Part shown: piece by piece, positions 1-48,914 of the stretch | Layout of the letters: each line of letters starts with the position of its first letter | How positions within the stretch are numbered: position 1 is the stretch's first letter | Source: a phage | Reading direction: 5' to 3' (one strand) | Length of the DNA stretch: 48,914 nt | Sequence record: PZ445533.1 | Program-made: the position numbers and the translations under genes | The notes under the pieces: model-generated | Databases searched by the model: none | The model's input: only the letters and a program-made list of their open reading frames with translations | What the model was told of the DNA's origin: nothing

Positions 1-1569
1 ATGATCATATGGGAAGATTTGACGGCGGCGCAAAAGCGAGCCATTAAAGAAATCAGTGAGCATTCATTCGAAAAGATGATCAGAATCTGGTTTCAGTTAT
101 TGCAGGGGCAAAAATTCCAGAGCAACTGGCATTTTAGCTTATTGTGCAGTGAGGTAGAGAAGATCATCAATGGAGAGTCGCAGAATGTGATTTTCAACAT
201 TACGCCAGGTAGCGGTAAGACTGAGATTTTCTCGATCCACATGTCACCCTACGCGTCATTGAAAAGTCGGAAGGTGAGAAACCTTAACCTTTCGTTTAGT
301 GATGGACTTGTCCAGCAAAACAGCAACAGGATAAAGGAGATTATCGGTTCTCCTGAGTGGCAAGAGCTATGGCCAGGAAAACTGGCAAAGGCGAGCGCAA
401 AAGATCTCATAGTTACGGATGGCGGCAAGGTTAAATTGCAAGTTAACTCACGTTCTATTGGCGGACAGGTAACAGGTTTGCGTGGCGGCTATATGGACGA
501 TGGTTTTACTGGTATGCTGGTTCTGGACGATCCAGACAAGCCGGATGATATGCTTTCTAAGGTCAAGCGTGAGGCGATCCACATGCGGTTAAAAAACACA
601 GTGCGATCGCGTCGAATGAAAGACACTACGCCGATTGTTATGGTGCAACAGCGACTACACGTTAATGATTCCACCTGGTTTATGCTTAATGGCGGGATGG
701 GTGGTATTGAGTTTAAAGTTGTGAGTATTCCGGCGCTGGTTACGAAAGAATACCGCGAAACGCTTCCTGATTGGTTGAAGCCTGAATTTGATCGTGATGT
801 GTTGTCAAGTAAGCCAGTGATGATAGATGGCGTTGCTCATTATTCATTTTGGCCTGCGAAGGAAAGCGCGGAGGAATTGCTTGCATTGCGCAATGCAGAT
901 CCTTATACGTTCGCCAGTCAGTACCAACAGCAACCCATCGCGCTTGGCGGCAACGTGTTTAAAACAGAGTGGTTCCAGTATTACGGCAGCGGCGAAAAAT
1001 GCGCACTTCCTAAACCGGATCGCTTTGAATACACATTTATTACTGGTGATACCGCGCAGAAGGCCGGAGAGCTTAACGACTATTCAGTTTTTTGTTATTG
1101 GGGGATGTATAAGAATCGCGTTTACTTCATTGATGGCATTCGCGGAAAGTGGGAAGCGCCGGATCTTGAATTAAATTTTATTGCCTTCGTTAATCAGTGC
1201 TGGAAGCGCAATAAGGAGTGTGGCAGCTTGCGACGTATCCACATTGAGGATAAGGCCAGCGGCACGGGTTTGATTCAGGGGGCCAAAAAGAAGATCCCGA
1301 TTGATATAAATCCCGTTCAGCGAAGCAATGACAAGGTAACGCGAGCAATGGACGCCGCGCCAGTAATGAGGGCCGGACGTGTGGCACTGCCAGAAAGTCA
1401 TCCCATGTTACCTGAGATACTGGCAGAGGTTGCAGCGTTCACTTTTGACGATTCTCATCCCCATGATGATATTGTCGATAATATAGTTGATGCTGTTAAC
1501 GTCGAAATGAACTTGGCTGATGATCCGGTAGCAAGGATGAAAAAGCTGGCTGGTCTACGCAATAAATAG
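1..1569 (+). CDS. terL: Terminase large subunit (ATPase + nuclease); start may lie at or just before position 1
   Basis: 522 aa; Walker A NITPGSGKT, Walker B MLVLDDPD, acidic nuclease-domain residues; followed by portal; stop TAG embedded in the 21-bp motif. Confidence 0.85.
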   Translation: MIIWEDLTAAQKRAIKEISEHSFEKMIRIWFQLLQGQKFQSNWHFSLLCSEVEKIINGESQNVIFNITPGSGKTEIFSIHMSPYASLKSRKVRNLNLSFSDGLVQQNSNRIKEIIGSPEWQELWPGKLAKASAKDLIVTDGGKVKLQVNSRSIGGQVTGLRGGYMDDGFTGMLVLDDPDKPDDMLSKVKREAIHMRLKNTVRSRRMKDTTPIVMVQQRLHVNDSTWFMLNGGMGGIEFKVVSIPALVTKEYRETLPDWLKPEFDRDVLSSKPVMIDGVAHYSFWPAKESAEELLALRNADPYTFASQYQQQPIALGGNVFKTEWFQYYGSGEKCALPKPDRFEYTFITGDTAQKAGELNDYSVFCYWGMYKNRVYFIDGIRGKWEAPDLELNFIAFVNQCWKRNKECGSLRRIHIEDKASGTGLIQGAKKKIPIDINPVQRSNDKVTRAMDAAPVMRAGRVALPESHPMLPEILAEVAAFTFDDSHPHDDIVDNIVDAVNVEMNLADDPVARMKKLAGLRNK

Positions 1570-1596
1570 CACTAATTGCTAAAAAGTTATATAATC
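1564..1596 (+). repeat. Variant 21-bp box (AAATAGCACTAATTGCTAAAAAG) containing terL stop, followed by TATAAT and terminator
   Basis: Read directly; same variant as at 44639. Confidence 0.45.
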
Positions 1597-1598
1597 AA

Positions 1599-1622
1599 GG
1601 CTGGATTTTTCCAGCCTTTTTT
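1599..1622 (+). terminator. Rho-independent terminator after terL
   Basis: Hairpin GGCTGGA/TCCAGCC plus T-run. Confidence 0.6.
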
Positions 1623-1639
1623 ATTATGGAGATTTGACG

Positions 1640-2932
1640 ATGAGCGAAAAAACAAGGCTAGTTAAGGCCGATGGATACAACGAGATTTTCAAGGGTAGTA
1701 AGGGCAATGGGCGTGTAGAGTTGCCTTTCTTTATGCAGGGGTTCGAATACACCACGCACGCTGATTTTTACATTCGTGACGGCCTAGCAAAACGAATCAT
1801 CGACGTTGTTCCAGAAGAAATGGTGACGCCTGGATTTAATATTGATGGCGTGGAAGATGAGGAGAGTTTTAGATCTTTGTGGGATGAGAAGCGACTAAAC
1901 GATAAAATCATTGATGCGCTTTGCTGGTCGCGTCTTTTTGGTGGCGCTGCAATCGTGGCAATCGTTCAGGATGGCAGGTCGTTAAAGTCACCTGTAGCGC
2001 CTGGTGCAATCCTTGAAGATGTTCGCGTTTACGATCGCTTTCAGGTTAGGGTAGAAAAGCGCGAAACTAATCCACGCAAGGTAAGATATGGTGAGCCATT
2101 AATTTACACCATTTCACCTGGTGTCGACTTGCCAGAATACCAGGTTCACTATTCGCGAGTCTGTATTATCGACGGTGAGCGACTACCAAATCAGCGGCGT
2201 CAATCAAATGATGGGTGGGGTGAGTCGATCCTGAATAAGGGACTTGTTGAGGCTATTTGTGATTATAACTACTGCGAAAACTTAGCAACTCAATTGTTGC
2301 GACGTAAGCAACAGGCGGTATGGAAAGTTAAAGGTCTTGCTGATCTTTGTGATGATGATGATGGTGTTAGTGCCGCACGTTTGCGACTTGCTCAAGTTGA
2401 TGATGAGGGTGGCGTAGGCCGTGCGATCGGCATTGATGCGGAAGATGAGGAATATGATGTTTTAAATTCTGATATTTCTGCCGTCGATTCGTTCTTGGAA
2501 AAGAAGATGGATCGCATTGTATCTCTTTCCGGCATCCATGAAATCATCCTCAAAAACAAGAACGTTGGCGGTGTTAGCGCGAGCCAAAACACGGCGCTTG
2601 AAACCTTCTACAAGCTGATCGACCGAAAGCGAAAGGAAGAATACAAACCAATCCTTGAATTTCTGATCCCGTTCCTTATTCAAGAGGAAGAATGGAGCAT
2701 TCAGTTTGCGCCGTTAAGCGTTCCAAGCGAAAAGGACCAGGCCGAAATCTTGAACAAGAACATTGATTCTTTGAGTAAGGCTATTGACGGTCAATTCATG
2801 GATGCAGAAGAGGCGCGCGACACATTGCGAGCCATTGCGCCTAACGTTAAACTAAAAGACGGCAATGACATTAAATTACCTGAGCAAGACGTAGAGCCGG
2901 AGCCAGGAACAACAGAGGGTAGCAATCAATGA
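1640..2932 (+). CDS. Portal protein
   Basis: 430 aa ORF directly after terL, GGAG RBS 9 nt upstream of ATG 1640; position and size typical of portal; stop overlaps next start (ATGA). Confidence 0.6.
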   Translation: MSEKTRLVKADGYNEIFKGSKGNGRVELPFFMQGFEYTTHADFYIRDGLAKRIIDVVPEEMVTPGFNIDGVEDEESFRSLWDEKRLNDKIIDALCWSRLFGGAAIVAIVQDGRSLKSPVAPGAILEDVRVYDRFQVRVEKRETNPRKVRYGEPLIYTISPGVDLPEYQVHYSRVCIIDGERLPNQRRQSNDGWGESILNKGLVEAICDYNYCENLATQLLRRKQQAVWKVKGLADLCDDDDGVSAARLRLAQVDDEGGVGRAIGIDAEDEEYDVLNSDISAVDSFLEKKMDRIVSLSGIHEIILKNKNVGGVSASQNTALETFYKLIDRKRKEEYKPILEFLIPFLIQEEEWSIQFAPLSVPSEKDQAEILNKNIDSLSKAIDGQFMDAEEARDTLRAIAPNVKLKDGNDIKLPEQDVEPEPGTTEGSNQ

Positions 2933-3684
2933 TAGTGAAAGGCGTCGTTAAACAATGGCGCTTTCCTGAAGCAAGCGAGCGGCAATTGCGCCGCTCAATT
3001 CAGGAGGCGATAAGGGATCTTGTTGTGCTGATGCGCAGCAAAACAAAGGAAATGAAATTTGACGCGGACACCGAAGAAATCAACGCCGCAGAGGATGAGA
3101 TTAGTAGCTTCGCGTTAAAGCTAATAGCTGGCATCGCCGCATCACTTCCGGCTATCGGTCTTGCTGTTTATAAATTCAACGCGAAGCAATTTATTAACGT
3201 AGCCAAATCAACGGGAGGCAAGTCAAATTCAGCCGTTATCATCCTTATGGCTATTGGGGCCAATGCGAATGAGAGTTGGTATAGGACGCTATACGGTCAA
3301 TGGCATGACATGACGATCGCATCTCTTCAAAAGCTATTTGGAAACATCGTGTCTGACTGGTCAACCAATATTAGATTGGCAAACTTTCGCGGAATGAGAG
3401 ATAGCCAGGTTAATGAATTGGCTGGTAAGAGGTTCGCAGTGTATAGCTCTTGGGGTAAGACAAGGGCGGAAAACATCATAGGCGCTTGGAATAGTAGACT
3501 CATGCGCCAGCGTCTTTATGATTCAAAAGTAACTCATTATTTTTGGCATGGTATGCTTGATGACAGAGAGCGATTGCAGCATGTACAATGGGAAGGTAAG
3601 CGCATTGCGCTAGATTCTGAACATGATTTTCCTGGTGAGCCTTTCGGTTGTCGTTGTTGGGCCATACCAGATTGGAACAGTTAA
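2929..3684 (+). CDS. Head morphogenesis / minor head protein (SPP1 gp7 / Mu F-like position)
   Basis: 251 aa ORF translationally coupled to portal; synteny. Confidence 0.5.
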   Translation: MIVKGVVKQWRFPEASERQLRRSIQEAIRDLVVLMRSKTKEMKFDADTEEINAAEDEISSFALKLIAGIAASLPAIGLAVYKFNAKQFINVAKSTGGKSNSAVIILMAIGANANESWYRTLYGQWHDMTIASLQKLFGNIVSDWSTNIRLANFRGMRDSQVNELAGKRFAVYSSWGKTRAENIIGAWNSRLMRQRLYDSKVTHYFWHGMLDDRERLQHVQWEGKRIALDSEHDFPGEPFGCRCWAIPDWNS

Positions 3685-3694
3685 GAGGTATTAA

Positions 3695-4810
3695 ATGAAG
3701 GCAAAACAAAGATTTGATAGCGCCAAAGTAAAGGCGCACTTTGATGATAACGGGTTTTTAGTTGATCGCCCTATCGTGGCGCGAATTGGTTTACAAGTCT
3801 ATCAGACTCCTTTCGGTGAGCGCCGAGAATTTCGCCCTGCGTCAGAAGTATTCAAGGCCGACTCGCTCGCCACCTTTGCAGGGAAGCCGGTCACGGTTGG
3901 TCACGTCACGGTAACGCCAGAAAACGCCGAAAAGGTTGTAGTTGGTTCTTGTGCTGGCGCTGGTGTGCCGAACGGGATCGGCGTAGAGGTTCCGTTAAGC
4001 ATTTACTCAAAACGAGCAATCGAAAGCGCAAAGAAGCGAGACACGGCGGAAATTTCAGTTGGTTATACATCGGTTGATATTGATAAACCAGGCTGGGGCA
4101 ATAATAAAACTGGTGAGTACGTTTTCGATGAGGACGTTAGCGAAGACTGGAAACCTGATTCTCCTGATTGGGTTAAGTTTGATGCAATCCAGACTGAAAT
4201 CAAGGTAAACCACATCGCGTTAGTTTTCCGAGGTCGAGCTGGCATTGCAAAATTAAACCTTGATAGCCAGCAAGATTTTCCGTATAGTGACGACGTTATT
4301 AACAACAAAGAGGATCAAATCATGACTGTAAAAATTAAACTGGATGGCGCTGTAGAGTTTGACGTGCCGAAAGCGGTTGCGGATCACATTGAATCACTGA
4401 AAGCTGATACCAAAGCGCAGAAAGAAAAGGCTGACAGCCTGGAAGCTGAGCGAGACGCACTGCAAACCAAAGTAGATGGCATTCAGGATCAGATTGATGC
4501 CGCAGTCAAGAAGGCCAAAGAAGATGCCGAGCAATATGCTCAATTAGTGGCGGACGCTAAAGAGTTAGGCATCAAGTGCGACGGCCTGGATGCGAAAGCA
4601 ATCAAGGTTGCATACATCAAGGAAGTTATGGGCAATGACGTTTCTGATAAAACTGATGCCTATATCGAAACAGCTTTCGACATCGCCAAAAACTCTGATA
4701 AAATGGCGGCGCAGCGTAAGAGCATTAAAGGTGACTCTTTCGCGAATGAAAAGCAGGATGACGCAGGTTCTAAGCTGAATCCTAACGCTCGTTTTGAGAA
4801 ACTGAAATAA
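3695..4810 (+). CDS. Prohead protease / scaffold fusion (putative)
   Basis: 371 aa; N-terminal GKPVTVGHV and S-x-GY motifs resembling HK97-type prohead protease, C-terminal charged coiled-coil typical of scaffold; AAGAGG RBS. Confidence 0.45.
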   Translation: MKAKQRFDSAKVKAHFDDNGFLVDRPIVARIGLQVYQTPFGERREFRPASEVFKADSLATFAGKPVTVGHVTVTPENAEKVVVGSCAGAGVPNGIGVEVPLSIYSKRAIESAKKRDTAEISVGYTSVDIDKPGWGNNKTGEYVFDEDVSEDWKPDSPDWVKFDAIQTEIKVNHIALVFRGRAGIAKLNLDSQQDFPYSDDVINNKEDQIMTVKIKLDGAVEFDVPKAVADHIESLKADTKAQKEKADSLEAERDALQTKVDGIQDQIDAAVKKAKEDAEQYAQLVADAKELGIKCDGLDAKAIKVAYIKEVMGNDVSDKTDAYIETAFDIAKNSDKMAAQRKSIKGDSFANEKQDDAGSKLNPNARFEKLK

Positions 4811-4822
4811 GGAGTAATTAAA

Positions 4823-5332
4823 ATGGCTAAAATTGGAGCAAGTTATTTTGACACTATGGCGCGTGCGCTTCCTGGTCAGGTATCCGATACTTCGGCGTAT
4901 AACATCGACGGCGCTTGTGTTCTTGACAAGGAAGACGGCATCCCAATCCTGGTTGGCGTGGCTGTTAAGCTAAAAGGAGTTGACTCAATGGGTAATAAGC
5001 TGATCGACGCTATTTCTGGTAGTGGTGATGTTCCTTATGGCGTTGGCATCCGTTCGCACTTTCAAACTACGGCTGATAATGGACGAATGGTTTATGAGGC
5101 TGGCGGCGGAATCAACGTTATGACAGAGGGCCGCGTTTGGATGGTTGGCGATGATACCGACAAGAGCAAAAAACCATCGTATCGTGAGCCTGTAAAAATT
5201 GATGAAAACACTGGCAAGGTGAAAAGTGCTGGCACTATCAATACCAACTGGATTTACACGGGAGATAAAACCACATTTGGAACTGGCGATGATGTGTTGA
5301 CTTTGTTTGAAGTTCAGGTCTTCCCAAGCTAA
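4823..5332 (+). CDS. Capsid accessory/decoration-like protein (paralog 1)
   Basis: 169 aa; shares YNIDG ... GV(A/G)IRS ... W(I)(Y/F)TGD pattern with the next ORF; RBS AAGGAG. Confidence 0.5.
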   Translation: MAKIGASYFDTMARALPGQVSDTSAYNIDGACVLDKEDGIPILVGVAVKLKGVDSMGNKLIDAISGSGDVPYGVGIRSHFQTTADNGRMVYEAGGGINVMTEGRVWMVGDDTDKSKKPSYREPVKIDENTGKVKSAGTINTNWIYTGDKTTFGTGDDVLTLFEVQVFPS

Positions 5333-5337
5333 AATTA

Positions 5338-5362
5338 AGGCGCTCGCTTGAGCGCCTTTTTT
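5338..5362 (+). terminator. Rho-independent terminator
   Basis: GGCGCTC GCTT GAGCGCC plus TTTTTT. Confidence 0.6.
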
Positions 5363-5382
5363 ATTATGTAAGGAGAAATGAA

Positions 5383-6165
5383 ATGGCTAAAGATTATTCA
5401 TCTGTTATGGGTCTTTCTTGCCCTGGTTGTTTGGTTGATTCTACTCGCTACAATATTGATGGAACTGGCGTTTGCGGATCTGAGTCGATCATTGCTGGAA
5501 AAGTTGTTTTCTTCAAAGAGAGAGTGGAAGGTTATAACATATTTGTTGATCATAAAGAGTATGATGCTGTGGTTGCTGGTGTTGCTATAAGGAGCAATAT
5601 CACGACAACGGTTAACGAGGAAGACGGATACTCTGACTATAAGGAAGGAGATTCTATCAATATTTTAACAAGAGGGGTTGTATGGTGCTTAACTCAAACG
5701 ATTGAGTCTGCGCCTGAACATGGCGATCTTGTTTATGTTAACAATGATGGTTTTGTAGCAAAAAGTGATGGCGATGAAATCGTCGATGGCTGGATTTTTA
5801 CTGGTGACTTCTACAAGTTTGATGAAACAATGAACATAGTCGGAGTCAGAATAACGCCGCTTCATCATAGAAAATACCTTCTCACTGGTGCGATCATTGA
5901 GGCCGAAAATGGCTACATAGAGGGAACAGAGACGATTAATAACGTTCAATTAAAGGTAACGGTTGTTCCTACTTGGGCTGATGACAAAACGGGTCAGTGG
6001 ACAATTACAAACGAGCAAGATCCAAAGGTTGCCAGCGTTAGCCGTACAGGTCTTGTTGTTCCTACTGGTGTAGGAGGCAGAGTTAACGTCAACTGGACTG
6101 CTAATGATGGTTCTGGAGTTGCTGACCAGTTTGATATTGTATTTACGAAAACCGCTGGCGAATAA
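5383..6165 (+). CDS. Capsid accessory protein (paralog 2) with C-terminal Ig-like domain
   Basis: 260 aa; N-terminal region paralogous to 4823-5332; C-terminal beta-rich Ig-like segment (VTVVPTW...VNVNWTANDGSG). Confidence 0.5.
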   Translation: MAKDYSSVMGLSCPGCLVDSTRYNIDGTGVCGSESIIAGKVVFFKERVEGYNIFVDHKEYDAVVAGVAIRSNITTTVNEEDGYSDYKEGDSINILTRGVVWCLTQTIESAPEHGDLVYVNNDGFVAKSDGDEIVDGWIFTGDFYKFDETMNIVGVRITPLHHRKYLLTGAIIEAENGYIEGTETINNVQLKVTVVPTWADDKTGQWTITNEQDPKVASVSRTGLVVPTGVGGRVNVNWTANDGSGVADQFDIVFTKTAGE

Positions 6166-6190
6166 CTAATAGCATAAAAAAACATTGCAC

Positions 6191-6208
6191 GTTTAACAAA
6201 AAGTGCTA
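6191..6208 (-). repeat. Isolated copy of 21-bp box (minus orientation) inside structural module
   Basis: TTTAACAAAAAGTGCTAT on + strand; no hairpin/CATCGAAACG tract; TATTAG 22 nt downstream in minus orientation. Confidence 0.5.
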
Positions 6209-6213
6209 TCATC

Positions 6214-6241
6214 TAGGCCGTTACATTTAACGGCCTTTTTT
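6214..6241 (+). terminator. Rho-independent terminator upstream of capsid gene
   Basis: AGGCCGTTA ... TAACGGCCT plus TTTTTT. Confidence 0.6.
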
Positions 6242-6255
6242 ATGGAGGAAGCAAA

Positions 6256-7227
6256 ATGGCTAAAAAATACGATGAATTAGATGCTACCATTGTAGCAAAT
6301 CATTTACAGGTTCAGGGCGTTAAGGGTGATGCTTCTGATATGGGTATTTGGACCGCTCAAGAGCTACACAAGATCCGTTCAACGGCATACGAGAAAGAGT
6401 ATCCGGCAGGTTCCGCACTTCGCGTATTCCCTGTAACAAACGAGCTTTCTGATACTGATAAGACTTTTGAGTATCAGACTTTTGATAAGGTTGGCTACGC
6501 GAAAATTATCGCCGACTACACCGACGATCTGCCGACCGTGGACGCGCTGATGACTTCTGAATTTGGCAAGGTGTTCCGCCTGGGTAACGCTTTTCTGATC
6601 TCCATTGATGAGATTAAAGCAGGTCAGCGAACTGGCAAGAGCCTGTCAACTCGCAAGGCTAACGCTGCGCAAAATGCGCATGATCAGTTGATTAACTTCC
6701 TGGTGTTCAAAGGTTCCAAGCCTCATAAGATCGTTTCCGTTTTCGATCACCCTAACCTTACGAAAATTGTTTCTAAAGGATGGATGAGCCAGGATGGAAA
6801 CACCAAGTTCCCTGATGTGGCAAGCGATGAACTGGAGGCTGCAATCGAGACTATCGAGAAAGTAACAAAAGGTCAGCACCGCGCGACTAACATCCTGATC
6901 CCGCCGTCCATGCGTAAAGTCTTGACGGTTCGAATGGAAAATACCACTGAAAGTTATCTTGAATACTTCCAGAAGCAAAACGGCGGAATCACTATCGACT
7001 CTATCGCAGAGCTTGAGGATATTGACGGCAAAGGTGCGAAAGGTTGCTTGGTTTACGAAAAAGATCCAATGAACATGAGCATTGAGATTCCAGAAGCGTT
7101 TAACATGCTTCCGGCGCAGCCAAAAGACCTTCATTTCAAGGTTCCTTGCACTTCCAAGTGTACTGGCCTTACGATTTACCGTCCGTTTACGATGGTGCTT
7201 ATTACTGGCTTGAAAAAGTCAGTTTAA
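6256..7227 (+). CDS. Major capsid protein (putative)
   Basis: 323 aa, strong RBS GGAGG, followed by a strong rho-independent terminator; synteny. Confidence 0.6.
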   Translation: MAKKYDELDATIVANHLQVQGVKGDASDMGIWTAQELHKIRSTAYEKEYPAGSALRVFPVTNELSDTDKTFEYQTFDKVGYAKIIADYTDDLPTVDALMTSEFGKVFRLGNAFLISIDEIKAGQRTGKSLSTRKANAAQNAHDQLINFLVFKGSKPHKIVSVFDHPNLTKIVSKGWMSQDGNTKFPDVASDELEAAIETIEKVTKGQHRATNILIPPSMRKVLTVRMENTTESYLEYFQKQNGGITIDSIAELEDIDGKGAKGCLVYEKDPMNMSIEIPEAFNMLPAQPKDLHFKVPCTSKCTGLTIYRPFTMVLITGLKKSV

Positions 7228-7238
7228 TTAGATAACAT

Positions 7239-7268
7239 GGGGAGCCTTAAGGGTTCCCCTTTTTTTTT
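7239..7268 (+). terminator. Rho-independent terminator after major capsid gene
   Basis: GGGGAGCC TTAA GGGTTCCCC plus T9. Confidence 0.7.
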
Positions 7269-7286
7269 ATTTACGGAGTACACAAA

Positions 7287-7553
7287 ATGAGCAAAACTTT
7301 AAAACTTAAAGTAACTGGCGTTTGCATGATTATTATGGACGGTAAGCGTTATCACCCTGGTGATGAGATTGAAATTGAATCTGATCGTATTAATGATTCC
7401 GCAATTGAATACCTGATCGCTCGCGGCGATGTGGAAGTTAAAGACAATTCCGAAATTAACGAGCAAATCAAGGAGAAAGCGGAGAAGAAGCGCAAAAAAG
7501 ATCCTACAGAGGGCAAGAGCCGCAAAGAGCTAGAGGATGGCGGCGAATATTAA
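7287..7553 (+). CDS. Hypothetical protein (lysine-rich C-terminus)
   Basis: 88 aa ORF after capsid terminator; ACGGAG RBS. Confidence 0.45.
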
Positions 7554-7599
7554 TAATTGGGGCGCTTATGCGCCCCTTGTCATATCTGGAGAAAACAAA

Positions 7600-8019
7600 A
7601 TGGTAGATGAATTTTACACAGACGCTGAAATCGTTCAGCAAATCGTAAATTTGGCCCCACCAATGCAGCAGGTTGATCCCGATTTAATTGTGGCATGGAT
7701 TGAGCTTGCTAAAGAATTTGTTTGCAAAAAACGGTTTAAAAACTCATACCCGAAAGCGGTTGCGCTTTACACTCTTCACCTTATGACCTTAGACGGGGCA
7801 ATGAAACAGGAAGGTGAAAGCGTAGAAAGCTATTCCCGCCGCGTTGCATCGTTCACTCTGACTGGTGAGTTTAGTCAGACGTTTGATCGAATTTCTTCCG
7901 ATACAAGCGGAAAGCAGATCCGACAAACGCCGTGGGGCAAAATGTACGAAGTGTTAAACCGTAAGCACGGTGGCGGCTTTGGACTTGTAACTGGATTGCG
8001 CCGGAGATGTTGCCGATGA
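7600..8019 (+). CDS. Head-tail connector / head completion protein (putative)
   Basis: 139 aa; RBS GGAGAAAACAAA-ATG; position between capsid and tail genes. Confidence 0.45.
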
Positions 8020-8390
8020 ATTACAATGAGATTGCAAGAATGGCTACTGCTGGGATTAACTTTTTCAGCGACGCTAACGGTATGTTTAAGTGCATCACGC
8101 AGCAGGGAGGGGTTGAGATTATCGGCGGAGAGGAAGTTACCAAGCCTGAGATTTCAGTGATGATAAAGGGGCTTGTTAGATCTCCGAGGACTAGAGAGGT
8201 TGACGGTGAAACGATCCGAGTAACCGACAAGTTGGGGGTATTCACCAATGAAACTGAGATCAAAAATGGTTATCAGATTGAAATTGATGGCGATCGTTAT
8301 GTTGTCGTTGAAGCAAGACCAGTCAGACAGACTAACATCACGGCAGCTTATCGTCCGATATTAAGGAGGATTGCAGTGCATGGCGGATAA
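8016..8390 (+). CDS. Head-tail joining protein (putative)
   Basis: ATGA overlap with upstream gene; synteny. Confidence 0.4.
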
Positions 8391-8823
8391 TTATAAGATC
8401 AGGGAATTTCACGGTGATATAAGCAGGTGGATTGATTCAGTAAGCAGCGGCCTTGTTGATTGCGTTGAAATGTTCGCGACAAACGTCCACGAGGATCTTG
8501 TAAAGCGTTCGCCAGTTGATACGGGCCGATATAAAGCTAACTGGCAGGTAACAGCAAACAAGCCGCCGCTATATGCTCTCAATCAATACGATCGCGATGG
8601 TAGTAAAACCATTGCAGAAGGCAAGCGAGCAATATATGCAATCATGCGGGGTGGTGGCGCGGTGCGGTCAATCTATTTTTCAAACATGCTTATTTACGCC
8701 AATGCGCTTGAATACGGGCATTCAAAACAAGCGCCGTCCGGCGTGCTGGGAATCGTGGCGGTAAAGCTGCGATCCTATATGACTAAGGCAATAAAGGATT
8801 CGAGGGCAAAAAATGCACTATGA
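8380..8823 (+). CDS. Neck / tail completion protein (putative)
   Basis: AAGGAGGA RBS 9 nt upstream of ATG 8380; synteny. Confidence 0.4.
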   Translation: MADNYKIREFHGDISRWIDSVSSGLVDCVEMFATNVHEDLVKRSPVDTGRYKANWQVTANKPPLYALNQYDRDGSKTIAEGKRAIYAIMRGGGAVRSIYFSNMLIYANALEYGHSKQAPSGVLGIVAVKLRSYMTKAIKDSRAKNAL

Positions 8824-9214
8824 TTTAATGTTAGCGGCAAGAAAGGCGCTGGCGGAGGAATATGAATCACGATTCAAGATCGCCTATGAAAACGTTGATT
8901 TTGTTCCGCCTGGTGATGGTTCGATGTGGTTAAAATTTGACTACATGGAAGCCGACACAGATCGCATATCTCTTGATAGAAAATGCGTTTCTTATATCGG
9001 ATTGGTTCAGGTTGGAATTGTTATGCCTCCTGGCGGCGGCACTGATAAAGCGCGTTTGCTGGCTAAAGAGATTGCGAGATTTTTCTATGATGGTAGAATG
9101 TTTGAAACTGGCTATATTAGCGAGGGGGCAAACGTCCACGCATTACTAAAAAGTGAAACAGGTTGGTTCTTACCGATACGTTTCAGTGTTAGGCTTGACA
9201 CAAAGGAGGAATAA
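8813..9214 (+). CDS. Tail terminator-like protein (putative)
   Basis: 133 aa ORF overlapping upstream stop; synteny before major tail gene. Confidence 0.4.
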   Translation: MHYDLMLAARKALAEEYESRFKIAYENVDFVPPGDGSMWLKFDYMEADTDRISLDRKCVSYIGLVQVGIVMPPGGGTDKARLLAKEIARFFYDGRMFETGYISEGANVHALLKSETGWFLPIRFSVRLDTKEE

Positions 9215-9216
9215 TC

Positions 9217-9879
9217 ATGCACTTGCCTAATGGTTCTCAAATTTTCATCGGCGTTAATATGGGTGAGCCAATTAGCGCGACTCAAATCAGCAATGCTGAT
9301 AATCCTGTTTTTACAACCGAAAACACTCAAAGCATCAAAAAAGGCGCTTATGTTCTTATTGAAACATCTTCTTGGGGCAAACTTGTTAGTCGAGTGCTTC
9401 GAGTTAAGGAAGTATCAGATAATGCAAGTGTTACTCTTGAGGGTGTTAGCACTAAAGATACAAACGTATTTCCAGAAGGACAGAACACAGCAACTTTCCG
9501 AGAAGTGAAATCTTGGGTAGAGGTTCCTTGCGTACAGGATCTTGCGCAGGACGGCGGCGAGCAACAGTATTACACTTATCAGTGTTTGGCTGATGACCAG
9601 GAGCAGCAGTTGCCGACCTACAAGAGCGCGGTTTATCTTACCTACACTTTCGCTCATGAATATGATAACCCGATTTATCCGATCTTGCGCGAGGCTGAGG
9701 AATCCGGCGACGTAACCGCTTTGCGTATGTACGTGCCGAAAGCTAAAGAGATGCGTTGCTGGGCTGGCGTATTGTCTTTTAATGACATTCCGCAAACAAC
9801 TATGAACGAAATGGAAACTGTTTCCCTTTCTGTATCTCTGAAAGGCCGATTCACGTTCTTACCTTCCGACGTTAAGTAA
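9217..9879 (+). CDS. Major tail protein (putative)
   Basis: 220 aa, AGGAGG RBS, followed by strong terminator and then chaperone G/GT. Confidence 0.55.
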   Translation: MHLPNGSQIFIGVNMGEPISATQISNADNPVFTTENTQSIKKGAYVLIETSSWGKLVSRVLRVKEVSDNASVTLEGVSTKDTNVFPEGQNTATFREVKSWVEVPCVQDLAQDGGEQQYYTYQCLADDQEQQLPTYKSAVYLTYTFAHEYDNPIYPILREAEESGDVTALRMYVPKAKEMRCWAGVLSFNDIPQTTMNEMETVSLSVSLKGRFTFLPSDVK

Positions 9880-9884
9880 AACAA

Positions 9885-9906
9885 GGGGCGTTGCGCCCCT
9901 TTTTTC
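9885..9906 (+). terminator. Rho-independent terminator after major tail gene
   Basis: GGGGCG TTG CGCCCC plus T-run. Confidence 0.65.
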
Positions 9907-9945
9907 ATTCCTGTAAAATCAATCTATCAAATAAATTAATTCCAC

Positions 9946-9964
9946 TTTTAACAAAAAGTGCTAT
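9946..9964 (-). repeat. Isolated copy of 21-bp box (minus orientation) abutting RBS of chaperone G gene
   Basis: TTTTAACAAAAAGTGCTAT directly followed by AAGGAG and ATG 9979. Confidence 0.5.
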
Positions 9965-9978
9965 AAGGAGATCTTAAG

Positions 9979-10296
9979 ATGGCAAAGATGAAACTAACGT
10001 TAGGCCCACTGCCTGATTTTAAGCTGCCTGTTTCTTTCGTGCTTCCAAATGGTGATGAGCAAGTTATTGTTTTTACCGTGCGCCACAAGAAGGCAAGCGA
10101 AATTCACGAACGATACACGGCAGAAAAGCCGATGAGCGACGTAGAAATGATCACCTTCCTTGCTTCCGGTTGGGATCTGGAAGATGAATTTAACGAGGAA
10201 AACGTTGCTAAATTGCTGGATTATTACCCGTCTGCGTCATTATCGCTGACTGGTCATTATATGAAAGCACTTGCGGGGCAGCGGGTAAAAAACTAA
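9979..10296 (+). CDS. Tail assembly chaperone (G-like)
   Basis: 105 aa acidic ORF immediately upstream of tape measure; ends at slippery A-AAA-AAC. Confidence 0.65.
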   Translation: MAKMKLTLGPLPDFKLPVSFVLPNGDEQVIVFTVRHKKASEIHERYTAEKPMSDVEMITFLASGWDLEDEFNEENVAKLLDYYPSASLSLTGHYMKALAGQRVKN

Positions 10297-10613
10297 AGCG
10301 GGCGGTTTACCTGTTTTACCTCAAGCCGCCAACTGACGCACAATTAGAGGCCGTCGGCCTATCCCGTTCAGACTACGAAGGGGAGGAGCCGCCGGAGGTA
10401 ATTTTTGATGAATCAATGTTTCAATCTTGGGATCTGTTTTGCGCTATGCAGACGCAATGGAGATCGACTAGCGGCAGTGTGTATGGGTTCGACTATAACG
10501 TTTTGCCTATGCTTTTTGACATTTACAAGATTGAGGATCGGGAGATGGCGCTAAATGATTTGCGCATCATGGAACAAAAGGCGCTAGAAATGATTCATTC
10601 AAACAAAACATAA
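9979..10613 (+). CDS. Tail assembly chaperone GT-like fusion produced by programmed -1 frameshift at 10287-10293
   Basis: Slippery heptamer A AAA AAC two codons before the G stop; -1 frame is open from 10293 and runs into ORF 10416-10613. Confidence 0.55.
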
Positions 10614-10652
10614 GCGCCGAGAGGCGCTTTTTTAATATCTGGAGGTTTTAAA

Positions 10653-13334
10653 ATGGCTGAAAAATACGCTGGCCTAACGCTAGGCGTTGACGTGTCGCAG
10701 GTCAACAATGCTGTTAAATCATTGCAGCAATTCAAGAAGGCAAACGACGACGCAAAAAAAAGCGTTAATGAATTTGTTGATTCTGAGGTTGTGGCGCGAC
10801 AGCAAGCAAAACAGTTTGCCGAAGAACTGGCGCGCCAGAAAGCAGAATTTAAGAAAATCCAGGAGTCAATTGATCCCACCGCGTCAAAGATGGATAAGCT
10901 GCGAAAGGCAGCGACACAGCTTGATGCGCTATGGAAAAAGGGCATTGTTCCTGATGAGACTTTTTTTGAGCTTGGATCAATTCTTGAGACGCAGCAAAAC
11001 AAGCTGATCGCAACAAAAAAAGCGATGACGGAGGAAGGCCGCGCGGCGCTTGAGGAATCAAAGAACAAAGCGCGTGCAGCGGAAGAGGCTAAAAAATTCG
11101 TCCAGGCTTTGCGTGAGCAGGAAGAAGCAGCAGGAAAAAGCAAGTCTGAATTGCTGGAAATGAAAGCGGCACAGCTTGGAGTTAGCCAGGAGGCAGCACC
11201 TTACATCGCAAGGCTGAAAGAGCAGGAAAAGCAGATCCAGAAACTTGGGATTTCTACAGGCCAATACAAACAAGCAATGGCGCAATTGCCAATGCAGATC
11301 ACAGACGTGGTGACTTCACTTGCTTCTGGTATGCCAGTTTGGTTGGTCGCAGTCCAGCAGGGTGGACAGATCAAGGATTCTTTTGGTGGTGCATCCAATG
11401 CTTTAAAAGCGTTGCTATCTTTCCTGAATCCGGTAAACGTGGCGTTTGGCTTGCTTTCCGGCACGCTGGCAATTGCTGCATATAATGCCTACAAAGCACA
11501 GACAGAGCTTGAGGCAATTAAAAAAACCGTTCAGGAAACAACTGGCTTGAGTGGTGAGTTTGCCGAAAAGATTGCTATAGGAATCCAGGAGCTTTCCGAC
11601 AAGACAGGCGAAAGCGCCGAAGATCTGGCAAAGGCTTACATAACAACGAAAGACGGCGCGAGCGAGGCGATTAAAAAACTGGTTGACGTTGGGATGACTT
11701 ATGATGACGCAAAAAAGAAAGTCAACGAGTACAAGGGCGCGTCTAGCTTTGTCAGCTTGAATAACGAAATTGCAAACCACAAAAACAAAGTCCTTGAGTT
11801 GGGCGAGTCGTGGTATGAAGTTTTGAAAGCTAAGCGTGATTACGCTTCCCCGTCCGGCGGCCTGTTAGGTAAAGAGCTTGGCTATGTTAATCCTATGCTT
11901 AAGTTTGCACTTAACACTTATGAAGACATTGGAAAGGTCGTAAAAGATGCGAATAAGGACATGGCGGAACGAGCGGAGCGAATCGACAAAGAAAATCTGT
12001 CATTAAACAGAGTGCGAGCGGCGCAAGAGGCTTTAAACAAAGCCATTGAGGATCAGAAGGGCGTGGCGCGTTCGGCTGATGAAGAACTGAAAAAGCGCGC
12101 GGCTGAAAACGTGGAGTTTAGGCGCAAAGAGCTTGAGGAAATCAAGAAGCAGGAGCAGAAAAAGAAAGAGGCTAAAGGTGGAATAGTTCGCGGCCCTACT
12201 GAGCAGCTTGATAAAGAGTTGTACGTTTTAAAGGCGCAACTGGAAACTCTTAAAGAGCATCGCACTGTTAACGATGTTATTTCTCGCCAGCGTAAATCTT
12301 TATGGAGCATCGAAAAGCAGATCGAGATCCTGGAGAATGCGCAGAGCAAGCGTAAATTGACCGGAGCGGAACAGGCGCTACTAAACGAGCAAAAGGCCGT
12401 TCTTGAAATGGCAAGACAAAAAGCTGAGCTAGGGGATCAGATTGTTTTGCAGGAGCGCAAAAACAAGCTGGAGCAAGATAGTCTTAAGTTTATCCGTGAA
12501 ACTGAGGCTGCTATTGATGCGATTGGCCTTAAGCAACTTGGCTACACTGAAAAGCAGATCGAGCGTGAGCTAGAGTTACGCAAGCTGCGCACCGACTACG
12601 AGGCGCAAGGCGGAAGCGTTAGCGATGAAGTTTTTCAGCAAATGGAGGCGAAACTTAAGCTGTATTACCAGGCACAAGACGAGGCGCAAGGCAACTGGTT
12701 AGCCGGAGCAAAGAACGCATGGGAGCTATTCGCGGAAGATGCAAACAATGCCTATGGCAATGTTCAGCAGATCGCAAGCGAGGCGTTAAACGGCCTTACA
12801 AACCAATTAGCGAATTTTATCGCTACTGGCAAGGCAAACTTTAAAGACTTCTCGACGGCTATCATCAAAATGATTATCCAGATGATCACGAAAATGGTCG
12901 TCTTTAATGCGTTATCTGGCCTGATTGGTGGTCAAACCTGGACGATGGGGAGCTTGCTTAAGAATATTGGCGGATTTGCTGGCGGTGGATACACTGGAGA
13001 CGGCGGGAAGTATGAGCCAGCCGGAATTGTCCATAAAGGTGAATTTGTCATGACGAAGGAGGCGACGCAGCGTATCGGGGTAGGAAACTTGTACCGCATG
13101 ATGCGAGGCTATGCTAACGGCGGCGTTGTTGGTAGTTCCGGCTATACTGGCGGTGGCGCTGTAACTGGTGGAGCACCTCAATTTAACATCGGCGGGATTG
13201 ATGTTAGCATCACTAACGGAAACGATCCGAAGGGCATCGAAACTGGTGTTAAGATGATCTTTACTGATATGATTAAACGTTCCTGTATGCAGGGCGGCGA
13301 GGTTTACGAATTTGTTATGAGCAAGCGAGGTTGA
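10653..13334 (+). CDS. Tail tape measure protein
   Basis: 893 aa, long charged coiled-coil regions, Gly-rich C-terminal part; canonical position. Confidence 0.85.
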   Translation: MAEKYAGLTLGVDVSQVNNAVKSLQQFKKANDDAKKSVNEFVDSEVVARQQAKQFAEELARQKAEFKKIQESIDPTASKMDKLRKAATQLDALWKKGIVPDETFFELGSILETQQNKLIATKKAMTEEGRAALEESKNKARAAEEAKKFVQALREQEEAAGKSKSELLEMKAAQLGVSQEAAPYIARLKEQEKQIQKLGISTGQYKQAMAQLPMQITDVVTSLASGMPVWLVAVQQGGQIKDSFGGASNALKALLSFLNPVNVAFGLLSGTLAIAAYNAYKAQTELEAIKKTVQETTGLSGEFAEKIAIGIQELSDKTGESAEDLAKAYITTKDGASEAIKKLVDVGMTYDDAKKKVNEYKGASSFVSLNNEIANHKNKVLELGESWYEVLKAKRDYASPSGGLLGKELGYVNPMLKFALNTYEDIGKVVKDANKDMAERAERIDKENLSLNRVRAAQEALNKAIEDQKGVARSADEELKKRAAENVEFRRKELEEIKKQEQKKKEAKGGIVRGPTEQLDKELYVLKAQLETLKEHRTVNDVISRQRKSLWSIEKQIEILENAQSKRKLTGAEQALLNEQKAVLEMARQKAELGDQIVLQERKNKLEQDSLKFIRETEAAIDAIGLKQLGYTEKQIERELELRKLRTDYEAQGGSVSDEVFQQMEAKLKLYYQAQDEAQGNWLAGAKNAWELFAEDANNAYGNVQQIASEALNGLTNQLANFIATGKANFKDFSTAIIKMIIQMITKMVVFNALSGLIGGQTWTMGSLLKNIGGFAGGGYTGDGGKYEPAGIVHKGEFVMTKEATQRIGVGNLYRMMRGYANGGVVGSSGYTGGGAVTGGAPQFNIGGIDVSITNGNDPKGIETGVKMIFTDMIKRSCMQGGEVYEFVMSKRG

Positions 13335-13336
13335 TA

Positions 13337-13687
13337 ATGAAGCTGGATCAGTTTAAGTGGTGTACGCAGGTTCAGAATGGTGGCGGGGCCATGACGTCAT
13401 CGAATAACGATCGAGAGATTGCATTCGGTAACGGATACACACAGGTAGCATCTGGAGGTTTTAACACAATCCGGCGAGAGTTCAGCATTGTTTACGCTGG
13501 GCTTGATTACAGAGATGTTGTCAAGTTCCTGAATGAGCACAGGCTAAAACCTTTCTTGTGGATCATGCCAGATGGAAGCCCTGGATTGTTTAGGGTGAAA
13601 AGCGGTAGCGTCGGCCTTACTCCATTGTCGCCAACCGTTCAGGAAGTAAAAGCCACTTTTACGGAACAATTTACATCAATGCAGTAA
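13337..13687 (+). CDS. Minor tail protein (lambda gpM-like position)
   Basis: GAGG RBS; 116 aa directly after tape measure. Confidence 0.5.
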   Translation: MKLDQFKWCTQVQNGGGAMTSSNNDREIAFGNGYTQVASGGFNTIRREFSIVYAGLDYRDVVKFLNEHRLKPFLWIMPDGSPGLFRVKSGSVGLTPLSPTVQEVKATFTEQFTSMQ

Positions 13688-13691
13688 TTTA

Positions 13692-13717
13692 AAGCCGCCT
13701 TTGTGCGGCTTTTTTCT
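13692..13717 (+). terminator. Rho-independent terminator
   Basis: AGCCGC ... GCGGCT plus TTTTTT. Confidence 0.55.
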
Positions 13718-13749
13718 TGATGTTACAATGAGCAAAAAGGAGGTAGAAA

Positions 13750-14511
13750 ATGGCTAATAAAGAATCAGGTAGAGTTGAATTTGAGAACTGCCTACAAAGT
13801 TTGTACCCAGGCGAAATTATAACGCTTGTAGAGATTGACGGGACGAAGTTCGGAGCAAATATTTACCGATTTCACAATGAGAACATCTCTTATACTGCCG
13901 AAGAATTAATGCAAGCGCAGCAAACCGGAATATTGCCGCCGAAAGATATTATTTTTCAGGGTGAGGTTTACGGAGCGCGGCCTTTCGGTGTGAGCGGTAT
14001 TAACTTCACAAGTAACGGCAGGGCAGATAAGCCTCAGCTTATAGTGTCAAACCTTGACAGCAGGGTGAGCGCCATGATCAGAAATTACAATGGCATGATG
14101 CAAGCAAAGGTGACTTTCTGGATAACGGCAAAGGAATTTATCGGAGAAGGCGGAGCAATCAAAGATGGCGCTTACAGAAAATTGGTTTATTACATTGAGC
14201 GCCCAAGCCAGTACAATAGAGAGATAGCGAAATTTGATCTAACATCGCCTTACGATATGGATGGACTGATGATCCCGCCGCGCATCACTCAAAGCGTTTG
14301 CTATTGGGCGCAAAGGGGATGGTACAGGAGCGGAAAGGGTTGCTCTTATAACGGATCGGCAATGTTCGATAAAGACAATAAGCCAGTAACAGATCCATCA
14401 CAAGACTATTGCGCCGGAACTGTAACGGCTTGCAAATTGAGGTTCGGTCAGCAAAACGAATTGGATTTCGGCGGTTGCGCGGTTGCTTCACTGCTACGGA
14501 GGAATCAATAA
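13750..14511 (+). CDS. Minor tail protein L-like
   Basis: 253 aa; C-terminal conserved Cys cluster as in lambda gpL; synteny. Confidence 0.6.
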   Translation: MANKESGRVEFENCLQSLYPGEIITLVEIDGTKFGANIYRFHNENISYTAEELMQAQQTGILPPKDIIFQGEVYGARPFGVSGINFTSNGRADKPQLIVSNLDSRVSAMIRNYNGMMQAKVTFWITAKEFIGEGGAIKDGAYRKLVYYIERPSQYNREIAKFDLTSPYDMDGLMIPPRITQSVCYWAQRGWYRSGKGCSYNGSAMFDKDNKPVTDPSQDYCAGTVTACKLRFGQQNELDFGGCAVASLLRRNQ

Positions 14512-15242
14512 TGATTAGTGCAAAAATTAAACTTGAAATAATGCAGCACGTTAAAGAGGAATACCCTAAAGAGGCTTGCGGCGTCATAACTCAAAAGTCA
14601 CGGGTACAGAAATATCACCGCATAACCAACGTGCATGACGATCCAGAAAATCATTTTGAAATGGACGCCGTAGAATACGCTGAATCGCTCGACAAAGGCG
14701 AATTAATCGCGGTGGTGCATTCCCATTGCGGGGATGGTGCTAGCACGATACCGAGCGCGCACGACTCATGTATGTGCGATGAAATGGGTGTGTCGTGGAT
14801 TATAGTGTCATGGCCCGAAGGTGATATGAGAATTGTCGAGCCGCAGGAGAGGCCGCTTATCGGTCGCCCGTGGTCGCTGGGGTCGTTCGATTGCTGGGGT
14901 CTTATCATGGCATGGCATAAACAGCACGGAGTAGTATTGAATGACTTCCGAAAGCCTTACGAGTGGTGGAAGTCAGAATATGGTGAAAATCTTTACCAGG
15001 ATAATTATTTGAAAGAGGGATTTGTTGAAACTAACGAGCCTCCAAAACCTGGTGATATGGTGATTATGCAGCTATCATCGCCAGTCTGGAATCATGCGGG
15101 GATTTATTTGGGTAACAATCAGCTATTACATCATGCGTTTGGAAAGCTATCTCGCATTGACTTGTATTCTGGATGGTATCAGGAGCACACTGTAAAAATT
15201 TGCCGACATAAGGATCTGAAATATGACATTGAAAGTAATTAA
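14511..15242 (+). CDS. Tail tip assembly protein K-like (JAB/MPN + NlpC/P60 domains)
   Basis: JAMM-like HSHCGDG...S..HD motif and NlpC/P60-type Cys (DCWGL) with downstream His; TAATG overlap with L. Confidence 0.75.
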   Translation: MISAKIKLEIMQHVKEEYPKEACGVITQKSRVQKYHRITNVHDDPENHFEMDAVEYAESLDKGELIAVVHSHCGDGASTIPSAHDSCMCDEMGVSWIIVSWPEGDMRIVEPQERPLIGRPWSLGSFDCWGLIMAWHKQHGVVLNDFRKPYEWWKSEYGENLYQDNYLKEGFVETNEPPKPGDMVIMQLSSPVWNHAGIYLGNNQLLHHAFGKLSRIDLYSGWYQEHTVKICRHKDLKYDIESN

Positions 15243-15819
15243 ACTATCTGGTTCCCTGGGGCGTAGATTTGGCGTCTTTCACAAAATGGCGGTTGACTCA
15301 TACCCCGAAGCAATACGAGCGTTATCTTCCCAGGTTGATGGGTTCAAAGACTACATGCAAAGCGAAGTAGGATCGCGAATGAAGTATGCTGTATTTGTTG
15401 ATGGAAAAAACGTTAGTCAGCATGATGAAAAATCATGGAAGTGCGCGCGAGAGGTTCGAATAGTTCCCGTTCCAACTGGTTCTAAGTCCGGCGGCCTGTT
15501 CAATGTTGTTTTTGGTGCTGTAATTATGGCTACTGCGTTCTTTACTGGTGGTGCAAGCCTGGCGGCTATGGGCGCTTTTGCATCTTCCGCATTTATGATG
15601 GGTGGGGCTATCGCGTTGGGCGGTGTAATGCAAATGATCTCACCGCAGCAGGGAGGAATGAAACTGCAAAGCCAATCAGCAGAAAACAAGCCTTCTTACG
15701 CTTTCGGCGGTGCTGTAAATACCACGGCGGCAGGTTATCCGGTTCCTTTGCCATATGGATATAGGACAGTAGGCGGAGCAATCTGGTCGGCTGGCAGCTA
15801 CGCAGAAGATAAAGCATAA
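15223..15819 (+). CDS. Tail assembly protein I-like
   Basis: 198 aa, Gly/Ala-rich hydrophobic C-terminal half; between K and J. Confidence 0.6.
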   Translation: MTLKVIKLSGSLGRRFGVFHKMAVDSYPEAIRALSSQVDGFKDYMQSEVGSRMKYAVFVDGKNVSQHDEKSWKCAREVRIVPVPTGSKSGGLFNVVFGAVIMATAFFTGGASLAAMGAFASSAFMMGGAIALGGVMQMISPQQGGMKLQSQSAENKPSYAFGGAVNTTAAGYPVPLPYGYRTVGGAIWSAGSYAEDKA

Positions 15820-15826
15820 AAAAATA

Positions 15827-15848
15827 CCCGCCTTGCGCGGGTTTTTTT
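15827..15848 (+). terminator. Rho-independent terminator after tail I gene
   Basis: CCCGC CTTGC GCGGG plus T7. Confidence 0.6.
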
Positions 15849-15897
15849 GTGCATTTATAATGTGCAAACCAAGAAACAGCACAAAAGGTTAAAAGTC

Positions 15898-18800
15898 ATG
15901 GCTAAATATATGATAAGCGGCAGTAAGGGCGGAAGCAAAAAGCCATACGTGCCAAAAGAGATGGAAGATAACCTGATCTCGATAAACAAGATTAAAGTTT
16001 TGCTGGCTGTATCTGATGGCGAGTGCGATCCAGATTTCACGTTGCGCGATCTTTATCTTGATGATGTTCCGGTTATTGCCAGCGATGGCACTGTTAACTA
16101 CGAGGGAGTTACGGCTGAATATCGACCAGGTACGCAGACGCAAGATTACATCCAGGGTTTTACTGACACATCAAGTGAGGTGACAGTTGCAAGAGATATT
16201 ACCGGAGACAATCCTTATGTTATTTCTGTTACAAATAAAAATCTATCTGCGGTAAGAATAAAGATCCTGATGCCAGTAGGCATTAAAACAGAGGATAACG
16301 GCGATCTTGTTGGCGTAAGGGTTGAGTATGCCGTAGATATGGCTGTTGATGGCGGTTCTTATAGCGAGGTTATGAGAGATGTAATTGACGGCAAGACAAG
16401 ATCAGGATACGACCGCAGCAGAAGGATTGATCTTCCTAAGTTTGATGAGCGCGTTTTAATCCGAGTAAAGCGACTGACTCCAGACAGCACATCTTCAAAG
16501 GTGACTGATAAAATCAAGCTGCAAAGTTACGCTGAGGTTGTTGATGCAAAATTCCGCTATCCTCTGACTGGACTTGTATTCGTAGAATTTGACAGCGAAT
16601 TGTTTCCTACGCAAATCCCTAACATTTCTATAAAAAAGAAATGGAAGATTATTAATGTGCCAAGCAACTATGATCCAATATCAAGAGAATATCACGGGTC
16701 ATGGGATGGGACTTTTAAAAAAGCGTGGTCAAATAATCCTGCTTGGGTTCTTTATGATCTGGTGACAAATCAGCGTTATGGACTTGATCAGCGAGAGTTA
16801 GGAATACAGATCGACAAGTGGAGCTTATACGAGGCGGGCGTTTACTGCGATCAGAAAGTTCCAGACGGTAAAGGCGGCACTGAGCCTCGCTACCTATGCG
16901 ATGTGGTGATTCAGAATCAAGTTGAGGCTTATCAGCTAATCCGTGACATTTGCTCAATCTTTCGCGGAATGAGTTTTTGGAATGGTGAGAGCTTATCAAT
17001 CGTGATTGATAAGCCGCGCGATCCATCATACGTGTTTACTAATGAAAACGTCATCAACGGTGATTTTCAGTACACAAACGCAAGCGAAAAAAGCATGTAC
17101 ACGCAGTGTAACGTGACGTTTGACGACGAACAAAACATGTATCAGCAGGACGTAGAGGGGGTTTTTGATACTGAGGCGGCATTACGATTTGGATACAACC
17201 CAACAAGCATTACAGCGATCGGGTGTACGCGCAGGAGCGAAGCGAATCGTCGCGGTCGTTGGGTTTTGAAAACAAACCTTAGAAGCACTACTGTAAACTT
17301 TGCTACCGGACTAGAGGGGATGATTCCATCAATAGGTGATGTTATTGCTATCGCTGATAATTTTCAGAGTAGCAACCTAACGTTAAACCTATCGGGCCGA
17401 GTAATGGAAGTTTCAGGGCTGCAGGTTTTCGTTCCGTTTAAGGTTGATGCTCGCCCTGGTGATTTTATTATCATCAACAAGCCGGACGGCAAGCCAGTTA
17501 AGCGCACGATCTCAAAGGTTAGCGCAGACGGAAAAACCATTGAGTTAAATATTGGATTTGGTTTTGATGTTAAGCCTGATACTGTTTTTGCGATTGACCG
17601 TACTGATCTTGCGTTGCAGCAATACGTTGTGACAACCATCAGCAAGGGTGATGACGAAAACGAGTTTACCTATTCAATCACGGCTGTAGAGTACGATCCG
17701 AACAAATACGACGAGATTGATTATGGAGTAAACATTGATGACAGACCGACTTCAATTGTTCAGCCTGACGTGATGGCAGCGCCTGAGAACGTTAAGATCT
17801 CATCTTATTCTCGCGTCGTGCAGGGTGTTAGCGTTGAGACTATGGTTGTTTCATGGGATAAGGTTCCTTACGCATCGCTTTATGAAATGCAGTGGCGAAA
17901 AGGTGATGGTAACTGGCTGAATACGCCGCAGACCGCTAACAAAGAGATAGAGGTAGAAGGGATTTACTCTGGCAACTACCAAGTAAGGGTGAGATCCGTT
18001 TCTGCAAGCGGTAACGCTTCCCCGTGGTCAAAGATTGCAACCGCCACTCTGACAGGTAAAGTTGGCGAGCCAGGAGCGCCGATTAATCTTACGGCTTCTG
18101 ATAATGAAGTTTTTGGCATTCGTGTCAAATGGGGTATGCCGGAAGGATCAGGCGATACGGCTTACATTGAGCTTCACCAATCGCCAGACGGAACGGTTGA
18201 AAACTCAAGTCTGCTTACGCTGATTCCATATCCTCAATATGAGTATTGGCATAGCACGTTACCAGCGGGGCAAGTTGTATGGTATAGAATCCGCAGCGTT
18301 GACAGAATAGGCAACGTTTCAAGCTGGACTGACTTTGTTCGCGGCATGGCGTCAGATGACGTTGAATCTGTTTTGGGCGACATTCTGGACAAGATTTTTG
18401 ATACAGAAGCTGGTCAAGAAATCAAAGAGAACGCCATAGACAGTGCCAATAAAATCAAAGACCAGGCGCAATCAATCATACAGAACGCGTTGGCAAATGA
18501 TGCAGATGTGAAGTGGACGCGAGTGCAAAACGGAAAGCGCAAGGCTGAATATGGTCATGCTCTTGAGCTTATCGCCAATGAAACAGAAGCGCGCGTAACT
18601 CAAATCGAAGAGTTAAGGGCTTCAATTGATGGCGAGATAACATCAAGCATCAAGACAGTGCAGGAGGCAATTGCCACTGAATCAGAGACGCGAGCGACTC
18701 AAATTCAGCAGCTTGATTCTAAATTCACAAAAGAAATCGACGGCGTGCGCAAGGATACTTCTGCAAGCATTAGCGATGTAAGGCAGACAATCACTAACGA

Positions 18801-19476
18801 GTCAGAAGCGCGCGCTCAGGCCGTTCAGCAGCTTGACGCTAAGTTCACGAAAGAGATAAACGACCTTGACGGAGTTATCAAAACAGAAGTCGAGGCTAAC
18901 ATCTCAGAAGTGAAACAGGCGATCGCCAATGAGACAGAGGCAAGGGTTCAGGCTGACCAGGCATTAACAGCACGATTTGGCGACGTTGAATCTGCATTGG
19001 TTGAAAAGTTGGATTCTTGGGCGAGCGTTGATTCAGTTGGCGCTAAATACGCTATGAAACTTGGCCTTACTTACAAAGGCCAGCAATACAGCGCAGGAAT
19101 GGTGATGCAGCTTTCGCAGGGTTCATCCGGCCTTATCTCGCAAATTTTGTTTGATGCTAACAGGTTCGCCATTATGACTAGCTCTACTGGAGGGACTTTT
19201 ACTTTGCCTTTCGTGGTTGAGAATAATCAGGTTTTCATTAATAGTCTTTTGGTGAAGAACGGTTCAATCACTAATGCGATGATTGGTAATGTGATTCAGT
19301 CAAACAACTTTGTTCAAAACCAGCAAGGATGGAGGCTTGATAAAAACGGAATCTTTGAGAATTACGGATCAACGCCAGGAGAAGGAGCTACTAAATTCAC
19401 CAATGAGGGATTGAAGGTAAAAGATGCAAACGGAGTATTGAGGGTTGAAGTCGGAAGGATTACCGGAAGCTGGTAA
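15898..19476 (+). CDS. Central tail fibre / host specificity protein J-like
   Basis: ~1190 aa ORF after M-L-K-I; C-terminal coiled repeat region (ETEARVTQIEEL-type repeats); strong terminator after stop. Confidence 0.8.
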   Translation: MAKYMISGSKGGSKKPYVPKEMEDNLISINKIKVLLAVSDGECDPDFTLRDLYLDDVPVIASDGTVNYEGVTAEYRPGTQTQDYIQGFTDTSSEVTVARDITGDNPYVISVTNKNLSAVRIKILMPVGIKTEDNGDLVGVRVEYAVDMAVDGGSYSEVMRDVIDGKTRSGYDRSRRIDLPKFDERVLIRVKRLTPDSTSSKVTDKIKLQSYAEVVDAKFRYPLTGLVFVEFDSELFPTQIPNISIKKKWKIINVPSNYDPISREYHGSWDGTFKKAWSNNPAWVLYDLVTNQRYGLDQRELGIQIDKWSLYEAGVYCDQKVPDGKGGTEPRYLCDVVIQNQVEAYQLIRDICSIFRGMSFWNGESLSIVIDKPRDPSYVFTNENVINGDFQYTNASEKSMYTQCNVTFDDEQNMYQQDVEGVFDTEAALRFGYNPTSITAIGCTRRSEANRRGRWVLKTNLRSTTVNFATGLEGMIPSIGDVIAIADNFQSSNLTLNLSGRVMEVSGLQVFVPFKVDARPGDFIIINKPDGKPVKRTISKVSADGKTIELNIGFGFDVKPDTVFAIDRTDLALQQYVVTTISKGDDENEFTYSITAVEYDPNKYDEIDYGVNIDDRPTSIVQPDVMAAPENVKISSYSRVVQGVSVETMVVSWDKVPYASLYEMQWRKGDGNWLNTPQTANKEIEVEGIYSGNYQVRVRSVSASGNASPWSKIATATLTGKVGEPGAPINLTASDNEVFGIRVKWGMPEGSGDTAYIELHQSPDGTVENSSLLTLIPYPQYEYWHSTLPAGQVVWYRIRSVDRIGNVSSWTDFVRGMASDDVESVLGDILDKIFDTEAGQEIKENAIDSANKIKDQAQSIIQNALANDADVKWTRVQNGKRKAEYGHALELIANETEARVTQIEELRASIDGEITSSIKTVQEAIATESETRATQIQQLDSKFTKEIDGVRKDTSASISDVRQTITNESEARAQAVQQLDAKFTKEINDLDGVIKTEVEANISEVKQAIANETEARVQADQALTARFGDVESALVEKLDSWASVDSVGAKYAMKLGLTYKGQQYSAGMVMQLSQGSSGLISQILFDANRFAIMTSSTGGTFTLPFVVENNQVFINSLLVKNGSITNAMIGNVIQSNNFVQNQQGWRLDKNGIFENYGSTPGEGATKFTNEGLKVKDANGVLRVEVGRITGSW

Positions 19477-19500
19477 AAAAAGGGGGCATAGCCCCCTTTA
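19474..19500. terminator. Bidirectional terminator between J (+) and cor operon (-)
   Basis: A7 GGGGGC ATA GCCCCC TTT. Confidence 0.6.
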
Positions 19501-19503
19501 ATT

Positions 19504-20118
19504 TTAATCATAGTGTGATGCATTTATAACCAAAACAGATGAAGCGGTGTAAATACCAACAGGTCCAGGAGTTTGTGCAACCTGCCTAGAAAAAGAGTAG
19601 ATCCCGTTACCATACGCGGCAGCTTGAGACTCAAAAATCATGAATCCACCTAAAGCCGGATTAGGAACAGAGTTTAATGCTGTCAGTGATGGCATTATGG
19701 CGCAAGGATAGCCCATGTTAACATCAAATGCGATCCCGCTTACGCCTACTTGCTTTGCATCTAGCGGCCTCATTTTTCCATGATAAACCATTTCACCATG
19801 AGCATTATAAAACGCTATGCCGTGACTACCTGGGGGAGTAACCATATTACTAAAAGCATAAACAATAACCTCACCCTGATTATCAGATCTATCAAGTCTT
19901 ATTGCGTGCCTTCCACCATTGTTAAATTGCGTGAATGATATGTATGATTTAGCGGTCAATCTAACAAAGAAAAAACATACCCTATCAACAGGAATTGACG
20001 AAGTAAAAACGGTTCCGGTATTAGCAGATATTACAGCCCGATCAATTAGATTAACTGGAGTGAAATCTGGACTTAACCATAACGATCCGTCTGATTTTTT
20101 TATACTCATCCCGTACAT
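19504..20118 (-). CDS. Hypothetical protein, third gene of cor operon
   Basis: 204 aa; GGTGA RBS; overlaps upstream gene end. Confidence 0.5.
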   Translation of the reverse strand: MYGMSIKKSDGSLWLSPDFTPVNLIDRAVISANTGTVFTSSIPVDRVCFFFVRLTAKSYISFTQFNNGGRHAIRLDRSDNQGEVIVYAFSNMVTPPGSHGIAFYNAHGEMVYHGKMRPLDAKQVGVSGIAFDVNMGYPCAIMPSLTALNSVPNPALGGFMIFESQAAAYGNGIYSFSRQVAQTPGPVGIYTASSVLVINASHYD

Positions 20119-20120
20119 TA

Positions 20121-20399
20121 TCACCCCCAAAAAGTATATATATATCTTGAATCAGATCCAGAAAGCCCACTCCATGTAACGGTGTCGCCACTCACCCCTA
20201 AGTTTGGTGCGCCAGGGTCGCCACCACGCCAGGAATTCATGCCAACATATATTGCTTTCAATGATTTACCTGGCGGCCTGTTTTGGTAAGTCTTGCTACC
20301 TGATGGCTGAGTGAATTTATCAAGGAAGAAAACAGGCGTTAAAAGTCCTGTAACTTCCCTTCCTCGATCGTCATATATTGCATAACCATATTGCGCCAT
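20121..20399 (-). CDS. Hypothetical protein
   Basis: 92 aa; TAATG overlap with cor-like gene. Confidence 0.5.
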   Translation of the reverse strand: MAQYGYAIYDDRGREVTGLLTPVFFLDKFTQPSGSKTYQNRPPGKSLKAIYVGMNSWRGGDPGAPNLGVSGDTVTWSGLSGSDSRYIYTFWG

Positions 20400-20674
20400 T
20401 AATTACACCTCAAATCAATAAATTTACTTTCATTTTGCCAACGGTTGATAAATTTAACTTCTTTATTGTCAACGCTCAACCTGTATTGCTTTTGGCTGAA
20501 TCTGTTTTCGCGGACTGCATTAATTTTGACTTCATGTAACCCGTTAACAGGGAATGTTTTAACGTTAAATTTTGCCGTGCAATCGATCTCCTTGAAGTTG
20601 CCAGTAGGCGACGCTGCGCATCCTGTCAGAGCGGCTACAGTGGCGATAACTGCGATTAACTTTTTCATCTTCAA
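20399..20674 (-). CDS. Lipoprotein, Cor-like superinfection exclusion candidate
   Basis: 91 aa; signal peptide plus lipobox LTGC; located next to J on opposite strand as cor is in T1/phi80-like phages; motif-type promoter cassette upstream. Confidence 0.55.
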   Translation of the reverse strand: MKMKKLIAVIATVAALTGCAASPTGNFKEIDCTAKFNVKTFPVNGLHEVKINAVRENRFSQKQYRLSVDNKEVKFINRWQNESKFIDLRCN

Positions 20675-20679
20675 TACTC

Positions 20680-20745
20680 CTTAGTTGTTGTTGGATGCAA
20701 CTATACACGATCTTGGGCATCGCGTTTAGCAAAAAGTGCTATTTG
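20680..20745 (-). promoter_or_regulatory. Motif cassette upstream of cor-like operon
   Basis: Minus-strand reading AAATAGCACTTTTTGCTAAA, imperfect hairpin, TATAGT, CATCCAACAACAAC, RBS AAGGAG. Confidence 0.45.
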
Positions 20746-20749
20746 TTAT

Positions 20750-21110
20750 TTTTTGTTTTCCGGTGTTATCGAATTTAAGACGGCGTAAATTTAGCGCAAA
20801 ATTTAGACAACATAAGATCAATAAACAATCAATAAAATAGATATATACATATAAAATCAATAGTTTATTTATTTATGTATGTATATTTGTTTTTTCTTGT
20901 TATCTGCGTTTCTTGTGGTTTTGGTTGTTTGTGGTGATTTTTCTTTCTGAGTATCTGTATGTGCCATCATTCATGTGTATGTATATAATCCGGCGTATCT
21001 GAGAGAACAGGGGAACAAGAAAAATAACGCATATTAATCATTAACTTATGAGTCAAATCTGTTTTCTTGCCATCTGAGAACATTTAGAAAACAGAAAAAA
21101 CAAAACAGCT
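20750..21110. repeat. AT-rich divergent control region A with alternating purine-pyrimidine tracts and short iteron-like repeats
   Basis: ATCAATA x3, AAATTTAG x2, TGTATGTATAT tracts; homologous to 41200-41480. Confidence 0.5.
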
Positions 21111-21111
21111 A

Positions 21112-21139
21112 TTGACTAAATCAACCAAATGGCTACAAT
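21112..21139 (+). promoter_or_regulatory. Sigma70-like promoter (TTGACT-16-TACAAT) for recombination operon
   Basis: Read directly: TTGACT 21112-21117, 16-nt spacer, TACAAT 21134-21139, about 30 nt upstream of ATG 21170. Confidence 0.55.
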
Positions 21140-21169
21140 GCACGCATAAAGCAACAAGGAGCATTAAAG

Positions 21170-22225
21170 ATGAGTGATTTTAACGCCTACACTAGCGAAG
21201 AAATGAGCAACGAGCTTTATCATGATCCTAACGCGTGGACGGCTGAATATGTCAGCGGTTCCAGCCTGGCGGAGATTTACAGCACTTGCCCGGCGTACTG
21301 GAAGTACAAGCCGCGCCAGGAAACTAAAGCACTTGTTTTCGGTACGCAGTCGCATACCAACTTTGAAAGCAAGGAGCTATTCGAAAAAACATATCGCCGC
21401 GCACCGTCGCAGGATGATTTTAAAGATCTGATCACTAGCCAAACGGCGTTAGCATCAAAGCTGAAATCTTTTGGCCTGAAAGGTACAACGGGTAAACAAT
21501 ACCCTGAATTACTGGAAATGCTGTACAAGTGCGGCGAGGATCTCAATGTGTGGTGGCTTATCGAAATGATGGCAGAATGCCAGGCCGCAGCGGACGGAGT
21601 GCAGTTAATAGACGCTAAAGATTATGATGCCTGTGTAGCGATGCGGCGCGTACTTGAGGCCATACCGGAGCATAACGCTTGCATGAACAGCCCAACCGCG
21701 CAGCGTGAAATGTCAATATTTGGGATCATCAACGGCGTAAAAGTAAAAGTGCGTCTTGATCACGTTGACGTAAACAAGGATGTAAAGGCAACAATCATTA
21801 ACGGTTACGACGAAAAAGGCAGGCCGATTTATGAAGAAGTCACCTATCCAGAAGCGGTGATTATCACTGACTACAAAACAACGGTTAGCGCAAATCCGGT
21901 TGACTTCCAGCGCCTGGCTTACAATCACGGCTATTATCTTAAAATGGCTTTGCAACATGACTTATTCAAAAAGGCGTATCCAGACGAGGAAAGGCCAGTA
22001 ATTGTAAGATTGCTTGCGCAGGAGAAGAAAGAGCCTTACTTGCCGCTTGCTTTCCGCATGAATATTGAGCAATTGAAGATCGGGCGAATCCAGTACATGA
22101 GCGTGATCAACAAGTTCAACGTTTGCCAGCAGTTAGACGAATGGCCTTCGTATGCAAACGGGCAACCGGAAATTGATCTTGATACTCCTGATTGGGTACG
22201 CGCTCAATTCAGGCAGTATCTATAA
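21170..22225 (+). CDS. PD-(D/E)XK family exonuclease (RecE/RecB-like recombination nuclease)
   Basis: 351 aa; hhhDYKT motif (VIITDYKTT) with upstream acidic residues; first gene after sigma70-like promoter, followed by Erf and SSB. Confidence 0.55.
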   Translation: MSDFNAYTSEEMSNELYHDPNAWTAEYVSGSSLAEIYSTCPAYWKYKPRQETKALVFGTQSHTNFESKELFEKTYRRAPSQDDFKDLITSQTALASKLKSFGLKGTTGKQYPELLEMLYKCGEDLNVWWLIEMMAECQAAADGVQLIDAKDYDACVAMRRVLEAIPEHNACMNSPTAQREMSIFGIINGVKVKVRLDHVDVNKDVKATIINGYDEKGRPIYEEVTYPEAVIITDYKTTVSANPVDFQRLAYNHGYYLKMALQHDLFKKAYPDEERPVIVRLLAQEKKEPYLPLAFRMNIEQLKIGRIQYMSVINKFNVCQQLDEWPSYANGQPEIDLDTPDWVRAQFRQYL

Positions 22226-22297
22226 CAAACTAAACAAATAGCTAAACTTTTATAATGGTTGGTGATATAATTCGACAGCCAGATAACGGGAGAATGA

Positions 22298-22954
<657 letters not shown>

Positions 22955-22997
22955 TAAACGGGGCGCTTGCGCCCCTTTTGTCATAGGAGAAAACAAA

Positions 22998-23450
22998 ATG
23001 CACGTTATTACAGGTGAGATTCGAAAAGAGCCAAAAGTAAAGCAAATGCCTAACGGCAGCACGCTATATGTTATTGAGCTTTCCGAACGATATAAAGATC
23101 GTGAAGGAAATTGGCAGTATACAAACTATGTGTTTTTCTTTAACGCGAAAACAGACGGCCTGAATGGTTGGTATGCTGAGGCGTTCCAGGTAGGCAAGGT
23201 TATTTCTGTTTCCTGCGATACCTTGCGAGTTGAAACGCGAGAATACAACGGAAAGATTTACAGCACCGTGCAGCCTGGCGGATTTGCAAACTTGCTATTT
23301 AGCCAGAGAGGTGAAAGCCAGCAACAATATCAGCAGCGAACGCAAGGAGGATGGGGGCAACCACAACAGCAACAGCAACAAAATACTCAACAGCAGCCGC
23401 AGCAAAGCAATCAGCCTCCGATTGACTTTGACGACGATATACCATTCTGA
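22998..23450 (+). CDS. ssb: Single-stranded DNA-binding protein
   Basis: OB-fold-like N-terminus, Gln-rich linker, acidic C-terminal tail DFDDDIPF. Confidence 0.8.
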   Translation: MHVITGEIRKEPKVKQMPNGSTLYVIELSERYKDREGNWQYTNYVFFFNAKTDGLNGWYAEAFQVGKVISVSCDTLRVETREYNGKIYSTVQPGGFANLLFSQRGESQQQYQQRTQGGWGQPQQQQQQNTQQQPQQSNQPPIDFDDDIPF

Positions 23451-23455
23451 TAACA

Positions 23456-23486
23456 AAAAGCCCCGCATATGCGGGGCATTTTTTAG
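23456..23486. terminator. Bidirectional terminator between ssb (+) and fibre-like gene (-)
   Basis: AAAAAG CCCCGCAT ATGCGGGG CATTTTTT. Confidence 0.65.
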
Positions 23487-24220
23487 TCTAACGTGGTTGG
23501 TTTGTTTACCAGTGCCGCTACAACCGCTTTTAGCTCGTCAATTTCTTTTCTCATCTCATCGTTTTCCGCTTTCAATTTCTTAACTTGGTGAATCAGTGGA
23601 ACAGTGAGGCGGTCATACATAACGCCTTCCGCCACCATGCCATTACTTGAAGCAATGGCAGGATCTTCTCCTTCTTGCAGCGGTCGCCAGTGAACGTATT
23701 CCGGCGCAATTTCTCCAACCTCTTCCGCGATTAGCCCGTACCATCCCCAATCTTTACGGTCGCTTTCACAAGTTGACCGATACCACACAGGACGCATTTC
23801 AAGCATCAGATCCGCATATTCATCAATAACCGATTCTACGCTGCTCTTATAACGAGAAGAGGAAGTGGAGCGTAAAACTTGCGACACTCCAGCATTTGGA
23901 TCAAGCCATAAGTTTGCTGATTGAGCGGTTGTGTTAATATTAAATAAATAAAATGCATCGTTACCAGTTAGGGGGTAAAAACTCCCACTATACCTTCCGC
24001 TATCCAACTTGGATGATAGATCAGTTTGTTTTAGATACGGTTTCAACTTATTGTCAACATCAGCAGTTGATGCTTTTCCTGCAACATCCTGTTTTAGTGT
24101 CGAAACATCACTTTTCAGCTTCGTTATATCACCAGGAATAGTAGCAACATCCTGTTTTAGTGTTGAAACGTCATTTTTCAGCTTCGTTATATCACTAGGT
24201 ATAACAGTGACTGTAGCCAT
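23483..24220 (-). CDS. Tail fibre-like protein with C-terminal S74-type intramolecular chaperone domain
   Basis: 245 aa; N-terminal 21-aa tandem repeat (ITKLK.DVSTLKQDVA), C-terminal GLIAEEVGEIAPEYV segment typical of peptidase S74 IMC domains. Confidence 0.55.
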   Translation of the reverse strand: MATVTVIPSDITKLKNDVSTLKQDVATIPGDITKLKSDVSTLKQDVAGKASTADVDNKLKPYLKQTDLSSKLDSGRYSGSFYPLTGNDAFYLFNINTTAQSANLWLDPNAGVSQVLRSTSSSRYKSSVESVIDEYADLMLEMRPVWYRSTCESDRKDWGWYGLIAEEVGEIAPEYVHWRPLQEGEDPAIASSNGMVAEGVMYDRLTVPLIHQVKKLKAENDEMRKEIDELKAVVAALVNKPTTLD

Positions 24221-24232
24221 TTTCCTAACTCC

Positions 24233-24511
24233 TTAAGCCCATCCTCTAATAGACTGATCTAACTCAACCACGTATCCATTAAAAATTACGGCATCAAACT
24301 TATCATCAATGATTCGCACATTAACGAAATAGCCGTCGTTCTTTCGCGCAATCTCCTCGCCATCGTCAGATCGTGCAATTACTGTATAAGTATTGCCGAT
24401 TACATCGAGCAGGATTGCATCCTGAATGGATTCGTTATCATCCCAATTAATTTTTCCTAAAAAGGCCGAAAACTCGGCCTTGTCTGAAAATTTTAATGTT
24501 AAATCACGCAT
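24233..24511 (-). CDS. Hypothetical protein between fibre genes
   Basis: 92 aa; TAATG overlap with upstream fibre gene. Confidence 0.45.
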   Translation of the reverse strand: MRDLTLKFSDKAEFSAFLGKINWDDNESIQDAILLDVIGNTYTVIARSDDGEEIARKNDGYFVNVRIIDDKFDAVIFNGYVVELDQSIRGWA

Positions 24512-26487
24512 TAAACAATTTCCCCCAATTGATGATCTGTTAGTGCCTTGTGCCATATACGGAAGTTTCTAACGTGCCCGAAAAGATGACGTTCTCCCGT
24601 AGTTGTTTGTCCGCCAATCCTTATAGTAGCCGTTGATACTATATATCTCCATTCCGTTTTTGTTTCGCTTGATATTCTGGCATTACTTACACAGCAATTA
24701 TTGTAATCACTCTTTACTCTCATTCCCACGATCATCTTTTTTAGTTTTGCATTCTCGTAAACCCTTCTGTTTGATCCACCTATATCGCAATAAGGGAATC
24801 CGTCATTATCGCCTTCGGCAGACCCGAAAGCAAGAATAATTGCCGCTCCGGTTTGATGGCCGCCTGTATCAAAAACACGTGGCGCTGCGTTTGGCGTTAT
24901 ACTCCAGTTTTTATGAGCTTCCACAAGCAATGTAAACGGCAAATTGTAAAGGTTGTTTTTTATTGGCAATGCAACCATATCGCTTGCCCGTGTTACTGGA
25001 GTATCTTCTGTAATAATAAAGGATGAAGCGCACGCCCCACCTTCAACTTGAGGTGTCGCAATATAAATATAATCATCCGCACCAGTGCCAACTCCTTTTG
25101 CTGGGGCATACTGAACCATTCCACCTATCATATTTTCTGTATCAAGTGCCTTAATTGTCGCCTCAAAAAAGATCCATTTGCTTGCTTCATCTTTAACAGC
25201 CCTTGCAGTAATACGATTTGCAGCGCCGCCAGTTTTTTCAATTGATAAATCTGTCAGATTTACGTAAGCATCACCCAAAAATGCATAAGCAGATCCATCG
25301 TAGTTTTCAAATCGTAATCGGCATCTTAAATTTGGAGTCCCACTTTGCGCCCTGCATGATATGGTTACATACTTTTCATTTCCTGTTACATCAAAACCTC
25401 TACTGCCGGAAACGGTTACTATGTTAATCGATGAAGTTTGCCCTACCATTTCTGGTTTTAATGTAAATTTTGCGTACTGGAATCCGAAATTATCCACACC
25501 TGATCTATCTAAGATCATATTTGATGACTTGTTCCATTTTGAAGGATTGACGCTATTTATAAGAAGGTTTGTTCTTTGCCCCTCAATTAGCAGACCATCC
25601 TTTTCAAATCTAGGTTCATCAATAGCAGCATTAGTAAGCACCCCAGACTTATTAATGTAAGTAGCGGCTGATGCTCGTTTAAACTTAACTATCTTGTCAC
25701 CTGGCATCGTGATCTCATCGTCACCTATAACAATCTTTTTGTATGACGGCGAGAATCCGGTAATCATATCCAGGGAGTCATTAAATGGTATCCACACGTC
25801 CGGCAACGGTTGCAATAAGTCCTTGTAAGGTTCTGCCGCCTGCTTTGCGTATTCCTCCGCCTGATCTCGCGCACTTTCAGCTCCTGCCTTTGCAGTGTTC
25901 GCAGCGTCACGCGCGGATTCAGCGCCAGACTTTGCTGCTTCAGCGCCAGTCTTTGCAGTGTTTGCAGCGTCGCGCGCGGATTCAGCGGCAGCCTTTGCAG
26001 TATCAGCACCTTTCTTGCTATTCGCTGCATTTGTTGCGCTTGTCTTCGCGTTATTCTCGCTGGTTTTAGCTGCCTGCTGGCTTGCTGCTGCTGCGTCAGC
26101 ATTTGTCTTTACGTCTTCCTGGATCTTCTGTAGCTTATCCCAATCAAAATCCTTGATGATCTCAATAAATCCAGCAAACTCCGATTCCTTCCCCTGGTAA
26201 TAACGCAGCGTTTCCGCTACGTCTTGCGCAAGACCGTCAACCGTTAACGAGTCATGAAGCAAGATCAGGTAATTTGTCTTCTGGACTACCGCGCCGCCAG
26301 TAGTAATTGCGCGAATGCTTGTATCGCTAATCACTTCTGTAATCACAGCAGCTTGCAAAGGTTGAGCAAGAAAGAAAATAGTTGCGCCTGGGCGAATCAA
26401 TGTTAATTGCTCACGCCATTTTGTACCGTAACCAGTTACATAACCTTGCGCGTCCATAGACGCTTGGCCTTGTCTGTAAATCGCCAT
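24511..26487 (-). CDS. Tail fibre / receptor-binding protein
   Basis: 658 aa from ATG 26487 (AGGAGG RBS); Ala/Lys-rich repeated coiled region (AESARDAANTAK x3), C-terminal lectin/LamG-like region. Confidence 0.65.
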   Translation of the reverse strand: MAIYRQGQASMDAQGYVTGYGTKWREQLTLIRPGATIFFLAQPLQAAVITEVISDTSIRAITTGGAVVQKTNYLILLHDSLTVDGLAQDVAETLRYYQGKESEFAGFIEIIKDFDWDKLQKIQEDVKTNADAAAASQQAAKTSENNAKTSATNAANSKKGADTAKAAAESARDAANTAKTGAEAAKSGAESARDAANTAKAGAESARDQAEEYAKQAAEPYKDLLQPLPDVWIPFNDSLDMITGFSPSYKKIVIGDDEITMPGDKIVKFKRASAATYINKSGVLTNAAIDEPRFEKDGLLIEGQRTNLLINSVNPSKWNKSSNMILDRSGVDNFGFQYAKFTLKPEMVGQTSSINIVTVSGSRGFDVTGNEKYVTISCRAQSGTPNLRCRLRFENYDGSAYAFLGDAYVNLTDLSIEKTGGAANRITARAVKDEASKWIFFEATIKALDTENMIGGMVQYAPAKGVGTGADDYIYIATPQVEGGACASSFIITEDTPVTRASDMVALPIKNNLYNLPFTLLVEAHKNWSITPNAAPRVFDTGGHQTGAAIILAFGSAEGDNDGFPYCDIGGSNRRVYENAKLKKMIVGMRVKSDYNNCCVSNARISSETKTEWRYIVSTATIRIGGQTTTGERHLFGHVRNFRIWHKALTDHQLGEIV

Positions 26488-26502
26488 TTGTAAAATCCTC
26501 CT

Positions 26503-26522
26503 AAATAGCACTTTTTGCTAAT
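26503..26522 (+). repeat. Isolated copy of 21-bp box upstream of tail fibre gene (opposite orientation)
   Basis: AAATAGCACTTTTTGCTAAT located 10 nt beyond fibre gene RBS. Confidence 0.5.
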
Positions 26523-26555
26523 GACAATGCAGATAATAGCATTTTCAAGTGCAAA

Positions 26556-26580
26556 AAAAAACCCCGCATAAGCGGGGCAA
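26556..26580. terminator. Terminator after primase gene (minus strand), A/T flanks both sides
   Basis: A9 CCCCGC ATAA GCGGGG. Confidence 0.6.
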
Positions 26581-26593
26581 TACTAGCGGAGTT

Positions 26594-27523
26594 TTATAGC
26601 AGTGATTCGGGCTTGTAGAGTTTTCTTTCTACTCCCTGTTTAAAATTATCGTTAACAGGCATCATTATGTCAAGCCCTCTTTCCTCTGCCGCGATTATCA
26701 CATCACGATCATCTTTCCGGCAGACTACGCGCATTCTTCTTTCTCCTTTATATCTATGCGCAACCATTTCAAGATTTGAAGGAGTAAAACAGGCCCACAC
26801 CTCTTGACCAGTTGATAAATGAACATGCTGAGAATCAACCCAATCAAGGCACAAATAGATCGTCTTATCTGTACTACCTGTTTTAACAACAGATCCTCGC
26901 GTGTAGTCGCGAGCTAAAAACCAATCCTTTCCATCCTCATCAATGAAAAGCACGTTACACATTTCATCATCCAGCCCGTCATCATGCACCAGGTGACAAG
27001 GTAGCGCGTGAATGTATCGACCATCCTTGACGCCGCAATCATAATGACAATCTTCCGGCGGATATATCCCCTCATAAACGCTTAAAGGTGTGCGATCGAA
27101 TTTTAATGTTTTTGCCATCACTTTTTCGCAACATTCATGACTTGCCTGTTTCCCGAACGAGTAACCAGAAGAACGCGAAGCGCGTTTGTTTGCTCTGATC
27201 CTGTAATCTTGTGGCACTTTTCCGAGGAAGCGGCCCAAAATGTTGATGGCCTCGCTGTAAGGTTCGCCAGTTAATTTCATTAACCAACCGATCCCCGTGT
27301 CGTTGCCGCACACGTTGCAGATCGCGCCGCCGTCGCCCTCTTCATTTAGCTTATCAGTCCATCTAAAACGATCCTTACCGCCGCAGTGTGGGCAAGGTTG
27401 ATGCTTTTTGTTGAAAACATCGCTATGCAGTCCGCAAATGCTTTGTAGTGCTTCACGCCATAACCCCTTCATATATGGCAAAACATCTTCTTTCTGATAG
27501 GTCATAAAGTTTTCAGTATTCAT
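26594..27523 (-). CDS. DNA primase (zinc-binding domain)
   Basis: CPHCGG...CNVCG zinc-finger motif; start ATG 27523 chosen because it follows a terminator hairpin and GAGG RBS. Confidence 0.6.
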   Translation of the reverse strand: MNTENFMTYQKEDVLPYMKGLWREALQSICGLHSDVFNKKHQPCPHCGGKDRFRWTDKLNEEGDGGAICNVCGNDTGIGWLMKLTGEPYSEAINILGRFLGKVPQDYRIRANKRASRSSGYSFGKQASHECCEKVMAKTLKFDRTPLSVYEGIYPPEDCHYDCGVKDGRYIHALPCHLVHDDGLDDEMCNVLFIDEDGKDWFLARDYTRGSVVKTGSTDKTIYLCLDWVDSQHVHLSTGQEVWACFTPSNLEMVAHRYKGERRMRVVCRKDDRDVIIAAEERGLDIMMPVNDNFKQGVERKLYKPESLL

Positions 27524-27530
27524 GGCAAAC

Positions 27531-27570
27531 CTCAATAAAAAAGCCCAGCAAATATTATCATTTCGCTGGG
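27531..27570 (-). terminator. Hairpin + T-run between HTH gene and primase start
   Basis: Minus-strand GCCCAGCGAAATGATAATATTTGCTGGGC followed by TTTTTTATT, then RBS GAGG and ATG 27523. Confidence 0.5.
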
Positions 27571-27578
27571 CCTTATCA

Positions 27579-28055
27579 TTAGCTATTCGTGCTGTTATCA
27601 CCTTTGTAGAATCTTCCGCCTGGTTCGTAGTCTGAATTTTTGACTACGCGCAACATTTCGTATTTGTCGCAACGGGTAGTAAGAGGCTTGCCGTTAGAAT
27701 CAAACCGCAGATCTGGACGACAAAATGATGCGCGGTATCCTTTGCATCCATTATATTTGTAGTCGTTATGCACCTTTTGTGCTCCAGCGGCTGAAATCAT
27801 ACCACGCTTTCGCCATTGGTTAACGACTTGCTGAGATACGCGCAGACGTCGAGCCATAGCAGGAACACCGCCATAATACTCGATCAGAATATCCAGGCGA
27901 GATTTCAGGCTTGCTTTTACCTCATCTCGCAGGATAAGGAATCCGGTTCGGTGTTTTCGTGGCTTTTTGTCTTTACCTCGTCGCGTTCCGTTGTTACCGT
28001 TAATAGTGCGCTTGTCGATCTCACCCGTAGATACTGCAATTCGTGCATCTTTCAT
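27579..28055 (-). CDS. Cro/YdaS-like HTH DNA-binding protein with C-terminal Cys cluster
   Basis: GGVPAMARRLRVSQQVVNQWRKRG HTH signature; basic N-terminus; GAGGTGA RBS. Confidence 0.55.
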   Translation of the reverse strand: MKDARIAVSTGEIDKRTINGNNGTRRGKDKKPRKHRTGFLILRDEVKASLKSRLDILIEYYGGVPAMARRLRVSQQVVNQWRKRGMISAAGAQKVHNDYKYNGCKGYRASFCRPDLRFDSNGKPLTTRCDKYEMLRVVKNSDYEPGGRFYKGDNSTNS

Positions 28056-28065
28056 CTAGTCACCT

Positions 28066-28130
28066 CATAGCATTTTTTGTTAAAACAGTTTATTGTAATG
28101 AGTCTATTATATACTCCAAATGGCATTTTT
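28066..28130 (+). promoter_or_regulatory. Motif copy in divergent region between HTH gene and helicase
   Basis: ATAGCATTTTTTGTTAAAAC then TATTAT 22 nt after TTGTTA, no hairpin; about 60 nt upstream of helicase ATG. Confidence 0.4.
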
Positions 28131-28142
28131 TAAAGGTTTAAG

Positions 28143-30140
28143 ATGATTCCAAATATCGAAAAACAAATATCAGCATTAGGCGAGGCAGTAATAAAAAGCA
28201 TCCAAGAGCGATTCACGGTTGGCAATATAGTGCCTTATCCTTATCAGTGCGTTGCGTATGCAGAGATCGCAAAGCGCATGAAAAACTATGAGCATCCTTT
28301 CTTTGTTAAGGCTTCTGTATCGGCTGGCAAAACATTGATGTTTGCGATGGTTGCGGCGCAATGCCGCAAAATGGGATTGAAAATGATGGTCCTTGCTCGC
28401 CAGGCTGAAATTGTTGATCAGGATTCGGAAGAGATCAGCAATCTTGGCGTGCCAAACTCAATCTATTGCGCCGGACTGAAAACAAAAAGCGCATACTTTC
28501 CGATCGTAGTCGGTTCTGAGGGCACTGTAGTAAACGGATTGTTTAAGTCGTTAGGTGATTATGTTCCGCACGTTATCGGTATTGATGAATGTCACCAGGT
28601 GGATTGGGAGGATCTCGCGGACGCGATAGAAAATAATGAATCTTACCAGCAGATGACCACTAAGAAGGATTTGCCAGTACTGATTGGAGAAGAACAGCAA
28701 TTTGATTCCAATGGCGATCCAATGTTCGGAACAGGGCGCACACAGTACACCGTAATAATAATGGAAATGATGCGTAGGTGTCGCGAGGCATACGGGCACG
28801 AATTGCGAATATTCGGCATGACTGGATCTGAGTTTCGCGGCGTGGTTCCAATACTGGTTGAAGATAAGAACAAAAAGGGATTCTGGCGTGAGCAGGTGAC
28901 TAACATAGACACAAACTACTTAATCAAATTCGGTTCGGTAGTGCCAACAAACTTCGGCGACGTAGGCGACCTGGGTTATGACCTTTCAGAGTTCGAAGCC
29001 AGTAGCGAGGATGGCGTTTCAGACTTTGACGCTAAAACATTGCGCAAGATGGAAGAAAAGATCCATCAAGACGCAACAATGACACAGAAAATCATGGCTA
29101 AAGTCCATGAGATATGCAAAGACAGGAACGGAGTTTTAGTTACATGCGCAGGGGAAAGGCACTGCAAGGAGGCCGCCGCCGCACTGCCGCCAGGCGTTGA
29201 ATACAGGATCATAACTGGCAAGACTGGAGATAATCAGCGTAAAGAGTGGCTGAGGGAGGCATACGAGGGAAAAGTAAAATACATCTTCCAGGTACAGGCG
29301 CTTACCACTGGCGTTAACGTTCCGTTTTGGGATACTTCTGTAATACTGAGAAAGATAGGATCTCTAACATTGCTTATCCAGCTTTTGGGGCGCGGCATGC
29401 GACTGCTTAAGCAATGGCACATTGAGCAGGGATTCAAGAAAAAAGATCATCTTGTATTGGATTTTGCAGGTACTATGGATGAGTTAGGTGATTTGTATTT
29501 CGATCCAATCCTTGAGCAAGCGCAATTCCAAAAGAGATTTACAAACGGGAAAGAGCCTAAGACTTGTCCGATATGTGGAACGCTAAACAGCTTTTACGCT
29601 CGCCGATGTATGCACGTAGACGATAACGGGAAACGATGCGAGCATTTTTGGACTTACAGAATTTGCGAGGACCAGGTAGATCCGAGAACAAAAAAGATAA
29701 TCAAGCGCGGTTGCGGAACAAAAAACGACGTAGTGGCGAGAGTTTGCCGTTGTTGCGATATTTCTCTTGTCGATCCTAACGAGAAGTTAAGCGGTAAGCA
29801 CTACACCAAAAACGATTGGTGCAACGTTAAATATTTCCGCGTTGATATGACGAAAAACCAGAAAGGAATTGTTTTTTGCTATGAGCTTGAGGCCAACGGC
29901 GACACGTTCAAGGCATACGAAAGATTTTTCCCTGAGTCAGAAAGCAACATTTGCCGGACGATATGGAGAAAAATAGCATTGCAGCACATACCGGATCGCA
30001 AGATTGCTGGTATGGTGGCGAGCTATAGAAATGCGCGTAAAATAATGTCATACGCTCATCACATCATGCCGCCTGTACGCGTAACGCATCGCAAAAACGG
30101 CAAAGGTGAGGATAACATTGCAAAACGGGAGTTTGTTTAA
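28143..30140 (+). CDS. SF2 DNA helicase with C-terminal zinc-ribbon region
   Basis: Walker A ASVSAGKT, DECH box, TGS motif, QLLGRGMR motif VI; Cys-rich C-terminus. Confidence 0.85.
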   Translation: MIPNIEKQISALGEAVIKSIQERFTVGNIVPYPYQCVAYAEIAKRMKNYEHPFFVKASVSAGKTLMFAMVAAQCRKMGLKMMVLARQAEIVDQDSEEISNLGVPNSIYCAGLKTKSAYFPIVVGSEGTVVNGLFKSLGDYVPHVIGIDECHQVDWEDLADAIENNESYQQMTTKKDLPVLIGEEQQFDSNGDPMFGTGRTQYTVIIMEMMRRCREAYGHELRIFGMTGSEFRGVVPILVEDKNKKGFWREQVTNIDTNYLIKFGSVVPTNFGDVGDLGYDLSEFEASSEDGVSDFDAKTLRKMEEKIHQDATMTQKIMAKVHEICKDRNGVLVTCAGERHCKEAAAALPPGVEYRIITGKTGDNQRKEWLREAYEGKVKYIFQVQALTTGVNVPFWDTSVILRKIGSLTLLIQLLGRGMRLLKQWHIEQGFKKKDHLVLDFAGTMDELGDLYFDPILEQAQFQKRFTNGKEPKTCPICGTLNSFYARRCMHVDDNGKRCEHFWTYRICEDQVDPRTKKIIKRGCGTKNDVVARVCRCCDISLVDPNEKLSGKHYTKNDWCNVKYFRVDMTKNQKGIVFCYELEANGDTFKAYERFFPESESNICRTIWRKIALQHIPDRKIAGMVASYRNARKIMSYAHHIMPPVRVTHRKNGKGEDNIAKREFV

Positions 30141-30559
30141 TGGCTATAACTGATAAAGGAGATTATCTTGAGTTTTACGAAAGAGATCCAACCGACACTA
30201 GAAAGGAAGTTAATCACCAGATAGATAGCTTTCAGTGGTTGACTTATGCTCATCCTTACTTGCTGGCGTGGCATACGGTAAACGAGAATGAGAAGTCGAA
30301 AGTAACGGCGATGATTGATCAGCAGTCCGGCTTGGTTAAGGGGGTAAGCGATTTCATCATCCTGATTGGTTCAAACGGAAAATACCCCTTTGCAGCGATT
30401 GAGATCAAACGAGTTAATAAATCAGGCAAGGGGAAAGCATCACCAGTCAGCGATGAACAAAAGGCTTTTTTGCGTCGCGTTCGCAGTTTAGGAGGATTCG
30501 CTGCGGTCGCCTACGGATTTAATCAGTTTAAGTTAGCTATTGAATACATGCTTAAATAG
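30140..30559 (+). CDS. VRR-NUC domain nuclease
   Basis: GVSDFIIL...AAIEIKR...DEQKAFL pattern typical of VRR-NUC PD-(D/E)XK fold; TAATG overlap with helicase. Confidence 0.7.
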   Translation: MAITDKGDYLEFYERDPTDTRKEVNHQIDSFQWLTYAHPYLLAWHTVNENEKSKVTAMIDQQSGLVKGVSDFIILIGSNGKYPFAAIEIKRVNKSGKGKASPVSDEQKAFLRRVRSLGGFAAVAYGFNQFKLAIEYMLK

Positions 30560-30612
30560 CACTTTTTGTTAAAACTGGCGCGATGGATTGCGCCATAATT
30601 CAATAACACGAG
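30553..30612 (+). promoter_or_regulatory. Motif cassette (21-bp box + hairpin + ATAAT) upstream of dam
   Basis: AAATAGCACTTTTTGTTAAAAC with TAG as stop of VRR-NUC gene; hairpin GGCGCGATGGATTGCGCC; CATAAT 22 nt after TTGTTA. Confidence 0.5.
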
Positions 30613-30639
30613 ATGGCTTTTAATAGCGGAGAAATGAAA

Positions 30640-31365
30640 ATGGCTAAAGATATTTTAGATAAAGACACACATGACGCATTCGTTAGCTTTGAGCAGTTGG
30701 AGAGAGAAACGTTTATAGGAAATGCTCTTGCAACTGGAGGCCATTACCAGGCAGTAAAGCCAAATCAATATTATAAGGTAAGCGGCAACCGATACGCTGG
30801 AAGCACTACGCCGGACGTTGTGCGCGATATGTGGAGCACACCTCAAGAGATCGTGGAGTGGATGGAATCAGAATTTGGCGAATACGATCTCGACGCGGCA
30901 GCAAGCCATGAAAACGCAGTTTGCGAGAAGTTCTATAGCAAGGAAACAAACTGCTTAAAGCGTTGGTGGGGTAGCAACAAGCACGTATGGCTTAACCCGC
31001 CGCACAGCAACCCAACGCCATTTATCAAGAAAGCAATTGAGCAAATGGAGCACAACAACCAAATTGATGTTTTGCTGCCTGCCGACAATTCCACGGCCTG
31101 GTTTTATGAGGCGCAGAAAAACGCGGCTGAAATCATATGGATCACTGGCGAGGTTTACGAAGAGGGGGGAGTGGAATATTCCCGCACCGGAAGAATCGCC
31201 TTTGTGTCTGGATTGACTGGCGAGCCTGTACAGGGCAACAATAAGGGAAGCGTGATTTTTGTCATGCGCAAACTTAAAGAAGGCGAGGAGCAGAAAACGC
31301 GATACGTTAAGATCAGCGATATTTGCCCCTCTGTAACCGAACGCCGCGCGCGCAAACGGAGCTAA
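30640..31365 (+). CDS. dam: DNA N6-adenine methyltransferase (phage Dam family)
   Basis: DLDAAAS and WLNPPHS motifs; GGAG RBS 9 nt upstream; ORF is open from 30613 so start uncertain. Confidence 0.65.
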   Translation: MAKDILDKDTHDAFVSFEQLERETFIGNALATGGHYQAVKPNQYYKVSGNRYAGSTTPDVVRDMWSTPQEIVEWMESEFGEYDLDAAASHENAVCEKFYSKETNCLKRWWGSNKHVWLNPPHSNPTPFIKKAIEQMEHNNQIDVLLPADNSTAWFYEAQKNAAEIIWITGEVYEEGGVEYSRTGRIAFVSGLTGEPVQGNNKGSVIFVMRKLKEGEEQKTRYVKISDICPSVTERRARKRS

Positions 31366-31369
31366 CACG

Positions 31370-31627
31370 ATGAAAAAAGAGAGAAGCGTTTATTTAAATG
31401 AAACTGGCGAGTGGTTGTTATTTCGCGCTATGGTGTGCGATGCACTTGATAAAAACCCTAACGTGAAAAAGATGATTGATTGCGATCCGTGGGAATTTTC
31501 AAGCGCATTAGATATGAGCTTTGAGGATACAAGAAAACTACCTCTTGAAAAATGGCACGAACAAATAAGAAATGACATGCAAGAGTTTGTCGATTCGTGG
31601 AATTTTCAGAACGGAATGATCCACTAA
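31370..31627 (+). CDS. Hypothetical protein
   Basis: 85 aa; stop TAA directly followed by the motif cassette. Confidence 0.5.
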   Translation: MKKERSVYLNETGEWLLFRAMVCDALDKNPNVKKMIDCDPWEFSSALDMSFEDTRKLPLEKWHEQIRNDMQEFVDSWNFQNGMIH

Positions 31628-31690
31628 TAGCACTTTTTGTTAAAACGCCCGGCATTTTGTCGGGCATAATTATTTCATCGAAACGAACGT
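31626..31690 (+). promoter_or_regulatory. Motif cassette
   Basis: AATAGCACTTTTTGTTAAAAC, hairpin GCCCGGCATTTTGTCGGGC, ATAATT, CATCGAAACGAAC, RBS GAGG. Confidence 0.5.
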
Positions 31691-31702
31691 GAGGAAATGA
31701 AA

Positions 31703-31882
31703 ATGGTAGTATATAGCAAGAAAGCATTTGACCAGGCGCAACAAGCCGCACGCGAGGCGGTAAAAGGTGGAACGAAAAACAATATGCAGCTTGATTGGGG
31801 CGCTGCAATGATTCTACTTCGCGTTGCATATGGTCACTACCCGTTAGAATTTGCGGAGGCATATTATAAGCATGAAGGTTGA
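31703..31882 (+). CDS. Hypothetical small protein
   Basis: GAGG RBS 8 nt upstream of ATG 31703; downstream of motif cassette. Confidence 0.45.
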   Translation: MVVYSKKAFDQAQQAAREAVKGGTKNNMQLDWGAAMILLRVAYGHYPLEFAEAYYKHEG

Positions 31883-32114
31883 GCAAGGTAGAGAGGCGGT
31901 ATGGAATCACGCTAAAGAATGCGGAATAGCCGACGATATAAAGAAGATCGCGCAATACTTTGATATTGCAGATGTGAGCATAATTAGCGGCGATAAGATG
32001 ACTTTCCTCAAGGAAAGGCCGCGAAAAATGGTAAGAGTTCCAGCAGTTCCAACAAAAATTGATTTCAAAGAGGCAATGGCTAAAATCCGAGAGCCTCGCA
32101 AATATTATAAATGA
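31872..32114 (+). CDS. Hypothetical protein
   Basis: 80 aa from internal ATG overlapping upstream stop. Confidence 0.4.
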   Translation: MKVEQGREAVWNHAKECGIADDIKKIAQYFDIADVSIISGDKMTFLKERPRKMVRVPAVPTKIDFKEAMAKIREPRKYYK

Positions 32115-32208
32115 GGATAGTTATCATGTGGCGCTTGTTTGTTCTACCGTTACCCGTTATCATCGCTGTTACAGTTATGTACCATATAGTGATGAGATAG
32201 GTAGCAGA

Positions 32209-33324
32209 ATGAAAAATGTAAAAATTACAGATGAGCAATTCAAAATCGAACGGGCGGCGGGTAAGACATATAAACAGATCGCTCAAGAGTACGGAATGAA
32301 TGTGAGAAGCGTCGAGCGTCGCGCGGCGCGCCTTGCAAAGCAAGGCCAGGTATCCACCATTGGAGCGCCTGGTTTTGGCGTTCATGGTGAGTCAGTAATG
32401 ACTGACAAAGAAGGCAACATAATCCTAAAGTGGACTAAAACCAGCAAGGATAAAGAGCAATTAGAAGCATTAATGCGCGCAGCAATGGAGGCATTTAGCG
32501 AGGAAGTGCCGCGATTAGATCCGGTTCCATTACAGGAGCGCGACTATAACGAAACGCTTTCCTTGTATCCGATCTTTGACATGCACTTAGGCGCTATGGC
32601 CCATAAGCACGAATGCGGCGAAAATTGGGATACTGCCACGGCAGAGCGCGTTATGAATAACTTTATCGACTATGCTTTAATGTGCGCACCGGATAGCGAA
32701 AAGGCTGTCATCCTGATTGGTGGCGATATGCTGCATAGCGACGGCCTGGAGGCGGTTACACCTGCAAGCGGTCACGTACTGGATCAAGATAGTCGATATG
32801 CAAAATTGGTTTACGTTGCCATCCGTGCAATGCGACGCGCAATCAATAAAATGTTGTTAAAGCATAAACATGTTGAAGTCCAGATCGTAGAGGGCAATCA
32901 TGACCAATCAGGAATGATTTGGCTACGCGCAGCAATGGCGGCAGCATATGAAAACGAGCCGCGCGTTTACGTTGATGTTTCCCCTCGCGTTGTGCACCAC
33001 ACGCAATACGGAAAAACTTTCCTTGCGTACCATCACGGGCACACAGTGCGTAAACCGGAGGATTTGCTAATGATGTGCGCGTCAGATTGGCGGGAGGACT
33101 TCGGAAACTCAAAAACGATGTATGCGCACGTAGGGCACTGGCATCACCAGACCGTGACAGAAACGTCGCTTGGCATCGTTGAGGTGCATAGCACACTGGC
33201 GGCAAAAGACGCATACGCCGCGCGAGGTGGCTGGAGATCTCGACGCCGTGCGGCGGTTATCATTTACGACAAAGAGCATGGAGAGGTGGGGCGATTTGTT
33301 CACTATCCAGAAATGATGAATTGA
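32209..33324 (+). CDS. HTH domain fused to calcineurin-like metallophosphoesterase (Mre11/SbcD-like motifs)
   Basis: N-terminal HTH-like segment (YKQIAQEYGMNVRSVERRAARL); DxHLG, GD, GNHD, GHWHH phosphoesterase motifs; start 32209 inferred. Confidence 0.5.
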   Translation: MKNVKITDEQFKIERAAGKTYKQIAQEYGMNVRSVERRAARLAKQGQVSTIGAPGFGVHGESVMTDKEGNIILKWTKTSKDKEQLEALMRAAMEAFSEEVPRLDPVPLQERDYNETLSLYPIFDMHLGAMAHKHECGENWDTATAERVMNNFIDYALMCAPDSEKAVILIGGDMLHSDGLEAVTPASGHVLDQDSRYAKLVYVAIRAMRRAINKMLLKHKHVEVQIVEGNHDQSGMIWLRAAMAAAYENEPRVYVDVSPRVVHHTQYGKTFLAYHHGHTVRKPEDLLMMCASDWREDFGNSKTMYAHVGHWHHQTVTETSLGIVEVHSTLAAKDAYAARGGWRSRRRAAVIIYDKEHGEVGRFVHYPEMMN

Positions 33325-33469
33325 TGAATTTTTATTTAAATCAATGACAAATTAAATCAAAAACTTGCAAAGGGGCGGCGTTTGTCGCCTCTTTTTTTTG
33401 TTTAATTTTTTACCATGTACGTTTATCATGCGGTCAATATATTGACTTTAATTAATATGGAGAATAAAA

Positions 33470-33685
33470 ATGAAAGATTTTATTAACGCAGCTACCGCTG
33501 GATCTGGCGGTTCATCTATCGCAAGCGCCGCTACAGGGCAGTTAACCATTGCTATTGCCAGCTTTGTTTTAATGGCTGCATTCGGTGCATGGGGCGCTTA
33601 CCTTCGCTGGCGTGATAGTAAAAAATTCCACGAAGCGATCGAAAAAGGTGATATTCAAAAAGCTATTGAAATCAGGGGCAAGTAA
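33470..33685 (+). CDS. Holin (putative)
   Basis: 71 aa, one or two TM segments, charged C-terminus, immediately upstream of endolysin (TAATG overlap). Confidence 0.55.
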
Positions 33686-34176
33686 TGAGCATAAAGAACA
33701 GGGTAGCGGCTGCGGCCTTTGGCGTTGCGGTTGCCTTGACTTCTCCACTTCTTGAAGAGATCGAAGGGGTAAGATACAAGCCATACAAAGATATTGCTGG
33801 AGTATGGACGGTTTGCGCAGGAATCACCGGACCAGATGTTATCCTGGGGAAAACGTACACTAAAAAAGAGTGTGATGCTTTGTTGGCTAAGCATATCCAG
33901 GTTGCTAAAAAGGAAGTTGACAAGCAAGTTAAGGTTGATATTCCTGATAGTATGCGTGCAGCAATGTACTCATTCACTTACAATGCAGGTGTGGGAGCTT
34001 TCAGAAATTCAACAATGCTGAAACTCATCAACCAGGGGAAATTAAACGAGGCTTGCGATCAGCTTTATCGTTGGACTTATTACCATAACCCAAAAACAGG
34101 AAAGCGCGAGAAGTCTAAAGGCTTACTTAACAGGCGCAAGGTCGAATACAAATATTGCACAATGGATCTGAAATGA
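33685..34176 (+). CDS. SAR endolysin, T4-lysozyme-like (GH24)
   Basis: E-x8-D-x5-T catalytic triad pattern ([19 protein letters not shown]) preceded by Ala/Gly-rich signal-anchor-release segment. Confidence 0.8.
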
Positions 34177-34568
34177 TGAAGAATTTTTTACTTACACCAA
34201 TCGCAATGGCGGTGATCTTGTCTGGATGTTCAAGCGTTACGCCACTGACCGGATTAATCGGCAGTAAGCCGGAAATCACAGCACAGGCTGGAGCGGAGAA
34301 CGTGAAGCAGACAGTTGGCATTACAGCAAAGCAGGACGCCAGCACAAAACAGGAAACCACAATAAAGGAATCTGCGGTTGACAAGGTGGACACGTCCAGC
34401 AAGAAGGATTTCACAACATCAACCATTCAGGCCAATACCATCAAGGCAGACAAAATTCAGGTCGTGCAGGGTAATAACGGCAGATGGTACGATCCGGTAA
34501 TCATATGCGTGGTTGTGTTAATTGTGCTGATTTTTCTTTACTGGAGAGAAAAGAAAAAGGAGGCTTAA
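34176..34568 (+). CDS. Unimolecular spanin (T1 gp11-like)
   Basis: N-terminal lipoprotein signal with lipobox LSGC plus C-terminal TM helix (VIICVVVLIVLIFLYW) in one polypeptide; overlaps endolysin stop. Confidence 0.7.
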   Translation: MKNFLLTPIAMAVILSGCSSVTPLTGLIGSKPEITAQAGAENVKQTVGITAKQDASTKQETTIKESAVDKVDTSSKKDFTTSTIQANTIKADKIQVVQGNNGRWYDPVIICVVVLIVLIFLYWREKKKEA

Positions 34569-34582
34569 TGCCTCCTTTATTT
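34549..34582. terminator. Bidirectional terminator between convergent spanin (+) and small gene (-)
   Basis: AAAAAGGAGGC TTAATG CCTCCTTTATTTTT. Confidence 0.6.
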
Positions 34583-34808
34583 TTATGCGTCGGGCCACAT
34601 ATGAGTTTCGTTTGTTGGCTTGTTCGATTCGTCGTACTGCCTTACTTCAATGCTGCAAGTGTCGCCGTACATTTCTGCAATCTTGCGCTCATTTTCAACC
34701 GCCGATTGCTCACTCCAGCCTGAATCCTTATCGTAAACTGTCGGGATTTCAGAAGAAGATCCATTTGCATGATTGTATACGCGAACTACTAAAAACTTGC
34801 TGGACATA
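34583..34808 (-). CDS. Hypothetical protein
   Basis: 75 aa from ATG 34808 with AGGA RBS, directly downstream of motif cassette. Confidence 0.5.
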
Positions 34809-34814
34809 ATTTTT

Positions 34815-34889
34815 CCTTTTTGGTTGGTTCGTTTCGATGAAACAAATATACCCGACACAAGGTCGGGAGTTTTAACAAAAAATGCTATT
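34815..34889 (-). promoter_or_regulatory. Motif cassette
   Basis: Minus-strand AATAGCATTTTTTGTTAAAAC, hairpin CCCGACCTTGTGTCGGG, TATATT, CATCGAAACGAACC. Confidence 0.5.
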
Positions 34890-35079
34890 CCATACGCTTT
34901 ACTGTAACCAATAACACACCATCATCATTGCATAAAACGTGTTCAGTGGTGCTAAAAGCTCGCATATCTGAATAAAGTAGCGTAAGTAAAGCATGAATAA
35001 AATCATCATGTGATATTGAATTTACGGCGCAGTGCTTCAAGATCTTGTCTATTAGCTTTTGCCTGGAACAATTCATCAT
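34885..35079 (-). CDS. Hypothetical small ORF overlapping 3' end of upstream gene (uncertain)
   Basis: 64 aa ORF whose TAG stop is the TAG inside the 21-bp motif; overlaps 35006-35401 by 74 nt. Confidence 0.2.
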   Translation of the reverse strand: MMNCSRQKLIDKILKHCAVNSISHDDFIHALLTLLYSDMRAFSTTEHVLCNDDGVLLVTVKRME

Positions 35080-35401
35080 CGCCCATCTCCCCTATTCTAG
35101 CTATATCCCTGATCCAGTCGTTGCGCATACCATCCAGGCTATACAATTCGAATCCGAAAGGCCGCTTTGACGATCCTTTGGACCAGTATTTTCCGCAGAC
35201 TCCATCTATATAACCAGCCGTCATCATTCTTGCGCAAAATTCCTTAGATGCAAGGCTGGCGAACATTCGCGGCGTAAGTCCGGCGGCCCGTGCGAGCCGC
35301 TCACATTCTCTATGCTGATAGATAAATTTGGCTATGTGCTGCCTGTTAAACCAATCGTATGACTCACACCATTTATACAGATCAAGCAAAAACATAATCA
35401 T
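35006..35401 (-). CDS. Hypothetical protein coupled to P-loop ATPase
   Basis: 131 aa; ATGA overlap with upstream 526-aa gene. Confidence 0.55.
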   Translation of the reverse strand: MIMFLLDLYKWCESYDWFNRQHIAKFIYQHRECERLARAAGLTPRMFASLASKEFCARMMTAGYIDGVCGKYWSKGSSKRPFGFELYSLDGMRNDWIRDIARIGEMGDDELFQAKANRQDLEALRRKFNIT

Positions 35402-36978
35402 CCCAGCAGTATTGGATTGACAAAAATAACACCATTAATCACACAAACATAATTTCTTTCTTCCAGCATTGGCAGTAAGTGCCCTTCTATCCTTTTCATT
35501 ACGCCAGCCTGACCAACGAAAGGTTTTACCTTTCTCGCTGATTCGTACAGGGCGCGGATATTCAGAATCCCTTTATTAGCCTTGCCGTGCCTCGTGATCA
35601 ATTCAATCAATTTACCCATTTCAGCATCATCACCAGCATAACCAGAAGCATTGGCGGCGCTAATGTATGTTTTGCTCAATTCCTGAAACATGATCAACGC
35701 CTCTTGCATTGTTTCCACGTCGATCTCTTTCGACTTCTGCGGGTATCCGGCAGGATTAAACCAGTTACGGATAACATGCAGGACGGAAGCAAGCCTGATC
35801 ACCTGTTTATCCATTTTACCCAGCGCACCGCGTAACATTGTATGAGAATACTTTCCTCCGTCTGCAAGATGCGGTTCCATATCCTGGCGAGCAATGTTGA
35901 GCACTCGCATAGCTGAACGGCTTATTTTCAGCGATATATTTGATTCGCTCATGATGTTATGCACCAATTGATAATATTGGGCTTTCAATTCAGAATCCAC
36001 CGCCTCATAGGTAGAATCACCATTTTCATCAATGAATGAGCGACGGCCTAAGAATGATTCCTCTCGGACCAACAAAAAACGCTCACTAACACCGATGCCT
36101 CGCGATCCAGCGTCCATGATTCCGCTTATCGTTTCATCCTGGGCTATGACGCTCATACATCCAAGCGCGCGAAAACTCATATTATTGTCAGCATTAGCGC
36201 GGGCAATTGATACGTGACCATTATCCCACGCCTTAAGCACTAACTCACTGTTAGTCTTCCTTTCGCTATTTGCATAGGTCAAGCCTAACAGACTGTTAAT
36301 ACTTGTTGCTTCATCAGATATTACGGCAAAGTTACCTTGCTTGTTGTTGATTTTCGCCAAGCCTTCTGGAGTTGTATCTGAAACAGGAAAAGTTATATCA
36401 CACATTTTTTCCAGCTTTTCCTCCAGATCCTCTTTTTCCTGGTATAGAGATTCCATATCAGCGCCGGATCTTTCGCTTTTCATCTCCTTTGCAAGACCTG
36501 CCAGCTTTGCCTGTATTTTCTTTCTTTCCTTGCGGCGTTGCTCGTTGATCTTCTCAACTTCCGCAATCATCGGAGCAATAGCCATGCTGTTGATCGCAGA
36601 TTTACCAGTTGACGGCGGCTGGCTTGTAACGACGTAAAGCGCAGTCGGCTGATCGGTTCCGTGATAGTCAACCGTAAAGCGTCCAAGCATAGCGGCAGAA
36701 ATGCAGCCGATAAAGTGCATGTAAGCCGATGATTCAGGGAATTGAACGGATCGCGCAATGCTGCGTGATAACTTGCCGACAACATCAATATCATTACCAA
36801 GAGAAATAACGGGGTAGCGATCGTGACCGCTATTCACATCCTTTACGTCGCCCCAAAAGCTGGACGACTGGCGATAGCCGTTAGCCTGAATTGATACGCG
36901 AACTGGCGAAAGGTTCTGGCTTTCAGCCATAGCGATTATTTGTTGTGGAGTTAATTTGTTCGTTTCTAATGAAAACAT
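35398..36978 (-). CDS. P-loop NTPase of unknown function (deviant Walker A PPSTGKS, Walker B VISDEA)
   Basis: 526 aa; SF3-helicase-like Walker A variant, Walker B hhhhDE about 90 aa downstream with charged coiled insert; first gene behind motif cassette. Confidence 0.5.
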   Translation of the reverse strand: MFSLETNKLTPQQIIAMAESQNLSPVRVSIQANGYRQSSSFWGDVKDVNSGHDRYPVISLGNDIDVVGKLSRSIARSVQFPESSAYMHFIGCISAAMLGRFTVDYHGTDQPTALYVVTSQPPSTGKSAINSMAIAPMIAEVEKINEQRRKERKKIQAKLAGLAKEMKSERSGADMESLYQEKEDLEEKLEKMCDITFPVSDTTPEGLAKINNKQGNFAVISDEATSINSLLGLTYANSERKTNSELVLKAWDNGHVSIARANADNNMSFRALGCMSVIAQDETISGIMDAGSRGIGVSERFLLVREESFLGRRSFIDENGDSTYEAVDSELKAQYYQLVHNIMSESNISLKISRSAMRVLNIARQDMEPHLADGGKYSHTMLRGALGKMDKQVIRLASVLHVIRNWFNPAGYPQKSKEIDVETMQEALIMFQELSKTYISAANASGYAGDDAEMGKLIELITRHGKANKGILNIRALYESARKVKPFVGQAGVMKRIEGHLLPMLEERNYVCVINGVIFVNPILLG

Positions 36979-36984
36979 TCGTTA

Positions 36985-37053
36985 GCTTCTCCTTTGTGGG
37001 CCGTAAATTTTAACGGCCCAATACTACCCCGTTTTGTCAAAAAGTGCTATTTG
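36985..37053 (-). promoter_or_regulatory. Motif cassette (box carries canonical TTGACA) upstream of P-loop ATPase gene
   Basis: Minus-strand AAATAGCACTTTTTGACAAAAC, hairpin GGGCCG...CGGCCC with TAAAAT in loop 22 nt after TTGACA. Confidence 0.5.
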
Positions 37054-37268
37054 ATCCGCTCTATTGCAACCAGAAGTCGATCAGGCTGGCGGTCGCTGTA
37101 GCATTCTCCTGTAATCCCATCCTTAAACGTAAAGTAAAGCGCCTTATGATATGAAAAACCAATCAGCCAACCTACCGCCGTTTTTTTGATGGGCCTGACT
37201 ATATCGCCAGGCTTGAAAGTCTTTGTGGTAGAATGCGTTACTTTGTAACGGTTTTCACTGTTTATCAC
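37047..37268 (-). CDS. Hypothetical protein
   Basis: 73 aa; ATGA overlap with upstream gene; stop TAG within motif. Confidence 0.5.
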   Translation of the reverse strand: MINSENRYKVTHSTTKTFKPGDIVRPIKKTAVGWLIGFSYHKALYFTFKDGITGECYSDRQPDRLLVAIERIK

Positions 37269-37651
37269 AGATATTTGCCCTCAAACAGATAACAGCCGCC
37301 AGCAGAGAATCCGACCTCTTCACGGTACAGGTTCCAGCGGTCGCCGCACTCATCAAAAACATAACCCGCAACGCTTCCAAGCGGTCGCCCTTTCTCGATC
37401 TGGTATCGCTTGCCCTGCTTAAAGTGCTTTTTGCACGGCATGTTATGATCTACAAACGTGCAAAGAACGGTTTTTGTGTTAATGGAGCGGTAATCATCTC
37501 GGTTTGCTGGAAGCCAGCGGCTACCCTTAACAAGCGTCTTAACCTGGAACTCTTCCACCTCGATCACATCATCACTTCCTGCAATCTTCTGATAAACCGT
37601 TTTAAAACGGCCTTTCATCAATACGTTGGTTTCATTACAGATAACATTCAT
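37265..37651 (-). CDS. Hypothetical protein
   Basis: 128 aa; AAGGAG RBS; directly downstream of motif cassette. Confidence 0.55.
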   Translation of the reverse strand: MNVICNETNVLMKGRFKTVYQKIAGSDDVIEVEEFQVKTLVKGSRWLPANRDDYRSINTKTVLCTFVDHNMPCKKHFKQGKRYQIEKGRPLGSVAGYVFDECGDRWNLYREEVGFSAGGCYLFEGKYL

Positions 37652-37659
37652 GATTAGAT

Positions 37660-37727
37660 CTCCTTTGTTTGTTCGATGTGATTATGCCAGGTTTTTACAC
37701 CTGGCTTTTAACAAAAAGTGCTATTTT
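37660..37727 (-). promoter_or_regulatory. Motif cassette
   Basis: Minus-strand motif containing methyltransferase stop TAG, hairpin GCCAGGTGTAAAAACCTGGC, ATAATC, TCGAACAAACAAAGGAG. Confidence 0.5.
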
Positions 37728-38431
37728 GAGTTTGACTCAAAGACTGCGCGAGCAAAGCCGCGCGGAGTGAGGGAGCGGATCATCTTTGTGCGCGATGACT
37801 TGCCGCCAGTTTTGGCCCAGCCTGGATTATCTTTGTCTTCCTCTTTCGGCAGGATTAAAGCGCGTGGAGGAATAACAAAGCCGTTGCCAGTCCAGAGGCA
37901 CGTTTTCTTAAAATAGCGATCACGCGCCGGAATAATATCAGGGAAGTCGGGATGTTTATCATCTTCCGGCAGATAGCCAGCGTAATCGCACGGATGGAAC
38001 GTATAATCAGGCTTACGCCATAACGTTGACAACTTGCCAACCGGATTTTCGATCATGTAAGGAACACCGAAATAATCAGCTATATCAGCCGCGATTCTGC
38101 AAGTGTCGGCGGCCTCATCCTGGAACGATGGATTCTCAAGGCGTTTTTTGGCCCAATGGCGAGATCCGCTATTTGCAAGGTCGGTGCAAGGAGGGAACGC
38201 CATAATAAAATCAGGATTGCCCCACTCATTATTGATTGCCTTAACATAAAAAGCATCATCAATCCAGACGTTAACGTATTCGATATTCTCATGCTGTATG
38301 CGCACTGACTGGTAATCACCGTGATCGCCGCCGTCAGCATTAAAGCAAATGCACTTATATCCATTATCAGCCCAATCTTTAACTGCTTTACCAGATCCAT
38401 CAAATAGGGAGAACATTAAACCTTTATACAT
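37721..38431 (-). CDS. Compact DNA (cytosine-5)-methyltransferase-like protein
   Basis: 236 aa; motif I-like FSLFDGSG, motif IV FPPCTDLANSG (PC catalytic Cys), motif VI ENPVG, C-terminal TPRGFARAVF; GAGG RBS 8 nt upstream of ATG 38431. Confidence 0.6.
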   Translation of the reverse strand: MYKGLMFSLFDGSGKAVKDWADNGYKCICFNADGGDHGDYQSVRIQHENIEYVNVWIDDAFYVKAINNEWGNPDFIMAFPPCTDLANSGSRHWAKKRLENPSFQDEAADTCRIAADIADYFGVPYMIENPVGKLSTLWRKPDYTFHPCDYAGYLPEDDKHPDFPDIIPARDRYFKKTCLWTGNGFVIPPRALILPKEEDKDNPGWAKTGGKSSRTKMIRSLTPRGFARAVFESNSK

Positions 38432-38441
38432 CGTCATTACC

Positions 38442-38666
38442 TCAAAACGGAAAACAGCGCGGACAACCAGGATCGAAATCGCATCCACAATCATTAACAA
38501 TCATAGTGGGATCTGCAAATATTGCGCTTGATTCAAGATCCATATCCATATCACCTAAAGCCTCATCAAGAGTCTTAATTTTATATGCCACTTCAAGCGC
38601 CGCCTCTTTATTTAGTCCGGCATCTTCTGCCATTTGAAGGCGCTCAAAAAATCCGTCTTGACTCAT
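38442..38666 (-). CDS. Small acidic protein with C-terminal Cys knuckle (CGCDFDPGCPRC)
   Basis: 74 aa, 16 acidic vs about 5 basic residues; stop overlaps RBS of methyltransferase gene. Confidence 0.5.
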   Translation of the reverse strand: MSQDGFFERLQMAEDAGLNKEAALEVAYKIKTLDEALGDMDMDLESSAIFADPTMIVNDCGCDFDPGCPRCFPF

Positions 38667-38779
38667 CGCATAATCCCCTTAATAACAGCCAAGATAATAG
38701 CCAGGCCAGCAGTAGTAACCAAAAAGCCAACCGCGCCAATAATCGAATAAAAAAAGAAATCAATAGCCTTATCTATCAT
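38663..38779 (-). CDS. Small hydrophobic membrane peptide (38 aa)
   Basis: Own translation: MIDKAIDFFFYSIIGAVGFLVTTAGLAIILAVIKGIMR; GAGGTGG RBS; stop TGA overlaps ATG of next gene; not in ORF track (under 60 aa). Confidence 0.4.
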   Translation of the reverse strand: MIDKAIDFFFYSIIGAVGFLVTTAGLAIILAVIKGIMR

Positions 38780-38820
38780 TTCCACCTCATTTAAAAGGCG
38801 GCAAAACGCCGCCATATTAA

Positions 38821-39048
38821 TTAAAGAGCACGCCAACTTTGAATATAGAAAGAGTTTTCTTCCAGTAATTCTTTTAACTGATCTTTATTGTATTTGCGCA
38901 CCTTACCGCCTGGATGGATACCAATAAGATAGCCTCCTTTGCCCTCGGTGATAGTGATTTGGCTAATTCCACAAGACTTATCAAGTTTTACAGCCACGCG
39001 GTGATGAGCGTCAATAGTTGACATAATGTTTAAAACTTTTGCTTTCAT
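38821..39048 (-). CDS. Hypothetical protein
   Basis: 75 aa ORF in minus-strand small-gene block. Confidence 0.45.
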   Translation of the reverse strand: MKAKVLNIMSTIDAHHRVAVKLDKSCGISQITITEGKGGYLIGIHPGGKVRKYNKDQLKELLEENSFYIQSWRAL

Positions 39049-39156
39049 TTAAATATCCTCAATTGAAATATGAATGGCGTCGTGCTCTTTTTCCGTCTCC
39101 GCCGTAATGGTCATTTGCAACCGCTACCATCCAGGCATTTTTGAAAATAAATAGCC

Positions 39157-39369
39157 TCATTTCTTATTTTTCATCTTAAATTTATGGCCTGGAACACCAG
39201 CACCAATATAGCCATCGTTGTATTCCATTAAATAAAGGTGAAGGCCATTATCTGAAATTACATGAGGATCTTCTTTGAGATTTCCCATTAGCGGGTATTC
39301 TTTTCCGCGCGTAAATCTCCAAGTTGAGTCATAAGTTTCTACGCATTTAAGTTTTAATTGCTTTGCCAT
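39157..39369 (-). CDS. Hypothetical protein
   Basis: 70 aa; start overlaps upstream stop (ATGG...TAA). Confidence 0.45.
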   Translation of the reverse strand: MAKQLKLKCVETYDSTWRFTRGKEYPLMGNLKEDPHVISDNGLHLYLMEYNDGYIGAGVPGHKFKMKNKK

Positions 39370-39566
39370 TAGATGATCTCCATGTATGTTTCAAAGCCAT
39401 TTAACTTGAACAGGCCGTTTTCACATTTGCGAACGTTCCAAGTTAGCCCTGAGTGGTACGCCTCCATATCATCAAGGTCAATGGTGATTTCAGCACCTTT
39501 CTTAAACAAACCTTTTTCGTGAGACTTGTCGCGCTTAACAACTTTAACATCAACCTGATTTTCCAT
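39369..39566 (-). CDS. Hypothetical protein
   Basis: 65 aa; directly downstream of motif cassette with GAGGA RBS. Confidence 0.5.
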   Translation of the reverse strand: MENQVDVKVVKRDKSHEKGLFKKGAEITIDLDDMEAYHSGLTWNVRKCENGLFKLNGFETYMEII

Positions 39567-39574
39567 CTTTAAAT

Positions 39575-39643
39575 CCTCGTTTGTTGTCGATGCGCTTACT
39601 ATACCAATCAGCAGCGCATCGTTTTTAACAAAAAGTGCTATTT
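39575..39643 (-). promoter_or_regulatory. Motif cassette
   Basis: Minus-strand motif, hairpin GATGCGCT...AGCGCATC with TATAGT in loop, CATCGACAACAAACGAGGA. Confidence 0.5.
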
Positions 39644-39863
39644 AGTCCAGAAATTCGATTTCACGCTCTCCAGTTAACGGATTTACAAGCCAGAATCCGA
39701 GAGGTTCGCCGTGAACACCGCCATAGAATCCAAGCGCCGCCAGATCTTCACCTTTAACGAATACCAGGTTTCCGCTACGGCTTACGTGAGACACGTTAAC
39801 GATAACCGGAAATATGCGATCCTTAAATGCAGGCCGCAGGGCGTAACATCCGTTATTGAGCAA
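39642..39863 (-). CDS. Hypothetical protein
   Basis: 73 aa; stop TAA immediately followed by motif. Confidence 0.45.
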   Translation of the reverse strand: MLNNGCYALRPAFKDRIFPVIVNVSHVSRSGNLVFVKGEDLAALGFYGGVHGEPLGFWLVNPLTGEREIEFLD

Positions 39864-39917
39864 ACGTGCTTTGCGCTAAACTGGAATAGGTGCATTAATT
39901 TTCATGGTTATTACTCC

Positions 39918-40130
39918 TTATCGTAAAGATTTAAAGACGTATAGTTTATTGCGGTAACTATATATCCGCATTGTTATTTCTCGCAGTGCAATATATTCCT
40001 TCCTGTTTTCCGGCAGACTGGCGAGCAACAACAGACAGTATTTATAAGCGCGATCAAGATTCCTTTCCGTGCCCCTGCAATATCCCTTGTTGCGCCTGGA
40101 GCGGTACAGCCATAACAATTTCTTGAACAT
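39918..40130 (-). CDS. Hypothetical basic small protein (uncertain)
   Basis: 70 aa from internal ATG placed 1 nt after stop of upstream gene (TGAAATG); Arg/Lys-rich. Confidence 0.3.
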   Translation of the reverse strand: MFKKLLWLYRSRRNKGYCRGTERNLDRAYKYCLLLLASLPENRKEYIALREITMRIYSYRNKLYVFKSLR

Positions 40131-40131
40131 T

Positions 40132-40341
40132 TCAGATCCGCCCATACAGATCGCAAACTTCGTTGATAAAACAGCGTTGAGACTCTTTATCCTGCTTCTC
40201 AAACATCGCACGGCACTCATAGCGGTGATTATGTACGATGACAACAACCATATTTTCAGGTGCTGACGGGTGACGCGCGGAAGCGTCGCAGATTGAAACA
40301 TCCATACCCATCTCATGTGCTTTCTTGATCACATCCAACAT
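40132..40341 (-). CDS. Hypothetical protein
   Basis: 69 aa from second ATG; protein-like composition. Confidence 0.4.
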   Translation of the reverse strand: MLDVIKKAHEMGMDVSICDASARHPSAPENMVVVIVHNHRYECRAMFEKQDKESQRCFINEVCDLYGRI

Positions 40342-40595
40342 TTTTTCTTCTCCTGCAATAAGCAAACATCATTGATAAAATCAGCACGGCCCTTAATGTT
40401 GCTGATGTGGAACGTCTTTTCAGCGTACAGGCCATCACCTTCAATCACGATCATTACGCGAGTCGGTTTATTCACGGGCGCACACGAAAAGAGTGGTCGC
40501 GCCGGAAGAAATTTAGTGGTCACATCCAGGTTAGCCCTGGCGGCCCTGCAAAATGCCTCCGCCAGATCCAAATCATTTTCGGTAATCACCGCCAT
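40329..40595 (-). CDS. Hypothetical protein
   Basis: 88 aa; ATGA-type coupling with upstream gene. Confidence 0.45.
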   Translation of the reverse strand: MAVITENDLDLAEAFCRAARANLDVTTKFLPARPLFSCAPVNKPTRVMIVIEGDGLYAEKTFHISNIKGRADFINDVCLLQEKKKCWM

Positions 40596-40867
40596 TACTT
40601 TTTGATCTCCTTACTGATAAATTTCAGCACATGGCGCAAGAAAACTTCGTTGTTGATAGTCGCTGGCAATTCTTCTTTCACTTCTTGCGGCAGATAGATA
40701 TTGCCGTGCCAGGTCAAGCAATCGTAGTTGATACGATAAGAGCAAAGCCACTCGCAATCGTTATCTGCTTCCCAAATGCAGAGTTGCAGAACATCGCCAA
40801 AATCTTCAACAGTCAGATCCAGACCGTGACGCTTAGCGAAATTGAAAGTGGTTTTGCTGATGTTCAT
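40595..40867 (-). CDS. Hypothetical protein, first gene of leftward small-gene operon
   Basis: 90 aa; AGGAG RBS; motif cassette immediately upstream. Confidence 0.55.
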   Translation of the reverse strand: MNISKTTFNFAKRHGLDLTVEDFGDVLQLCIWEADNDCEWLCSYRINYDCLTWHGNIYLPQEVKEELPATINNEVFLRHVLKFISKEIKK

Positions 40868-40874
40868 TTACTAT

Positions 40875-40946
40875 CTCCTGAGCGGTTCGTTTCGATGTGT
40901 GTAATGTACCCGATCAGGCGGCCTGATTTTTAACAAAAAGTGCTAT
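40875..40946 (-). promoter_or_regulatory. Motif cassette at head of leftward small-gene operon
   Basis: Minus-strand motif, hairpin ATCAGGCCGCCTGAT, TACATT, CATCGAAACGAACC, RBS AGGAG. Confidence 0.5.
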
Positions 40947-40949
40947 TTG

Positions 40950-41485
40950 ACGGTTAGCACCAGGATTGTGATCGAAATAATCAAAAGTAATCATTCGTAA
41001 TCAAATCACGTCAAAATGATGATTGCCTTTGCAAATTTGATGAGAAAAGTAATCACGTTTAATCATTGGTTGCAGGGGAGATAGTGAAACCCTCCACTCT
41101 TGCCTCACTTTTCCGCCTGGCTGTCAGTGGTTGTTATGTTCCGTTCCCGCCTGTTCTTTTGTTGACCTTCCGCAAAATACGATAACAAAAAATAACAAAC
41201 AATACCTATATAATACATTGAAAAATAAGGATTATTTATTTATATGTATCTATATATTCTCTTTTGTTATCTTGGTTATTGTGGTATTTGGTGGGGGTAT
41301 ATAGTTTTTGTGTATCTGTATGTGTGTATGGGTATGTAGGGGCATATATATCTATATGGCACTTTCCGCGAGAAAACTTCGATAACAGGCAATGATAACA
41401 TTGATTTATAAGGAAAAATAACGCCCATATTGTTATTGTGCCACCATATAAAATTGATAAAACACGCGGGAACAAGAAAAAACAG
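40950..41485. repeat. AT-rich divergent control region B, homologous to region A, with (G)TAATCA iteron-like repeats
   Basis: Five TAATCA copies 40975-41075; shared blocks TTATTTATTTAT, GTATCTGTATGTG, GGGAACAAGAAAAA with region A. Confidence 0.5.
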
Positions 41486-41514
41486 TTGACACATTAAATA
41501 GCATTATTGATAAT
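41486..41514 (+). promoter_or_regulatory. Sigma70-like promoter (TTGACA-17-GATAAT) for rightward operon
   Basis: TTGACA 41486-41491, 17-nt spacer, GATAAT 41509-41514, RBS AGGAGG and ATG 41544 downstream. Confidence 0.6.
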
Positions 41515-41543
41515 GCCGACACCTAACAACCAGGAGGTAGAAA

Positions 41544-42008
41544 ATGAGCGAGCAATCATTCACTGACACGCTGCGCCGTGCAGCTATTATGCTGGCTAAT
41601 GGCGAGGAAGAGACGATCAAGATTCCTGACGCGTATTTGCAGGTCCACATGTTCGGCAAGAAGTCGGCAAGCAATCCGGCGGCCTACATTCGCCAGATCA
41701 TGAGTCGAGTGCCAGAAGTCGCCGAGCGGGGGCGCGTATCCGTTACCCGTGGCGTTTACGGGCCGGAAGATGAAAACTTCGGTAGCACTTTCTACGAGGT
41801 GCGGATTGTTGAAGGCCGTCGCAAGGTTTACAACAAAGAGGCACTGGAAAGGGCAGTGCGCCAGGCTAAGCGCAAGGTTGCAGAGGCGATCATTGATATG
41901 TCACCAAACCTGGCAAACTATGCGCCGGAAGAGTACGAAACATTATCAAAGGCCGTCGCTGACTTTCACGCGATGATCAAAAAAACTTTCCTGGAGGATG
42001 AGCAATGA
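41544..42008 (+). CDS. Hypothetical protein, first gene of rightward operon
   Basis: 154 aa; AGGAGG RBS; canonical sigma70-like promoter about 30 bp upstream. Confidence 0.6.
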   Translation: MSEQSFTDTLRRAAIMLANGEEETIKIPDAYLQVHMFGKKSASNPAAYIRQIMSRVPEVAERGRVSVTRGVYGPEDENFGSTFYEVRIVEGRRKVYNKEALERAVRQAKRKVAEAIIDMSPNLANYAPEEYETLSKAVADFHAMIKKTFLEDEQ

Positions 42009-42277
42009 AAAAGGCATTAATCAGCGTTTTGGCGGCAATGGCATTCCTGACCGGATGCAAAGAAGATGGCGCGCATGTTGGCAATGTGCAGATGGCTAAC
42101 CCTGGTGATGACTACAGCGTAAGGGAGCTATTCACCGCTGACGGTTGCACCGTTTACCGATTCTATGACGATCGCACTGTTTACTTCACCAACTGCAAGG
42201 GCACTACTAGCTGGGAAGTGTCGAAAAGCAATGGCAAAGGCACGAAGACAGAACATATGACCGTCGAGACAAAATAG
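42005..42277 (+). CDS. Lipoprotein (second superinfection-exclusion candidate)
   Basis: 90 aa; signal peptide and lipobox LTGC; ATGA overlap with upstream gene; stop TAG within motif. Confidence 0.55.
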   Translation: MKKALISVLAAMAFLTGCKEDGAHVGNVQMANPGDDYSVRELFTADGCTVYRFYDDRTVYFTNCKGTTSWEVSKSNGKGTKTEHMTVETK

Positions 42278-42335
42278 CACTTTTTGTTAAAACTCAAATG
42301 TGGGGCCAGGTATAATGGCCTCACTTTCAACGAGA
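42272..42335 (+). promoter_or_regulatory. Motif cassette
   Basis: Motif with TAG stop of lipoprotein gene; hairpin GGCC...GGCC with TATAAT in loop, 21 nt after TTGTTA. Confidence 0.5.
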
Positions 42336-42346
42336 GGGGAAACGCG

Positions 42347-42574
42347 ATGGAAAGTTTAATCATCCAGAAGAAAATGAAGTGCGTCAGTGTAGCGCCAGGT
42401 TGCGGCTTTATGTTCACGGTGGGAAATATCTACTCCGCGCAGAAGATGAGAACATCAACCGGATCGTTTTACGTCAATAATAATCAGGGATTCCGCATGT
42501 TCCTGAACGGTCAAAGTGGCAACGAAATTTGCGCTTACGCCGACCTTATCGCAACCTTTGAGGAAGTGAAATAA
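42347..42574 (+). CDS. Hypothetical protein
   Basis: 75 aa from ATG 42347 with GAGGGG RBS downstream of motif cassette. Confidence 0.45.
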   Translation: MESLIIQKKMKCVSVAPGCGFMFTVGNIYSAQKMRTSTGSFYVNNNQGFRMFLNGQSGNEICAYADLIATFEEVK

Positions 42575-42987
42575 TGGATGACTGCATGCCGTTTCCTGGA
42601 TATAGAAATAAAGATGGTTACGGTCAGGTTTGCATAAATGGTGTAGTTGTTGGTGCTCACGGGTTAGCATATTGCAGAGCTAACAACCTTTCACTTAATG
42701 ATATACGTGGAATGGTTGTAAGGCATAGGTGTGATAATCCGCCGTGCTGCAATCCTGATCATTTGGAGATAGGAACGCAAAGGGATAACGTTATTGATTG
42801 CATAAAGCGAGGAAGGTTTAAAAGTAATGCTGGTGTTAATAATCCAAGAGCAAAATTGAATTACGACACAGCAGAAGAGATTCGCAAAGAGTACGCTAGC
42901 GGCGTAGTGTCTATGGGGGCGCTAGCTGAGAAATACATGGTTGGTAAAAGCACAATAAAAAGAGTTATTGACCGGAGCATTTGGTGA
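42574..42987 (+). CDS. HNH homing endonuclease
   Basis: HRCDNPPCCNPDHLEIGTQRDN HNH motif with Cys pairs; free-standing between small genes. Confidence 0.75.
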   Translation: MDDCMPFPGYRNKDGYGQVCINGVVVGAHGLAYCRANNLSLNDIRGMVVRHRCDNPPCCNPDHLEIGTQRDNVIDCIKRGRFKSNAGVNNPRAKLNYDTAEEIRKEYASGVVSMGALAEKYMVGKSTIKRVIDRSIW

Positions 42988-43526
42988 TGAAAATTTATAC
43001 ATTTGAACTATGGGGCAATAAGTACGAATTTACGACAAGCAAGCCTATTGTTGTGTGCGATCTCGACGGCACGCTATCGGACGGATCGCATCGTTTGCAC
43101 TTGCTGCCAACCGAAAACTTGCACCTTACGGAATCGTGGAGCGAATTTAACAGGGCAGCCGCCGCAGATTCACCGATTAAGAGCACGATTGCTGTTATCA
43201 ATGGTTTGTGGGTATCTGGCTTTGCCGTCGTTATCCTTACCGGACGCAGCGACGAAGTGCGCTATGAAACATGTAAATGGCTGAATGAGAACGGCGTGAA
43301 GTTTGACGAAATCATCATGCGTCGCCAGCAGGACAACCGAAAGGATACGGTTATTAAAGAAGAAGCCTTGCGCGCTATTGGATTGGGCAACATTGTTTGC
43401 GCCTTTGACGATTCTCCGAATGTGGTTAAGCACTTCCGAAGCCTGGGGATCACAACCTATCAGGTCACGGAATACGACAAGCCACACGCTCACCTGCAAT
43501 CTCACGGCGTGGAGTGTTTAAAATGA
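42987..43526 (+). CDS. HAD-family phosphatase (nucleotidase or polynucleotide 3'-phosphatase-like)
   Basis: DxDGT motif (VVCDLDGTL) at N-terminus, later hhhhTGR and FDD motifs typical of HAD fold; TGATG overlap with HNH gene. Confidence 0.6.
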   Translation: MKIYTFELWGNKYEFTTSKPIVVCDLDGTLSDGSHRLHLLPTENLHLTESWSEFNRAAAADSPIKSTIAVINGLWVSGFAVVILTGRSDEVRYETCKWLNENGVKFDEIIMRRQQDNRKDTVIKEEALRAIGLGNIVCAFDDSPNVVKHFRSLGITTYQVTEYDKPHAHLQSHGVECLK

Positions 43527-43684
43527 CTTGGTTGCTTTTAATCTTTGTCACAAGTTACAACTCCGCAGCTATTGAGTCGCAGGAGTTCCACGGCGAATCA
43601 AGATGCCAGGAAGCGCGAAAGCAAGTTGTTCTCCACATGTCAGATAGTGGGAAGGATGTAACAGCGTTATGCGTTCGTAAATAG
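43523..43684 (+). CDS. Small protein with N-terminal hydrophobic/signal-like segment (53 aa)
   Basis: Own translation MTWLLLIFVTSYNSAAIESQEF...; ATGA overlap with upstream stop; TAG stop is the TAG of the 21-bp motif. Confidence 0.4.
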   Translation: MTWLLLIFVTSYNSAAIESQEFHGESRCQEARKQVVLHMSDSGKDVTALCVRK

Positions 43685-43775
43685 CACTTTTTGTTAAAGC
43701 ATTCCATCGGGCTTGCTTTATAGTAAGCCCATCAACAACGAAAGAGGAAAGCATCATGTTGTTACAGCAGACGAG
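43679..43775 (+). promoter_or_regulatory. Motif cassette
   Basis: Motif, hairpin GGGCTT...AAGCCC with TATAGT in loop, ATCAACAACGAAAGAGGAAA. Confidence 0.5.
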
Positions 43776-43786
43776 GAGACGAAGAA

Positions 43787-44056
43787 ATGACACGCAAAAT
43801 TGAAATATTCCAGGCCATAGACAGAATCGACATGAGGGATTCACTATTCGCTATTGAGTCCATTGATGGCGAAGACGTCGCCTACAACGTAGAGCTGGAT
43901 GAATACAGCTTCGACTGTGTGCGCAAAAAGTTTGCAGATAAAATTGCTATGCAAGGCCGATGCTTGCATAAAGACTCAAGCATAGAGCCTAGACGAAGCG
44001 ACATGATTAATCCAAAACTTGTTGAGACTATTACTTTTGTGGAGAGCAGAAAATGA
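43787..44056 (+). CDS. Hypothetical protein
   Basis: 89 aa downstream of motif cassette; ATGA overlap with kinase gene. Confidence 0.5.
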   Translation: MTRKIEIFQAIDRIDMRDSLFAIESIDGEDVAYNVELDEYSFDCVRKKFADKIAMQGRCLHKDSSIEPRRSDMINPKLVETITFVESRK

Positions 44057-44643
44057 AAAGAGACATCATTATCCTGAATGGGCCACCTGGAGTGGGAAAG
44101 GACACCATTGCGGCATACCTTACCGGACACCAATACCCAGCAGTTAAGGCATCATTCAAACAGCCAATGTTCGATATTGCGTTCTCCATGCTTGGTGTGT
44201 ACAGATACGATGAATTTATGGACTTGTACAACGACCGGGAACAGAAAGAAAAGCCTCAAGTGATATTGCAGGGCAAATCACCGCGTCAGTTCATGATCTG
44301 GATTAGCGAGGAGGTAATGAAGCCAGCATTTGGGGAACAGTATTTCGGCTGGAGAATGGTTGAGCAGATTCACGAAATGTACCGCGACCTTGCAATTATC
44401 GTAACAGACGGCGGCTTTCCAGAAGAAATCAAGCCACTGATTAAAGCAGGTCACAAAGTGCACATTTGCCGACTGCATCGCGAGGGGTACACGTTCGATG
44501 GCGACTCGCGAAACTATATCGACATGGGCGACTATCATCACCGCCTCAAGCATTACGATTTCACGTTGCACGATGGCGAGCCAGAAAAGACGGTGGAGGA
44601 AATCATCGAAACCGTGCAGTGGCATTTCACAAAAATCAAATAG
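44053..44643 (+). CDS. P-loop nucleotide kinase (dNMP-kinase-like, GKDT motif)
   Basis: N-terminal IILNGPPGVGKDT Walker A resembling phage deoxynucleoside-monophosphate kinases; stop TAG within motif variant. Confidence 0.6.
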   Translation: MKRDIIILNGPPGVGKDTIAAYLTGHQYPAVKASFKQPMFDIAFSMLGVYRYDEFMDLYNDREQKEKPQVILQGKSPRQFMIWISEEVMKPAFGEQYFGWRMVEQIHEMYRDLAIIVTDGGFPEEIKPLIKAGHKVHICRLHREGYTFDGDSRNYIDMGDYHHRLKHYDFTLHDGEPEKTVEEIIETVQWHFTKIK

Positions 44644-44705
44644 CACGAATTGCTAAACGCGGGGCGCAATGCTCCGCTATAATTTACCCCGTTCAGTAAA
44701 CATAG
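44639..44705 (+). promoter_or_regulatory. Motif cassette (variant box AAATAGCACGAATTGCTAAA)
   Basis: Variant box containing kinase stop TAG, GC hairpin, TATAAT 22 nt after TTGCTA. Confidence 0.45.
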
Positions 44706-44714
44706 GAATCAACA

Positions 44715-45116
44715 ATGTTAGAGCTAAGCAATATCCGCACCGGAACAAAATTTCGCGTAACCTGGGCAGACGAAAAATGCGGCCTTCGTCGTGGTGAGAT
44801 TGTAACCGCCCAATCCCGTTACATCGGCAGACTGGAGAACTACAAGCGCCCACGCATTAAATTCGGCTACATCATCACCGATAGCCTGGGATTCGACAAT
44901 TACGTGATCAAGTCCAGCACCGGAATCATCGCAGACCTTAAGCGAATCCGTAATCATCGCGGCTGTCACATAAAGACCATGAAAACACCATTCCAGAACG
45001 CCCGATACGATGCGCGACGTATGCGCCGACTTGCTCGCAACGCCTGTAAGTTCAAGAAGACTGGCGATGATTTTTACAAAACCTACCAGGGGATCGCGCG
45101 CAATGCTGGCAAATAA
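44715..45116 (+). CDS. Hypothetical basic protein
   Basis: 133 aa downstream of motif cassette. Confidence 0.5.
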   Translation: MLELSNIRTGTKFRVTWADEKCGLRRGEIVTAQSRYIGRLENYKRPRIKFGYIITDSLGFDNYVIKSSTGIIADLKRIRNHRGCHIKTMKTPFQNARYDARRMRRLARNACKFKKTGDDFYKTYQGIARNAGK

Positions 45117-45215
45117 CGTCGATTCGACTAATCCAAAGCCGCCATTTGATTTTCATAAGGCGATGGCTGTGATACTATTCGTTCTGTTAATTTTTCACTG
45201 TTTGAGGTTTGGATT

Positions 45216-45467
45216 ATGGTTGTCAATGCACTAAAGCGGCTTATTCGTCCAGAATACAGGATCGTATGTTGCACTGAATGCAAAGTTTACTACCTGCAAC
45301 GTCGTAGCACCTGGCGCGGTCGCTGGGAATATCTGACAGAGGATTCATTCGGCCTGTTCGCTATGGAGTTTGCTCGATACAGTTCGGCGGCAATGTACGC
45401 GAAAACAGCGCACCGATTCCGCAAATCACGACTTCGTTTGCTTGTTGTTAATAAGTGCGATGCATAG
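45216..45467 (+). CDS. Hypothetical protein (CxxC motif)
   Basis: 83 aa, GAGG RBS. Confidence 0.45.
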   Translation: MVVNALKRLIRPEYRIVCCTECKVYYLQRRSTWRGRWEYLTEDSFGLFAMEFARYSSAAMYAKTAHRFRKSRLRLLVVNKCDA

Positions 45468-45475
45468 GATCACGA

Positions 45476-45655
45476 ATGAAAATAGCAATTATCACTTTTA
45501 TTGCCCTTATCGCTGGTTGCTACCTTGCTTATAATTATAGCGGCATTGTTGAGTCAATCGGCGGGTTGATTATCTTCATGGCTGGCGGTTATGCTGGCTA
45601 TTGTGACGGATTCGAAAACGGAAAGCGTTATGTGCTGACCGGAAAGAAAAAGTAA
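45476..45655 (+). CDS. Small membrane protein (two predicted TM segments)
   Basis: 59 aa from ATG 45476 with AGGA RBS; hydrophobic segments IAIITFIALIAGCYLAY and GGLIIFMAGGYAGY. Confidence 0.45.
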   Translation: MKIAIITFIALIAGCYLAYNYSGIVESIGGLIIFMAGGYAGYCDGFENGKRYVLTGKKK

Positions 45656-45699
45656 AACACGCGCCGCCGCAAGGTGGCGTTTTCTATAGGAGAAAGAAA

Positions 45700-45990
45700 A
45701 TGGCAACTATGCGAAAAATGCTTATCAATGGCTTTGAAAGAGAAATTCGCCGTCGAGGCTGGGATGATTCTAAAAATTCACCTTACACTATCAATCGCGG
45801 AGAGTATAAATCAGTTCGACATTTTGCACGATGCCTGGCTGGATGCTACGACCTGGAGCATCCTTTCCCGTTCATGAACGAAACGCTAACCGAAATGATG
45901 GAAGAGGCCGCAACTCAAGATCGACCATTGACGCAACATGATTTTGATGAGTTTGCGCACTGGGAAATCGAATGTGCGCTATATAAATAG
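45700..45990 (+). CDS. Hypothetical protein
   Basis: 96 aa, AGGAGAA RBS; stop TAG within motif. Confidence 0.55.
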   Translation: MATMRKMLINGFEREIRRRGWDDSKNSPYTINRGEYKSVRHFARCLAGCYDLEHPFPFMNETLTEMMEEAATQDRPLTQHDFDEFAHWEIECALYK

Positions 45991-46050
45991 CACTTTTTGT
46001 TAAAACCAGCTTCGGCTGGTTTTGTATTATATGCGCATCGACAACAGAGG
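45985..46050 (+). promoter_or_regulatory. Motif cassette
   Basis: Motif with TAG stop, hairpin CCAGCTTCGGCTGG + T-run, TATTAT, CATCGACAACAGAGGAGG. Confidence 0.5.
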
Positions 46051-46060
46051 AGGCCGGAAC

Positions 46061-46246
46061 ATGGCAACGCTGACAGTTAAAACAAAATTTTCCGTTATGA
46101 AGTTCGAATGTGAGCAATACAATTACAAGAAAGGTGGCAGCTTCGGAACGCTGGTTACATACGACAAAGAAGGTCGACAACTTGAAGTGGTGACAATAGG
46201 TAATGCGCTAGGCGGCGAGAATCCACAATTTCAGTTTGAGGGATAA
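46061..46246 (+). CDS. Hypothetical protein
   Basis: 61 aa from ATG 46061 with AGGAGG RBS downstream of motif cassette. Confidence 0.5.
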   Translation: MATLTVKTKFSVMKFECEQYNYKKGGSFGTLVTYDKEGRQLEVVTIGNALGGENPQFQFEG

Positions 46247-46249
46247 GTG

Positions 46250-46498
46250 ATGAAAGATAAAAGTTTTGTAGGCCATGTTCGCGTTAAGTTAATCAATGTT
46301 GACTATCGTCCAGATCCAGAATCACCTACATTGCGCGAGTGGGCTGGATTCGAAAACGGAAAGGAAATGGTTGTAGAGCTTTATAAAGACGGTGAGATGT
46401 GGGCTATGGCTGGCGTTAACCGTAGCGGCGAATTTGGCGAAGTGAAGGAAACAGATTGGTTTAGTTTGACAAACGAAGAAGCGGAGATTATCGAATGA
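46250..46498 (+). CDS. Hypothetical protein
   Basis: 82 aa; GAGGGATAA RBS; coupled to neighbours. Confidence 0.5.
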   Translation: MKDKSFVGHVRVKLINVDYRPDPESPTLREWAGFENGKEMVVELYKDGEMWAMAGVNRSGEFGEVKETDWFSLTNEEAEIIE

Positions 46499-46803
46499 TT
46501 ACGATCAACCTTTCAGAAGAGCAAGCGCGCATTATGTTAGCGGCCTTTGGTTGGCGAGATGATAACGGTATTCAGGCAACGGTTAAAATTCCTGAGACTG
46601 TAGCGCGTGAAGTTTTTAACCAGCTTGAACACGCATTTGTTCCCGCTGGTTCTGATCAGGCAGAAACAGCGGCATGGTTTGGTGAGAATGGCTACCGAGA
46701 TCAGCAGGTTGAGGACTGGAAGCGAAAGAATGAAAGCATGGAGTCGGCATTTGCTGATTACGTTCAATCAGTTGCAAATCACGTATCGGAGAAATACAAA
46801 TGA
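46495..46803 (+). CDS. Hypothetical protein
   Basis: 102 aa; ATGA overlaps at both ends. Confidence 0.5.
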   Translation: MITINLSEEQARIMLAAFGWRDDNGIQATVKIPETVAREVFNQLEHAFVPAGSDQAETAAWFGENGYRDQQVEDWKRKNESMESAFADYVQSVANHVSEKYK

Positions 46804-47114
46804 TTTACATTCACTACTACCAAATCGGAACAAACGAGAACAAAAAAGAGCATCGTTTCATTCATGATGATTTTGACAAGGCAAAGGCGCAGCAACAGGT
46901 TTTAGGCGGTGTCATTCAGGCTTTTGAGCCTGTAGAAGATATTGAGCACCGCGATCATTTAAAAGATATTGTCATTGATGAGATCTCTTGCTTGATTGAC
47001 GATATGACAAATCACGGCCCTGGTTCCCCGTGGGAAGATGCAGGATCTGTAACGTGGGACAAGGCAAAAGTTAAGACGCTAAACAACTTTCGGGAGATTC
47101 TCGACGGTTTTTAA
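46800..47114 (+). CDS. Hypothetical acidic protein
   Basis: 104 aa; ATGA overlap. Confidence 0.5.
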   Translation: MIYIHYYQIGTNENKKEHRFIHDDFDKAKAQQQVLGGVIQAFEPVEDIEHRDHLKDIVIDEISCLIDDMTNHGPGSPWEDAGSVTWDKAKVKTLNNFREILDGF

Positions 47115-47184
47115 TTAAAAACACATAGCCGCTAGAGCGCCTCAGTAGCATTCTAACGAGTTATTTTTTAAGTAAGGTGATTTT

Positions 47185-47313
47185 ATGGGTGAGTACAAGC
47201 AGCCTTCGCAGTGGTGCAAAGAGAAGCAGGAGGAGGCATTGGAGCGCGGAGAAGTAGAAGAAGCCATGAACTATTTCAAACTTGCGGAAGAATGGAAGGG
47301 GAGAGGATACTGA
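47185..47313 (+). CDS. Small ORF (42 aa, uncertain)
   Basis: AAGGTGA RBS 5 nt upstream of ATG 47185; TGA overlaps ATG of next ORF. Confidence 0.3.
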   Translation: MGEYKQPSQWCKEKQEEALERGEVEEAMNYFKLAEEWKGRGY

Positions 47314-47543
47314 TGTTCGGTATGAATGAGGCGCAATTCAACGCAGCTAAACGCCAGGCTAAAAAGTGCGGCGAGGCCATGAAAGCGGATGTAGAAAAGC
47401 GCGGGAAGTATGTTGATGAAGTAATGAAGAGCATCATTGCAGAGCACTACCAACCAATCGCGCCAATGTTGACGATCACGCAATTTATCTGGCTGTGCGG
47501 TTACTTGCGCGGGCGGTGGGGCAATGCTTTCGACCGCGAATGA
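47313..47543 (+). CDS. Hypothetical protein
   Basis: 76 aa from ATG overlapping upstream stop; GGAGAGGA RBS. Confidence 0.45.
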   Translation: MFGMNEAQFNAAKRQAKKCGEAMKADVEKRGKYVDEVMKSIIAEHYQPIAPMLTITQFIWLCGYLRGRWGNAFDRE

Positions 47544-47572
47544 TTGACAACGTTGTCATGATTGGATAGCAT
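47544..47572 (+). promoter_or_regulatory. Promoter candidate TTGACA-17-TAGCAT with embedded 14-bp perfect palindrome TGACAACGTTGTCA
   Basis: TTGACA 47544-47549, spacer 17, TAGCAT 47567-47572; palindrome 47545-47558 overlaps -35. Confidence 0.4.
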
Positions 47573-47635
47573 CAATCCCGTAAACGTAAGAGCGGCCTTG
47601 CTGCCGAACGCGTGACGCGATAGTCACAAACAACG

Positions 47636-47682
47636 GCGCTATGCTGGGACACTGTAAGACGTAGCGCCTTTTTTTACGGAGC
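47636..47682 (+). terminator. Hairpin + T7 downstream of palindromic promoter candidate
   Basis: GGCGCTA ... TAGCGCC then TTTTTTT. Confidence 0.5.
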
Positions 47683-47689
47683 AAATAAA

Positions 47690-47923
47690 ATGCAAAAGTT
47701 CAAACTTACAATTGCCTTTCGCGATGAGGTCATTCATCCTTTCTACGGTAGCTTTGATAAATGCTTTACGGTAGAAGTCACAGAAAATCAGCTTAATGGT
47801 GATGATACGTGTATTTCTATCGGTGATGTTGCCTACCCGATTCATAATATTACTTGCATTAAGCGTGAGGTTATCGCCAGTGATTTACAAGGTGAAACTA
47901 ACGATTCGACGGATGGGGCGTAA
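47690..47923 (+). CDS. Hypothetical protein
   Basis: 77 aa, ACGGAG RBS directly after terminator. Confidence 0.5.
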   Translation: MQKFKLTIAFRDEVIHPFYGSFDKCFTVEVTENQLNGDDTCISIGDVAYPIHNITCIKREVIASDLQGETNDSTDGA

Positions 47924-48061
47924 TTGCTCCTCTTGCAAACAAGATTTTGAATGTGAGGTTGCGGCCTTTAATGCAGAGCACGCCGTTAACCTTGCAAAAC
48001 GCCTTTCAGGGGCGAATCCTGAAACACATCAATTTTCCATTAACTTTGTAAAGGAAATGTC

Positions 48062-48304
48062 ATGAGTACGTTACTATTTGTTTTAAGTTATATCCTCACC
48101 TTTATTGCTGGCGCATTTGCATGGGGATGCCTGACGTCAGTCGCAATAGCTCATCTTGCACGTAAAGGCAAGGCGGCGTTTGCCATTTACTCAAGCAAGG
48201 ATGAGAAATGGCATGTTCGCGGTCGATACCTGCGGATCGGACAGGAAATTCACAAGCACATCAAAGCAATGGACGGAAAAGTGGAATACAAATTGCTTGA
48301 GTGA
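48062..48304 (+). CDS. Small membrane protein (N-terminal TM helix)
   Basis: 80 aa; hydrophobic N-terminus LLFVLSYILTFIAGAFAWGCL; followed by terminator. Confidence 0.5.
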   Translation: MSTLLFVLSYILTFIAGAFAWGCLTSVAIAHLARKGKAAFAIYSSKDEKWHVRGRYLRIGQEIHKHIKAMDGKVEYKLLE

Positions 48305-48312
48305 CGAAAAAC

Positions 48313-48338
48313 AGCCCGCCTTTATGGCGGGTTTTTTA
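48313..48338 (+). terminator. Rho-independent terminator before terS promoter
   Basis: CCCGCC TTTAT GGCGGG plus TTTTTT. Confidence 0.65.
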
Positions 48339-48359
48339 TTGCCCGTTGTCTGGTATAAT
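48331..48359 (+). promoter_or_regulatory. Extended -10 promoter candidate (TGGTATAAT) upstream of terS
   Basis: TGnTATAAT-type element at 48351-48359 just downstream of terminator hairpin. Confidence 0.4.
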
Positions 48360-48387
48360 CAGGCATCTAACCAAAGGAGGATTAACA

Positions 48388-48914
48388 ATGGCTAAAAACG
48401 TTGAGCCTGCTGTAAAGGCATTAAATTTCAAAGAGTTATACAATAAAACTTATGGCGATATTGTCACGCTAAACAACCGCCACAAGTACACGCCGGAACA
48501 GGTTTTTGACATGGCGATCCGCTATTTCACTTGGGCCGAAGAGAATCACATTCAGGCGGCTGAAACTGCTTCCTTTCAGGGTGACGTGTACGAGAGCAGA
48601 GTTTACAAGCCTCGCGTTTTCACGGTTAACGGATTCAGCTTGTATCTCGGCGTTACTGAGGCGGCTGTAAGCAAGTGGCGTAAAGAGCCTGGATTCTGCG
48701 ATGTGATGGAGTTTGTTGATAAAGTAATTTACGAGCAAAAATTCCAGCTTGCGGCAAATAACATGATTAATGCTGGATTTATCGGTAAAGAGATCGGCGT
48801 AGAGAAGCCAGCAACAGTGAGCGTTGAAGCTAGCGCGGCAGCTAATGCAAGCATTGACGCAGTAACTGCCGATGAGGTGAAAGAGGCTGTTATTGATATT
48901 CTGGAGCAACTTTA
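48388..48914 (+). CDS. terS: Terminase small subunit, 3'-partial (runs off window end)
   Basis: Own translation MAKNVEPAVKALNFKELYNKTYGDIVTL... open to the last base; AAGGAGG RBS; extended -10 promoter upstream; position immediately before terL. Confidence 0.65.
   Translation, partial: MAKNVEPAVKALNFKELYNKTYGDIVTLNNRHKYTPEQVFDMAIRYFTWAEENHIQAAETASFQGDVYESRVYKPRVFTVNGFSLYLGVTEAAVSKWRKEPGFCDVMEFVDKVIYEQKFQLAANNMINAGFIGKEIGVEKPATVSVEASAAANASIDAVTADEVKEAVIDILEQL

What the first reader, a model, noticed from the sequence alone, without database searches (positions are those of the whole stretch)
6191..6208. Orphan copies of the 21-bp box inside the structural module, antisense to late genes
Copies at 6191-6208 and 9946-9964 (both inverted relative to the flanking + strand capsid/tail genes) and at 26503-26522 lack the hairpin and CATCGAAACGAAC tract. 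The 6191 copy still has TATTAG 22 nt downstream in minus orientation; the 9946 copy directly abuts the RBS of the chaperone gene. If the box is a promoter, these would drive antisense transcripts into late genes; if it is a protein-binding site, they could be orientation-independent regulatory or architectural sites.
Basis: seen in the sequence. Interest (0 to 1): 0.45.

Follow-up and report, generated by a model that had tools for sequence, protein, structure and literature searches.

The report
Regulator sites inside late-gene promoters
The three "orphan" copies of the repeated box in this T1-like phage are conserved sites placed inside or just after the ordinary promoters of the capsid, tail and tail-fibre genes, most likely so that a phage regulator can hold those late genes down; they are not stray antisense promoters.

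Summary
The window is a T1-like coliphage (Drexlerviridae, 99% identical to phages tuinn/tunus). The box (ATAGCACnnnTTGnTAA) is real: 18 copies against about 1.6 expected by chance. It is the 21-nt repeat already published for phages TLS and T1, where its function is listed as unknown.

They are not orphans. Each keeps its position and orientation in dozens of relatives, including T1 and TLS.

- **6193-6209:** forms the spacer, the TG and the first half of the -10 of a family-wide sigma-70 promoter facing the capsid gene.
- **26505-26521:** lies about +5 to +21 after a conserved extended -10 promoter of the tail-fibre gene.
- **9948-9964:** lies in the leader of the tail-chaperone promoter. 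It also keeps the cassette geometry (box, 21 nt, TGnTAnnnT) pointing backwards into a bidirectional terminator.

The layout at 9948 matches the pir/helicase region at 28067. In T1, the regulator Pir represses its own promoter and activates a cassette promoter.

Best reading: these are operators, probably for Pir, that repress late promoters. Binding and the sign of regulation are inferred, not shown.

The parts
6193..6209 (-). Box copy (ATAGCACTTTTTGTTAA on the minus strand). It occupies the spacer, the TG and the first three bases of the -10 of the capsid-gene promoter.
   Evidence: Best box match is in this orientation in 77/77 relatives. Box columns are more conserved than the flanks (0.86 vs 0.62/0.53). 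Also present in T1 at 15070 and in TLS as DR7.
6185..6212 (+). Sigma-70-type extended -10 promoter of the major capsid gene: TTGCAC (6185-6190), 16-nt spacer, TG (6204-6205), TATCAT (6207-6212). An A-tract lies upstream at 6176-6182.
   Evidence: for coordinates. In relatives: TTGNNN 73/73, TG 73/73, TAnnnT 70/73, while the other positions vary. The window's own hexamers score 8/12, so the simple scan does not list it.
6215..6242 (+). G+C-rich hairpin plus T-run between the promoter and the capsid-gene SD. The predicted start (about 6219) lies inside its 5' arm.
   Evidence: terminator-like site.: -13.5 kcal/mol when folded from 6213; the hairpin is lost when folded from 6219.
9883..9919 (+). 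Bidirectional terminator of the major tail gene (9883-9901) with an embedded sense promoter: TTGCGC in the loop (9891-9896), 17 nt, TAAAAT (9914-9919).
   Evidence: The -35/-10 pair is kept in all relatives, including those without the box.
9948..9964 (-). Box copy in the leader of the tail-chaperone gene (about +22 to +38 of the sense promoter), abutting the SD at 9965-9970.
   Evidence: Present in a subset of relatives and in T1 (18834), always in this orientation and next to the SD. Box conservation 0.98 vs 0.78/0.56 for the flanks.
9921..9929 (-). Antisense extended -10 (TGA TAGATT on the minus strand) exactly 21 nt from the box. It is 1 nt from the sense -10.
   Evidence: TAnnnT at +21 in 16/16 distinct sequences, most with TGn. 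for coordinates. The predicted product runs into the minus-strand terminator.
26505..26521 (+). Box copy between the tail-fibre promoter and its SD (about +5 to +21 on the minus strand), inverted relative to the gene.
   Evidence: Conserved in 20 distinct relatives and in T1 (34902). Conservation 0.90 vs 0.62/0.59 for the flanks.
26533..26541 (-). Extended -10 of the lateral tail-fibre gene promoter (TGC TATTAT on the minus strand), downstream of the primase terminator.
   Evidence: TGCTATTAT / TGCTAAAAT / TGCTAGAAT / TGCTATAAT / TGATAAAAT across relatives. for coordinates.
28067..28083 (+). Box copy in the pir/helicase divergent region. It spans -50 to -34 of the helicase promoter (-10 TATTAT at 28105-28110) and about +16 to +32 of the pir promoter. 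This is the reference case for reading the orphans.
   Evidence: Conserved in 20 distinct relatives (0.98). T1 has the same layout at 36444; TLS has it as P57 plus DR11.
28106..28134 (-). pir promoter: TTTAAA (28134-28129), 17 nt, TATAAT (28111-28106). Its -10 overlaps the helicase -10 on the other strand.
   Evidence: Relatives have TTGAAT, TTGCGT or TTTAAC, then 17 nt, then TATAAT.
27579..28055 (-). Gene for the Pir orthologue (158 aa, Cro/YdaS-like helix-turn-helix). It is the only recognisable transcription regulator in the window and the candidate box-binding protein.
   Evidence: 58% identity to T1 Orf23/Pir, E 7e-51; phrog_2856; helix-turn-helix at residues about 53-92, below the Pfam cut-off. 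No other regulator among the 37 other early ORFs scanned.
1566..1595 (+). Co-directional box copy (ATAGCACTAATTGCTAA, 1566-1582) over -37 to -21 of a TATAAT (1590-1595) in front of the portal gene, followed by a terminator hairpin at 1597-1618. This is a fourth late-gene promoter overlapped by a box.
   Evidence: The geometry is kept in 16 distinct relatives.

Best explanation
The box is a quasi-symmetric 17-21-bp operator (TAGCA-N5-TG(C/T)TA) for a phage-encoded DNA-binding regulator, most likely the Pir orthologue encoded at 27579-28055. Its effect depends on where it sits. In about 14 'cassette' promoters it lies at -50 to -34, exactly 21 nt (20 nt at two copies) upstream of a -10, and there is no -35. 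There it acts as a class-II-type activator site. The so-called orphans are the same operator placed where a bound protein gets in the way of RNA polymerase at ordinary sigma-70 promoters that face late genes. One lies across the spacer and extended -10 of the capsid promoter (6193). One lies at about +5 to +21 of the tail-fibre promoter (26505). One lies in the leader of the tail-chaperone promoter (9948). A fourth box lies across the -35 region of the portal promoter (1566). At 9948 the box also keeps a complete activator-type promoter that points backwards. Its -10 is 1 nt from the sense -10, and its product would be stopped by the bidirectional terminator after roughly 40 nt. This is a gene-less copy of the pir/helicase switch, so polymerase recruited to it would shut out the tail promoter. 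What is shown: the anatomy, its conservation, the promoter signals, and (for T1, published) that Pir activates one cassette promoter and represses its own. What is inferred: that Pir binds the box, that late promoters are repressed rather than activated, and how repression is later lifted (possibly by titration as genomes replicate).
For: The motif is real and repeated. Cassette geometry holds: nAnnnT lies 20-21 nt from the box in 43 of 49 boxes in the window, T1 and Klebsiella phage TAH8, and the -35 match is no better than random (2.42 vs 2.49 of 6). At the capsid site, all 77 relatives have the box in the sense orientation, with TTGNNN 73/73, TG 73/73 and TAnnnT 70/73. The tail-fibre, pir and chaperone sites keep position and orientation in 17-20 distinct relatives each and in T1. 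The box is more conserved than its flanks at all four sites (0.86-0.98 vs 0.53-0.78). The antisense -10 at the chaperone site is kept in 16/16 sequences although the 21-nt spacer sequence varies. The minus-strand terminator is supported. Published experiments in T1 (PMC6737242) show that Pir activates Pdam and represses Ppir. In the T1 sequence Pdam is a canonical cassette (box at 38953) and Ppir has the box between promoter and SD (36444). The window encodes a Pir orthologue. It is the only regulator recognised and occurs in 850 phage records, essentially all Drexlerviridae. TLS lists the same layout without interpreting it: P57 with DR11, and DR7 on the 'neg' strand.
Against: No binding data exist for Pir or any other protein on the box. 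Two Pir-responsive T1 reporters (Phol activated, PrecE repressed) contain no canonical box, only half-site-like ATAGC. The T1 orf65 promoter has a canonical (G-type) cassette box yet is reported to be Pir-independent and activated by Orf65. So Pir may not read all boxes, or may not read the box at all. The dyad symmetry is only 4-5 of 7 per half-site. The sign of regulation at late promoters is argued from position alone. Several late promoters (for example 15833-15861) have no box. No transcript-mapping data were found for any Drexlerviridae. The box sequence does not vary between genera, so no covariation test with the regulator was possible.
Confidence: 0.55

Rival explanations
1. Host-read element. 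The box is recognised by E. coli RNA polymerase itself (an UP-like or displaced -35 element; it contains TTTTnnnAAA and TTGnTA) or by a host factor, not by a phage protein. The late-gene copies then modulate polymerase binding directly.
For: The TLS authors raise the UP-element idea. The box has T- and A-tracts and a TTG. At least some early genes must be transcribed before any phage protein exists. CRP is reported to repress Ppir, Pdam and PrecE in T1.
Against: The ATAGCAC half is nearly invariant, which UP elements do not explain. The T/A tracts lie about 8 bp closer to the -10 than in the UP consensus (this positional comparison rests on recalled knowledge of the consensus). TTGnTA lies 22 nt from the -10, outside the working spacer range. 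The CRP consensus fits the boxes no better than random positions. The Lrp consensus gives 13 hits against 13.0 expected. Pir alone changes Pdam and Ppir activity in uninfected cells.
Confidence: 0.2
2. Antisense promoters. The inverted copies fire leftward and make antisense RNAs that act on late-gene transcripts.
For: The 9948 copy has the full cassette geometry with an extended -10, conserved in 16/16 relatives and in T1. A short hairpin-ended RNA is predicted.
Against: At 6193 and 26505 there is no usable -10 at the cassette distance, and none is conserved. At 9948 the transcript would be stopped within roughly 40 nt by the minus-strand terminator and overlaps only the 3' untranslated end of the major tail gene. 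All four copies sit in or just after promoters facing the late gene.
Confidence: 0.08
3. RNA-level element. Transcribed as UUAACAAAAAGUGCUAU directly 5' of the SD, the box acts in the mRNA leader as a translational enhancer or operator, or as a stability element.
For: At three genes (chaperone, tail fibre, pir) the box abuts the SD within 0-13 nt in all relatives.
Against: The capsid copy lies upstream of the predicted start and would not be transcribed. Cassette copies would be transcribed, if at all, as the complementary sequence. The leaders show no significant structure (z -0.4 and -1.3). The same 17-mer in two orientations is more simply explained by recognition of double-stranded DNA.
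Confidence: 0.07
4. Relics or recombination linkers. The copies are leftovers of cassette shuffling between T1-like phages, or short homology patches that promote such shuffling, and have no regulatory role.
For: The chaperone copy is present in some lineages and absent in others. Genes flanking the capsid promoter differ between relatives. Promoter plus stem-loop cassettes are thought to mediate shuffling in T4-type phages (recalled knowledge, not checked here).
Against: The copies are perfect or near-perfect, more conserved than their flanks, and fixed in orientation and in distance to promoter hexamers and the SD down to 53-56% capsid-protein identity. Decaying relics would drift.
Confidence: 0.05

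Closest known systems
21-nt intergenic direct repeats of phage TLS, also noted in T1, Rtp and Rogue1 (PMC11447400)
   Same: It is the same element: consensus aaATAGCACnnnTTGnTAAAA, about 18-21 copies per genome, mostly about 76 nt upstream of start codons. TLS DR7 is the capsid-gene copy and DR11 is the pir/helicase copy.
   Different: The paper states that all repeats lie in the direction of transcription, leaves the function open (stoperator, enhancer or UP element) and lists it as an unanswered question. The inverted late-gene copies, their placement inside sigma-70 promoters and any link to Pir are not described there (Pir is not mentioned).
Phage T1 regulator Pir (Orf23) and its regulon (PMC6737242)
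   Same: The window encodes an orthologue (58% identity) in the same place, divergent from the helicase gene. In T1, Pir activates one cassette-type promoter (dam) and represses its own, which matches the box positions.
   Different: No Pir binding site has been published. Phol and PrecE respond to Pir without a canonical box, and Porf65 has a box but does not respond. That work was framed around a carrier or lysogenic state, not late-gene timing.
Lambda OR (cI at PR/PRM) and similar divergent-promoter switches
   Same: One operator between back-to-back promoters represses one and activates the other, from a position centred near -42. This is the layout at 28067 and, without a gene on the activated side, at 9948.
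   Different: There is a single site rather than three cooperative ones. The phage is virulent. No repressor/Cro pair is known. The comparison rests on geometry only.
Activator-dependent, -35-less late or middle promoters of phage Mu (Mor, C) and class II activators
   Same: A -10 is present, no -35, and an imperfect dyad is centred about 42-43 bp upstream of the start at a fixed distance.
   Different: The protein family differs (Pir has a Cro/YdaS-like helix-turn-helix). Here the activated genes are early or middle, and the same site is reused inside late promoters.
Stoperators of mycobacteriophage L5
   Same: A short asymmetric operator is repeated through the genome. Some copies lie downstream of promoters in short intergenic gaps, in one orientation relative to transcription. 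The TLS authors suggested this analogy.
   Different: Only 3-4 of 18 copies are downstream of a promoter; most are upstream activator-type sites. L5 stoperators serve prophage silencing by the repressor. Blocking of elongation has not been tested here.

Membership tests
Drexlerviridae 21-nt repeat (TLS DR family) | Match to aaATAGCACnnnTTGnTAAAA | tested here: met
   6193, 9948 and 26505 match all 13 specified core positions. The flanking TAAAA is complete only at 9948.
Drexlerviridae 21-nt repeat (TLS DR family) | Many intergenic copies per genome | tested here: met
   18 copies against 1.6 expected. 17 copies by the pattern scan in T1 and 13-18 per genome in T1 and TAH8 by a looser pattern.
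Drexlerviridae 21-nt repeat (TLS DR family) | Oriented with transcription, about 76 nt upstream of a start codon (as published) | tested here: not met
   The three copies are inverted and lie 15-47 nt from the start codon. TLS's own DR7 breaks the published rule too. The rule describes the cassette class only.
Sigma-70 extended -10 promoter (capsid-gene promoter 6185-6212) | TTGNNN -35, 16-18-nt spacer, TGn, TAnnnT -10, kept across relatives while other bases vary | tested here: met
   73/73, 73/73 and 70/73 in relatives.
Sigma-70 extended -10 promoter (capsid-gene promoter 6185-6212) | Mapped transcription start | not testable with these tools
   No transcript data for this phage family were found.
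Pir operator | The regulator is encoded by the same genome and co-occurs with the box | tested here: met
   An orthologue is present in the window, T1, TAH8 and TLS. All of these carry the box.
Pir operator | Pir-responsive promoters carry the box, and box-bearing promoters respond to Pir | tested here: inconclusive
   Pdam and Ppir fit. Phol and PrecE respond without a canonical box. Porf65 has a box but is Pir-independent.
Pir operator | Direct, sequence-specific binding | not testable with these tools
   Needs a gel-shift or footprint experiment. The single-sequence structure model was unusable (pLDDT 36.6).
Antisense promoter of cassette type | TAnnnT 20-21 nt downstream of the box in ATAGCAC orientation, conserved in relatives | tested here: not met
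   Not met at 6193 (TATTAG; T at -7 in 2/18 variants) or 26505 (TTTCAA). Met at 9948 only (16/16).
L5-type stoperator | Asymmetric operator downstream of a promoter in one orientation that blocks elongation when bound | tested here: inconclusive
   Position and constant orientation are met at 9948, 26505 and 28067. The block to elongation cannot be tested here.
Host CRP or Lrp site | Match to TGTGA-N6-TCACA or YAGHAWATTWTDCTR above chance | tested here: not met
   CRP: 4-5 mismatches of 10, the same as random positions. Lrp: 13 hits against 13.0 expected, and only 4 boxes are among them.

The most novel reading that the evidence does not exclude
A single 17-21-bp operator, read by Pir, would be the master timing device of T1-like phages. 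From -42 it would switch on about 14 promoters that lack a -35 (early and middle genes). From inside or just after four ordinary sigma-70 promoters it would hold down the portal, capsid, tail and fibre genes and pir itself. One copy (9948) would be a gene-less decoy promoter whose only job is to shut polymerase out of the tail promoter. Late genes would then turn on as replicating genomes titrate an autorepressed regulator.
Probability: 0.3. Interest if true: 0.65.

Novelty: new member of a known kind. Interest (0 to 1): 0.5.

Why it matters
T1 is one of the seven classic T phages, yet how it times its late genes is unknown. The authors of the 2024 TLS genome paper explicitly list the function of this 21-nt repeat as an open question. 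Two observations here turn that question into a few simple experiments. First, the inverted copies sit inside conserved late-gene promoters. Second, two published Pir reporter results match the box positions. The experiments are Pir gel shifts, promoter fusions with box mutations, and 5'-end mapping. The work also corrects the published statement that all repeats are co-directional with transcription. It supplies promoter calls for the capsid, tail-chaperone, tail-fibre and pir genes that consensus scans miss. The kind of mechanism, one operator that activates or represses depending on its position, is familiar.

Tried and rejected
- **Consensus promoter scan of 1-20000:** 28 hits against 30 expected, so it is uninformative. 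It misses the capsid promoter because TTGCAC scores 3/6. The promoter call rests on comparative data instead.
- **Lrp as host binder (recalled resemblance; consensus located):** 13 hits against 13.0 expected. Rejected.
- **CRP as binder (suggested by reported CRP repression in T1):** the boxes are no closer to the CRP consensus than random positions. Rejected.
- **Covariation test.** I looked for a genus where the cassette box had changed, to see whether the capsid-promoter copy changed with it. The Webervirus capsid variant ATATCACGAATCGTTAA occurs once per contig, and Webervirus cassettes keep the canonical box. The test is not possible.
- **Two regulators for two box subtypes (T-type for Pir, G-type for Orf65):** TAH8 has G-type boxes but no Orf65 homologue. 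The window has two G-type boxes and no Orf65 homologue; T1 Orf65 is phrog_10642, which is absent here. Box subtype at a given site also changes between relatives. Not supported.
- **Antisense extended -10 inside cassette boxes (TGCTATnnn):** the T at -7 is not conserved. Rejected.
- **Structure prediction of Pir from a single sequence:** pLDDT 36.6, unusable, so no fold search was run.
- **Literature search for transcriptome or start-site data on any Drexlerviridae:** none found. The exact box string appears in no indexed paper.
- **RNA structure in the box-containing leaders:** not significant.

Full report
**What the window is**

The 6-kb stretch around the finding is 99% identical to Escherichia phages tuinn and tunus and matches 247 phage records. 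A close relative, Bas05 PeterMerian, is classified as Drexlerviridae, Tempevirinae. Gene content agrees: portal at 1634-2932, major head protein at 6256-7227, major tail protein at 9217-9879, tape-measure chaperone at 9979-10296. On the minus strand lie a lateral tail fibre gene ending at about 26487, a primase, and a small 'transcriptional regulator' at 27579-28055 that is divergent from a helicase gene at 28143.

**The observation**

The three copies are real:
- 6193-6209 and 9948-9964 read TTAACAAAAAGTGCTAT on the + strand.
- 26505-26521 reads ATAGCACTTTTTGCTAA on the + strand.

The motif is far above chance. There are 16 hits at <=3 mismatches against 0.25 expected. There are 18 hits to ATAGCACNNNTTGNTAA at <=2 mismatches against 1.6 in shuffles. 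The second scan adds two copies with a GAA centre, at 27579 and 44640.

In the common 'cassette' form the order is: stop codon, ATAGCACTTTTTGTTAA, 21 nt (20 nt at two copies, usually a variable hairpin), a -10-like hexamer, CATCGAAACGAAC or a variant, SD, ATG.

**The element is already in the literature**

The 2024 TLS genome paper (PMC11447400) describes a 21-nt repeat, aaATAGCACnnnTTGnTAAAA, at 21 places in TLS and notes it in T1, Rtp and Rogue1. It says the repeats lie in the direction of transcription about 76 nt before start codons. It offers stoperator, enhancer and UP-element ideas and lists the function as an open question. Its own supplementary table contains DR7, 'neg 15044..15024', directly before the terminator that precedes the capsid gene. 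That is the TLS equivalent of the 6193 copy, on the 'wrong' strand and not commented on.

**Comparative data**

I fetched three sets of relatives:
- 79 loci around the capsid gene, with 53-98% protein identity. One of them has the exact length of TLS.
- 27 loci around the primase gene, with 59-99% identity.
- The complete genomes of T1 and of Klebsiella phage TAH8, a Webervirus.

**Capsid copy (6193)**

In all 77 loci that include the region upstream of the capsid gene, the best box match is in the same orientation as in the window. 71 of them have <=2 mismatches. Read on the + strand, the alignment shows a textbook sigma-70 promoter: an A-tract, TTGCAC/TTGACG/TTGACC/TTGAAC, a 16-nt spacer, TG, and TATCAT/TATTCT/TATATT/TATTAT. 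Across relatives TTG is kept in 73/73, TG in 73/73 and TAnnnT in 70/73, while the other hexamer positions vary.

In the window the parts are TTGCAC 6185-6190, TG 6204-6205 and TATCAT 6207-6212. The box is therefore the spacer, the TG and the first half of the -10 of a promoter that faces the capsid gene.

On the minus strand, the hexamer 21 nt from the box begins with TA, but the T at its last position is seen in only 2 of 18 variants. In most relatives that TA comes from the upstream gene's stop codon; in the window the stop codon lies just upstream of the hexamer. T1 has the same arrangement at 15070.

**Tail-fibre copy (26505)**

On the minus strand, after the primase terminator, every relative has an extended -10: TGCTATTAT, TGCTAAAAT, TGCTAGAAT, TGCTATAAT or TGATAAAAT. 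Eleven nt later comes the box in TTAACA orientation, then the SD and ATG. The box would span about +5 to +21. In cassette orientation there is nothing -10-like at 21 nt (TTTCAA). T1 has the same layout at 34902.

**Chaperone copy (9948)**

All relatives, with or without the box, keep a promoter built into the major-tail terminator: TTGCGC in the hairpin loop, 17 nt, then TAAAAT or a similar hexamer (window 9891-9896 and 9914-9919). A subset of lineages, including T1 at 18834, carries an extra block of roughly 35 nt between this promoter and the SD. The box at the end of that block always has the same orientation and lies 0-13 nt from the SD.

In the minus orientation this block has the full cassette geometry: box, 21 nt of variable sequence, then TAGATT/TATCAT/TAGCAT/TAGAGT/TAGGAT/TACAGT and so on. 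TAnnnT is kept in 16 of 16 distinct sequences, mostly with TGn in front. The antisense -10 (9921-9926) is 1 nt from the sense -10, so two polymerases cannot occupy both at once.

An antisense transcript starting near 9913 would run into the minus-strand face of the terminator. That face forms a hairpin of -15.6 kcal/mol (z = -3.5) followed by UUGUUUUAC. The product would be about 40 nt and would cover no coding sequence.

**The reference case: pir/helicase (28067)**

The same box lies 21 nt upstream of the helicase -10 (TATTAT, 28105-28110). On the other strand it lies 22 nt downstream of a canonical promoter, TTTAAA-17-TATAAT (28134-28106), abutting the SD of the regulator gene. The two -10 hexamers overlap. 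This layout is kept in 20 distinct relatives, in T1 (36444) and in TLS. In TLS, P57 is one of only three sigma-70 promoters its authors accepted, and DR11 lies between P57 and gp57.

**A fourth late promoter**

The copy at 1566 is co-directional. It sits 7 nt before a conserved TATAAT or TACAAT, so it covers -37 to -21, with TAGCAC at the -35 position. A terminator hairpin and the portal gene follow. Sixteen distinct relatives keep this arrangement.

**Conservation**

At the capsid, chaperone, fibre and pir sites, the mean frequency of the commonest base is 0.86-0.98 within the box against 0.53-0.78 in the flanks.

**How cassette promoters look to polymerase**

In the window, T1 and TAH8, 43 of 49 boxes have nAnnnT 20-21 nt downstream. 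The best -35 match at 16-18-nt spacing is 2.42 of 6 against 2.49 at random positions. These promoters lack a -35 and carry the box at -50 to -34, which is the position of a class II activator site. The box is an imperfect dyad (TAGCA-N5-TGCTA or TGTTA), as expected for a helix-turn-helix dimer. The symmetry is modest, however, at 4-5 of 7 per half-site.

**Who binds?**

The regulator at 27579-28055 is 58% identical to T1 Orf23 (E = 7e-51). It has a Cro/YdaS-like helix-turn-helix at about residues 53-92, below Pfam's cut-off, with PDB Cro-like hits at E = 6e-4.

For T1, PMC6737242 renamed Orf23 'Pir'. With plasmid reporters in uninfected cells, it showed that Pir activates the dam and hol promoters and represses its own and the recE promoter. 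No binding site is given. In the T1 sequence the dam reporter contains a canonical cassette box and the pir reporter contains the box between promoter and SD. Both results go in the direction the geometry predicts.

Three observations count against a simple picture:
- The hol and recE reporters hold no canonical box.
- The orf65 promoter has a canonical GAA-type cassette box but is reported to be independent of Pir and activated by Orf65, which also represses pir.
- Orf65 cannot be the general binder, because it has no homologue in the window or in TAH8.

Pir homologues occur in 850 phage records, essentially all Drexlerviridae. No other regulator is recognisable among the 37 other early ORFs scanned, and only Pir is annotated as a regulator in Bas05.

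**Best explanation**

The box is an operator for a phage regulator, most likely Pir. Upstream at -42 it activates. Inside or just after a sigma-70 promoter it represses. The 'orphans' are the repressing class, placed at the capsid, tail-fibre and tail-chaperone promoters, with a related copy at the portal promoter. The 9948 copy is a gene-less duplicate of the pir/helicase switch, and polymerase recruited to its backward promoter would exclude the tail promoter.

The anatomy and its conservation are shown. The two T1 reporter results anchor the sign for two of the geometries. Binding, repression of the late promoters, and the way repression ends are inferred.

**Rivals**

- Recognition by host polymerase or a host factor remains possible. 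CRP and Lrp do not fit.
- Antisense RNA against late genes is excluded for two copies and is implausible for the third.
- An RNA-level role in the leaders cannot cover the capsid copy, and the leaders are unstructured.
- Relics or recombination linkers are contradicted by the conservation.

**Verdict**

'Orphan' and 'antisense to late genes' are not. The element and the regulator are both published, separately. What appears to be new is the placement of inverted copies inside conserved late promoters and the link between the two. That is a new member of a familiar kind of phage circuit. It bears on an explicitly stated open question and is easy to test.

Noticed in passing
window 9883-9919 and 15826-15861: Promoters are built into terminators. 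The -35 (TTGCGC) lies in the loop and 3' arm of the terminator hairpin, the T-run forms the spacer, and a -10 (TAAAAT or TATAAT) follows at 17 nt. The 9883 example is kept in all relatives, down to Webervirus.
   Followed up: partly
window 1590-1624 and 6207-6242: The reverse order also occurs. A -10 is followed 1-4 nt later by a strong terminator hairpin, so the predicted start falls inside the 5' arm. Folding from 6213 gives the hairpin (-13.5 kcal/mol); folding from 6219 does not. Read-through from upstream would stop there, while promoter-initiated RNA would escape.
   Followed up: partly
window 27579-27595 and 44640-44656: Two further box copies with a GAA centre (ACAGCACGAATAGCTAA and ATAGCACGAATTGCTAA) were missed by a search with the TTT-centred form. 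Both have a -10 at 21 nt. The first overlaps the stop codon of pir and would drive the primase gene.
   Followed up: partly
window cassettes, for example 31676-31688, 34827-34839, 40885-40897; also T1 (L107) and TAH8 (L133): The sequence at the predicted start, CATCGAAACGAAC with variants such as CATCGACAACAA, is conserved across genera directly after the -10 of cassette promoters. Its role (start-site context, leader function) is unknown.
   Followed up: no
TLS Supplementary Table S1 (PMC11447400), DR7 and DR11: The paper's text says all repeats are co-directional with transcription. DR7 is on the opposite strand to the capsid gene, and DR11 lies between promoter P57 and gene 57 on the opposite strand.
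   Followed up: yes
window 20743-21170; T1 (L107) 29850-30378: A roughly 430-nt A+T-rich non-coding stretch lies between the cor-like gene and the recE-like gene, with many short direct and inverted repeats. In T1 the equivalent stretch carries repeated GTGTAACAG-like words. It could be an origin or a control region. A canonical TTGACT-16-TACAAT promoter precedes recE.
   Followed up: no
window 26487 vs 26511: The mechanical ORF for the tail-fibre gene starts at a GTG inside the box (26511). The conserved SD (AGGAGG) and the ATG at 26487 are the likely true start, matching the annotation of relatives.
   Followed up: partly
Pir alignment A1 (window 27582-28055 minus strand and 8 relatives): Outside the helix-turn-helix, Pir has an invariant N-terminal D-x-R-x-x-NGNNG-x-x-RGKD-x-K-x-R motif (residues 14-33) and invariant cysteines (C104, C129). 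Neither is explained by the Cro-like domain.
   Followed up: no

What the first reader, a model, noticed from the sequence alone, without database searches (positions are those of the whole stretch)
10285..10296. Programmed -1 ribosomal frameshift site in the tail assembly chaperone (G/GT)
The chaperone ORF ends ...GTA AAA AAC TAA; the heptamer A AAA AAC (10287-10293) is a classical slippery site. I verified that the -1 frame from 10293 is open and continuous with ORF 10416-10613, giving a GT-like fusion, as conserved in long-tailed phages.
Basis: partly seen in the sequence, partly recalled or inferred. Interest (0 to 1): 0.35.

Follow-up and report, generated by a model that had tools for sequence, protein, structure and literature searches.

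The report
Tail chaperone −1 frameshift site, T1-like phage

Summary
ORF 9979-10296 ends GTA AAA AAC TAA, and the in-frame heptamer A AAA AAC lies at 10287-10293. The −1 frame is open from 10212 to 10613 and has no ATG/GTG/TTG before 10416.

The window is a Warwickvirus (Drexlerviridae, T1-like), 99.8% identical to phage orkinos over this stretch. The ORF is a Pfam Phage_TAC_4 tail assembly chaperone, placed between the tail tube and tape measure genes. The −1 extension is DUF1799, and one PHROG profile spans both parts.

In 18 of 21 GenBank relatives and 66 of 80 viral-metagenome loci (G part down to 31% identity), A AAA AAC directly abuts the stop codon. Other clades carry G GGA AAC or A-AAA/A-AAG motifs at the same position. 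The start-less 40-codon bridge evolves as coding sequence only in the −1 frame (pN/pS 0.29 versus 1.4-1.6).

A hairpin 7 nt downstream is favoured by synonymous codon choice in this clade but is not universal.

Phage TLS and Klebsiella phage Sushi already carry the joined CDS, and papers on phages Stevie, Skenny and U136B describe the frameshift. The nearest GenBank records simply omit the join. No protein-level evidence was available.

The parts
9217..9879 (+). Major tail tube protein gene (context: upstream neighbour)
   Evidence: Pfam Phage_tail_3 PF08813, E = 4.5e-62. Annotated as major tail protein in relatives.
9883..9901 (+). Terminator-like GC hairpin followed by a T-run, between the tube gene and the chaperone gene
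   Evidence: Consensus scan: 8-bp stem, 6 GC pairs, T-run. A terminator is annotated at the equivalent place in phage Sushi. Function is inferred.
9965..9970 (+). Shine-Dalgarno AAGGAG, 8 nt upstream of ATG 9979
   Evidence: Read directly from the sequence.
9979..10296 (+). G-like tail assembly (tape measure) chaperone ORF, 105 aa: the zero-frame product
   Evidence: Pfam Phage_TAC_4 PF08748, E = 5.2e-31, full length. PHROG 17368 positions 1-107. Annotated 'tape measure chaperone' in orkinos, JLBYU19 and PeterMerian.
10287..10293 (+). Slippery heptamer A AAA AAC (X XXY YYZ in the zero frame): the proposed -1 shift site
   Evidence: Identical in 84 homologous loci (65 distinct contexts). The preceding codon varies (GAA, GTA, GCA, ACA) but always ends in A.
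10294..10296 (+). Zero-frame stop codon TAA directly abutting the heptamer
   Evidence: In all 65 distinct contexts the heptamer is followed at once by TAA (35) or TGA (30), never by TAG or a sense codon.
10301..10330 (+). Hairpin GGGCGGUU-(14 nt)-AAGCCGCC starting 7 nt after the heptamer: candidate frameshift stimulator
   Evidence: MFE -13.2 kcal/mol. z = -2.7 against synonymous recodings that keep the -1-frame protein; z = -3.5 to -5.8 in Tempevirinae/Tunavirinae relatives. 72% of cells paired against 27-47% in slid controls, with 3 of the 8 core-stem pairs showing compensatory changes. Not universal in the family, and no RNAalifold consensus.
10293..10613 (+). -1-frame extension (T-like part), 106 codons plus stop. 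10293-10415 is the bridge without a start codon; 10416-10613 is the ORF annotated separately in GenBank relatives
   Evidence: Pfam DUF1799 PF08809, E = 1.5e-12, on extension residues 23-101. PHROG 17368 positions 109-211; the bridge alone scores E = 3.7e-14. Bridge pN/pS is 0.29 in this frame against 1.42 and 1.58 in the others, with 0 stops in 10 genomes. Protein conservation begins at residue 1, LKRAVYL.
10612..10629 (+). Terminator-like hairpin followed by a T-run, right after the -1-frame stop and before the tape measure gene
   Evidence: Consensus scan: 7-bp stem, 5 GC pairs. A terminator is annotated at the equivalent position in Sushi. Function is inferred.
10653..13334 (+). Tape measure protein gene (context: downstream neighbour), 893 aa
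   Evidence: Pfam TMP_2 PF06791, E = 5.7e-36, and Tape_meas_lam_C PF09718, E = 1.9e-22.

Best explanation
The site is a programmed -1 ribosomal frameshift in the tail assembly (tape measure) chaperone gene of a T1-like siphophage. Most ribosomes translate 9979-10293 and terminate at TAA 10294-10296, giving the 105-aa chaperone (the G analogue). A minority slip back one base on A AAA AAC: tRNA-Lys moves from AAA 10288-10290 to AAA 10287-10289, and tRNA-Asn moves from AAC 10291-10293 to AAA 10290-10292. They resume at CTA 10293-10295 and read on to 10610. The product is a 211-aa fusion (...AGQRVKN-LKRAVYL...) that carries the DUF1799 'T-like' domain.

By analogy with lambda G/GT, both proteins would coat the tape measure protein. 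The rare T-like domain would recruit the tail tube protein, so that one gene yields a fixed G:GT ratio. The stop codon directly 3' of the heptamer and the hairpin 7 nt downstream probably raise or tune the shift frequency.

Shown here: sequence geometry, family membership, conservation of the motif, and -1-frame coding of the start-less bridge. Inferred: that the shift is ribosomal, its efficiency, the roles of the stop codon and hairpin, and the assembly function of the two proteins.
For: Geometry.

Gene order and families: tube PF08813, chaperone PF08748 (E = 5e-31), DUF1799 (E = 1.5e-12), and a lambda-H-like tape measure followed by M- and L-like genes.

Fusion-length relatives: one PHROG profile (17368, 213 positions) matches G at positions 1-107 and the extension at 109-211. 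The bridge alone scores E = 3.7e-14.

No independent start: the -1 frame has no ATG/GTG/TTG between the stop that ends at 10211 and 10416. Met42 (ATG 10416) is absent in Sushi, AV129, LF82-40, KLB16 and YMC11. GGAGG 10394-10398 lies 17 nt from that ATG.

Coding signal in the bridge: pN/pS is 0.29 in the -1 frame against 1.42 and 1.58 in the other two frames. 39 of 40 third positions vary, and none of 10 genomes has a stop there.

Width of the two-frame layout: 1,086 of 1,129 matching phage records cover at least 80% of the fusion, and all 60 rows shown are in two pieces.

Motif conservation: A AAA AAC plus stop occurs in 18 of 21 GenBank loci and 66 of 80 IMG/VR loci, with the G part down to 31% identity. 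In Dhillonvirus the frame overlap is exactly the 7-nt heptamer. The Pseudomonas phage has G GGA AAC TGA at the same place.

Hairpin.

Precedent: joined CDS in TLS (tfmS) and Sushi. Frameshift reported for the T1-like phages Stevie (PMC4319613), Skenny (PMC6763657) and U136B (PMC8104045). A_AAA_AAC is the proven IS1 shift site in E. coli (PMC4066793). Lambda G/GT mechanism: PMC5009743.
Against: There is no protein-level evidence: no mass spectrometry, reporter assay or ribosome profiling, and the TLS joined CDS is itself marked 'non-experimental evidence'. In E. coli, A_AAA_AAC is much less shift-prone than A_AAA_AAG (PMC5009743), so efficiency may be low, although lambda also works at about 1 in 30. 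The hairpin is not significant against dinucleotide shuffles of the window's own sequence (z = -1.3). It is missing in Braunvirinae/Rogunavirinae-type relatives, and RNAalifold finds no family-wide consensus. No conserved upstream Shine-Dalgarno-like stimulator is present. The closest GenBank records annotate two separate CDSs, or only the first.
Confidence: 0.9

Rival explanations
1. There are two independent genes. The 65-aa ORF 10416-10613 is translated from its own ATG, as most GenBank records of close relatives annotate it, and no fusion is made.
For: ATG 10416 exists and a Met is present at that position in most Drexlerviridae. JLBYU19, PeterMerian, pSf-1 and others annotate a separate CDS there.
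Against: The 40 codons upstream of that ATG are under purifying selection in the same frame (pN/pS 0.29, no stops in 10 genomes). They match the PHROG fusion profile on their own (E = 3.7e-14). DUF1799 begins 19 residues before the ATG. The Met is absent in Sushi, AV129, LF82-40, KLB16 and YMC11, and the annotated start positions differ among relatives. GGAGG lies 17 nt upstream, too far for a Shine-Dalgarno.
Confidence: 0.04
2. The fusion arises by transcriptional slippage. RNA polymerase adds one extra A in the A6 run (10287-10292), so a fraction of mRNAs encodes the fusion in frame, with junction ...VKK-LKR... instead of ...VKN-LKR...
For: The site is a homopolymeric A run: A6 here and A7 in the GAA AAA AAC clades. 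One metagenomic relative (L057) has A8, which fuses both parts in frame and shows the run is prone to indels. Inserting one A would give the same downstream frame (inference).
Against: Runs of 6-7 A are shorter than those known to give useful slippage by bacterial RNA polymerase, typically 9 or more (my own knowledge of the field, not checked against a paper here). Homologous sites in other clades have no long run yet keep a ribosomal slip motif: G GGA AAC in the Pseudomonas phage, and GCA AAA GTY, GCA AAG GTC or TCA AAG GAT elsewhere. The C at heptamer position 7 and the adjacent stop are invariant, which the ribosomal model explains and the polymerase model does not.
Confidence: 0.04
3. The match is a coincidence: a chance slippery-looking string at the end of an ORF, with no recoding.
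For: AAAAAAC is not enriched in the window: 26 found against 21 +/- 4 expected.
Against: The heptamer is conserved base for base, with its phase and its adjacency to the stop, in 65 distinct contexts with the G part down to 31% identity. The -1-frame bridge shows coding selection. Fusion-length homologues exist in PHROGs.
Confidence: 0.01

Closest known systems
Phage TLS tfmA/tfmS (AY308796), with Klebsiella phage Sushi CPT_Sushi14/15 and Citrobacter phage Stevie: tape measure chaperones of T1-like phages (Drexlerviridae)
   Same: Same protein families, with 63% (TLS) and 49% (Sushi) identity over the fusion. Same gene order. TLS has the identical GTA AAA AAC TAA site. A joined CDS is annotated in TLS and Sushi, and the Stevie paper states the frameshift (PMC4319613).
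   Different: Essentially nothing for TLS. Sushi and other Webervirus phages use GCA AAA GTY TAA, a single-codon A-AAA slip one codon before the stop, instead of the heptamer. The window's nearest GenBank relatives (orkinos, JLBYU19, PeterMerian) do not annotate the join.
Bacteriophage lambda G/GT (Levin et al. 1993; Xu et al. 2004, 2013, 2014, as summarised in PMC5009743)
   Same: Two ORFs between the major tail gene and the tape measure gene. [quoted passage not shown] The long form adds a second domain. The rest of the tail module is lambda-like: H-type tape measure, then M and L. The presumed role is a fixed G:GT ratio.
   Different: Lambda's heptamer is G GGA AAG; here it is A AAA AAC, directly abutting the stop. 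The proteins fall in Pfam Phage_TAC_4 and DUF1799, and no other Pfam family was reported at E <= 0.1, so lambda's own G and T families are not matched by sequence. The lambda products are proven experimentally; these are not.
IS1 insA-insB' -1 frameshift (Escoubas et al. 1991, cited in PMC4066793)
   Same: The same heptamer, A AAA AAC, working in the same host (E. coli) at low efficiency, with no established stimulatory structure.
   Different: IS1 makes a transposase, not a structural chaperone. The protein context is unrelated. Here a stop codon abuts the heptamer and this clade has a hairpin 7 nt downstream.
E. coli dnaX gamma/tau frameshift (A AAA AAG, with an upstream Shine-Dalgarno-like element and a downstream hairpin)
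   Same: A lysine-codon-based A-rich heptamer with a downstream hairpin at a similar spacing.
   Different: dnaX ends in AAG, which is far more shift-prone in E. coli than AAC (PMC5009743). It has an upstream SD-like stimulator, and none is conserved here. The dnaX shift product is the shorter protein.

Membership tests
Lambda-type G/GT tail assembly chaperone frameshift (Xu, Hendrix & Duda 2004 class) | Two ORFs located between the major tail (tube) gene and the tape measure gene | tested here: met
   Tube PF08813 at 9217-9879, chaperone at 9979-10296, -1 ORF to 10613, tape measure PF06791/PF09718 at 10653-13334.
Lambda-type G/GT tail assembly chaperone frameshift (Xu, Hendrix & Duda 2004 class) | The second ORF is in the -1 frame, overlaps the end of the first, and has no start of its own | tested here: met
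   The -1 frame is open from 10212 to 10613, with no ATG/GTG/TTG before 10416. Met42 is not conserved. The bridge is coding in the -1 frame.
Lambda-type G/GT tail assembly chaperone frameshift (Xu, Hendrix & Duda 2004 class) | An in-phase slippery sequence lies inside the overlap | tested here: met
   A AAA AAC at 10287-10293 is the only in-frame X XXY YYZ in the 82-nt overlap.
Lambda-type G/GT tail assembly chaperone frameshift (Xu, Hendrix & Duda 2004 class) | The frameshift arrangement is conserved among relatives despite protein divergence | tested here: met
   18 of 21 GenBank loci and 66 of 80 IMG/VR loci keep the heptamer plus stop. T lies in the -1 frame in 78 of 80. Alternative slippery motifs occupy the same position in other clades.
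Lambda-type G/GT tail assembly chaperone frameshift (Xu, Hendrix & Duda 2004 class) | Both the short and the frameshifted long protein are made, at a low fixed ratio, and both are needed for tail assembly | not testable with these tools
   This needs western blot or mass spectrometry, reporter assays and genetics. The TLS joined CDS is itself flagged non-experimental.
Pfam Phage_TAC_4 (PF08748), tail assembly chaperone | Score above the curated gathering threshold over the full domain | tested here: met
   107.9 bits against a cutoff of 21.1; residues 1-105 match profile positions 1-124 of 124.
Pfam DUF1799 (PF08809; 'TLS TfmB-like') | Score above the curated gathering threshold | tested here: met
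   48.0 bits against a cutoff of 26; extension residues 23-101 match profile positions 3-80 of 80.
PHROG 17368 (fusion-length chaperone proteins) | Both halves match one continuous profile in order | tested here: met
   G matches positions 1-107 (E = 1.6e-39) and the extension matches 109-211 (E = 1.8e-52) of 213.
Lambda's own gpG and gpT sequence families | Detectable sequence match to the Pfam families that contain lambda gpG and gpT | tested here: not met
   At E <= 0.1, Pfam returned only PF08748 and PF08809 for the two parts. It works like lambda G/GT but is not a sequence-level member of lambda's own families. That lambda G and T sit in other Pfam entries is from my memory; any clan-level relation was not tested.
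dnaX-type tripartite frameshift signal | An upstream Shine-Dalgarno-like stimulator about 10 nt 5' of the heptamer | tested here: not met
   The upstream bases follow Ala-Gly-x-Arg codons with variable third positions (GGG, GGA, GGC, GGT). No conserved GGAGG-like element is present.
dnaX-type tripartite frameshift signal | A downstream stimulatory stem-loop 5-9 nt 3' of the heptamer | tested here: inconclusive
   A hairpin is present at 10301-10330 and is favoured by synonymous codon choice in this clade (z = -2.7, and -3.5 to -5.8 in relatives), with some covariation. It is absent in several clades, and there is no family-wide consensus.

The most novel reading that the evidence does not exclude
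The most novel reading still open is that the signal is a three-part 'shifty stop' device rather than a bare heptamer. The stop codon is invariantly adjacent to the heptamer (TAA or TGA, never TAG or a sense codon, in 65 distinct contexts), and where the second extension residue is Arg it is always AGG, never CGN. Slow termination at that stop would give the Lys and Asn tRNAs time to slip, and the clade-specific hairpin would add to the effect. The G:GT ratio would then depend on release-factor activity in the host.
Probability: 0.3. Interest if true: 0.3.

Novelty: already known. Interest (0 to 1): 0.1.

Why it matters
The practical value is in annotation. The nearest GenBank genomes (orkinos, JLBYU19, PeterMerian and many pharokka-style records) list either one chaperone or two unrelated small CDSs. 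They should instead carry a joined ribosomal-slippage CDS of 211 aa: join(9979..10293,10293..10613) in window coordinates.

The biology confirms once more the G/GT rule for long-tailed phages. It also gives a clean comparative data set of 65 distinct contexts. The heptamer, its phase and the adjacent stop are invariant across all 65, and a downstream hairpin comes and goes between clades. That set could serve as a natural series for studying what tunes low-level -1 frameshifting in enterobacteria. Nothing here would surprise a specialist.

Tried and rejected
1. Heptamer enrichment. AAAAAAC is not over-represented in the window (26 against 21 +/- 4 expected), so frequency alone gives no support.

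2. Family-wide RNA structure. RNAalifold on 12 diverse sequences found no consensus. The window's hairpin is not significant against dinucleotide shuffles (z = -1.3 and -1.1). Only the synonymous-recoding control and the named-structure pair counts gave support, and only for some clades.

3. Known RNA families. Rfam has no match at E <= 1 in 10150-10480.

4. Upstream Shine-Dalgarno-like stimulator. None is conserved.

5. NCBIfam. No family matches either part.

6. Solved structures by sequence. Nothing meaningful was found; the best hit has E = 0.58 to an unrelated GTPase.

7. Alternative ORF 10405-10554, in G's zero frame. GGAGG lies 9 nt upstream of its internal ATG at 10408. I rejected it because that frame carries 4-9 stops across the T region in every relative, and its Cys-rich translation looks non-coding.

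8. Structure prediction and the large protein-database searches were not run. Family membership was already decisive, and the alignment I had contained sequences that the structure tool does not accept.

9. Loci L046 and L057 looked like exceptions to the -1 rule. On inspection, L046 has the canonical site plus a second unrelated frame break, and L057 has an A8 run. Both are probably sequencing errors or decayed copies.

Full report
**Observation.** ORF 9979-10296 starts at an ATG preceded by AAGGAG at 9965-9970. It encodes 105 aa and ends CGG GTA AAA AAC TAA. In that phase, A AAA AAC at 10287-10293 is an X XXY YYZ heptamer, and the stop at 10294-10296 follows it directly. The frame that begins at 10293 (CTA AAG CGG GCG GTT ...) is the -1 frame. 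It is open from 10212 to the TAA at 10611-10613, and ATG 10416 is in phase with 10293. The ORF list shows 10416 as the first ATG/GTG/TTG in that frame after the upstream stop, so the 41 codons 10293-10415 cannot be reached by ordinary initiation. The heptamer string alone is not unusual: the window holds 26 copies against 21 +/- 4 expected. It is, however, the only in-phase heptamer inside the 82-nt overlap of the two frames.

**What the window is.** The stretch 9200-10700 is 99.8% identical to Escherichia phage orkinos and 98-99.8% identical to about 20 other phages of the genus Warwickvirus (Drexlerviridae, Tempevirinae), which are T1-like siphophages. Those records annotate the first ORF as 'tape measure chaperone'. 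They either omit the second ORF or list 10416-10613 as a separate small CDS. None of the three I inspected has a joined CDS.

**Family membership.**
- The 105-aa protein is a full-length Pfam Phage_TAC_4 tail assembly chaperone (E = 5e-31).
- The -1 extension is DUF1799 (E = 1.5e-12). That match starts at extension residue 23, which is 19 residues upstream of the Met encoded by ATG 10416.
- The neighbours are the tail tube protein (PF08813) upstream and a lambda-H-like tape measure protein (PF06791 and PF09718) downstream, followed by M-like and L-like genes.
- A single PHROG profile of 213 positions (phrog_17368) matches the chaperone at positions 1-107 and the extension at 109-211. The bridge alone scores E = 3.7e-14. 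Fusion-length proteins of this family have therefore already been deposited.
- No Pfam family other than these two was reported at E <= 0.1. By sequence this is a sister of lambda G/GT, not a member of lambda's own families.

**Comparative evidence.** A tblastn search with the conceptual 211-aa fusion found 1,129 phage records. Of these, 1,086 cover at least 80% of the query, and all 60 rows shown are in two pieces, meaning two frames. I fetched 21 diverse GenBank loci that could be scored and 80 viral-metagenome loci.
- Among the GenBank loci, 18 of 21 have A AAA AAC directly followed by the stop. In Dhillonvirus phages (36-38% identity) the -1 frame opens exactly at the heptamer, so the overlap is 7 nt and the shift can happen nowhere else.
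- A Pseudomonas phage has G GGA AAC TGA at the same position. Webervirus phages (Sushi) have GCA AAA GTT TAA, and KLB16 has TCA AAG GAT TAA; both allow a single tRNA-Lys slip.
- Among the IMG/VR loci, T lies in the -1 frame in 78 of 80. Of the 80, 66 have A AAA AAC plus stop, 12 have the Webervirus motif, and one has GCA AAG GTC TAA.
- The two apparent exceptions are a locus with a second, unrelated frame break (L046) and one with an A8 run that fuses the frames (L057). Both are probably errors or decay.
- Pooled, this gives 84 loci and 65 distinct contexts. The codon before AAA is GAA, GTA, GCA or ACA, always ending in A. Lys is always AAA and Asn is always AAC. The stop is TAA (35) or TGA (30), never TAG.

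These constraints fall on synonymous positions, and the X XXY YYZ rule explains them.

**The bridge is translated in the -1 frame.** The extension aligns as protein from its first residue (L-K/R-R-A-V-Y-L ...) in all 17 sequences compared. The Met at residue 42 is missing in Sushi, AV129, LF82-40, KLB16 and YMC11. Over 40 bridge codons in 10 Drexlerviridae genomes, pN/pS is 0.29 in the -1 frame against 1.42 and 1.58 in the other two frames. 39 of 40 third positions vary, against 24 and 20 for first and second positions. The -1 frame has no stop in any genome, whereas the other frames have up to 5. The GGAGG at 10394-10398 is 17 nt from ATG 10416, too far to serve it. Together these results exclude the 'two independent genes' annotation as the main route to the T-like domain.

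**Possible stimulators.**
- *The stop codon.* It abuts the heptamer in every context. Where the second extension residue is Arg, its codon is always AGG (25 of 25) and never CGN. That keeps the zero-frame TGA. This pattern fits a 'shifty stop' contribution, a concept listed in PMC5009743, but the contexts are phylogenetically related, so it remains an inference.
- *The hairpin.* A hairpin (10301-10308 paired with 10323-10330) starts 7 nt after the heptamer, with an MFE of -13.2 kcal/mol. It is not significant against dinucleotide shuffles (z = -1.3). Against 200 recodings that keep the -1-frame protein, z is -2.7 for the window and -3.5 to -5.8 for Tempevirinae and Tunavirinae relatives. Dhillonvirus, and part of a GC-rich distant clade, form hairpins of different sequence at the same spacing. 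Braunvirinae, Rogunavirinae and some other loci have none.
- *Pair counts.* On a 12-sequence alignment, 72% of cells are paired against 27-47% for slid controls, and three of the eight core-stem pairs show compensatory changes. RNAalifold finds no family-wide consensus, and Rfam has no match.
- *Upstream element.* No conserved Shine-Dalgarno-like element is present.

I conclude that the hairpin is a probable, clade-level modulator and is not an essential part of the signal.

**Mechanism and rivals.** The best explanation is tandem -1 slippage of tRNA-Lys and tRNA-Asn on A AAA AAC. It would yield a 211-aa GT-like fusion at low frequency alongside the 105-aa chaperone. The assembly role is that established for lambda G/GT: G and GT bind the tape measure protein, and the T domain recruits the tube protein (PMC5009743). 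A_AAA_AAC is the proven low-efficiency shift site of IS1 in E. coli (PMC4066793), and it is less slippery there than A_AAA_AAG. That suits a product needed in small amounts.

Transcriptional slippage on the A6-A7 run would give the same frame change with a KK-L junction. It is disfavoured because homologous sites in other clades lack a long run yet keep ribosomal slip motifs, and because the C at position 7 and the adjacent stop are invariant. Independent initiation and pure coincidence are excluded by the data on the bridge.

**Comparison with what is known.** Phage TLS, in the same subfamily, carries the identical GTA AAA AAC TAA site and a joined CDS, tfmS. Klebsiella phage Sushi has a joined CDS annotated 'contains TLS TfmB domain'. 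Genome papers on the T1-like phages Stevie, Skenny and U136B state the frameshift explicitly.

What this analysis adds is modest:
- a correction for the nearest GenBank annotations;
- the finding that heptamer phase and stop adjacency are invariant over 65 contexts;
- evidence for a clade-specific downstream hairpin.

No experimental evidence for the fusion protein was available to me. The decisive tests are a junction or bridge peptide by mass spectrometry and a reporter assay with a synonymous knockout of the heptamer.

Noticed in passing
window 9883-9901 and 10612-10629: Two GC-rich hairpins, each followed by a T-run (terminator-like), bracket the chaperone gene pair. One follows the tube gene and one precedes the tape measure gene. 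Phage Sushi has terminators annotated at both equivalent positions. They may act as partial terminators that step down expression from tube to chaperone to tape measure.
   Followed up: partly
window 10394-10410 and ORF 10405-10554: GGAGG lies 9 nt upstream of an ATG at 10408, which opens a 49-aa ORF in the chaperone's zero frame, inside the T-like region. Its translation is Cys-rich and looks non-coding. That frame carries 4-9 stops in every relative examined, so it is probably a chance signal.
   Followed up: yes
L057 1523-1530 (IMGVR_UViG_2619619144_000009): This relative has an A8 run where its clade has GAA AAA AAC (A7), which puts the G and T parts in one reading frame. A second frame change follows near the end of T. 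It could be a homopolymer sequencing error, a decaying prophage, or a natural 'GT-only' variant.
   Followed up: partly
L046 about 1500-1620 (IMGVR_UViG_2547132416_000003): The canonical GAA AAA AAC TGA site is present, but the -1 frame hits a stop after about 35 codons and the conserved TQWR region continues in the G frame. This looks like a second indel, from either sequencing error or a pseudogene.
   Followed up: partly
L005 (Sushi), L044-L056, L042, L019 (KLB16): Webervirus and a few other clades replace the heptamer with GCA AAA GTY TAA, GCA AAG GTC TAA or TCA AAG GAT TAA. These are A-AAA or A-AAG single-codon slip motifs, with the stop one codon further downstream. The shift motif has therefore been exchanged at least twice within one protein family.
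   Followed up: partly
window 10296-10301 and homologous positions: The second or third -1-frame codon after the shift is Arg, encoded by the rare E. coli codons CGG or AGG in nearly all relatives: AAG CGG here, AAA AGG in T1 and pSf-1, CTG AGG in the distant clade. These codons form the 5' arm of the hairpin or preserve the zero-frame stop. Whether slow decoding matters was not examined.
   Followed up: no
window 13750-14511 and 14409-15242: The mechanically listed K-like ORF starts at a TTG that overlaps the L-like gene by about 100 nt. Its translation contains 'MISAKIK...' just after the L stop, so the true start is probably that internal ATG. This is an ORF-listing artefact and not a second recoding site.
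   Followed up: no

What the first reader, a model, noticed from the sequence alone, without database searches (positions are those of the whole stretch)
19504..20674. Cor-like lipoprotein heading a three-gene operon opposite the J gene
A 91-aa lipoprotein (signal peptide, lipobox LTGC) lies convergent to the central tail fibre gene, the position of cor (FhuA-blocking superinfection exclusion) in T1/phi80-like phages. It is translationally coupled to two further proteins (92 and 204 aa) of unknown function and driven by a motif cassette.
Basis: partly seen in the sequence, partly recalled or inferred. Interest (0 to 1): 0.45.

Follow-up and report, generated by a model that had tools for sequence, protein, structure and literature searches.

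The report
BtuB receptor-recognition cassette of a T1-like phage
The three genes are the swappable host-recognition cassette of a T1-like coliphage: a receptor-binding tail-tip protein, a small partner and a lipoprotein that probably shuts off the same receptor, almost certainly BtuB rather than FhuA; the kind is already described and this is an untested variant.

Summary
Three tightly packed minus-strand genes (lipoprotein 20399-20668, 92 aa 20121-20399, 204 aa 19504-20118) converge on the J gene. They end at a shared hairpin terminator and follow a promoter-like motif present 16 times in the window.

The lipoprotein sits exactly where cor sits. In a FhuA-using congener (PeterMerian/Bas05) a genuine cor shares the same promoter box, ribosome-binding site and signal peptide, and divergence starts right after the lipobox. 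The mature domain, however, does not match the Cor profile.

The cassette is 98-100% identical at protein level to that of FritzSarasin/Bas04, whose receptor is BtuB, and close relatives do not depend on FhuA. The target is therefore most likely BtuB.

This is the published "RBP locus downstream of gpJ", here in its BtuB allele. It is a new member of a known kind. The binding and exclusion functions remain untested.

The parts
20725..20743 (-). Conserved promoter-associated box AATAGCACTTTTTGCTAAA, one of 16 copies in the window
   Evidence: 16 matches against 0.08 expected; invariant in four phages, including upstream of the genuine cor of Bas05.
20700..20705 (-). TATAGT, a -10-like hexamer inside the invariant GATCGTGTATAGT. 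It lies 21 nt downstream of TTGCTA, so the spacing is not canonical for sigma-70.
   Evidence: The consensus promoter scan did not call it. Promoter function is inferred from conservation and position only.
20677..20682 (-). Ribosome-binding site AAGGAG for the lipoprotein gene
   Evidence: It lies 8 nt upstream of the ATG at 20668.
20399..20668 (-). Lipoprotein gene: 89 aa, signal peptide residues 1-16, lipid Cys17, invariant Cys30 and Cys88. Candidate BtuB-directed superinfection-exclusion factor and allelic counterpart of cor.
20618..20668 (-). Signal-peptide and lipobox coding segment, shared at DNA level with cor of FhuA-type congeners. This is the right-hand recombination arm of the cassette.
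   Evidence: homology to Bas05 resumes at 20615; the alignment diverges just after the Cys codon.
20121..20399 (-). 92-aa accessory protein (phrog_557, same family as T1 gp32). No signal peptide or TM segment. Proposed adaptor or chaperone of the receptor-binding protein.
   Evidence: E 4.3e-20; T1 gp32 in phrog_557.
19504..20118 (-). 204-aa all-beta protein (phrog_425, same family as T1 gp31). Candidate BtuB receptor-binding protein.
19479..19499 (.). GC-rich hairpin between the convergent J and 204-aa genes. Terminator-like on both strands, with the T-run on the minus strand.
19300..19476 (+). Last ~58 codons of J, which co-segregate with the cassette. This is the left-hand recombination arm and the probable docking tip for the RBP.
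   Evidence: identity switches near 19300 from ~97% to Bas05 (FhuA) to 88-100% to Bas04 (BtuB); protein alignment.

Best explanation
The region is the BtuB allele of the receptor-recognition cassette that small T1-like siphophages carry just downstream of the central tail-fibre gene J.

Proposed mechanism:

(1) The 204-aa protein is made in the cytoplasm; it has no export signal. It attaches non-covalently to the extreme C-terminus of the J fibre and binds the extracellular face of the TonB-dependent transporter BtuB, committing the phage to irreversible adsorption and DNA ejection.

(2) The 92-aa protein is an accessory of that step, either an adaptor or an assembly chaperone. It always travels with the 204-aa family and shares its N-terminal M-x-YG-x-x-I..DG...TP motif.

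(3) The lipoprotein is exported and lipidated at Cys17, probably disulphide-stapled (Cys30-Cys88), and sorted to the inner leaflet of the outer membrane. By analogy with T5 Llp on FhuA and Rtp45 on LptD, it binds the periplasmic side of BtuB and alters the extracellular loops. Further phages, and progeny released into cell debris, can then no longer bind.

(4) The three genes form one transcript, from a phage-specific promoter cassette to a hairpin shared with J.

Shown: gene structure, family assignments, the fold of the 204-aa protein, allelic replacement of cor, and the link of this allele to BtuB-dependent phages. Inferred: physical binding to BtuB, the exclusion phenotype, the role of the 92-aa protein, and the transcript.
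For: Locus identity: the literature places bona fide RBPs and cognate exclusion factors directly downstream of gpJ, with alleles that match receptor use (PMC8594841; 10.64898/2026.04.02.716166; PMC11990801).

BtuB allele: the cassette is 98-100% identical in many Warwickviruses, including Bas04, and homologous in Bas06. Both have BtuB as terminal receptor.

Architecture: Oekolampad has the same layout, with the exclusion lipoprotein followed by the RBP on the strand opposite J. The lipoprotein family there (Rtp45, 35% identical to the Oekolampad protein) was shown by cryo-EM to bind the periplasmic side of LptDE.

Allelic with cor: the promoter box, RBS and signal peptide are shared with the genuine cor of Bas05.

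Cassette behaviour: the mosaic breakpoints lie at ~19300 in J and at the lipobox. The same three-gene order occurs co-directional with J in the unrelated phage SaltyDalty.

Against: No experiment on this allele exists for either RBP-BtuB binding or exclusion.

Homologues of the 92/204 pair also occur without any lipoprotein in Nonagvirus JenP2, and next to lom in short-tailed Stx phages that lack a J-type fibre. The pair's role may therefore not be identical everywhere.

A 2026 paper proposes instead that these two proteins are membrane proteins acting in exclusion (PMC13164509).

The promoter is non-canonical and was not called by the consensus scan.
Confidence: 0.72

Rival explanations
1. 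One reading: the lipoprotein is a true Cor that inactivates FhuA, as in T1 and phi80, and the two downstream genes are unrelated passengers.
For: There is a phrog_1119 'Cor' hit at E 8.5e-8. The gene occupies the same position relative to J and exoVIII as T1 cor. Two Cys in the mature part sit in similar relative positions..DCTA.. near the N-terminus and a Cys 2-3 residues from the C-terminus. The mature domain of a 56%-identical relative (Bas06) retains a marginal, colinear Cor match (E 0.028).
Against: The Cor hit is carried by the signal peptide. It is lost for the mature domain, whereas mature T1 Cor keeps E 3e-19. The validated LptD-specific lipoprotein of Oekolampad gives the same kind of signal-peptide-only Cor hit. 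hhalign on the mature domains gives ~1% probability. Phages with this cassette use BtuB, not FhuA. The FhuA-using congener carries a different, genuine Cor at the same site.
Confidence: 0.05
2. The 92- and 204-aa proteins are not virion proteins but membrane-associated partners of the lipoprotein, and all three together form an exclusion module (the view offered in PMC13164509).
For: [quoted passage not shown] The genes are co-transcribed with the lipoprotein from a promoter box that is otherwise found mostly in the non-structural half of the genome. The pair sits next to the moron lom in Stx phages. That paper found no Foldseek or HHpred hits for the T1 homologues.
Confidence: 0.1
3. The lipoprotein has a role other than receptor blocking, for example helping to release or protect the RBP, or acting in lysis like an o-spanin.
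For: No exclusion assay exists for this allele. Its fold is a generic small beta-barrel. Its closest structural neighbours in BFVD are uncharacterised lipoproteins of Proteus and Providencia phages.
Against: It replaces cor precisely, keeping cor's expression signals. It co-varies with the RBP allele across phages. The analogous lipoproteins at this locus (Cor, Llp, Rtp45) are all receptor blockers. A candidate lysis block lies elsewhere in the window (about 33.7-34.6 kb); that placement is by analogy with the T1 gene order and was not checked here.
Confidence: 0.1

Closest known systems
Oekolampad (Bas18) / Rtp LptD module: RBP (PDB 9RPT chain C) plus exclusion lipoprotein (SE_Oeko / Rtp45)
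   Different: The receptor is LptD, not BtuB. That RBP is 321 aa and belongs to phrog_1265, with no significant sequence similarity (hhalign E 0.29). There is no separate 92-aa gene. Its lipoprotein belongs to another family, phrog_4281.
T1 / Bas05 FhuA module: gp32 (phrog_557), gp31 (phrog_425) and Cor (phrog_1119)
   Same: The small and large proteins fall in the same two PHROG families. The lipoprotein gene is in the same slot, divergent from exoVIII. In Bas05 it has the same promoter box, RBS and signal peptide.
   Different: The receptor is FhuA. The pair is co-directional with J, and only cor is on the opposite strand. Pairwise similarity of the pair to T1 is insignificant. The mature lipoprotein is not recognisably Cor.
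T5 Llp (PDB 8A60 chain B), the FhuA-blocking lytic conversion lipoprotein
   Different: There is no sequence similarity. The target (FhuA) and the phage family differ. The structural match is not specific, since generic SH3-like domains score as high.
Receptor-blocking lipoproteins of BtuB-using T5-like phages (BF23, Yersinia phage phiR2-01)
   Same: The presumed target (BtuB) and logic are the same. The existence of the BF23 protein is from my own knowledge (Mondigler et al. 2006). The phiR2-01 'receptor-blocking protein' appears as a weak structural match (TM 0.51, E 0.35).
   Different: tblastn gave no hit in T5-like phages at E<=0.01. The structural match is weak.

Membership tests
Cor superinfection-exclusion lipoprotein family (phrog_1119) | Mature domain matches the Cor sequence profile | tested here: not met
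   The full-length hit (E 8.5e-8) is lost without the signal peptide. The control, mature T1 Cor, gives E 3.1e-19. The mature domain of relative Bas06 gives a marginal E 0.028. hhalign on mature domains gives ~1% probability.
Cor superinfection-exclusion lipoprotein family (phrog_1119) | Type II signal peptide with lipobox; small size (~75 aa); two Cys in the mature part | tested here: met
   The lipobox is LTG|C. The protein is 89 aa. Cys30 and Cys88 are invariant in 13 sequences. Cor has Cys24 and Cys72.
Cor superinfection-exclusion lipoprotein family (phrog_1119) | Genomic slot of cor, between the J region and exoVIII and divergent from exoVIII | tested here: met
   T1 map. Bas05 map and DNA alignment show a shared promoter, RBS and signal peptide.
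Cor superinfection-exclusion lipoprotein family (phrog_1119) | Excludes FhuA-dependent phages / inactivates FhuA | not testable with these tools
   Circumstantial evidence points away from FhuA: phages with this allele use BtuB and do not depend on FhuA.
Receptor-specificity ('bona fide RBP') locus of small siphoviruses downstream of gpJ (Maffei et al. 2021) | Lies immediately downstream of the gpJ homologue | tested here: met
   J stops at 19476 and the cassette spans 19504-20668.
Receptor-specificity ('bona fide RBP') locus of small siphoviruses downstream of gpJ (Maffei et al. 2021) | Allele co-varies with the experimentally determined terminal receptor, independently of phylogeny | tested here: met
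   Within one genus, Bas04 (this allele) uses BtuB and Bas05 (T1-type allele) uses FhuA. Bas06, in another genus, carries the homologous allele and uses BtuB.
Receptor-specificity ('bona fide RBP') locus of small siphoviruses downstream of gpJ (Maffei et al. 2021) | Encodes a protein that physically binds the receptor | not testable with these tools
   Support is by fold only, plus the AlphaFold3 models of Bas06-BtuB reported in 10.64898/2026.04.02.716166.
phrog_425 / phrog_557 pair (T1 gp31/gp32, N15 gp23/gp22 type) | Profile match over the full length, with the two genes adjacent in the order small then large | tested here: met
   E 1.8e-49 (residues 1-204) and E 4.3e-20 (residues 3-92). T1, Bas05, Bas06 and SaltyDalty give the same families.
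Oekolampad-type RBP fold (PDB 9RPT chain C) | Structural similarity clearly above background | tested here: met
Llp-type exclusion lipoprotein fold (PDB 8A60 chain B) | Structural similarity clearly above background | tested here: inconclusive

The most novel reading that the evidence does not exclude
The FhuA/BtuB-type proteins (phrog_425) and the LptD-type RBPs (phrog_1265), recently described as unrelated families, would be one structural superfamily of monomeric porin-plugging adhesins. They would share an N-terminal docking motif (M-x-YG-x-x-I..DG...TP), which the 92-aa partner also carries.

The whole specificity unit would be exchanged as a cassette: the last ~58 codons of J, the RBP gene, the partner gene and the mature lipoprotein. 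The recombination arms would be the 3' end of J and the signal-peptide codons of the exclusion gene.

This would make the lipoprotein the first T1-family exclusion factor aimed at BtuB, extending Llp-type reverse allostery to a second TonB-dependent transporter.
Probability: 0.45. Interest if true: 0.5.

Novelty: new member of a known kind. Interest (0 to 1): 0.3.

Why it matters
Receptor choice and self-exclusion decide host range, cocktail design and phage-contamination control.

If the cassette works as proposed, it is a compact unit of about 1.3 kb with clear borders that could retarget Warwick-type phages between FhuA and BtuB. Its lipoprotein would give a second test case, alongside FhuA, for how a small periplasmic lipoprotein shuts a TonB-dependent transporter from the inside.

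The analysis also corrects widespread annotations. [quoted passage not shown] 'Cor' hits in this locus can be artefacts of a shared signal peptide.

None of this is surprising to specialists. The locus concept and its link to BtuB are already published.

Tried and rejected
- Pfam gave nothing beyond a sub-threshold lipobox match.
- Sequence searches of the PDB with the three proteins, and with the 204-aa family profile, found nothing useful.
- Pairwise BLAST of the three proteins against T1 gp31, gp32 and Cor was insignificant or limited to the signal peptide.
- The hypothesis that the 92-aa protein is a paralogue of part of the 204-aa protein was not supported. BLAST gave nothing, and hhalign gave E 0.0098 with 4% probability over 19 residues. 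Only a short shared N-terminal motif remains.
- The hypothesis that the Oekolampad RBP (321 aa) is a fusion equivalent to the 92-aa plus 204-aa proteins was not supported (hhalign E 0.48).
- A canonical sigma-70 promoter upstream of the lipoprotein was not found by the scan. TTGCTA and TATAGT are 21 nt apart.
- T1 cor has no AATAGCAC box upstream of it, so the box is not a general feature of cor genes.
- The extreme C-terminus of J does not sort cleanly by receptor across genera, since Bas06 resembles the FhuA type there. Co-segregation is clear only within Warwickvirus.
- The Rtp paper (Wietzorrek 2006) could not be read.

Full report
**What the window is**

The region 19300-21200 is 99.0-99.5% identical to many Escherichia phages of Drexlerviridae, Tempevirinae, genus Warwickvirus, such as tonn, swan01, ityhuna, JLBYU01/16/19 and G3B1. 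The gene order is J, then the three-gene block, then exonuclease VIII, Erf and SSB. This is the T1-family order.

**Checking the observation**

Three minus-strand ORFs lie at 20399-20674, 20121-20399 and 19504-20130.

- The lipoprotein most likely starts at the ATG at 20668 (89 aa), not the TTG at 20674 (91 aa). AAGGAG at 20677-20682 lies 8 nt from the ATG, and GenBank records annotate 89 aa.
- Its N-terminus, MKKLIAVIATVAALTG|C, is a textbook type II signal peptide. Ala at +2 predicts outer-membrane sorting by the established E. coli Lol rule.
- Gene junctions are TAATG (1-nt overlap) and TGAtaATG (2-nt gap), each with a purine-rich Shine-Dalgarno sequence.
- J stops at 19476 and the 204-aa gene stops at 19504. 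The hairpin at 19479-19499 lies between them and is followed by a T-run on the minus strand.
- The 'motif cassette' is real. AATAGCACTTTTTGTTAAA occurs 16 times with up to 3 mismatches, against 0.08 expected. The copy at 20725-20743 points towards the lipoprotein gene and is followed by an invariant GATCGTGTATAGT.
- T1 has 13 copies of the box, but none upstream of its cor gene.

**What the lipoprotein is**

PHROGs assigns it to phrog_1119, 'Cor superinfection exclusion protein', at E 8.5e-8. That hit depends on the signal peptide.

- The mature domain gives no Cor match at E<=1, whereas mature T1 Cor gives 3.1e-19. The mature domain of the 56%-identical Bas06 protein gives a marginal, colinear E 0.028.
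- Profile-profile comparison of the family (13 sequences) with a Cor alignment (20 sequences) reaches 94-96% probability for full length. The local alignment covers only residues 2-36, however, and mature-only comparison gives about 1%.
- As a control, the LptD-specific exclusion lipoprotein of Oekolampad also 'hits' Cor, through residues 1-30 only.
- What the two families do share is the design: a Cys about 13 residues after the lipid Cys (..DCTA.. against ..TCTA..) and a Cys 2-3 residues from the C-terminus. Both are invariant.
- The family is narrow: 12 clusters at >=53% identity, all on ~50-kb contigs. More distant relatives occur in SaltyDalty and in Proteus and Cronobacter phages.

Membership of the Cor family is therefore not shown. 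A Cor/Llp-like design is plausible.

**Why it is nevertheless the counterpart of cor**

PeterMerian/Bas05 belongs to the same genus but depends on FhuA. Its layout is J, then a 103-aa gene, then a 197-aa gene on the J strand, followed by a 75-aa gene on the opposite strand that is a genuine Cor (phrog_1119, E 2.8e-30).

DNA homology between the window and Bas05 runs through J to 19478 and resumes at 20615. The alignment shows identical promoter box, -10-like element, RBS, ATG and signal-peptide codons. Divergence begins right after the lipobox Cys codon. The mature lipoprotein has thus been exchanged for mature Cor while cor's expression and export signals were kept.

On the other side, the window's J is about 97% identical to Bas05 up to about 19300. 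It then switches to 88-100% identity with Bas04. The exchanged unit is therefore about 19300-20617: the last ~58 codons of J, the 204-aa gene, the 92-aa gene and the mature lipoprotein.

**Which receptor**

- FritzSarasin/Bas04 carries this cassette (204 aa 98.5% identical, lipoprotein 97.8%). Its terminal receptor is BtuB (S5 table of PMC8594841).
- KarlJaspers/Bas06 has the homologous three-gene cassette and also uses BtuB.
- The Warwickvirus Arnold, 97% identical to G3B1 (whose region is 99.2% identical to the window), requires BtuB and SdaC.
- Warwickviruses JLBYU01/16/19 do not use FhuA as sole receptor (PMC10373560).

The receptor is thus almost certainly BtuB, not FhuA.

**What the other two proteins are**

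- The 92-aa and 204-aa proteins belong to phrog_557 (E 4.3e-20) and phrog_425 (E 1.8e-49). T1 gp32 and gp31 fall in the same families, as do the pairs in Bas05, Bas06 and SaltyDalty.
[quoted passage not shown] Neither protein has a signal peptide or a hydrophobic segment.
- The AF2 model of the 204-aa protein is confident (pLDDT 87, pTM 0.82) and all-beta, with a disordered N-terminus at residues 1-15.
- That RBP belongs to phrog_1265, to which the 204-aa protein also gave a weak hit (E 0.009). Direct profile comparison is not significant.
- The Oekolampad locus has the same architecture as the window: exclusion lipoprotein first, then the RBP, on the strand opposite J. The lipoprotein family there (Rtp45, 35% identical to the Oekolampad protein) was shown by cryo-EM to bind the periplasmic side of LptDE and to abolish RBP binding (10.1101/2025.07.07.663478).
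- A 2026 preprint reports that a BtuB-specific protein family at this locus is supported as the RBP by AlphaFold3 models with Bas06, and that one or two accessory proteins accompany it.

The same three-gene order occurs co-directional with J in the unclassified phage SaltyDalty. The pair occurs without a lipoprotein in Nonagvirus JenP2, and next to lom in short-tailed Stx phages. The pair is therefore the core unit, and the lipoprotein is an add-on matched to the receptor.

**Mechanism proposed**

The steps are set out under Best explanation. The structural and genetic facts above are shown. Binding to BtuB, exclusion, the role of the 92-aa protein and the transcript are inferred by analogy with pb5/Llp on FhuA (PMC9586334) and RBP_Oeko/Rtp45 on LptDE. 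BtuB is a TonB-dependent transporter, the class for which van den Berg et al. predicted that Llp-type reverse allostery would be general.

**Comparison with the literature and novelty**

The locus concept and its BtuB allele are published. The presence of a Cor-like gene plus a 'membrane-associated protein' in BtuB-using Tempevirinae has also been noted (PMC13164509).

Three points appear to go beyond what I could find in print:

- The 204-aa family has the fold of the LptD RBP, although these families were called unrelated and no structural hit was found for the T1 homologues.
- The 'Cor' annotation of this allele is a signal-peptide effect, explained by an exchange junction exactly at the lipobox.
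- The exchange unit includes the J tip.

These are refinements. The finding is a new, untested member of a known kind.

**Scores**

Confidence in the main explanation is 0.72. Interest is 0.30. The most novel reading not excluded is a single RBP superfamily with a defined exchange cassette and a BtuB-directed exclusion lipoprotein: probability about 0.45, interest if true 0.5.

Noticed in passing
window, 16 sites (e.g. 1565, 6192, 9947, 20725, 26504, 28066, 30555, 31626, 34871, 37033, 37707, 39624, 40929, 42273, 43680, 45986); T1 locus L006, 13 sites: AATAGCACTTTTTGTTAAA is a genome-wide box. It is usually followed ~20 nt later by a small GC-rich inverted repeat and (C/T)ATAAT, and sits ~55 nt upstream of gene starts, mostly in the non-structural half. 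The TTG(T/C)TA to -10 spacing is 21-22 nt, too long for a standard sigma-70 promoter. Two copies (6192, 9947) point against the downstream structural genes.
   Followed up: partly
window 19504-20118 and 20121-20399; L003, L005, L006, L007, L008, L010: Both the small and the large protein of every allele examined (FhuA and BtuB types) begin with M-x-YG-x-x-[ILT]..[DN]G...[TS]P. The validated Oekolampad RBP has a looser version (it begins MGAGILIDYNDGR). The large proteins of the FhuA and BtuB types end in ..xYD. In the AF2 model residues 1-15 are disordered. This may be a docking segment for the J tip. It is not statistically significant by hhalign.
   Followed up: partly
L004 (phage PA28) 4852-5618; 933W L0127 and ~100 Stx-converting phage records: Homologues of the 204-aa protein (44% identical) sit in short-tailed Stx phages between tail-fibre genes and lom. 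A truncated 47-aa remnant of the small partner accompanies them and no lipoprotein is present. Their role in a podovirus tail is unclear.
   Followed up: no
window 20865-20925 and 41232-41292: A 61-nt AT-rich element (TTATTTATTTATGTATGTATATTTG...) is repeated at 70% identity. One copy lies in the divergent intergenic region between the lipoprotein gene and exoVIII, the other about 20 kb away.
   Followed up: no
window 18571-18946 (inside J): Four copies of a ~25-nt core spaced 99-132 nt apart encode a repeated ..ANETEAR..QQLD.KFTKEI.. motif in the distal part of J. It looks like a repeat module of the fibre shaft.
   Followed up: no
window 22225-22301, compared with L001 6002-6259 and L002 61-318: tonn and Bas04 carry an 85-aa ORF between exoVIII and erf. 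RefSeq labels it 'tail length tape measure protein', probably a misannotation. The window lacks this ~250-bp segment.
   Followed up: no
hits H46 and H140-H143 (records MG065643, MG065649, MG065680, MG065681): Four 'Campylobacter phage' records of 49,946 bp carry this T1-like cassette (lipoprotein 52% identical; 204-aa protein 64% in the one record listed for it, H46). They look like T1-like coliphages, so the host assignment is doubtful.
   Followed up: no
NC_048664 (Cronobacter phage vB_CsaP_009) 24701-24967 and 56668-57078; Proteus phages J3S, P59, 3H10_20: Phages of about 90 kb from Cronobacter and Proteus encode a 30%-identical lipoprotein, which is also the best BFVD structural match (TM 0.79). 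In vB_CsaP_009 a partial homologue of the 204-aa protein lies at a separate site, so the two components are unlinked there.
   Followed up: no

What the first reader, a model, noticed from the sequence alone, without database searches (positions are those of the whole stretch)
20750..21169. AT-rich divergent control region A, homologous to region B
Between the cor-like operon (-) and the recombination module (+). Contains ATCAATA x3 and AAATTTAG x2 short repeats, TGTATGTATAT tracts and shared sequence blocks with region B (TTATTTATTTAT, CTTGTTATCT, GTATCTGTATGTG, GGGAACAAGAAAAA), followed by TTGACT-16-TACAAT promoter at 21112-21139. Duplication of a control region at two divergent junctions suggests coordinated early regulation or two origins.
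Basis: seen in the sequence. Interest (0 to 1): 0.45.

Follow-up and report, generated by a model that had tools for sequence, protein, structure and literature searches.

The report
Paired origin-like elements in T1-like phage
Region A and its distant twin B are real, family-conserved copies of a non-coding element (the two easiest-to-melt DNA stretches in this T1-like phage genome, each surrounded by short repeated protein-binding-type words and followed by a strong early promoter), which makes them the best current candidates for the still-unknown replication origins of T1-like phages, although a purely transcriptional control role is not excluded.

Summary

The window is a complete Drexlerviridae (T1-like) genome. 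The A/B pair recurs in most Tempevirinae checked and in T1 itself.

Each copy has this anatomy:
- An AT-rich core, partly palindromic. The two cores are the two least stable duplex segments of the genome (z 4-5).
- Short GnnAACA words in a two-fold symmetric layout around the core (45 observed, 7.1 expected).
- A GT-rich tract, then about 120 nt downstream a consensus sigma-70 promoter, one of only about three in such phages.

The element is non-coding, has no conserved RNA structure, no Rfam match and no DnaA boxes.

My best reading (about 0.4) is an iteron-plus-unwinding-element replication origin present twice, as in SPP1 oriL/oriR or P4 ori/crr. The phage encodes a P4-alpha-type primase and an MCM-like helicase. 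Relatives carry P4's own iteron core, GTGAACA.

The main rival (about 0.3) is a shared upstream control region for the early promoters.

No binding protein was identified and no experiment exists. The element is not described in the accessible literature, and the TLS reannotation paper reports finding no origin.

The parts
20700..20745 (-). Leftward promoter-type element of region A. It is one copy of the family-wide 21-nt repeat (reads aaATAGCACTTTTTGCTAAA on the minus strand, 20725-20745), followed 21 nt later by the -10-like hexamer TATAGT (20700-20705). It drives the Cor/membrane-protein operon.
   Evidence: The repeat family is described for TLS in PMC11447400.
20754..20770 (-). Outer-left pair of GnnAACA sites in inverted orientation: TGTTTTC at 20754-20760 and TGTTATC at 20764-20770.
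   Evidence: The position is conserved in the alignment.
20782..20806 (+). Left flanking repeat GGCGTAAATTTAG / CGCAAAATTTAG. It is the counterpart of the conserved CCGGCGTAAAAT motif of relatives and a direct repeat of 20990-20999.
   Evidence: (families D4 and D6).
20795..20963 (+). Block homologous to region B (41171-41324). It comprises an A-rich half, a centre, a T-rich half and a GT-rich tract.
   Evidence: z = 24; 70% identity over 140 nt. Conserved in relatives.
20806..20812 (+). Inner-left GnnAACA site (GACAACA).
20824..20901 (.). AT-rich imperfect palindrome, the core of the element. Arms are 20824-20856 and 20869-20901. It contains the least stable 50-nt duplex stretch of A (20837-20886) and an IHF-consensus match at its centre (20855-20867).
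   Evidence: I1; z 4.5-5.0; dyad z 5.6.
20898..20904 (-). Inner-right GnnAACA site, inverted (TGTTATC).
20905..20965 (+). GT-rich tract (TTGTGGTTTTGGTTGTTTGTGGTG...), present on the same side in A, in B and in relatives.
20990..21017 (+). Right flanking repeat CCGGCGTATC (20990-20999) followed by the outer-right pair of sites: GAGAACA at 21003-21009 and GGGAACA at 21011-21017.
   Evidence: (D4/D6).
21060..21093 (.). Promoter-proximal sites upstream of the -35 hexamer: TGTTTTC (21060-21066, inverted), GAGAACA (21076-21082) and GAAAACA (21087-21093).
21112..21139 (+). Consensus-type sigma-70 promoter TTGACT-16-TACAAT for the exoVIII-Erf-SSB operon. It is conserved in position in TLS (published as P51), T1, haarsle and W011D.
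40929..40949 (-). Region B: leftward copy of the 21-nt repeat, with its -10-like hexamer 22 nt downstream on the minus strand.
40950..41130 (.). Sub-segment found only in B, rich in TAATCA / GATGATTG words. It matches in position the segment where the T1 and TLS records begin (pac end). It is absent from A.
   Evidence: The match is positional and by word enrichment only, not by alignment.
41171..41324 (+). Region B copy of the A/B block. The least stable 50-nt stretch of the whole genome is 41207-41256. GATAACA (41181, +) and TGTTATC (41265, inverted) bracket the core.
41381..41474 (+). Region B right-hand sites: GATAACA at 41381 and 41394, and GGGAACA at 41468.
41486..41514 (+). Region B consensus sigma-70 promoter TTGACA-17-GATAAT for the rightward early gene cluster. 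It is the counterpart of TLS P01.
26594..27601 (-). Candidate trans factor, inferred link only: primase homologous to the N-terminal primase domain of P4 alpha.
35398..36978 (-). Candidate trans factor, inferred link only: DUF3987 protein with a predicted MCM-like AAA+ helicase fold and a C-terminal unit that looks like a winged helix.

Best explanation
Region A, and its paralogue B, is a cis-acting element of the replication-origin type.

Proposed mechanism:
1. A phage-encoded initiator or helicase-loading protein binds the symmetric array of short GnnAACA sites that bracket the AT-rich core.
2. The core is the easiest place in the genome to melt and serves as the DNA unwinding element.
3. 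The phage's own MCM-like helicase and P4-alpha-type primase are loaded there.
4. Transcription from the adjacent strong early sigma-70 promoter may help opening.
5. The element exists twice, about 20 kb apart, either as two origins or as an origin plus a cis-acting partner.

Shown here: the homology, the family-wide conservation, the site enrichment and layout, the minimal duplex stability, the absence of coding or RNA-structure signal, and the nature of the phage replication proteins.

Inferred, not shown: that any protein binds these sites, that melting or initiation happens here, and which of the two copies (or both) is active.
For: 1. A and B are homologous well beyond composition: z = 24 and E = 2e-8.
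2. The pair is ancient and maintained. It is found in 8 of 10 Tempevirinae pairs tested, with scores of 43-90 against about 22 +/- 2.5. It is also found in TLS (68% over 123 nt) and in T1 (74.7% over 91 nt, E = 2e-9). T1-A matches T1-B better than any orthologue, and W011D-B best matches its own A, so the two copies drift in parallel within a lineage.
3. The cores of A and B are the two least stable duplex segments of the genome at 50-, 100- and 200-nt windows, z 4.1-5.0.
4. GnnAACA sites are enriched. GATAACA occurs 6 times in A+B against 0.2 expected. Over ten regions there are 45 sites against 7.1 +/- 2.7 (maximum 16) in dinucleotide shuffles of those same regions.
5. The layout is conserved and two-fold symmetric: two inverted sites, one direct site, the core, one inverted site, two direct sites.
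6. Lineages have their own variants at the same positions: GATAACA in the window, GTGAACA in TLS and W011D, GTGTAACA / GATTAACA in T1.
7. The region is non-coding, RNAalifold finds 0 pairs and Rfam finds nothing.
8. The phage has its own initiation-type machinery. The primase is homologous to P4 alpha residues 20-263, E = 7e-17. The DUF3987 protein folds like MCM helicases, Foldseek E = 4e-6, model pLDDT 89.
9. There are precedents for the architecture and for duplication. P4 ori and crr share the iteron TGTTCACC, whose core GTGAACA is identical to the sites in the relatives, arranged around an AT-rich stretch. SPP1 oriL and oriR are each repeats plus an AT-rich DUE (PMC6316719).
10. No origin has been identified for T1-like phages. 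The TLS reannotation paper found no iterons elsewhere (PMC11447400), and the SU57 paper found no oriC-like site (PMC7718038).
Against: - There is no experimental evidence of any kind for initiation, melting or protein binding at A or B.
- The binding protein is unidentified. The Cro-like HTH next to the primase has a Cro fold, not the P4 origin-binding fold. Its likely operator AAATGGCATTT occurs only at 28118-28128, not in A or B.
- The window has no detectable homologue of P4 alpha's helicase or origin-binding domain.
- The sites are short and degenerate (GnnAACA). The palindrome is not significant in all copies: TLS-B, L012, L014 and L019 fail.
- GATC sites are not clustered, with one each in A and B (read from the sequence). 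There are no DnaA boxes, although the latter fits a host-initiator-independent phage.
- The tight, conserved coupling to a consensus early promoter about 120 nt downstream fits a transcriptional role equally well.
- GC skew follows transcription direction and gives no independent origin signal.
Confidence: 0.4

Rival explanations
1. A and B are a shared upstream control region for the two main early promoters. A phage or host DNA-binding protein would bind the GnnAACA sites, and nucleoid proteins would bind the AT core, to activate or later shut off the rightward sigma-70 promoters of A and B together. This would be analogous to lambda OL/OR being read by the same repressors. The AT core would act as an architectural or UP-like element.
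For: - Each element sits at a similar distance, about 120 nt, upstream of one of only about three consensus sigma-70 promoters in such phages.
- The promoter and the element are conserved together and in the same orientation in TLS, T1, haarsle and W011D.
- Extra sites lie 20-50 nt upstream of the -35 hexamer in A, in B and in T1-B, where GATTAACAC occurs three times.
- The phage encodes a Cro-fold regulator.
- An IHF consensus lies at the centre of A.
Against: - No site overlaps the -35 or -10 hexamers, so there is no classical operator geometry.
- The conserved core lies 150-300 nt upstream, far beyond UP-element or class I activator positions.
- The third sigma-70 junction (28056-28142) has no such block and no sites, so the block is not a general accessory of early promoters.
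- The Cro-like protein's candidate operator is absent from A and B.
- IHF sites are absent from all B copies and from TLS. A T1-A match lies away from the core.
- There is no A-tract phasing that would indicate intrinsic curvature.
Confidence: 0.3
2. The A/B block is a packaging-related or recombination-related signal. It would be a pac or secondary pac site, or a conserved linker that promotes exchange of gene modules, and not an origin or regulator.
For: - The T1 record places coordinate 1, the start of its 2.8-kb terminal redundancy, inside its region B. The TLS record start and many relatives' record ends also fall in B.
- Many relatives lose homology with the window at about 41295, inside the B block, which marks a mosaic breakpoint.
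- Two records start inside A.
Against: - The T1 and TLS record starts fall in a separate left sub-segment of B that A lacks. That segment aligns between T1 and TLS but is distinct from the A/B block.
- A is 20 kb away from it, and no second pac is known for T1.
- Record starts of permuted assemblies are arbitrary and tend to fall in AT-rich or repeated DNA.
- A pure recombination linker would not explain the symmetric site layout or the lineage-specific parallel change.
Confidence: 0.08
3. The element encodes a small protein or a structured non-coding RNA.
For: - Some GenBank annotators small hypothetical ORFs here.
- -10-like hexamers abound in the AT core.
Against: - The small ORFs are not preserved. 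Orthologues carry stops and identities sit at nucleotide-drift level.
- RNAalifold finds 0 consensus pairs in 15 diverse copies.
- Rfam finds nothing at gathering thresholds.
- No internal promoter prediction recurs in orthologues.
Confidence: 0.04
4. The resemblance is a neutral relic of an old duplication, or AT-rich filler with no function of its own.
For: Sequence identity is low (about 70%) and much of the block is low-complexity.
Against: - Neutral non-coding DNA would not stay alignable between paralogues across subfamilies whose exonuclease proteins are only about 61% identical.
- It would not keep a fixed site layout.
- It would not remain the two global minima of duplex stability.
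Confidence: 0.04

Closest known systems
Bacillus phage SPP1 oriL / oriR
   Same: - Two separated elements in a virulent pac-type siphophage genome.
- The two have a similar organisation of short repeats plus an AT-rich unwinding element, and both are bound by one phage initiator.
- One of them lies in a long intergenic region bracketed by transcription signals (PMC6316719).
   Different: - SPP1 oriL lies inside the initiator gene. Here both copies are intergenic and each is tied to an early promoter.
- The SPP1 initiator (gp38), loader (gp39) and DnaB-type helicase (gp40) are a different protein set. Here the proteins are a P4-alpha-type primase and an MCM-like helicase.
- No binding data exist here. 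Homology to gp38 was not tested.
Satellite phage P4 ori and crr (alpha protein iterons)
   Same: - Two distant cis regions share short iterons in both orientations around an AT-rich stretch.
- The iteron core GTGAACA is the very word found at the equivalent sites of TLS, W011D and other relatives.
- The window's primase is homologous to the primase domain of P4 alpha.
   Different: - The window's own sites are GATAACA / GAGAACA / GGGAACA, not TGTTCACC.
- There is no homologue of alpha's SF3 helicase or its C-terminal origin-binding domain.
- The P4 core is shorter and has no adjacent consensus early promoter pair.
- crr is a tandem 120-bp duplication, which is not seen here.
Iteron-plus-DUE origins of plasmids and lambdoid phages
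   Same: Multiple short repeats next to an AT-rich, easily melted segment. For lambda, T7 and T4 there is also activation by nearby transcription (the latter is from general knowledge).
   Different: - The sites here are only 7 nt and degenerate, set in a dyad-symmetric layout and not a tandem array.
- There are no DnaA boxes.
- The element does not lie inside an initiator gene.
Lambda OL/PL and OR/PR paired operator regions
   Same: Homologous control sequences at two early promoters of one phage, potentially read by one regulator. A Cro-fold protein is encoded.
   Different: - The sites do not overlap the promoter hexamers.
- The conserved core lies 150-300 nt upstream.
- The Cro-like protein's probable operator is elsewhere.
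The 21-nt direct repeats of TLS and T1-like phages (aaATAGCACnnnTTGnTAAAA)
   Same: A and B each begin, on the left, with one leftward-facing copy.
   Different: This repeat is a genome-wide element with about 17 copies in the window and is not what makes A and B homologous. The A/B block is a separate, two-copy element.

Membership tests
Iteron + DNA-unwinding-element replication origin (generic) | Several copies of a short repeat clustered in the element | tested here: met
   - There are 8 GnnAACA sites in A and 5 in B, against about 0.6 expected in each.
- Across ten regions there are 45 against 7.1 +/- 2.7 in dinucleotide shuffles.
Iteron + DNA-unwinding-element replication origin (generic) | Adjacent AT-rich segment of minimal duplex stability | tested here: met
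   The A and B cores are the two least stable stretches of the genome at all three window sizes, z 4.1-5.0.
Iteron + DNA-unwinding-element replication origin (generic) | Specific binding of a cognate initiator to the repeats | not testable with these tools
   No binder was identified. The Cro-like HTH and the MCM-like DUF3987 protein are only candidates.
Iteron + DNA-unwinding-element replication origin (generic) | Replication initiates there, or the element confers replication in cis | not testable with these tools
   This needs marker-frequency analysis or an origin-plasmid assay. No such data were found in the literature searched.
P4 ori/crr system | Type 1 iteron TGTTCACC present in both cis regions | tested here: not met
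   The window's A and B have GATAACA / GAGAACA / GGGAACA and no copy of GTGAACA, P4's 7-nt core. That core is present at the equivalent sites in TLS, W011D and others, so it is met only in relatives.
P4 ori/crr system | Two separated cis regions sharing the iterons | tested here: met
   A and B lie about 20 kb apart with the same site family and a homologous core.
P4 ori/crr system | Alpha-type multifunctional protein (primase + SF3 helicase + C-terminal origin-binding domain) | tested here: not met
   Only the primase domain has a homologue, E = 7e-17. Nothing in the window matches D5_N / DUF5906 / Pox_D5.
SPP1 oriL/oriR type | Two elements of similar organisation (repeats + AT-rich DUE) | tested here: met
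SPP1 oriL/oriR type | gp38-type origin-binding protein encoded | not tested
   No search with SPP1 gp38 was made. Pfam and PHROG scans of 20 window proteins in all returned no initiator family.
Lambda-type paired operators (OL/OR) | Operator sites overlapping the -35 / -10 of the regulated promoters | tested here: not met
   No GnnAACA site lies within 21112-21139 or 41486-41514. The nearest sites lie upstream of the -35 hexamer.
Lambda-type paired operators (OL/OR) | Cognate Cro/CI-type regulator encoded | tested here: inconclusive
   A Cro-fold protein exists at 27579-28055. Its only perfect candidate palindrome is at 28118-28128, not in A or B.
21-nt direct repeat family of T1-like phages | Match to aaATAGCACnnnTTGnTAAAA, intergenic, in the direction of transcription | tested here: met
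   The copies at 20725-20745 and 40929-40949 read on the minus strand towards the leftward genes. There are 21 matches in the window against 3.1 expected. The consensus comes from PMC11447400. This applies only to the left edge of A and B, not to the A/B block.
pac site | Coincides with the packaging start of the archetype phages | tested here: not met
   For region A and the A/B block this is not met. The T1 and TLS record starts fall in a sub-segment found only in B (window 40950-41130) that A lacks.

The most novel reading that the evidence does not exclude
T1-like phages replicate from a bipartite, P4-like pair of cis elements (A and B acting as ori plus a crr-like partner). The pair would be read by a 'split alpha' machinery: a stand-alone P4-alpha-type primase plus an MCM-like DUF3987 helicase whose C-terminal winged-helix-like unit recognises the GTGAACA-family heptamers. 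This would tie the replication system of a classic virulent coliphage family to that of satellite P4, and would identify DUF3987 proteins as origin-recognising MCM-type helicases in bacteria.
Probability: 0.12. Interest if true: 0.75.

Novelty: new member of a known kind. Interest (0 to 1): 0.5.

Why it matters
T1 is one of the founding model phages, and Drexlerviridae are very common in phage collections and in laboratory contaminations. Even so, their replication origin and early regulatory logic are unknown. The TLS reannotation paper reports finding no origin and lists the function of the 21-nt intergenic repeat among its open questions (PMC11447400).

This work gives two precisely delimited candidate elements of about 280 bp. 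Each has defined sites that can be mutated, cloned or used as bait. The origin question therefore becomes directly testable. The same elements are useful landmarks for engineering these phages and for annotating them.

If the elements prove to be regulatory only, they still define a conserved two-locus control module attached to two of the few host-type promoters of the family.

Tried and rejected
- **Rfam.** A scan of the whole window at gathering thresholds found nothing.
- **Consensus RNA structure.** RNAalifold on 15 diverse copies gave 0 pairs. The dyad symmetry is significant in many copies but not all, so a conserved hairpin or cruciform is rejected as the essential feature.
- **Small ORFs.** They are not conserved.
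- **DnaA boxes.** None in any of 13 copies.
- **IHF.** A consensus lies at the centre of A in the window, L008 and L019. It is absent from all B copies and from TLS, and a T1-A match lies away from the core, so it is not a defining feature.
- **A-tract phasing.** Vector strengths are at most 0.3, so there is no evidence of intrinsic curvature.
- **Internal sigma-70 promoter.** GTGCCA-17-TATAAT at 20961-20989 is not conserved in orthologues.
- **Cro-like HTH as a P4-type origin binder.** Its fold is Cro-like, not winged-helix, and its candidate operator is absent from A and B.
- **Covariation of the HTH with iteron type.** Abandoned, because the sites drift around one family consensus and do not form clean specificity classes.
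- **P4 alpha helicase and origin-binding homologues.** None found by BLASTP, tblastn or hhalign.
- **PDB sequence search with the DUF3987 protein.** No hit. The fold search was needed.
- **Literature searches.** Searches for T1 origin or transcript mapping found nothing relevant. One preprint proved to be about T5. The P4 review was not held, so the P4 iteron was checked on the P4 genome itself.
- **GC skew.** It tracks transcription direction only.
- **Anchoring B on its downstream gene.** This failed with only 2 loci, so the upstream gene was used instead.
Full report
**What the window is.** The 48.9-kb window is a complete genome of a T1-like siphophage (Drexlerviridae, Tempevirinae). Region A with its flanks is 99% identical to Escherichia phages ityhuna, tonn, JK16 and swan01. 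The annotation of tonn and family scans give the context:
- the tail fibre gene, then a leftward Cor / membrane-protein operon (19504-20674);
- region A;
- a rightward exonuclease VIII - Erf - SSB operon from 21170.

The central claim is homology with a second AT-rich junction, region B at 40868-41544, and it is confirmed. A 20795-20963 aligns with B 41171-41324 with score 83, against 23.0 +/- 2.5 for dinucleotide-preserving shuffles, z = 24. BLASTN gives E = 2e-8. This is not an effect of AT content.

**What is not specific to A and B.** The shared block at the left edge (CAAAAAGTGCTATTTG) recurs 21 times in the window against 3.1 expected. It is the 21-nt direct repeat aaATAGCACnnnTTGnTAAAA already described for TLS, whose function its authors list as an open question (PMC11447400). 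A and B each carry one leftward-facing copy.

I noticed in passing that 12 of about 17 true copies have a -10-like hexamer exactly 22 nt after TTGnTA, and 2 more at 21 nt. Many are then followed by a conserved leader, CATCGAAACGAAC. This argues that these repeats are unusual promoters.

[quoted passage not shown] P51 sits upstream of the exonuclease gene and corresponds to the rightward promoter of A. P01 corresponds to that of B. The A promoter TTGACT-16-TAnAAT is conserved in position in TLS, T1, haarsle and W011D, and it is the only prediction that recurs. In TLS the element follows a plus-strand gene and terminator, so divergent transcription is not essential to it.

**Anatomy of the A/B element.** I collected 43 orthologues of A and 43 loci for B from viral contigs, together with the T1 and TLS reference records. 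The alignments and site maps show one architecture, from left to right:
1. two inverted sites of the form TGTTnnC;
2. a GGCGTAAAT-type motif;
3. an A-rich half containing one direct GnnAACA site;
4. an extremely AT-rich centre;
5. a T-rich half containing one inverted site;
6. a GT-rich tract of about 60 nt;
7. a second GGCGTAAAT-type motif;
8. two direct GnnAACA sites;
9. further sites, and about 120 nt later the sigma-70 promoter.

The site layout is two-fold symmetric about the core. Site enrichment survives a strict control: 45 observed against 7.1 +/- 2.7 (maximum 16) in dinucleotide shuffles of the same ten regions. The exact word GATAACA occurs 6 times in A+B against 10 times in the other 48 kb.

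Lineages have their own variants at the same positions: GATAACA in the window, GTGAACA in TLS and W011D, and GTGTAACA and GATTAACA in T1. In T1-B, GATTAACAC stands three times in tandem 20 nt upstream of TTGACA.

**Physical properties.** The cores of A (20837-20886) and B (41207-41256) are the two least stable duplex segments of the whole genome at 50-, 100- and 200-nt windows, z 4.1-5.0.

Dyad symmetry of the core exceeds shuffles in WIN-A (z 5.6), WIN-B (4.2), T1-A (4.2) and others. It does not in TLS-B, L012, L014 or L019. What is conserved is therefore a symmetric layout, not a base-paired structure.

**Evolution.** The A/B pair is detectable in 8 of 10 Tempevirinae pairs tested, in TLS and in T1. 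Within Tempevirinae, A copies cluster with A and B copies with B, so the duplication is old. Yet T1-A matches T1-B better than any other A, and W011D-B best matches its own A. Parallel change of this kind is what a shared trans-acting reader, or gene conversion, would produce.

**Exclusions.**
- No Rfam family matches.
- There is no consensus RNA structure.
- The small ORFs are not conserved.
- There are no DnaA boxes and no helical phasing of A-tracts.
- IHF consensus sites are sporadic. One lies exactly at the centre of the window's A, 20855-20867, and none in any B copy.

**Region B has an extra part.** The T1 record annotates its first 2800 bp as the terminal redundancy, so coordinate 1, the packaging start, lies inside T1's region B. 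The TLS record start also lies there. The TLS authors place pac from restriction mapping plus a P22-like AGATTT motif, and an AGATTT lies about 30 nt inside the record start. Many relatives' records also start or end in B.

These starts fall in a left sub-segment that aligns between T1 and TLS (35 against 17 +/- 2.3). The window's counterpart, 40950-41130, cannot be aligned with either but shares a TGATT/AATCA enrichment of 7 per 186 nt against 0.95 genome-wide. A lacks this sub-segment. The A/B block itself is therefore not the pac site.

**Replication machinery and the P4 lead.** The phage encodes:
- a primase with a zinc ribbon of the P4-alpha / T7-gp4 type (26594-27601, minus strand);
- a Cro/YdaS-like HTH protein whose gene overlaps the primase start (27579-28055);
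- an SF2 helicase (28143-30140);
- a DUF3987 protein labelled 'helicase' by PHROGs (35398-36978).

I recalled that P4's alpha protein binds the iteron TGTTCACC in two separate regions, ori and crr, and I tested this on the P4 genome. The record annotates 6 type 1 repeats in ori and 10 in crr. Their sequence is TGTTCACC, in both orientations, bracketing an AT-rich stretch. The core GTGAACA is the same word found at the equivalent sites of TLS-type phages.

The window's primase is homologous to alpha residues 20-263, E = 7e-17. However, alpha's helicase and origin-binding domains have no detectable counterpart in the window.

The Cro-like protein has a Cro fold and not P4's winged-helix domain (model pLDDT 85.8). 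Its probable operator, the palindrome AAATGGCATTT, occurs only in its own promoter region at 28118-28128.

The DUF3987 protein folds like MCM-family AAA+ helicases (pLDDT 89.2; Foldseek E down to 4e-6). It ends in a helix-helix-strand-strand unit that looks like a winged helix. That makes it a candidate origin reader, but this is inference only.

**Interpretation.** The following fit a replication-origin-type element present twice:
- minimal duplex stability;
- flanking symmetric arrays of short, lineage-tuned sites;
- a neighbouring strong early promoter;
- family-wide conservation without coding or RNA signal;
- phage-encoded primase and helicase;
- absence of host DnaA boxes.

The two verified precedents for such duplication are SPP1 oriL/oriR (PMC6316719) and P4 ori/crr. 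I give this reading about 0.4.

The main rival, at about 0.3, is a shared upstream control region for the two early promoters. It is favoured by the strict coupling to those promoters and by the promoter-proximal sites. It is weakened by the large distance of the core from the promoters, by the lack of operator geometry, and by the absence of the block at the third sigma-70 junction.

The two roles are not mutually exclusive. Packaging or recombination roles, an RNA or peptide product, and neutral relic status are each unlikely, for the reasons given under the rival explanations.

**Novelty.** The accessible literature on T1-like phages describes the 21-nt repeats, the few sigma-70 promoters and the pac region. 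It does not describe this paired element, and two papers report finding no origin. The kind of element is well known. The instance appears to be undescribed, and it makes an open question testable.

Noticed in passing
Window, about 17 copies: 1566, 6209, 9964, 20742, 26505, 28067, 30556, 31627, 34888, 37050, 37724, 39641, 40946, 42274, 43681, 44640, 45987: The published 21-nt repeat aaATAGCACnnnTTGnTAAAA is followed by a -10-like hexamer at a fixed spacing: 22 nt after TTGnTA in 12 copies and 21 nt in 2 more. A GC-rich hairpin often lies in the spacer, and many copies continue with a conserved leader CATCGAAACGAAC before the ribosome-binding site. This suggests unusual promoters with a -35-like element displaced by half a helical turn, probably needing a phage factor. 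The TLS paper leaves their function open.
   Followed up: partly
Window 40950-41130: This sub-segment of region B is absent from A and is rich in TAATCA / GATGATTG words (TGATT/AATCA 7 per 186 nt against 0.95 genome-wide). It matches in position the segment where the T1 record (start of the annotated 2.8-kb terminal redundancy) and the TLS record begin. It is therefore a candidate pac region about 7.4 kb upstream of the terminase genes. It cannot be aligned with the T1 or TLS segments.
   Followed up: partly
Window 35398-36978 (minus strand): The DUF3987 protein, called 'helicase' only by PHROGs, has a confident predicted structure (pLDDT 89). Its best PDB matches are MCM2-7 and archaeal MCM subunits (Foldseek E 4e-6 to 1e-3, although TM is only about 0.35). 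It ends in a unit that looks like a winged helix (about residues 471-526). There is no sequence hit in the PDB and no similarity to P4 alpha.
   Followed up: partly
Window 27579-28055 (minus strand) and 28118-28128: The Cro-fold regulator has a basic disordered N-terminus, and its gene overlaps the primase start by 23 nt. Its own promoter region contains a perfect palindrome, AAATGGCATTT, which is unique in the genome and also present in the published TLS promoter P57. This is a likely autoregulatory operator.
   Followed up: partly
Window about 41295: Many close relatives that are about 99% identical in region A (tonn, swan01, SECphi27 and others) match region B at only about 85% and lose homology at about 41295, inside the B block. 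A different set of phages (AV105, JK16, atuna) continues at 98-99%. A mosaic recombination breakpoint therefore lies within the element, and the genes downstream of B are highly variable.
   Followed up: no
GenBank MN158217.1 (BEC3) and MN158216.1 (BEK26), relative to window 20880 and 20728: Two related genome records begin inside region A, one at the centre of the AT core and one at the 21-nt repeat. This is most likely an assembly break at AT-rich or repeated DNA and not a physical end.
   Followed up: no
Phage collection hits: About 18 records named 'Campylobacter phage' with host Campylobacter jejuni (for example MG065675) match this E. coli T1-like region at about 74% over its whole length. 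These records look like Drexlerviridae coliphages and may be mislabelled or contaminants.
   Followed up: no
Window 42574-42987: An HNH / His-Me homing-endonuclease-like gene with a C-terminal HTH lies in the variable early gene cluster to the right of region B.
   Followed up: no
Window 40913-40930: A GC-rich inverted repeat followed by a T run (gatcaggcggcctgattttt) reads as a terminator on the plus strand, although the neighbouring genes are on the minus strand. It lies in the spacer between the 21-nt repeat of B and its -10-like hexamer, like the hairpins in other copies of that repeat.
   Followed up: no

What the first reader, a model, noticed from the sequence alone, without database searches (positions are those of the whole stretch)
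23483..26487. Three-gene fibre locus on the opposite strand with internal tandem repeats and an S74-type chaperone domain on a separate short protein
The 658-aa fibre has a triply repeated Ala/Lys-rich coiled segment (AESARDAANTAK) and a lectin-like C-terminus. It is followed by a 92-aa ORF and then a 245-aa protein carrying a 21-aa perfect tandem repeat at the DNA level (two 63-bp units near 24079-24200) and a C-terminal S74-like intramolecular chaperone domain. IMC domains are usually the C-terminus of long fibres, so this split or short arrangement is unusual and the repeats could mediate length or host-range variation.
Basis: partly seen in the sequence, partly recalled or inferred. Interest (0 to 1): 0.5.

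Follow-up and report, generated by a model that had tools for sequence, protein, structure and literature searches.

The report
Two-part side tail fibre locus
This is the side-tail-fibre operon of a T1-like coliphage, and the odd short protein with a "chaperone" domain is most likely a miniature second fibre piece that plugs onto the main fibre, a widespread and already sketched arrangement rather than an oddity.

Summary
The three genes exist as described, on the minus strand: fibre (658 aa), a 92-aa ORF and a 245-aa ORF. The window is a Warwickvirus-like phage (Drexlerviridae).

- **Repeats:** both are imperfect. The two 63-bp units share 54-56 of 63 nt and 18 of 21 aa.
- **C-terminal domain of the 245-aa protein:** it is a genuine S74 intramolecular chaperone. 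It just passes the Pfam threshold, has the Ser120/Lys125 dyad, and its model matches MyRF ICA and endosialidase chaperone structures.
- **Not unusual:** the layout [lectin-headed fibre, overlapping ~92-aa gene, third gene] recurs in T5-like phages, Queuovirinae, Dhillonvirus, Hanrivervirus and lambdoid prophages.
- **Shared N-terminus:** all third genes start with M-[AV]-T-x-T-x-I-P-x-D-I-T-x-L-K although the rest of each protein differs. In IrisVonRoten that gene is the published distal fibre.
- **Single-chain allele:** a sister Warwickvirus contig carries one 1187-aa fibre at this locus, ending in the same tip and chaperone.
- **Best reading (inferred):** a minimal, self-chaperoned distal fibre subunit.
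- **Selection and length:** intact copies are under purifying selection (dN/dS 0.20). Coil length varies in whole heptads (245, 231 or 224 aa).
- **Loss of function:** 11 of about 42 relatives carry one of 7 inactivating mutations, always in this gene.

Verdict: a new member of a known kind, of modest interest.

The parts
26561..26578 (-). Terminator hairpin after the primase gene; upstream boundary of the fibre transcription unit
   Evidence: GCCCCGCTTATGCGGGGT followed by a T-run; sequence shown
24511..26487 (-). Proximal lateral tail fibre gene (658 aa). N-terminal virion anchor at aa 1-~105; Ala-rich trimeric coiled coil at aa ~126-222; GTA-spike-fibre-like domain at aa 300-501; LamG/ConA-like lectin head at aa ~505-658
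   Evidence: phrog_1419 tail protein, E 2.3e-240; aa 1-175 match the N-terminus of the Klebsiella phage depolymerase 7VYV/7LZJ, E 2e-53; AGGAGG RBS
25876..26001 (-). Two imperfect 63-bp (21-aa, three-heptad) units in the fibre coiled coil
   Evidence: 54/63 nt identical; copy number invariant in 16 relatives
24233..24511 (-). 92-aa fibre-coupled accessory protein (phrog_1361, function unknown). Its ATG overlaps the fibre stop codon by 1 nt
   Evidence: tblastn finds it in 178 phage records; in the rows listed with annotation it nearly always lies directly after a fibre gene. AF2 pLDDT 89.7; no informative structural neighbour
23483..24220 (-). 245-aa gene: proposed minimal distal fibre subunit with a C-terminal intramolecular chaperone
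24176..24220 (-). Codons 1-15 (MATVTVIPSDITKLK): conserved N-terminal motif, proposed docking peptide
   Evidence: M-[AV]-T-x-T-x-I-P-x-D-I-T-x-L-K heads otherwise unrelated third-gene products in 8 lineages
24077..24202 (-). Two imperfect 63-bp units encoding six heptads of an Lpp-like trimeric coiled coil (DITKLKN DVSTLKQ DVATIPG, twice)
   Evidence: (PF04728 LPP, 29.4 bits against 29.1); relatives have 6, 4 or 3 heptads
23864..24004 (-). Codons ~73-119: pre-chaperone tip, the most variable part among orthologues and poorly modelled as a monomer
   Evidence: dN/dS 0.31; pLDDT below 50 for residues 62-103 and 108-114
23971..23981 (-). T5-A-C5 tract. The C-run gains one C (C5 to C6) in three relatives. 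It is also the right edge of the cassette that differs from the single-chain allele
23486..23863 (-). Codons 120-245: S74 intramolecular chaperone domain. Predicted self-cleavage before Ser120, with Lys125 as the general base
   Evidence: dN/dS 0.09
23460..23477 (.). Bidirectional terminator hairpin shared with the convergent SSB gene; downstream boundary of the unit

Best explanation
The locus is a self-contained late operon encoding a two-part lateral (side) tail fibre of a Warwickvirus-like T1-family phage.

- **Gene 1, proximal fibre:** an N-terminal anchor shared by Drexlerviridae fibres and depolymerases, an Ala-rich trimeric coiled coil, a GTA-spike-fibre-like domain and a LamG/ConA-like lectin head.
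- **Gene 2, 92-aa protein:** translationally coupled to gene 1 and co-inherited with the lectin head. I infer that it is an assembly factor or connector for that head.
- **Gene 3, 245-aa protein:** a miniature distal fibre made of four parts.
  - A 15-residue N-terminal docking peptide.
  - Six heptads of trimeric coiled coil.
  - A ~45-residue tip.
  - A C-terminal S74 intramolecular chaperone.
- **Proposed action of gene 3:** the chaperone trimerises the chain and templates folding of the tip. It then cuts itself off before Ser120 using the Ser120-Lys125 dyad. The mature 119-residue trimer hangs on the proximal fibre as a second, small receptor-binding tip.

**Shown here:** gene layout, domain identities, the conserved dyad, purifying selection, and homology with both two-part and single-chain fibres.

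**Inferred:** trimerisation, self-cleavage, physical docking, receptor binding, and the role of the 92-aa protein.
For: **The chaperone domain is real**
- Pfam S74 hit just above its cut-off.
- K125 is invariant and S120 is at least 90% conserved in 65 homologues. The S-x4-K spacing matches the endosialidase dyad, from my own knowledge of Schulz et al. 2010.
- A profile of the family hits MyRF ICA 7DC3 and the phage S16 long-tail-fibre distal subunit 6F45 in the PDB.
- The AF2 model of residues 120-240 is confident. Its best structural matches are 7DC3, 3GW6 and 3GUD.

**The gene layout recurs**
- The order [lectin-headed fibre, overlapping ~92-aa gene, third gene 9-13 nt later] is found in IrisVonRoten, HMD-P4, KurtStettler, JenP2, KarlBarth, KarlJaspers, PhiR49_1 and an E. 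coli prophage.
- All these third-gene products share the N-terminal motif while the rest of each protein differs.
- In 8 further genomes (7 T5-like, plus JenP2) the motif starts right after the 92-aa gene.
- IrisVonRoten Gp24, which carries the motif, is the published distal fibre said to attach to a proximal fibre with a galectin-like domain (PMC11990801).
- That proximal fibre is 71.6% identical to the window fibre over its C-terminal 418 aa.

**A single-chain allele exists**
- Sister contig L009 encodes one 1187-aa fibre with the same anchor and the same tip plus IMC. The cassette edges fall at window 26186 and 23980.

**The gene is functional where intact**
- dN/dS is 0.20 overall and 0.09 in the IMC.
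- Indels in the coil are whole heptads.
- The gene has a good RBS and a terminator.
Against: - There is no direct evidence that the protein is in virions, is cleaved, or contacts the proximal fibre.
- The tip region is modelled with very low confidence as a monomer.
- The gene is much more conserved among Warwickviruses (dS ~0.09) than the proximal fibre's middle and C-terminal domains (dS 0.5-1.3). That is not what one expects of a host-range-determining tip.
- 11 of about 42 relatives carry inactivating mutations in it. It is therefore dispensable at least on K-12.
- Phage 21 has the fibre and the 92-aa gene but no third gene.
- BASEL annotators call homologues "putative lateral tail fiber chaperone".
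Confidence: 0.62

Rival explanations
1. The 245-aa protein is a separately encoded, trans-acting assembly chaperone for the 658-aa fibre and is not part of the virion.
For: - Databases name it "chaperone of endosialidase" or "putative lateral tail fiber chaperone".
- It sits downstream of a fibre gene, where Tfa-type chaperones usually lie.
- It is better conserved than the fibre head.
Against: - S74 chaperones are known to act on the polypeptide they are part of (my knowledge: endoNF, T5 pb1, GA-1 gp12).
- The cleavage dyad is conserved.
- The same tip plus IMC is the C-terminus of a 1187-aa fibre in a sister phage.
- Its N-terminal motif is shared with bona fide long distal fibres such as IrisVonRoten Gp24.
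- Lectin-headed fibres exist without it in phage 21.
- There is no Tfa/Caudo_TAP-type hit.
Confidence: 0.12
2. The ORF is a functionless leftover: the 3' end of an ancestral long fibre gene, stranded when a foreign fibre cassette recombined into the locus.
For: - The cassette edge lies inside the ORF, at window 23980.
- There are 7 distinct inactivating mutations in 11 relatives.
Against: - dN/dS is 0.20, and 0.09 in the IMC, among intact copies.
- It has its own strong RBS.
- Length changes preserve the heptad register.
- The N-terminal 50 aa are not orphan sequence. They are homologous to the N-termini of distal fibres in other families.
- Short homologues are maintained in thousands of prophage copies.
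Confidence: 0.08
3. It is an independent short fibre that binds elsewhere on the tail, for example the tail tip or baseplate region, rather than on the proximal fibre.
For: - Small coiled-coil plus S74 fibres form a recognised structural class (TC7 in PMC12143355).
- Nothing here shows contact with the 658-aa fibre.
Against: - The motif-bearing gene was found only directly after the 92-aa gene, in morphologically different phages: T1-like, T5-like, lambdoid and Queuovirinae.
- Those phages share the lectin-headed fibre and the 92-aa gene rather than their tail-tip proteins.
Confidence: 0.12

Closest known systems
IrisVonRoten (Bas32, Tequintavirus) lateral tail fibre Gp22-Gp23-Gp24 (Humolli et al. 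2025, PMC11990801)
   Same: - Same gene order and spacing.
- The proximal fibre's C-terminal 418 aa are 71.6% identical to the window fibre.
- There is a homologous 92-aa gene.
- The third protein starts with the same 15-aa motif and ends in an S74 chaperone.
   Different: - Gp24 is 574 aa, with a Gp12-like RBD1 and a T5-like RBD2 ("T-shaped").
- The window protein is 245 aa, with only a short coil and a ~45-aa tip.
- The virion anchor is T5-type in IrisVonRoten and Drexlerviridae-type here.
Branched LtfA/LtfB L-shaped fibres of T5-like phages DT57C and DT571/2 (Golomidova 2016, PMC4728585; PMC10713586)
   Same: - A two-protein lateral fibre in which the second protein is attached through the first.
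- S74 chaperone ends.
- Dispensable on rough E. coli, with mutants arising during culture on rough strains.
- Tandem repeat copy number changes next to the junction.
   Different: - A different docking system (phiEco32 gp14/gp15-like).
- Both Ltf proteins carry S74 domains.
- No 92-aa gene is described.
- No sequence similarity to the window proteins was found.
Phage T5 pb1 tip plus intramolecular chaperone, and the K1F endosialidase / GA-1 gp12 chaperones (PDB 3GW6, 3GUD; Pfam PF13884)
   Same: C-terminal S74 domain with a Ser-Lys dyad and a long C-terminal helix; structural match.
   Different: - In those proteins the domain ends a long fibre or spike (>1000 aa in T5 pb1).
- Here the cargo is only 119 aa.
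- phmmer found no direct sequence match to these chains.
Single-chain Warwickvirus fibre allele (IMG/VR UViG_3300045988_036915, locus L009; phrog_3299)
   Same: Same locus, same anchor (DNA 95%), same tip plus IMC (66% aa; DNA 88% from window 23980 onward).
   Different: One 1187-aa polypeptide with no lectin head, no 92-aa gene and no docking motif.

Membership tests
Peptidase_S74 / intramolecular chaperone (IMC, ICA) domain | Profile match to PF13884 at or above the gathering score | tested here: met
   22.4 bits against a cut-off of 22.0 (marginal), residues 120-176. Most homologues carry precomputed PF13884.
Peptidase_S74 / intramolecular chaperone (IMC, ICA) domain | Ser-x4-Lys catalytic dyad at the N-terminal edge of the domain | tested here: met
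   S120 at least 90% conserved and K125 invariant in 65 sequences. The spacing is as in endoNF S911/K916 (my knowledge of Schulz et al. 2010).
Peptidase_S74 / intramolecular chaperone (IMC, ICA) domain | Characteristic fold ending in a long helix that forms a trimeric coiled coil | tested here: met
   pLDDT 81-97 for residues 120-240, helix 206-238.: 7DC3 E 2e-5 (TM-target 0.65), then 3GW6 and 3GUD.
Peptidase_S74 / intramolecular chaperone (IMC, ICA) domain | Autoproteolytic release after trimer folding | not testable with these tools
   Needs SDS-PAGE or mass spectrometry of the expressed protein or of virions.
Two-part (proximal plus distal) lateral tail fibre of IrisVonRoten type | Gene order: lectin-headed fibre, overlapping ~92-aa gene, distal-fibre gene 9-13 nt later | tested here: met
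Two-part (proximal plus distal) lateral tail fibre of IrisVonRoten type | Shared N-terminal motif on the distal subunit | tested here: met
   M-[AV]-T-x-T-x-I-P-x-D-I-T-x-L-K in 8 lineages
Two-part (proximal plus distal) lateral tail fibre of IrisVonRoten type | Physical attachment of the distal trimer to the proximal fibre in the virion | not testable with these tools
   Only monomer prediction was available. The published model for IrisVonRoten is itself an AlphaFold-Multimer prediction (PMC11990801).
Separate tail fibre assembly chaperones (Tfa/Caudo_TAP, gp38, gp57A types) | Sequence or fold similarity of the 92-aa or 245-aa protein to these families | tested here: not met
LamG / ConA-like lectin domain (fibre C-terminus) | Match to PF13385 Laminin_G_3 | tested here: inconclusive
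   The window protein scores 14.9-17.4 bits against a cut-off of 27.6. It is still the top family in 12 of 12 homologues (best E 4.4e-6). A PDB profile search found nothing. Homologues are described as galectin-like or lectin-like in PMC11990801 and PMC12143355.
GTA head-spike-fibre domain (NCBIfam NF048003) | Profile match above the curated cut-off | tested here: met
   59.2 bits against 36, aa 300-501.: RcGTA Rcc01080 6TB9, E 1.3e-5.

The most novel reading that the evidence does not exclude
The 92-aa protein and the 15-residue N-terminal motif may form a so-far undescribed universal socket-and-plug. It would let unrelated distal receptor-binding fibres, from 119-aa stubs to 574-aa T-shaped fibres, be hung on lectin-headed proximal fibres across T1-like, T5-like, lambdoid, Dhillonvirus and Queuovirinae phages. 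The distal gene may in addition behave as an on/off contingency locus, given the recurrent C5-to-C6 slippage and recurrent nonsense mutations. That would let phage populations hedge between O-antigen-bearing and rough hosts.
Probability: 0.22. Interest if true: 0.6.

Novelty: new member of a known kind. Interest (0 to 1): 0.3.

Why it matters
- **Annotation:** many phage and prophage genomes label this protein \"chaperone of endosialidase\", \"putative lateral tail fiber chaperone\" or \"hypothetical\". Recognising it as a probable distal fibre subunit corrects those labels. It also identifies a second candidate receptor-binding element in Warwickvirus-type phages.
- **Engineering:** the conserved docking motif, together with the 92-aa partner, marks a natural swap point for host-range engineering.
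- **Phage collections:** the frequent knock-outs in K-12-derived isolates warn that collections made on rough strains may have lost part of their adsorption apparatus.

Tried and rejected
- **phmmer of the 245-aa protein against the PDB** gave only coiled-coil noise. A profile was needed to see the IMC relatives.
- **A profile of the fibre C-terminal domain against the PDB** gave nothing.
- **A scan of IMG/VR with the 245-aa protein** returned only 3 loci, so relatives were fetched one by one from GenBank instead.
- **Fibre repeat as a variable-length element:** rejected, since no copy-number change was seen in 16 relatives.
- **Broken copies as sequencing artefacts:** rejected as a general explanation. 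Three of the seven lesions are nonsense substitutions, and the C5-to-C6 insertion in AV105 is flanked within 10 nt by haplotype-specific polymorphisms.
- **DT57C LtfA/LtfB** is analogous in principle but uses a different, non-homologous docking system.
Full report
**What the window is.** Megablast of 23400-26600 finds 92 phage records. The best are Escherichia phages tuinn, Tuinin, swan01 and tunus at 96-98% identity, all Drexlerviridae, Tempevirinae, Warwickvirus. The locus lies between the recombination/SSB genes on the plus strand and the primase on the minus strand, as in those phages.

**Checking the observation.**
- Three minus-strand ORFs are present.
  - Fibre: 26487..24511, 658 aa. 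The ATG is preceded by AGGAGG 8 nt upstream, so it is preferred over the GTG at 26511.
  - 92-aa ORF: 24511..24233. Its ATG shares one base with the fibre stop codon.
  - 245-aa ORF: 24220..23483, with AAGGAG 8 nt upstream.
- Two nearly identical GC-rich hairpins followed by T-runs bracket the unit, at 26561-26578 and 23460-23477.
- Tandem Repeats Finder reports two 63-bp arrays: 24081-24203 (91% matches) and 25876-25998 (88%).
- In the best coding register the short-protein units share 54/63 nt and 18/21 aa, so the repeat is not perfect.
- AESARDAANTAK occurs exactly twice, with a truncated third copy.

**The fibre.**
- Residues 1-175 match the N-terminus of a Klebsiella phage depolymerase (7VYV/7LZJ, E 2e-53). 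This is the shared Drexlerviridae anchor.
- Residues ~126-222 form 13 Ala-initiated heptads.
- Residues 300-501 are a GTA head-spike-fibre domain (NCBIfam 59.2 bits against 36; 6TB9 E 1.3e-5).
- The C-terminal ~155 aa give only a sub-threshold Laminin_G_3 hit. That family is nevertheless the top Pfam family for 12 of 12 diverse homologues, best E 4.4e-6.
- Homologous fibres are described as carrying a galectin-like domain (IrisVonRoten Gp22, PMC11990801) or a lectin-like head (Vequintavirus EmilHeitz, PMC12143355).
- So "lectin-like" is reasonable.

**The 245-aa protein.**
- Pfam gives Peptidase_S74 just above threshold, plus an Lpp-type trimeric coiled coil at the N-terminus.
- PHROG profiles of long tail fibres match it at their C-termini. 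phrog_3299 matches at positions 1147-1384 of 1385, E 2.8e-87.
- In an alignment of 65 homologues K125 is invariant and S120 is at least 90% conserved. This is the S-x4-K dyad of intramolecular chaperones.
- A profile of the family hits MyRF ICA (7DC3) and the phage S16 long-tail-fibre distal subunit (6F45) in the PDB.
- AlphaFold2 models residues 120-240 with pLDDT 81-97. The best PDB matches are 7DC3 (E 2e-5), then the endosialidase (3GW6) and GA-1 (3GUD) chaperones.
- Residues 11-47, 52-63 and 65-72 are helical. Residues 62-114 are poorly modelled, as expected for a tip that only folds as an interdigitated trimer.

**Why a short S74 protein is not odd.**
- The same three-gene layout recurs in many lineages: Tequintavirus IrisVonRoten and HMD-P4, Seuratvirus KurtStettler, Nonagvirus JenP2, Dhillonvirus KarlBarth, Hanrivervirus KarlJaspers, lambdoid PhiR49_1 and an E. 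coli prophage.
- The third-gene products range from 225 to 574 aa (in KarlBarth the gene is split into 98- and 196-aa ORFs) and are otherwise unrelated. All begin M-[AV]-T-x-T-x-I-P-x-D-I-T-x-L-K.
- tblastn with such an N-terminus finds 66 enterobacterial phage records. In 8 of them (7 T5-like genomes and JenP2) that could be cross-checked, the motif starts 10-13 nt after the 92-aa gene.
- The Bacillus hits in that search are heptad-only similarity.
- In IrisVonRoten the motif-bearing Gp24 is the published T-shaped distal fibre, said to attach to the proximal fibre (PMC11990801).
- The 92-aa gene follows lectin-headed fibres in 178 phage records. It is present in phage 21 and in rV5-like phages that lack the third gene, so it belongs with the proximal fibre.
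- Its AF2 model is confident (pLDDT 89.7) but has no informative structural neighbour.

**Split versus single chain.**
- A sister Warwickvirus contig (L009) has, between the same primase and SSB genes, one 1187-aa fibre.
- Its first ~100 aa match the window fibre (DNA 95% up to window 26186).
- Its last ~190 aa match residues ~55-245 of the short protein (66% aa over the BLASTP alignment; DNA 88% from window 23980 onward).
- The window allele therefore differs by a 2.2-kb cassette. The cassette brings the fibre body, the lectin head, the 92-aa gene and the docking-peptide/coil start of the third gene, joined in frame to the resident tip plus chaperone.
- This explains how an IMC comes to sit on a short protein.

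**Is the gene functional?**
- Among intact orthologues dN/dS is 0.20: 0.09 in the chaperone and 0.31 in the coil and tip.
- The coil occurs in three lengths, 6, 4 or 3 heptads, giving 245, 231 or 224 aa. All indels are multiples of 21 nt.
- The fibre's Ala-rich repeat never varies in copy number.
- However, 7 distinct inactivating mutations occur in 11 of about 42 distinct relatives:
  - C5 to C6 in orkinos, JLBYU19 and AV105, on two haplotype backgrounds.
  - +CC in JLBYU10.
  - -G in ityhuna.
  - -A in brachmannus.
  - G159* in Phunderstruck.
  - E167* in tuinn.
  - Y175* in EC195, EC125 and JLBYU07.
- The fibre gene is intact in all 16 relatives whose sequence I translated, and the 92-aa gene is annotated full-length in every annotated genome examined.
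- If the lesions fell at random over the three genes, seeing all seven in the 738-nt gene would have a probability of about 5e-5 (my arithmetic, (738/2994)^7).
- Most of these phages were isolated on O-antigen-less K-12. Lateral-fibre mutants are known to accumulate on rough strains (PMC4728585).
- This fits a dispensable, perhaps counter-selected, distal receptor-binding element.

**Mechanism proposed.** The chaperone trimerises the chain, folds the ~45-aa tip, and cleaves itself off before Ser120. The mature 119-aa trimer is a coiled coil about 9 nm long plus the tip. It docks by its N-terminal peptide on the lectin-headed proximal fibre, possibly through the 92-aa protein. It then provides a second glycan-binding site. 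Only the domain identities, conservation and context are shown here; the rest is inference.

**Rivals.**
- *Trans-acting chaperone.* This is the database annotation. It is disfavoured by the single-chain allele, the motif shared with real fibres, and the cis mode of action of the family.
- *Dead remnant.* It is disfavoured by the purifying selection, the heptad-preserving indels and the wide conservation.
- *Attachment elsewhere on the tail.* It is disfavoured by the strict linkage to the 92-aa gene across different tail types.

**Verdict.** The interpretation of unusualness is not supported. This is a new, minimal member of a known two-part lateral-fibre organisation. Three side observations are modestly new:
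- The conserved docking motif.
- The single-chain versus split alleles at one locus.
- The selective loss of the distal gene.

Noticed in passing
window 23483-24220 compared with L001, L011-L017, L028, L029: The third gene alone is knocked out in 11 of about 42 related genomes by 7 different mutations: 4 frameshifts at short homopolymers and 3 nonsense codons, all three inside the chaperone domain. The two upstream fibre genes stay intact. C5-to-C6 and Y175* each occur on two haplotype backgrounds.
   Followed up: partly
window 23971-23981: The T5-A-C5 tract is both the recurrent frameshift site and the right-hand edge of the cassette that distinguishes the split allele from the single-chain allele. 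A preprint (PMC12633550) reports that Warwickvirus has the highest homopolymer density among BASEL genera and proposes phage contingency loci.
   Followed up: partly
L009 1615-5178 (IMG/VR UViG_3300045988_036915); L010 matched the query identically but its ORF was not examined: A sister Warwickvirus carries a single 1187-aa fibre at this locus, with the same anchor and the same tip plus chaperone. It has no lectin head and no 92-aa gene.
   Followed up: yes
L003 5289-6821 (KurtStettler bas22_0024): The third-gene product is 510 aa. After most of the S74 domain the sequence leaves the homologous HMD-P4 protein and continues for ~200 aa rich in Gly, Gln and Cys, ending in CC. This could be a fusion or a frameshift artefact.
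   Followed up: no
L026 3770-4649 (KarlBarth gp30/gp31): In this Dhillonvirus the motif-bearing third gene is annotated as two overlapping ORFs of 98 and 196 aa, with no S74 domain evident. It may be another split or broken distal fibre.
   Followed up: no
L006 4292-4585 (phage 21), L007 4716-5009 (PhiR49_1), L031 2957-3244: Lambdoid versions of the locus end with a conserved ~95-97-aa predicted membrane protein. In phage 21 it follows the 92-aa gene directly; in PhiR49_1 and the prophage it follows the short S74 protein. It is absent from the window.
   Followed up: no
window 26561-26578 and 23460-23477: The two terminator hairpins bracketing the fibre operon are almost the same sequence, GCCCCGC(T/A)TATGCGGGG. 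Together they could delimit a mobile late-gene cassette inside the replication/recombination module.
   Followed up: no
window 24233-24511: The 92-aa protein has a confidently predicted alpha/beta fold (pLDDT 89.7) and 27 invariant residues across 33 homologues. It has no characterised structural or sequence relative, and its role (assembly factor or connector) is open.
   Followed up: partly
window 23364-23380: A short CAACAG repeat encodes the poly-Gln stretch near the C-terminus of the SSB gene on the plus strand. It is ordinary low-complexity sequence.
   Followed up: no
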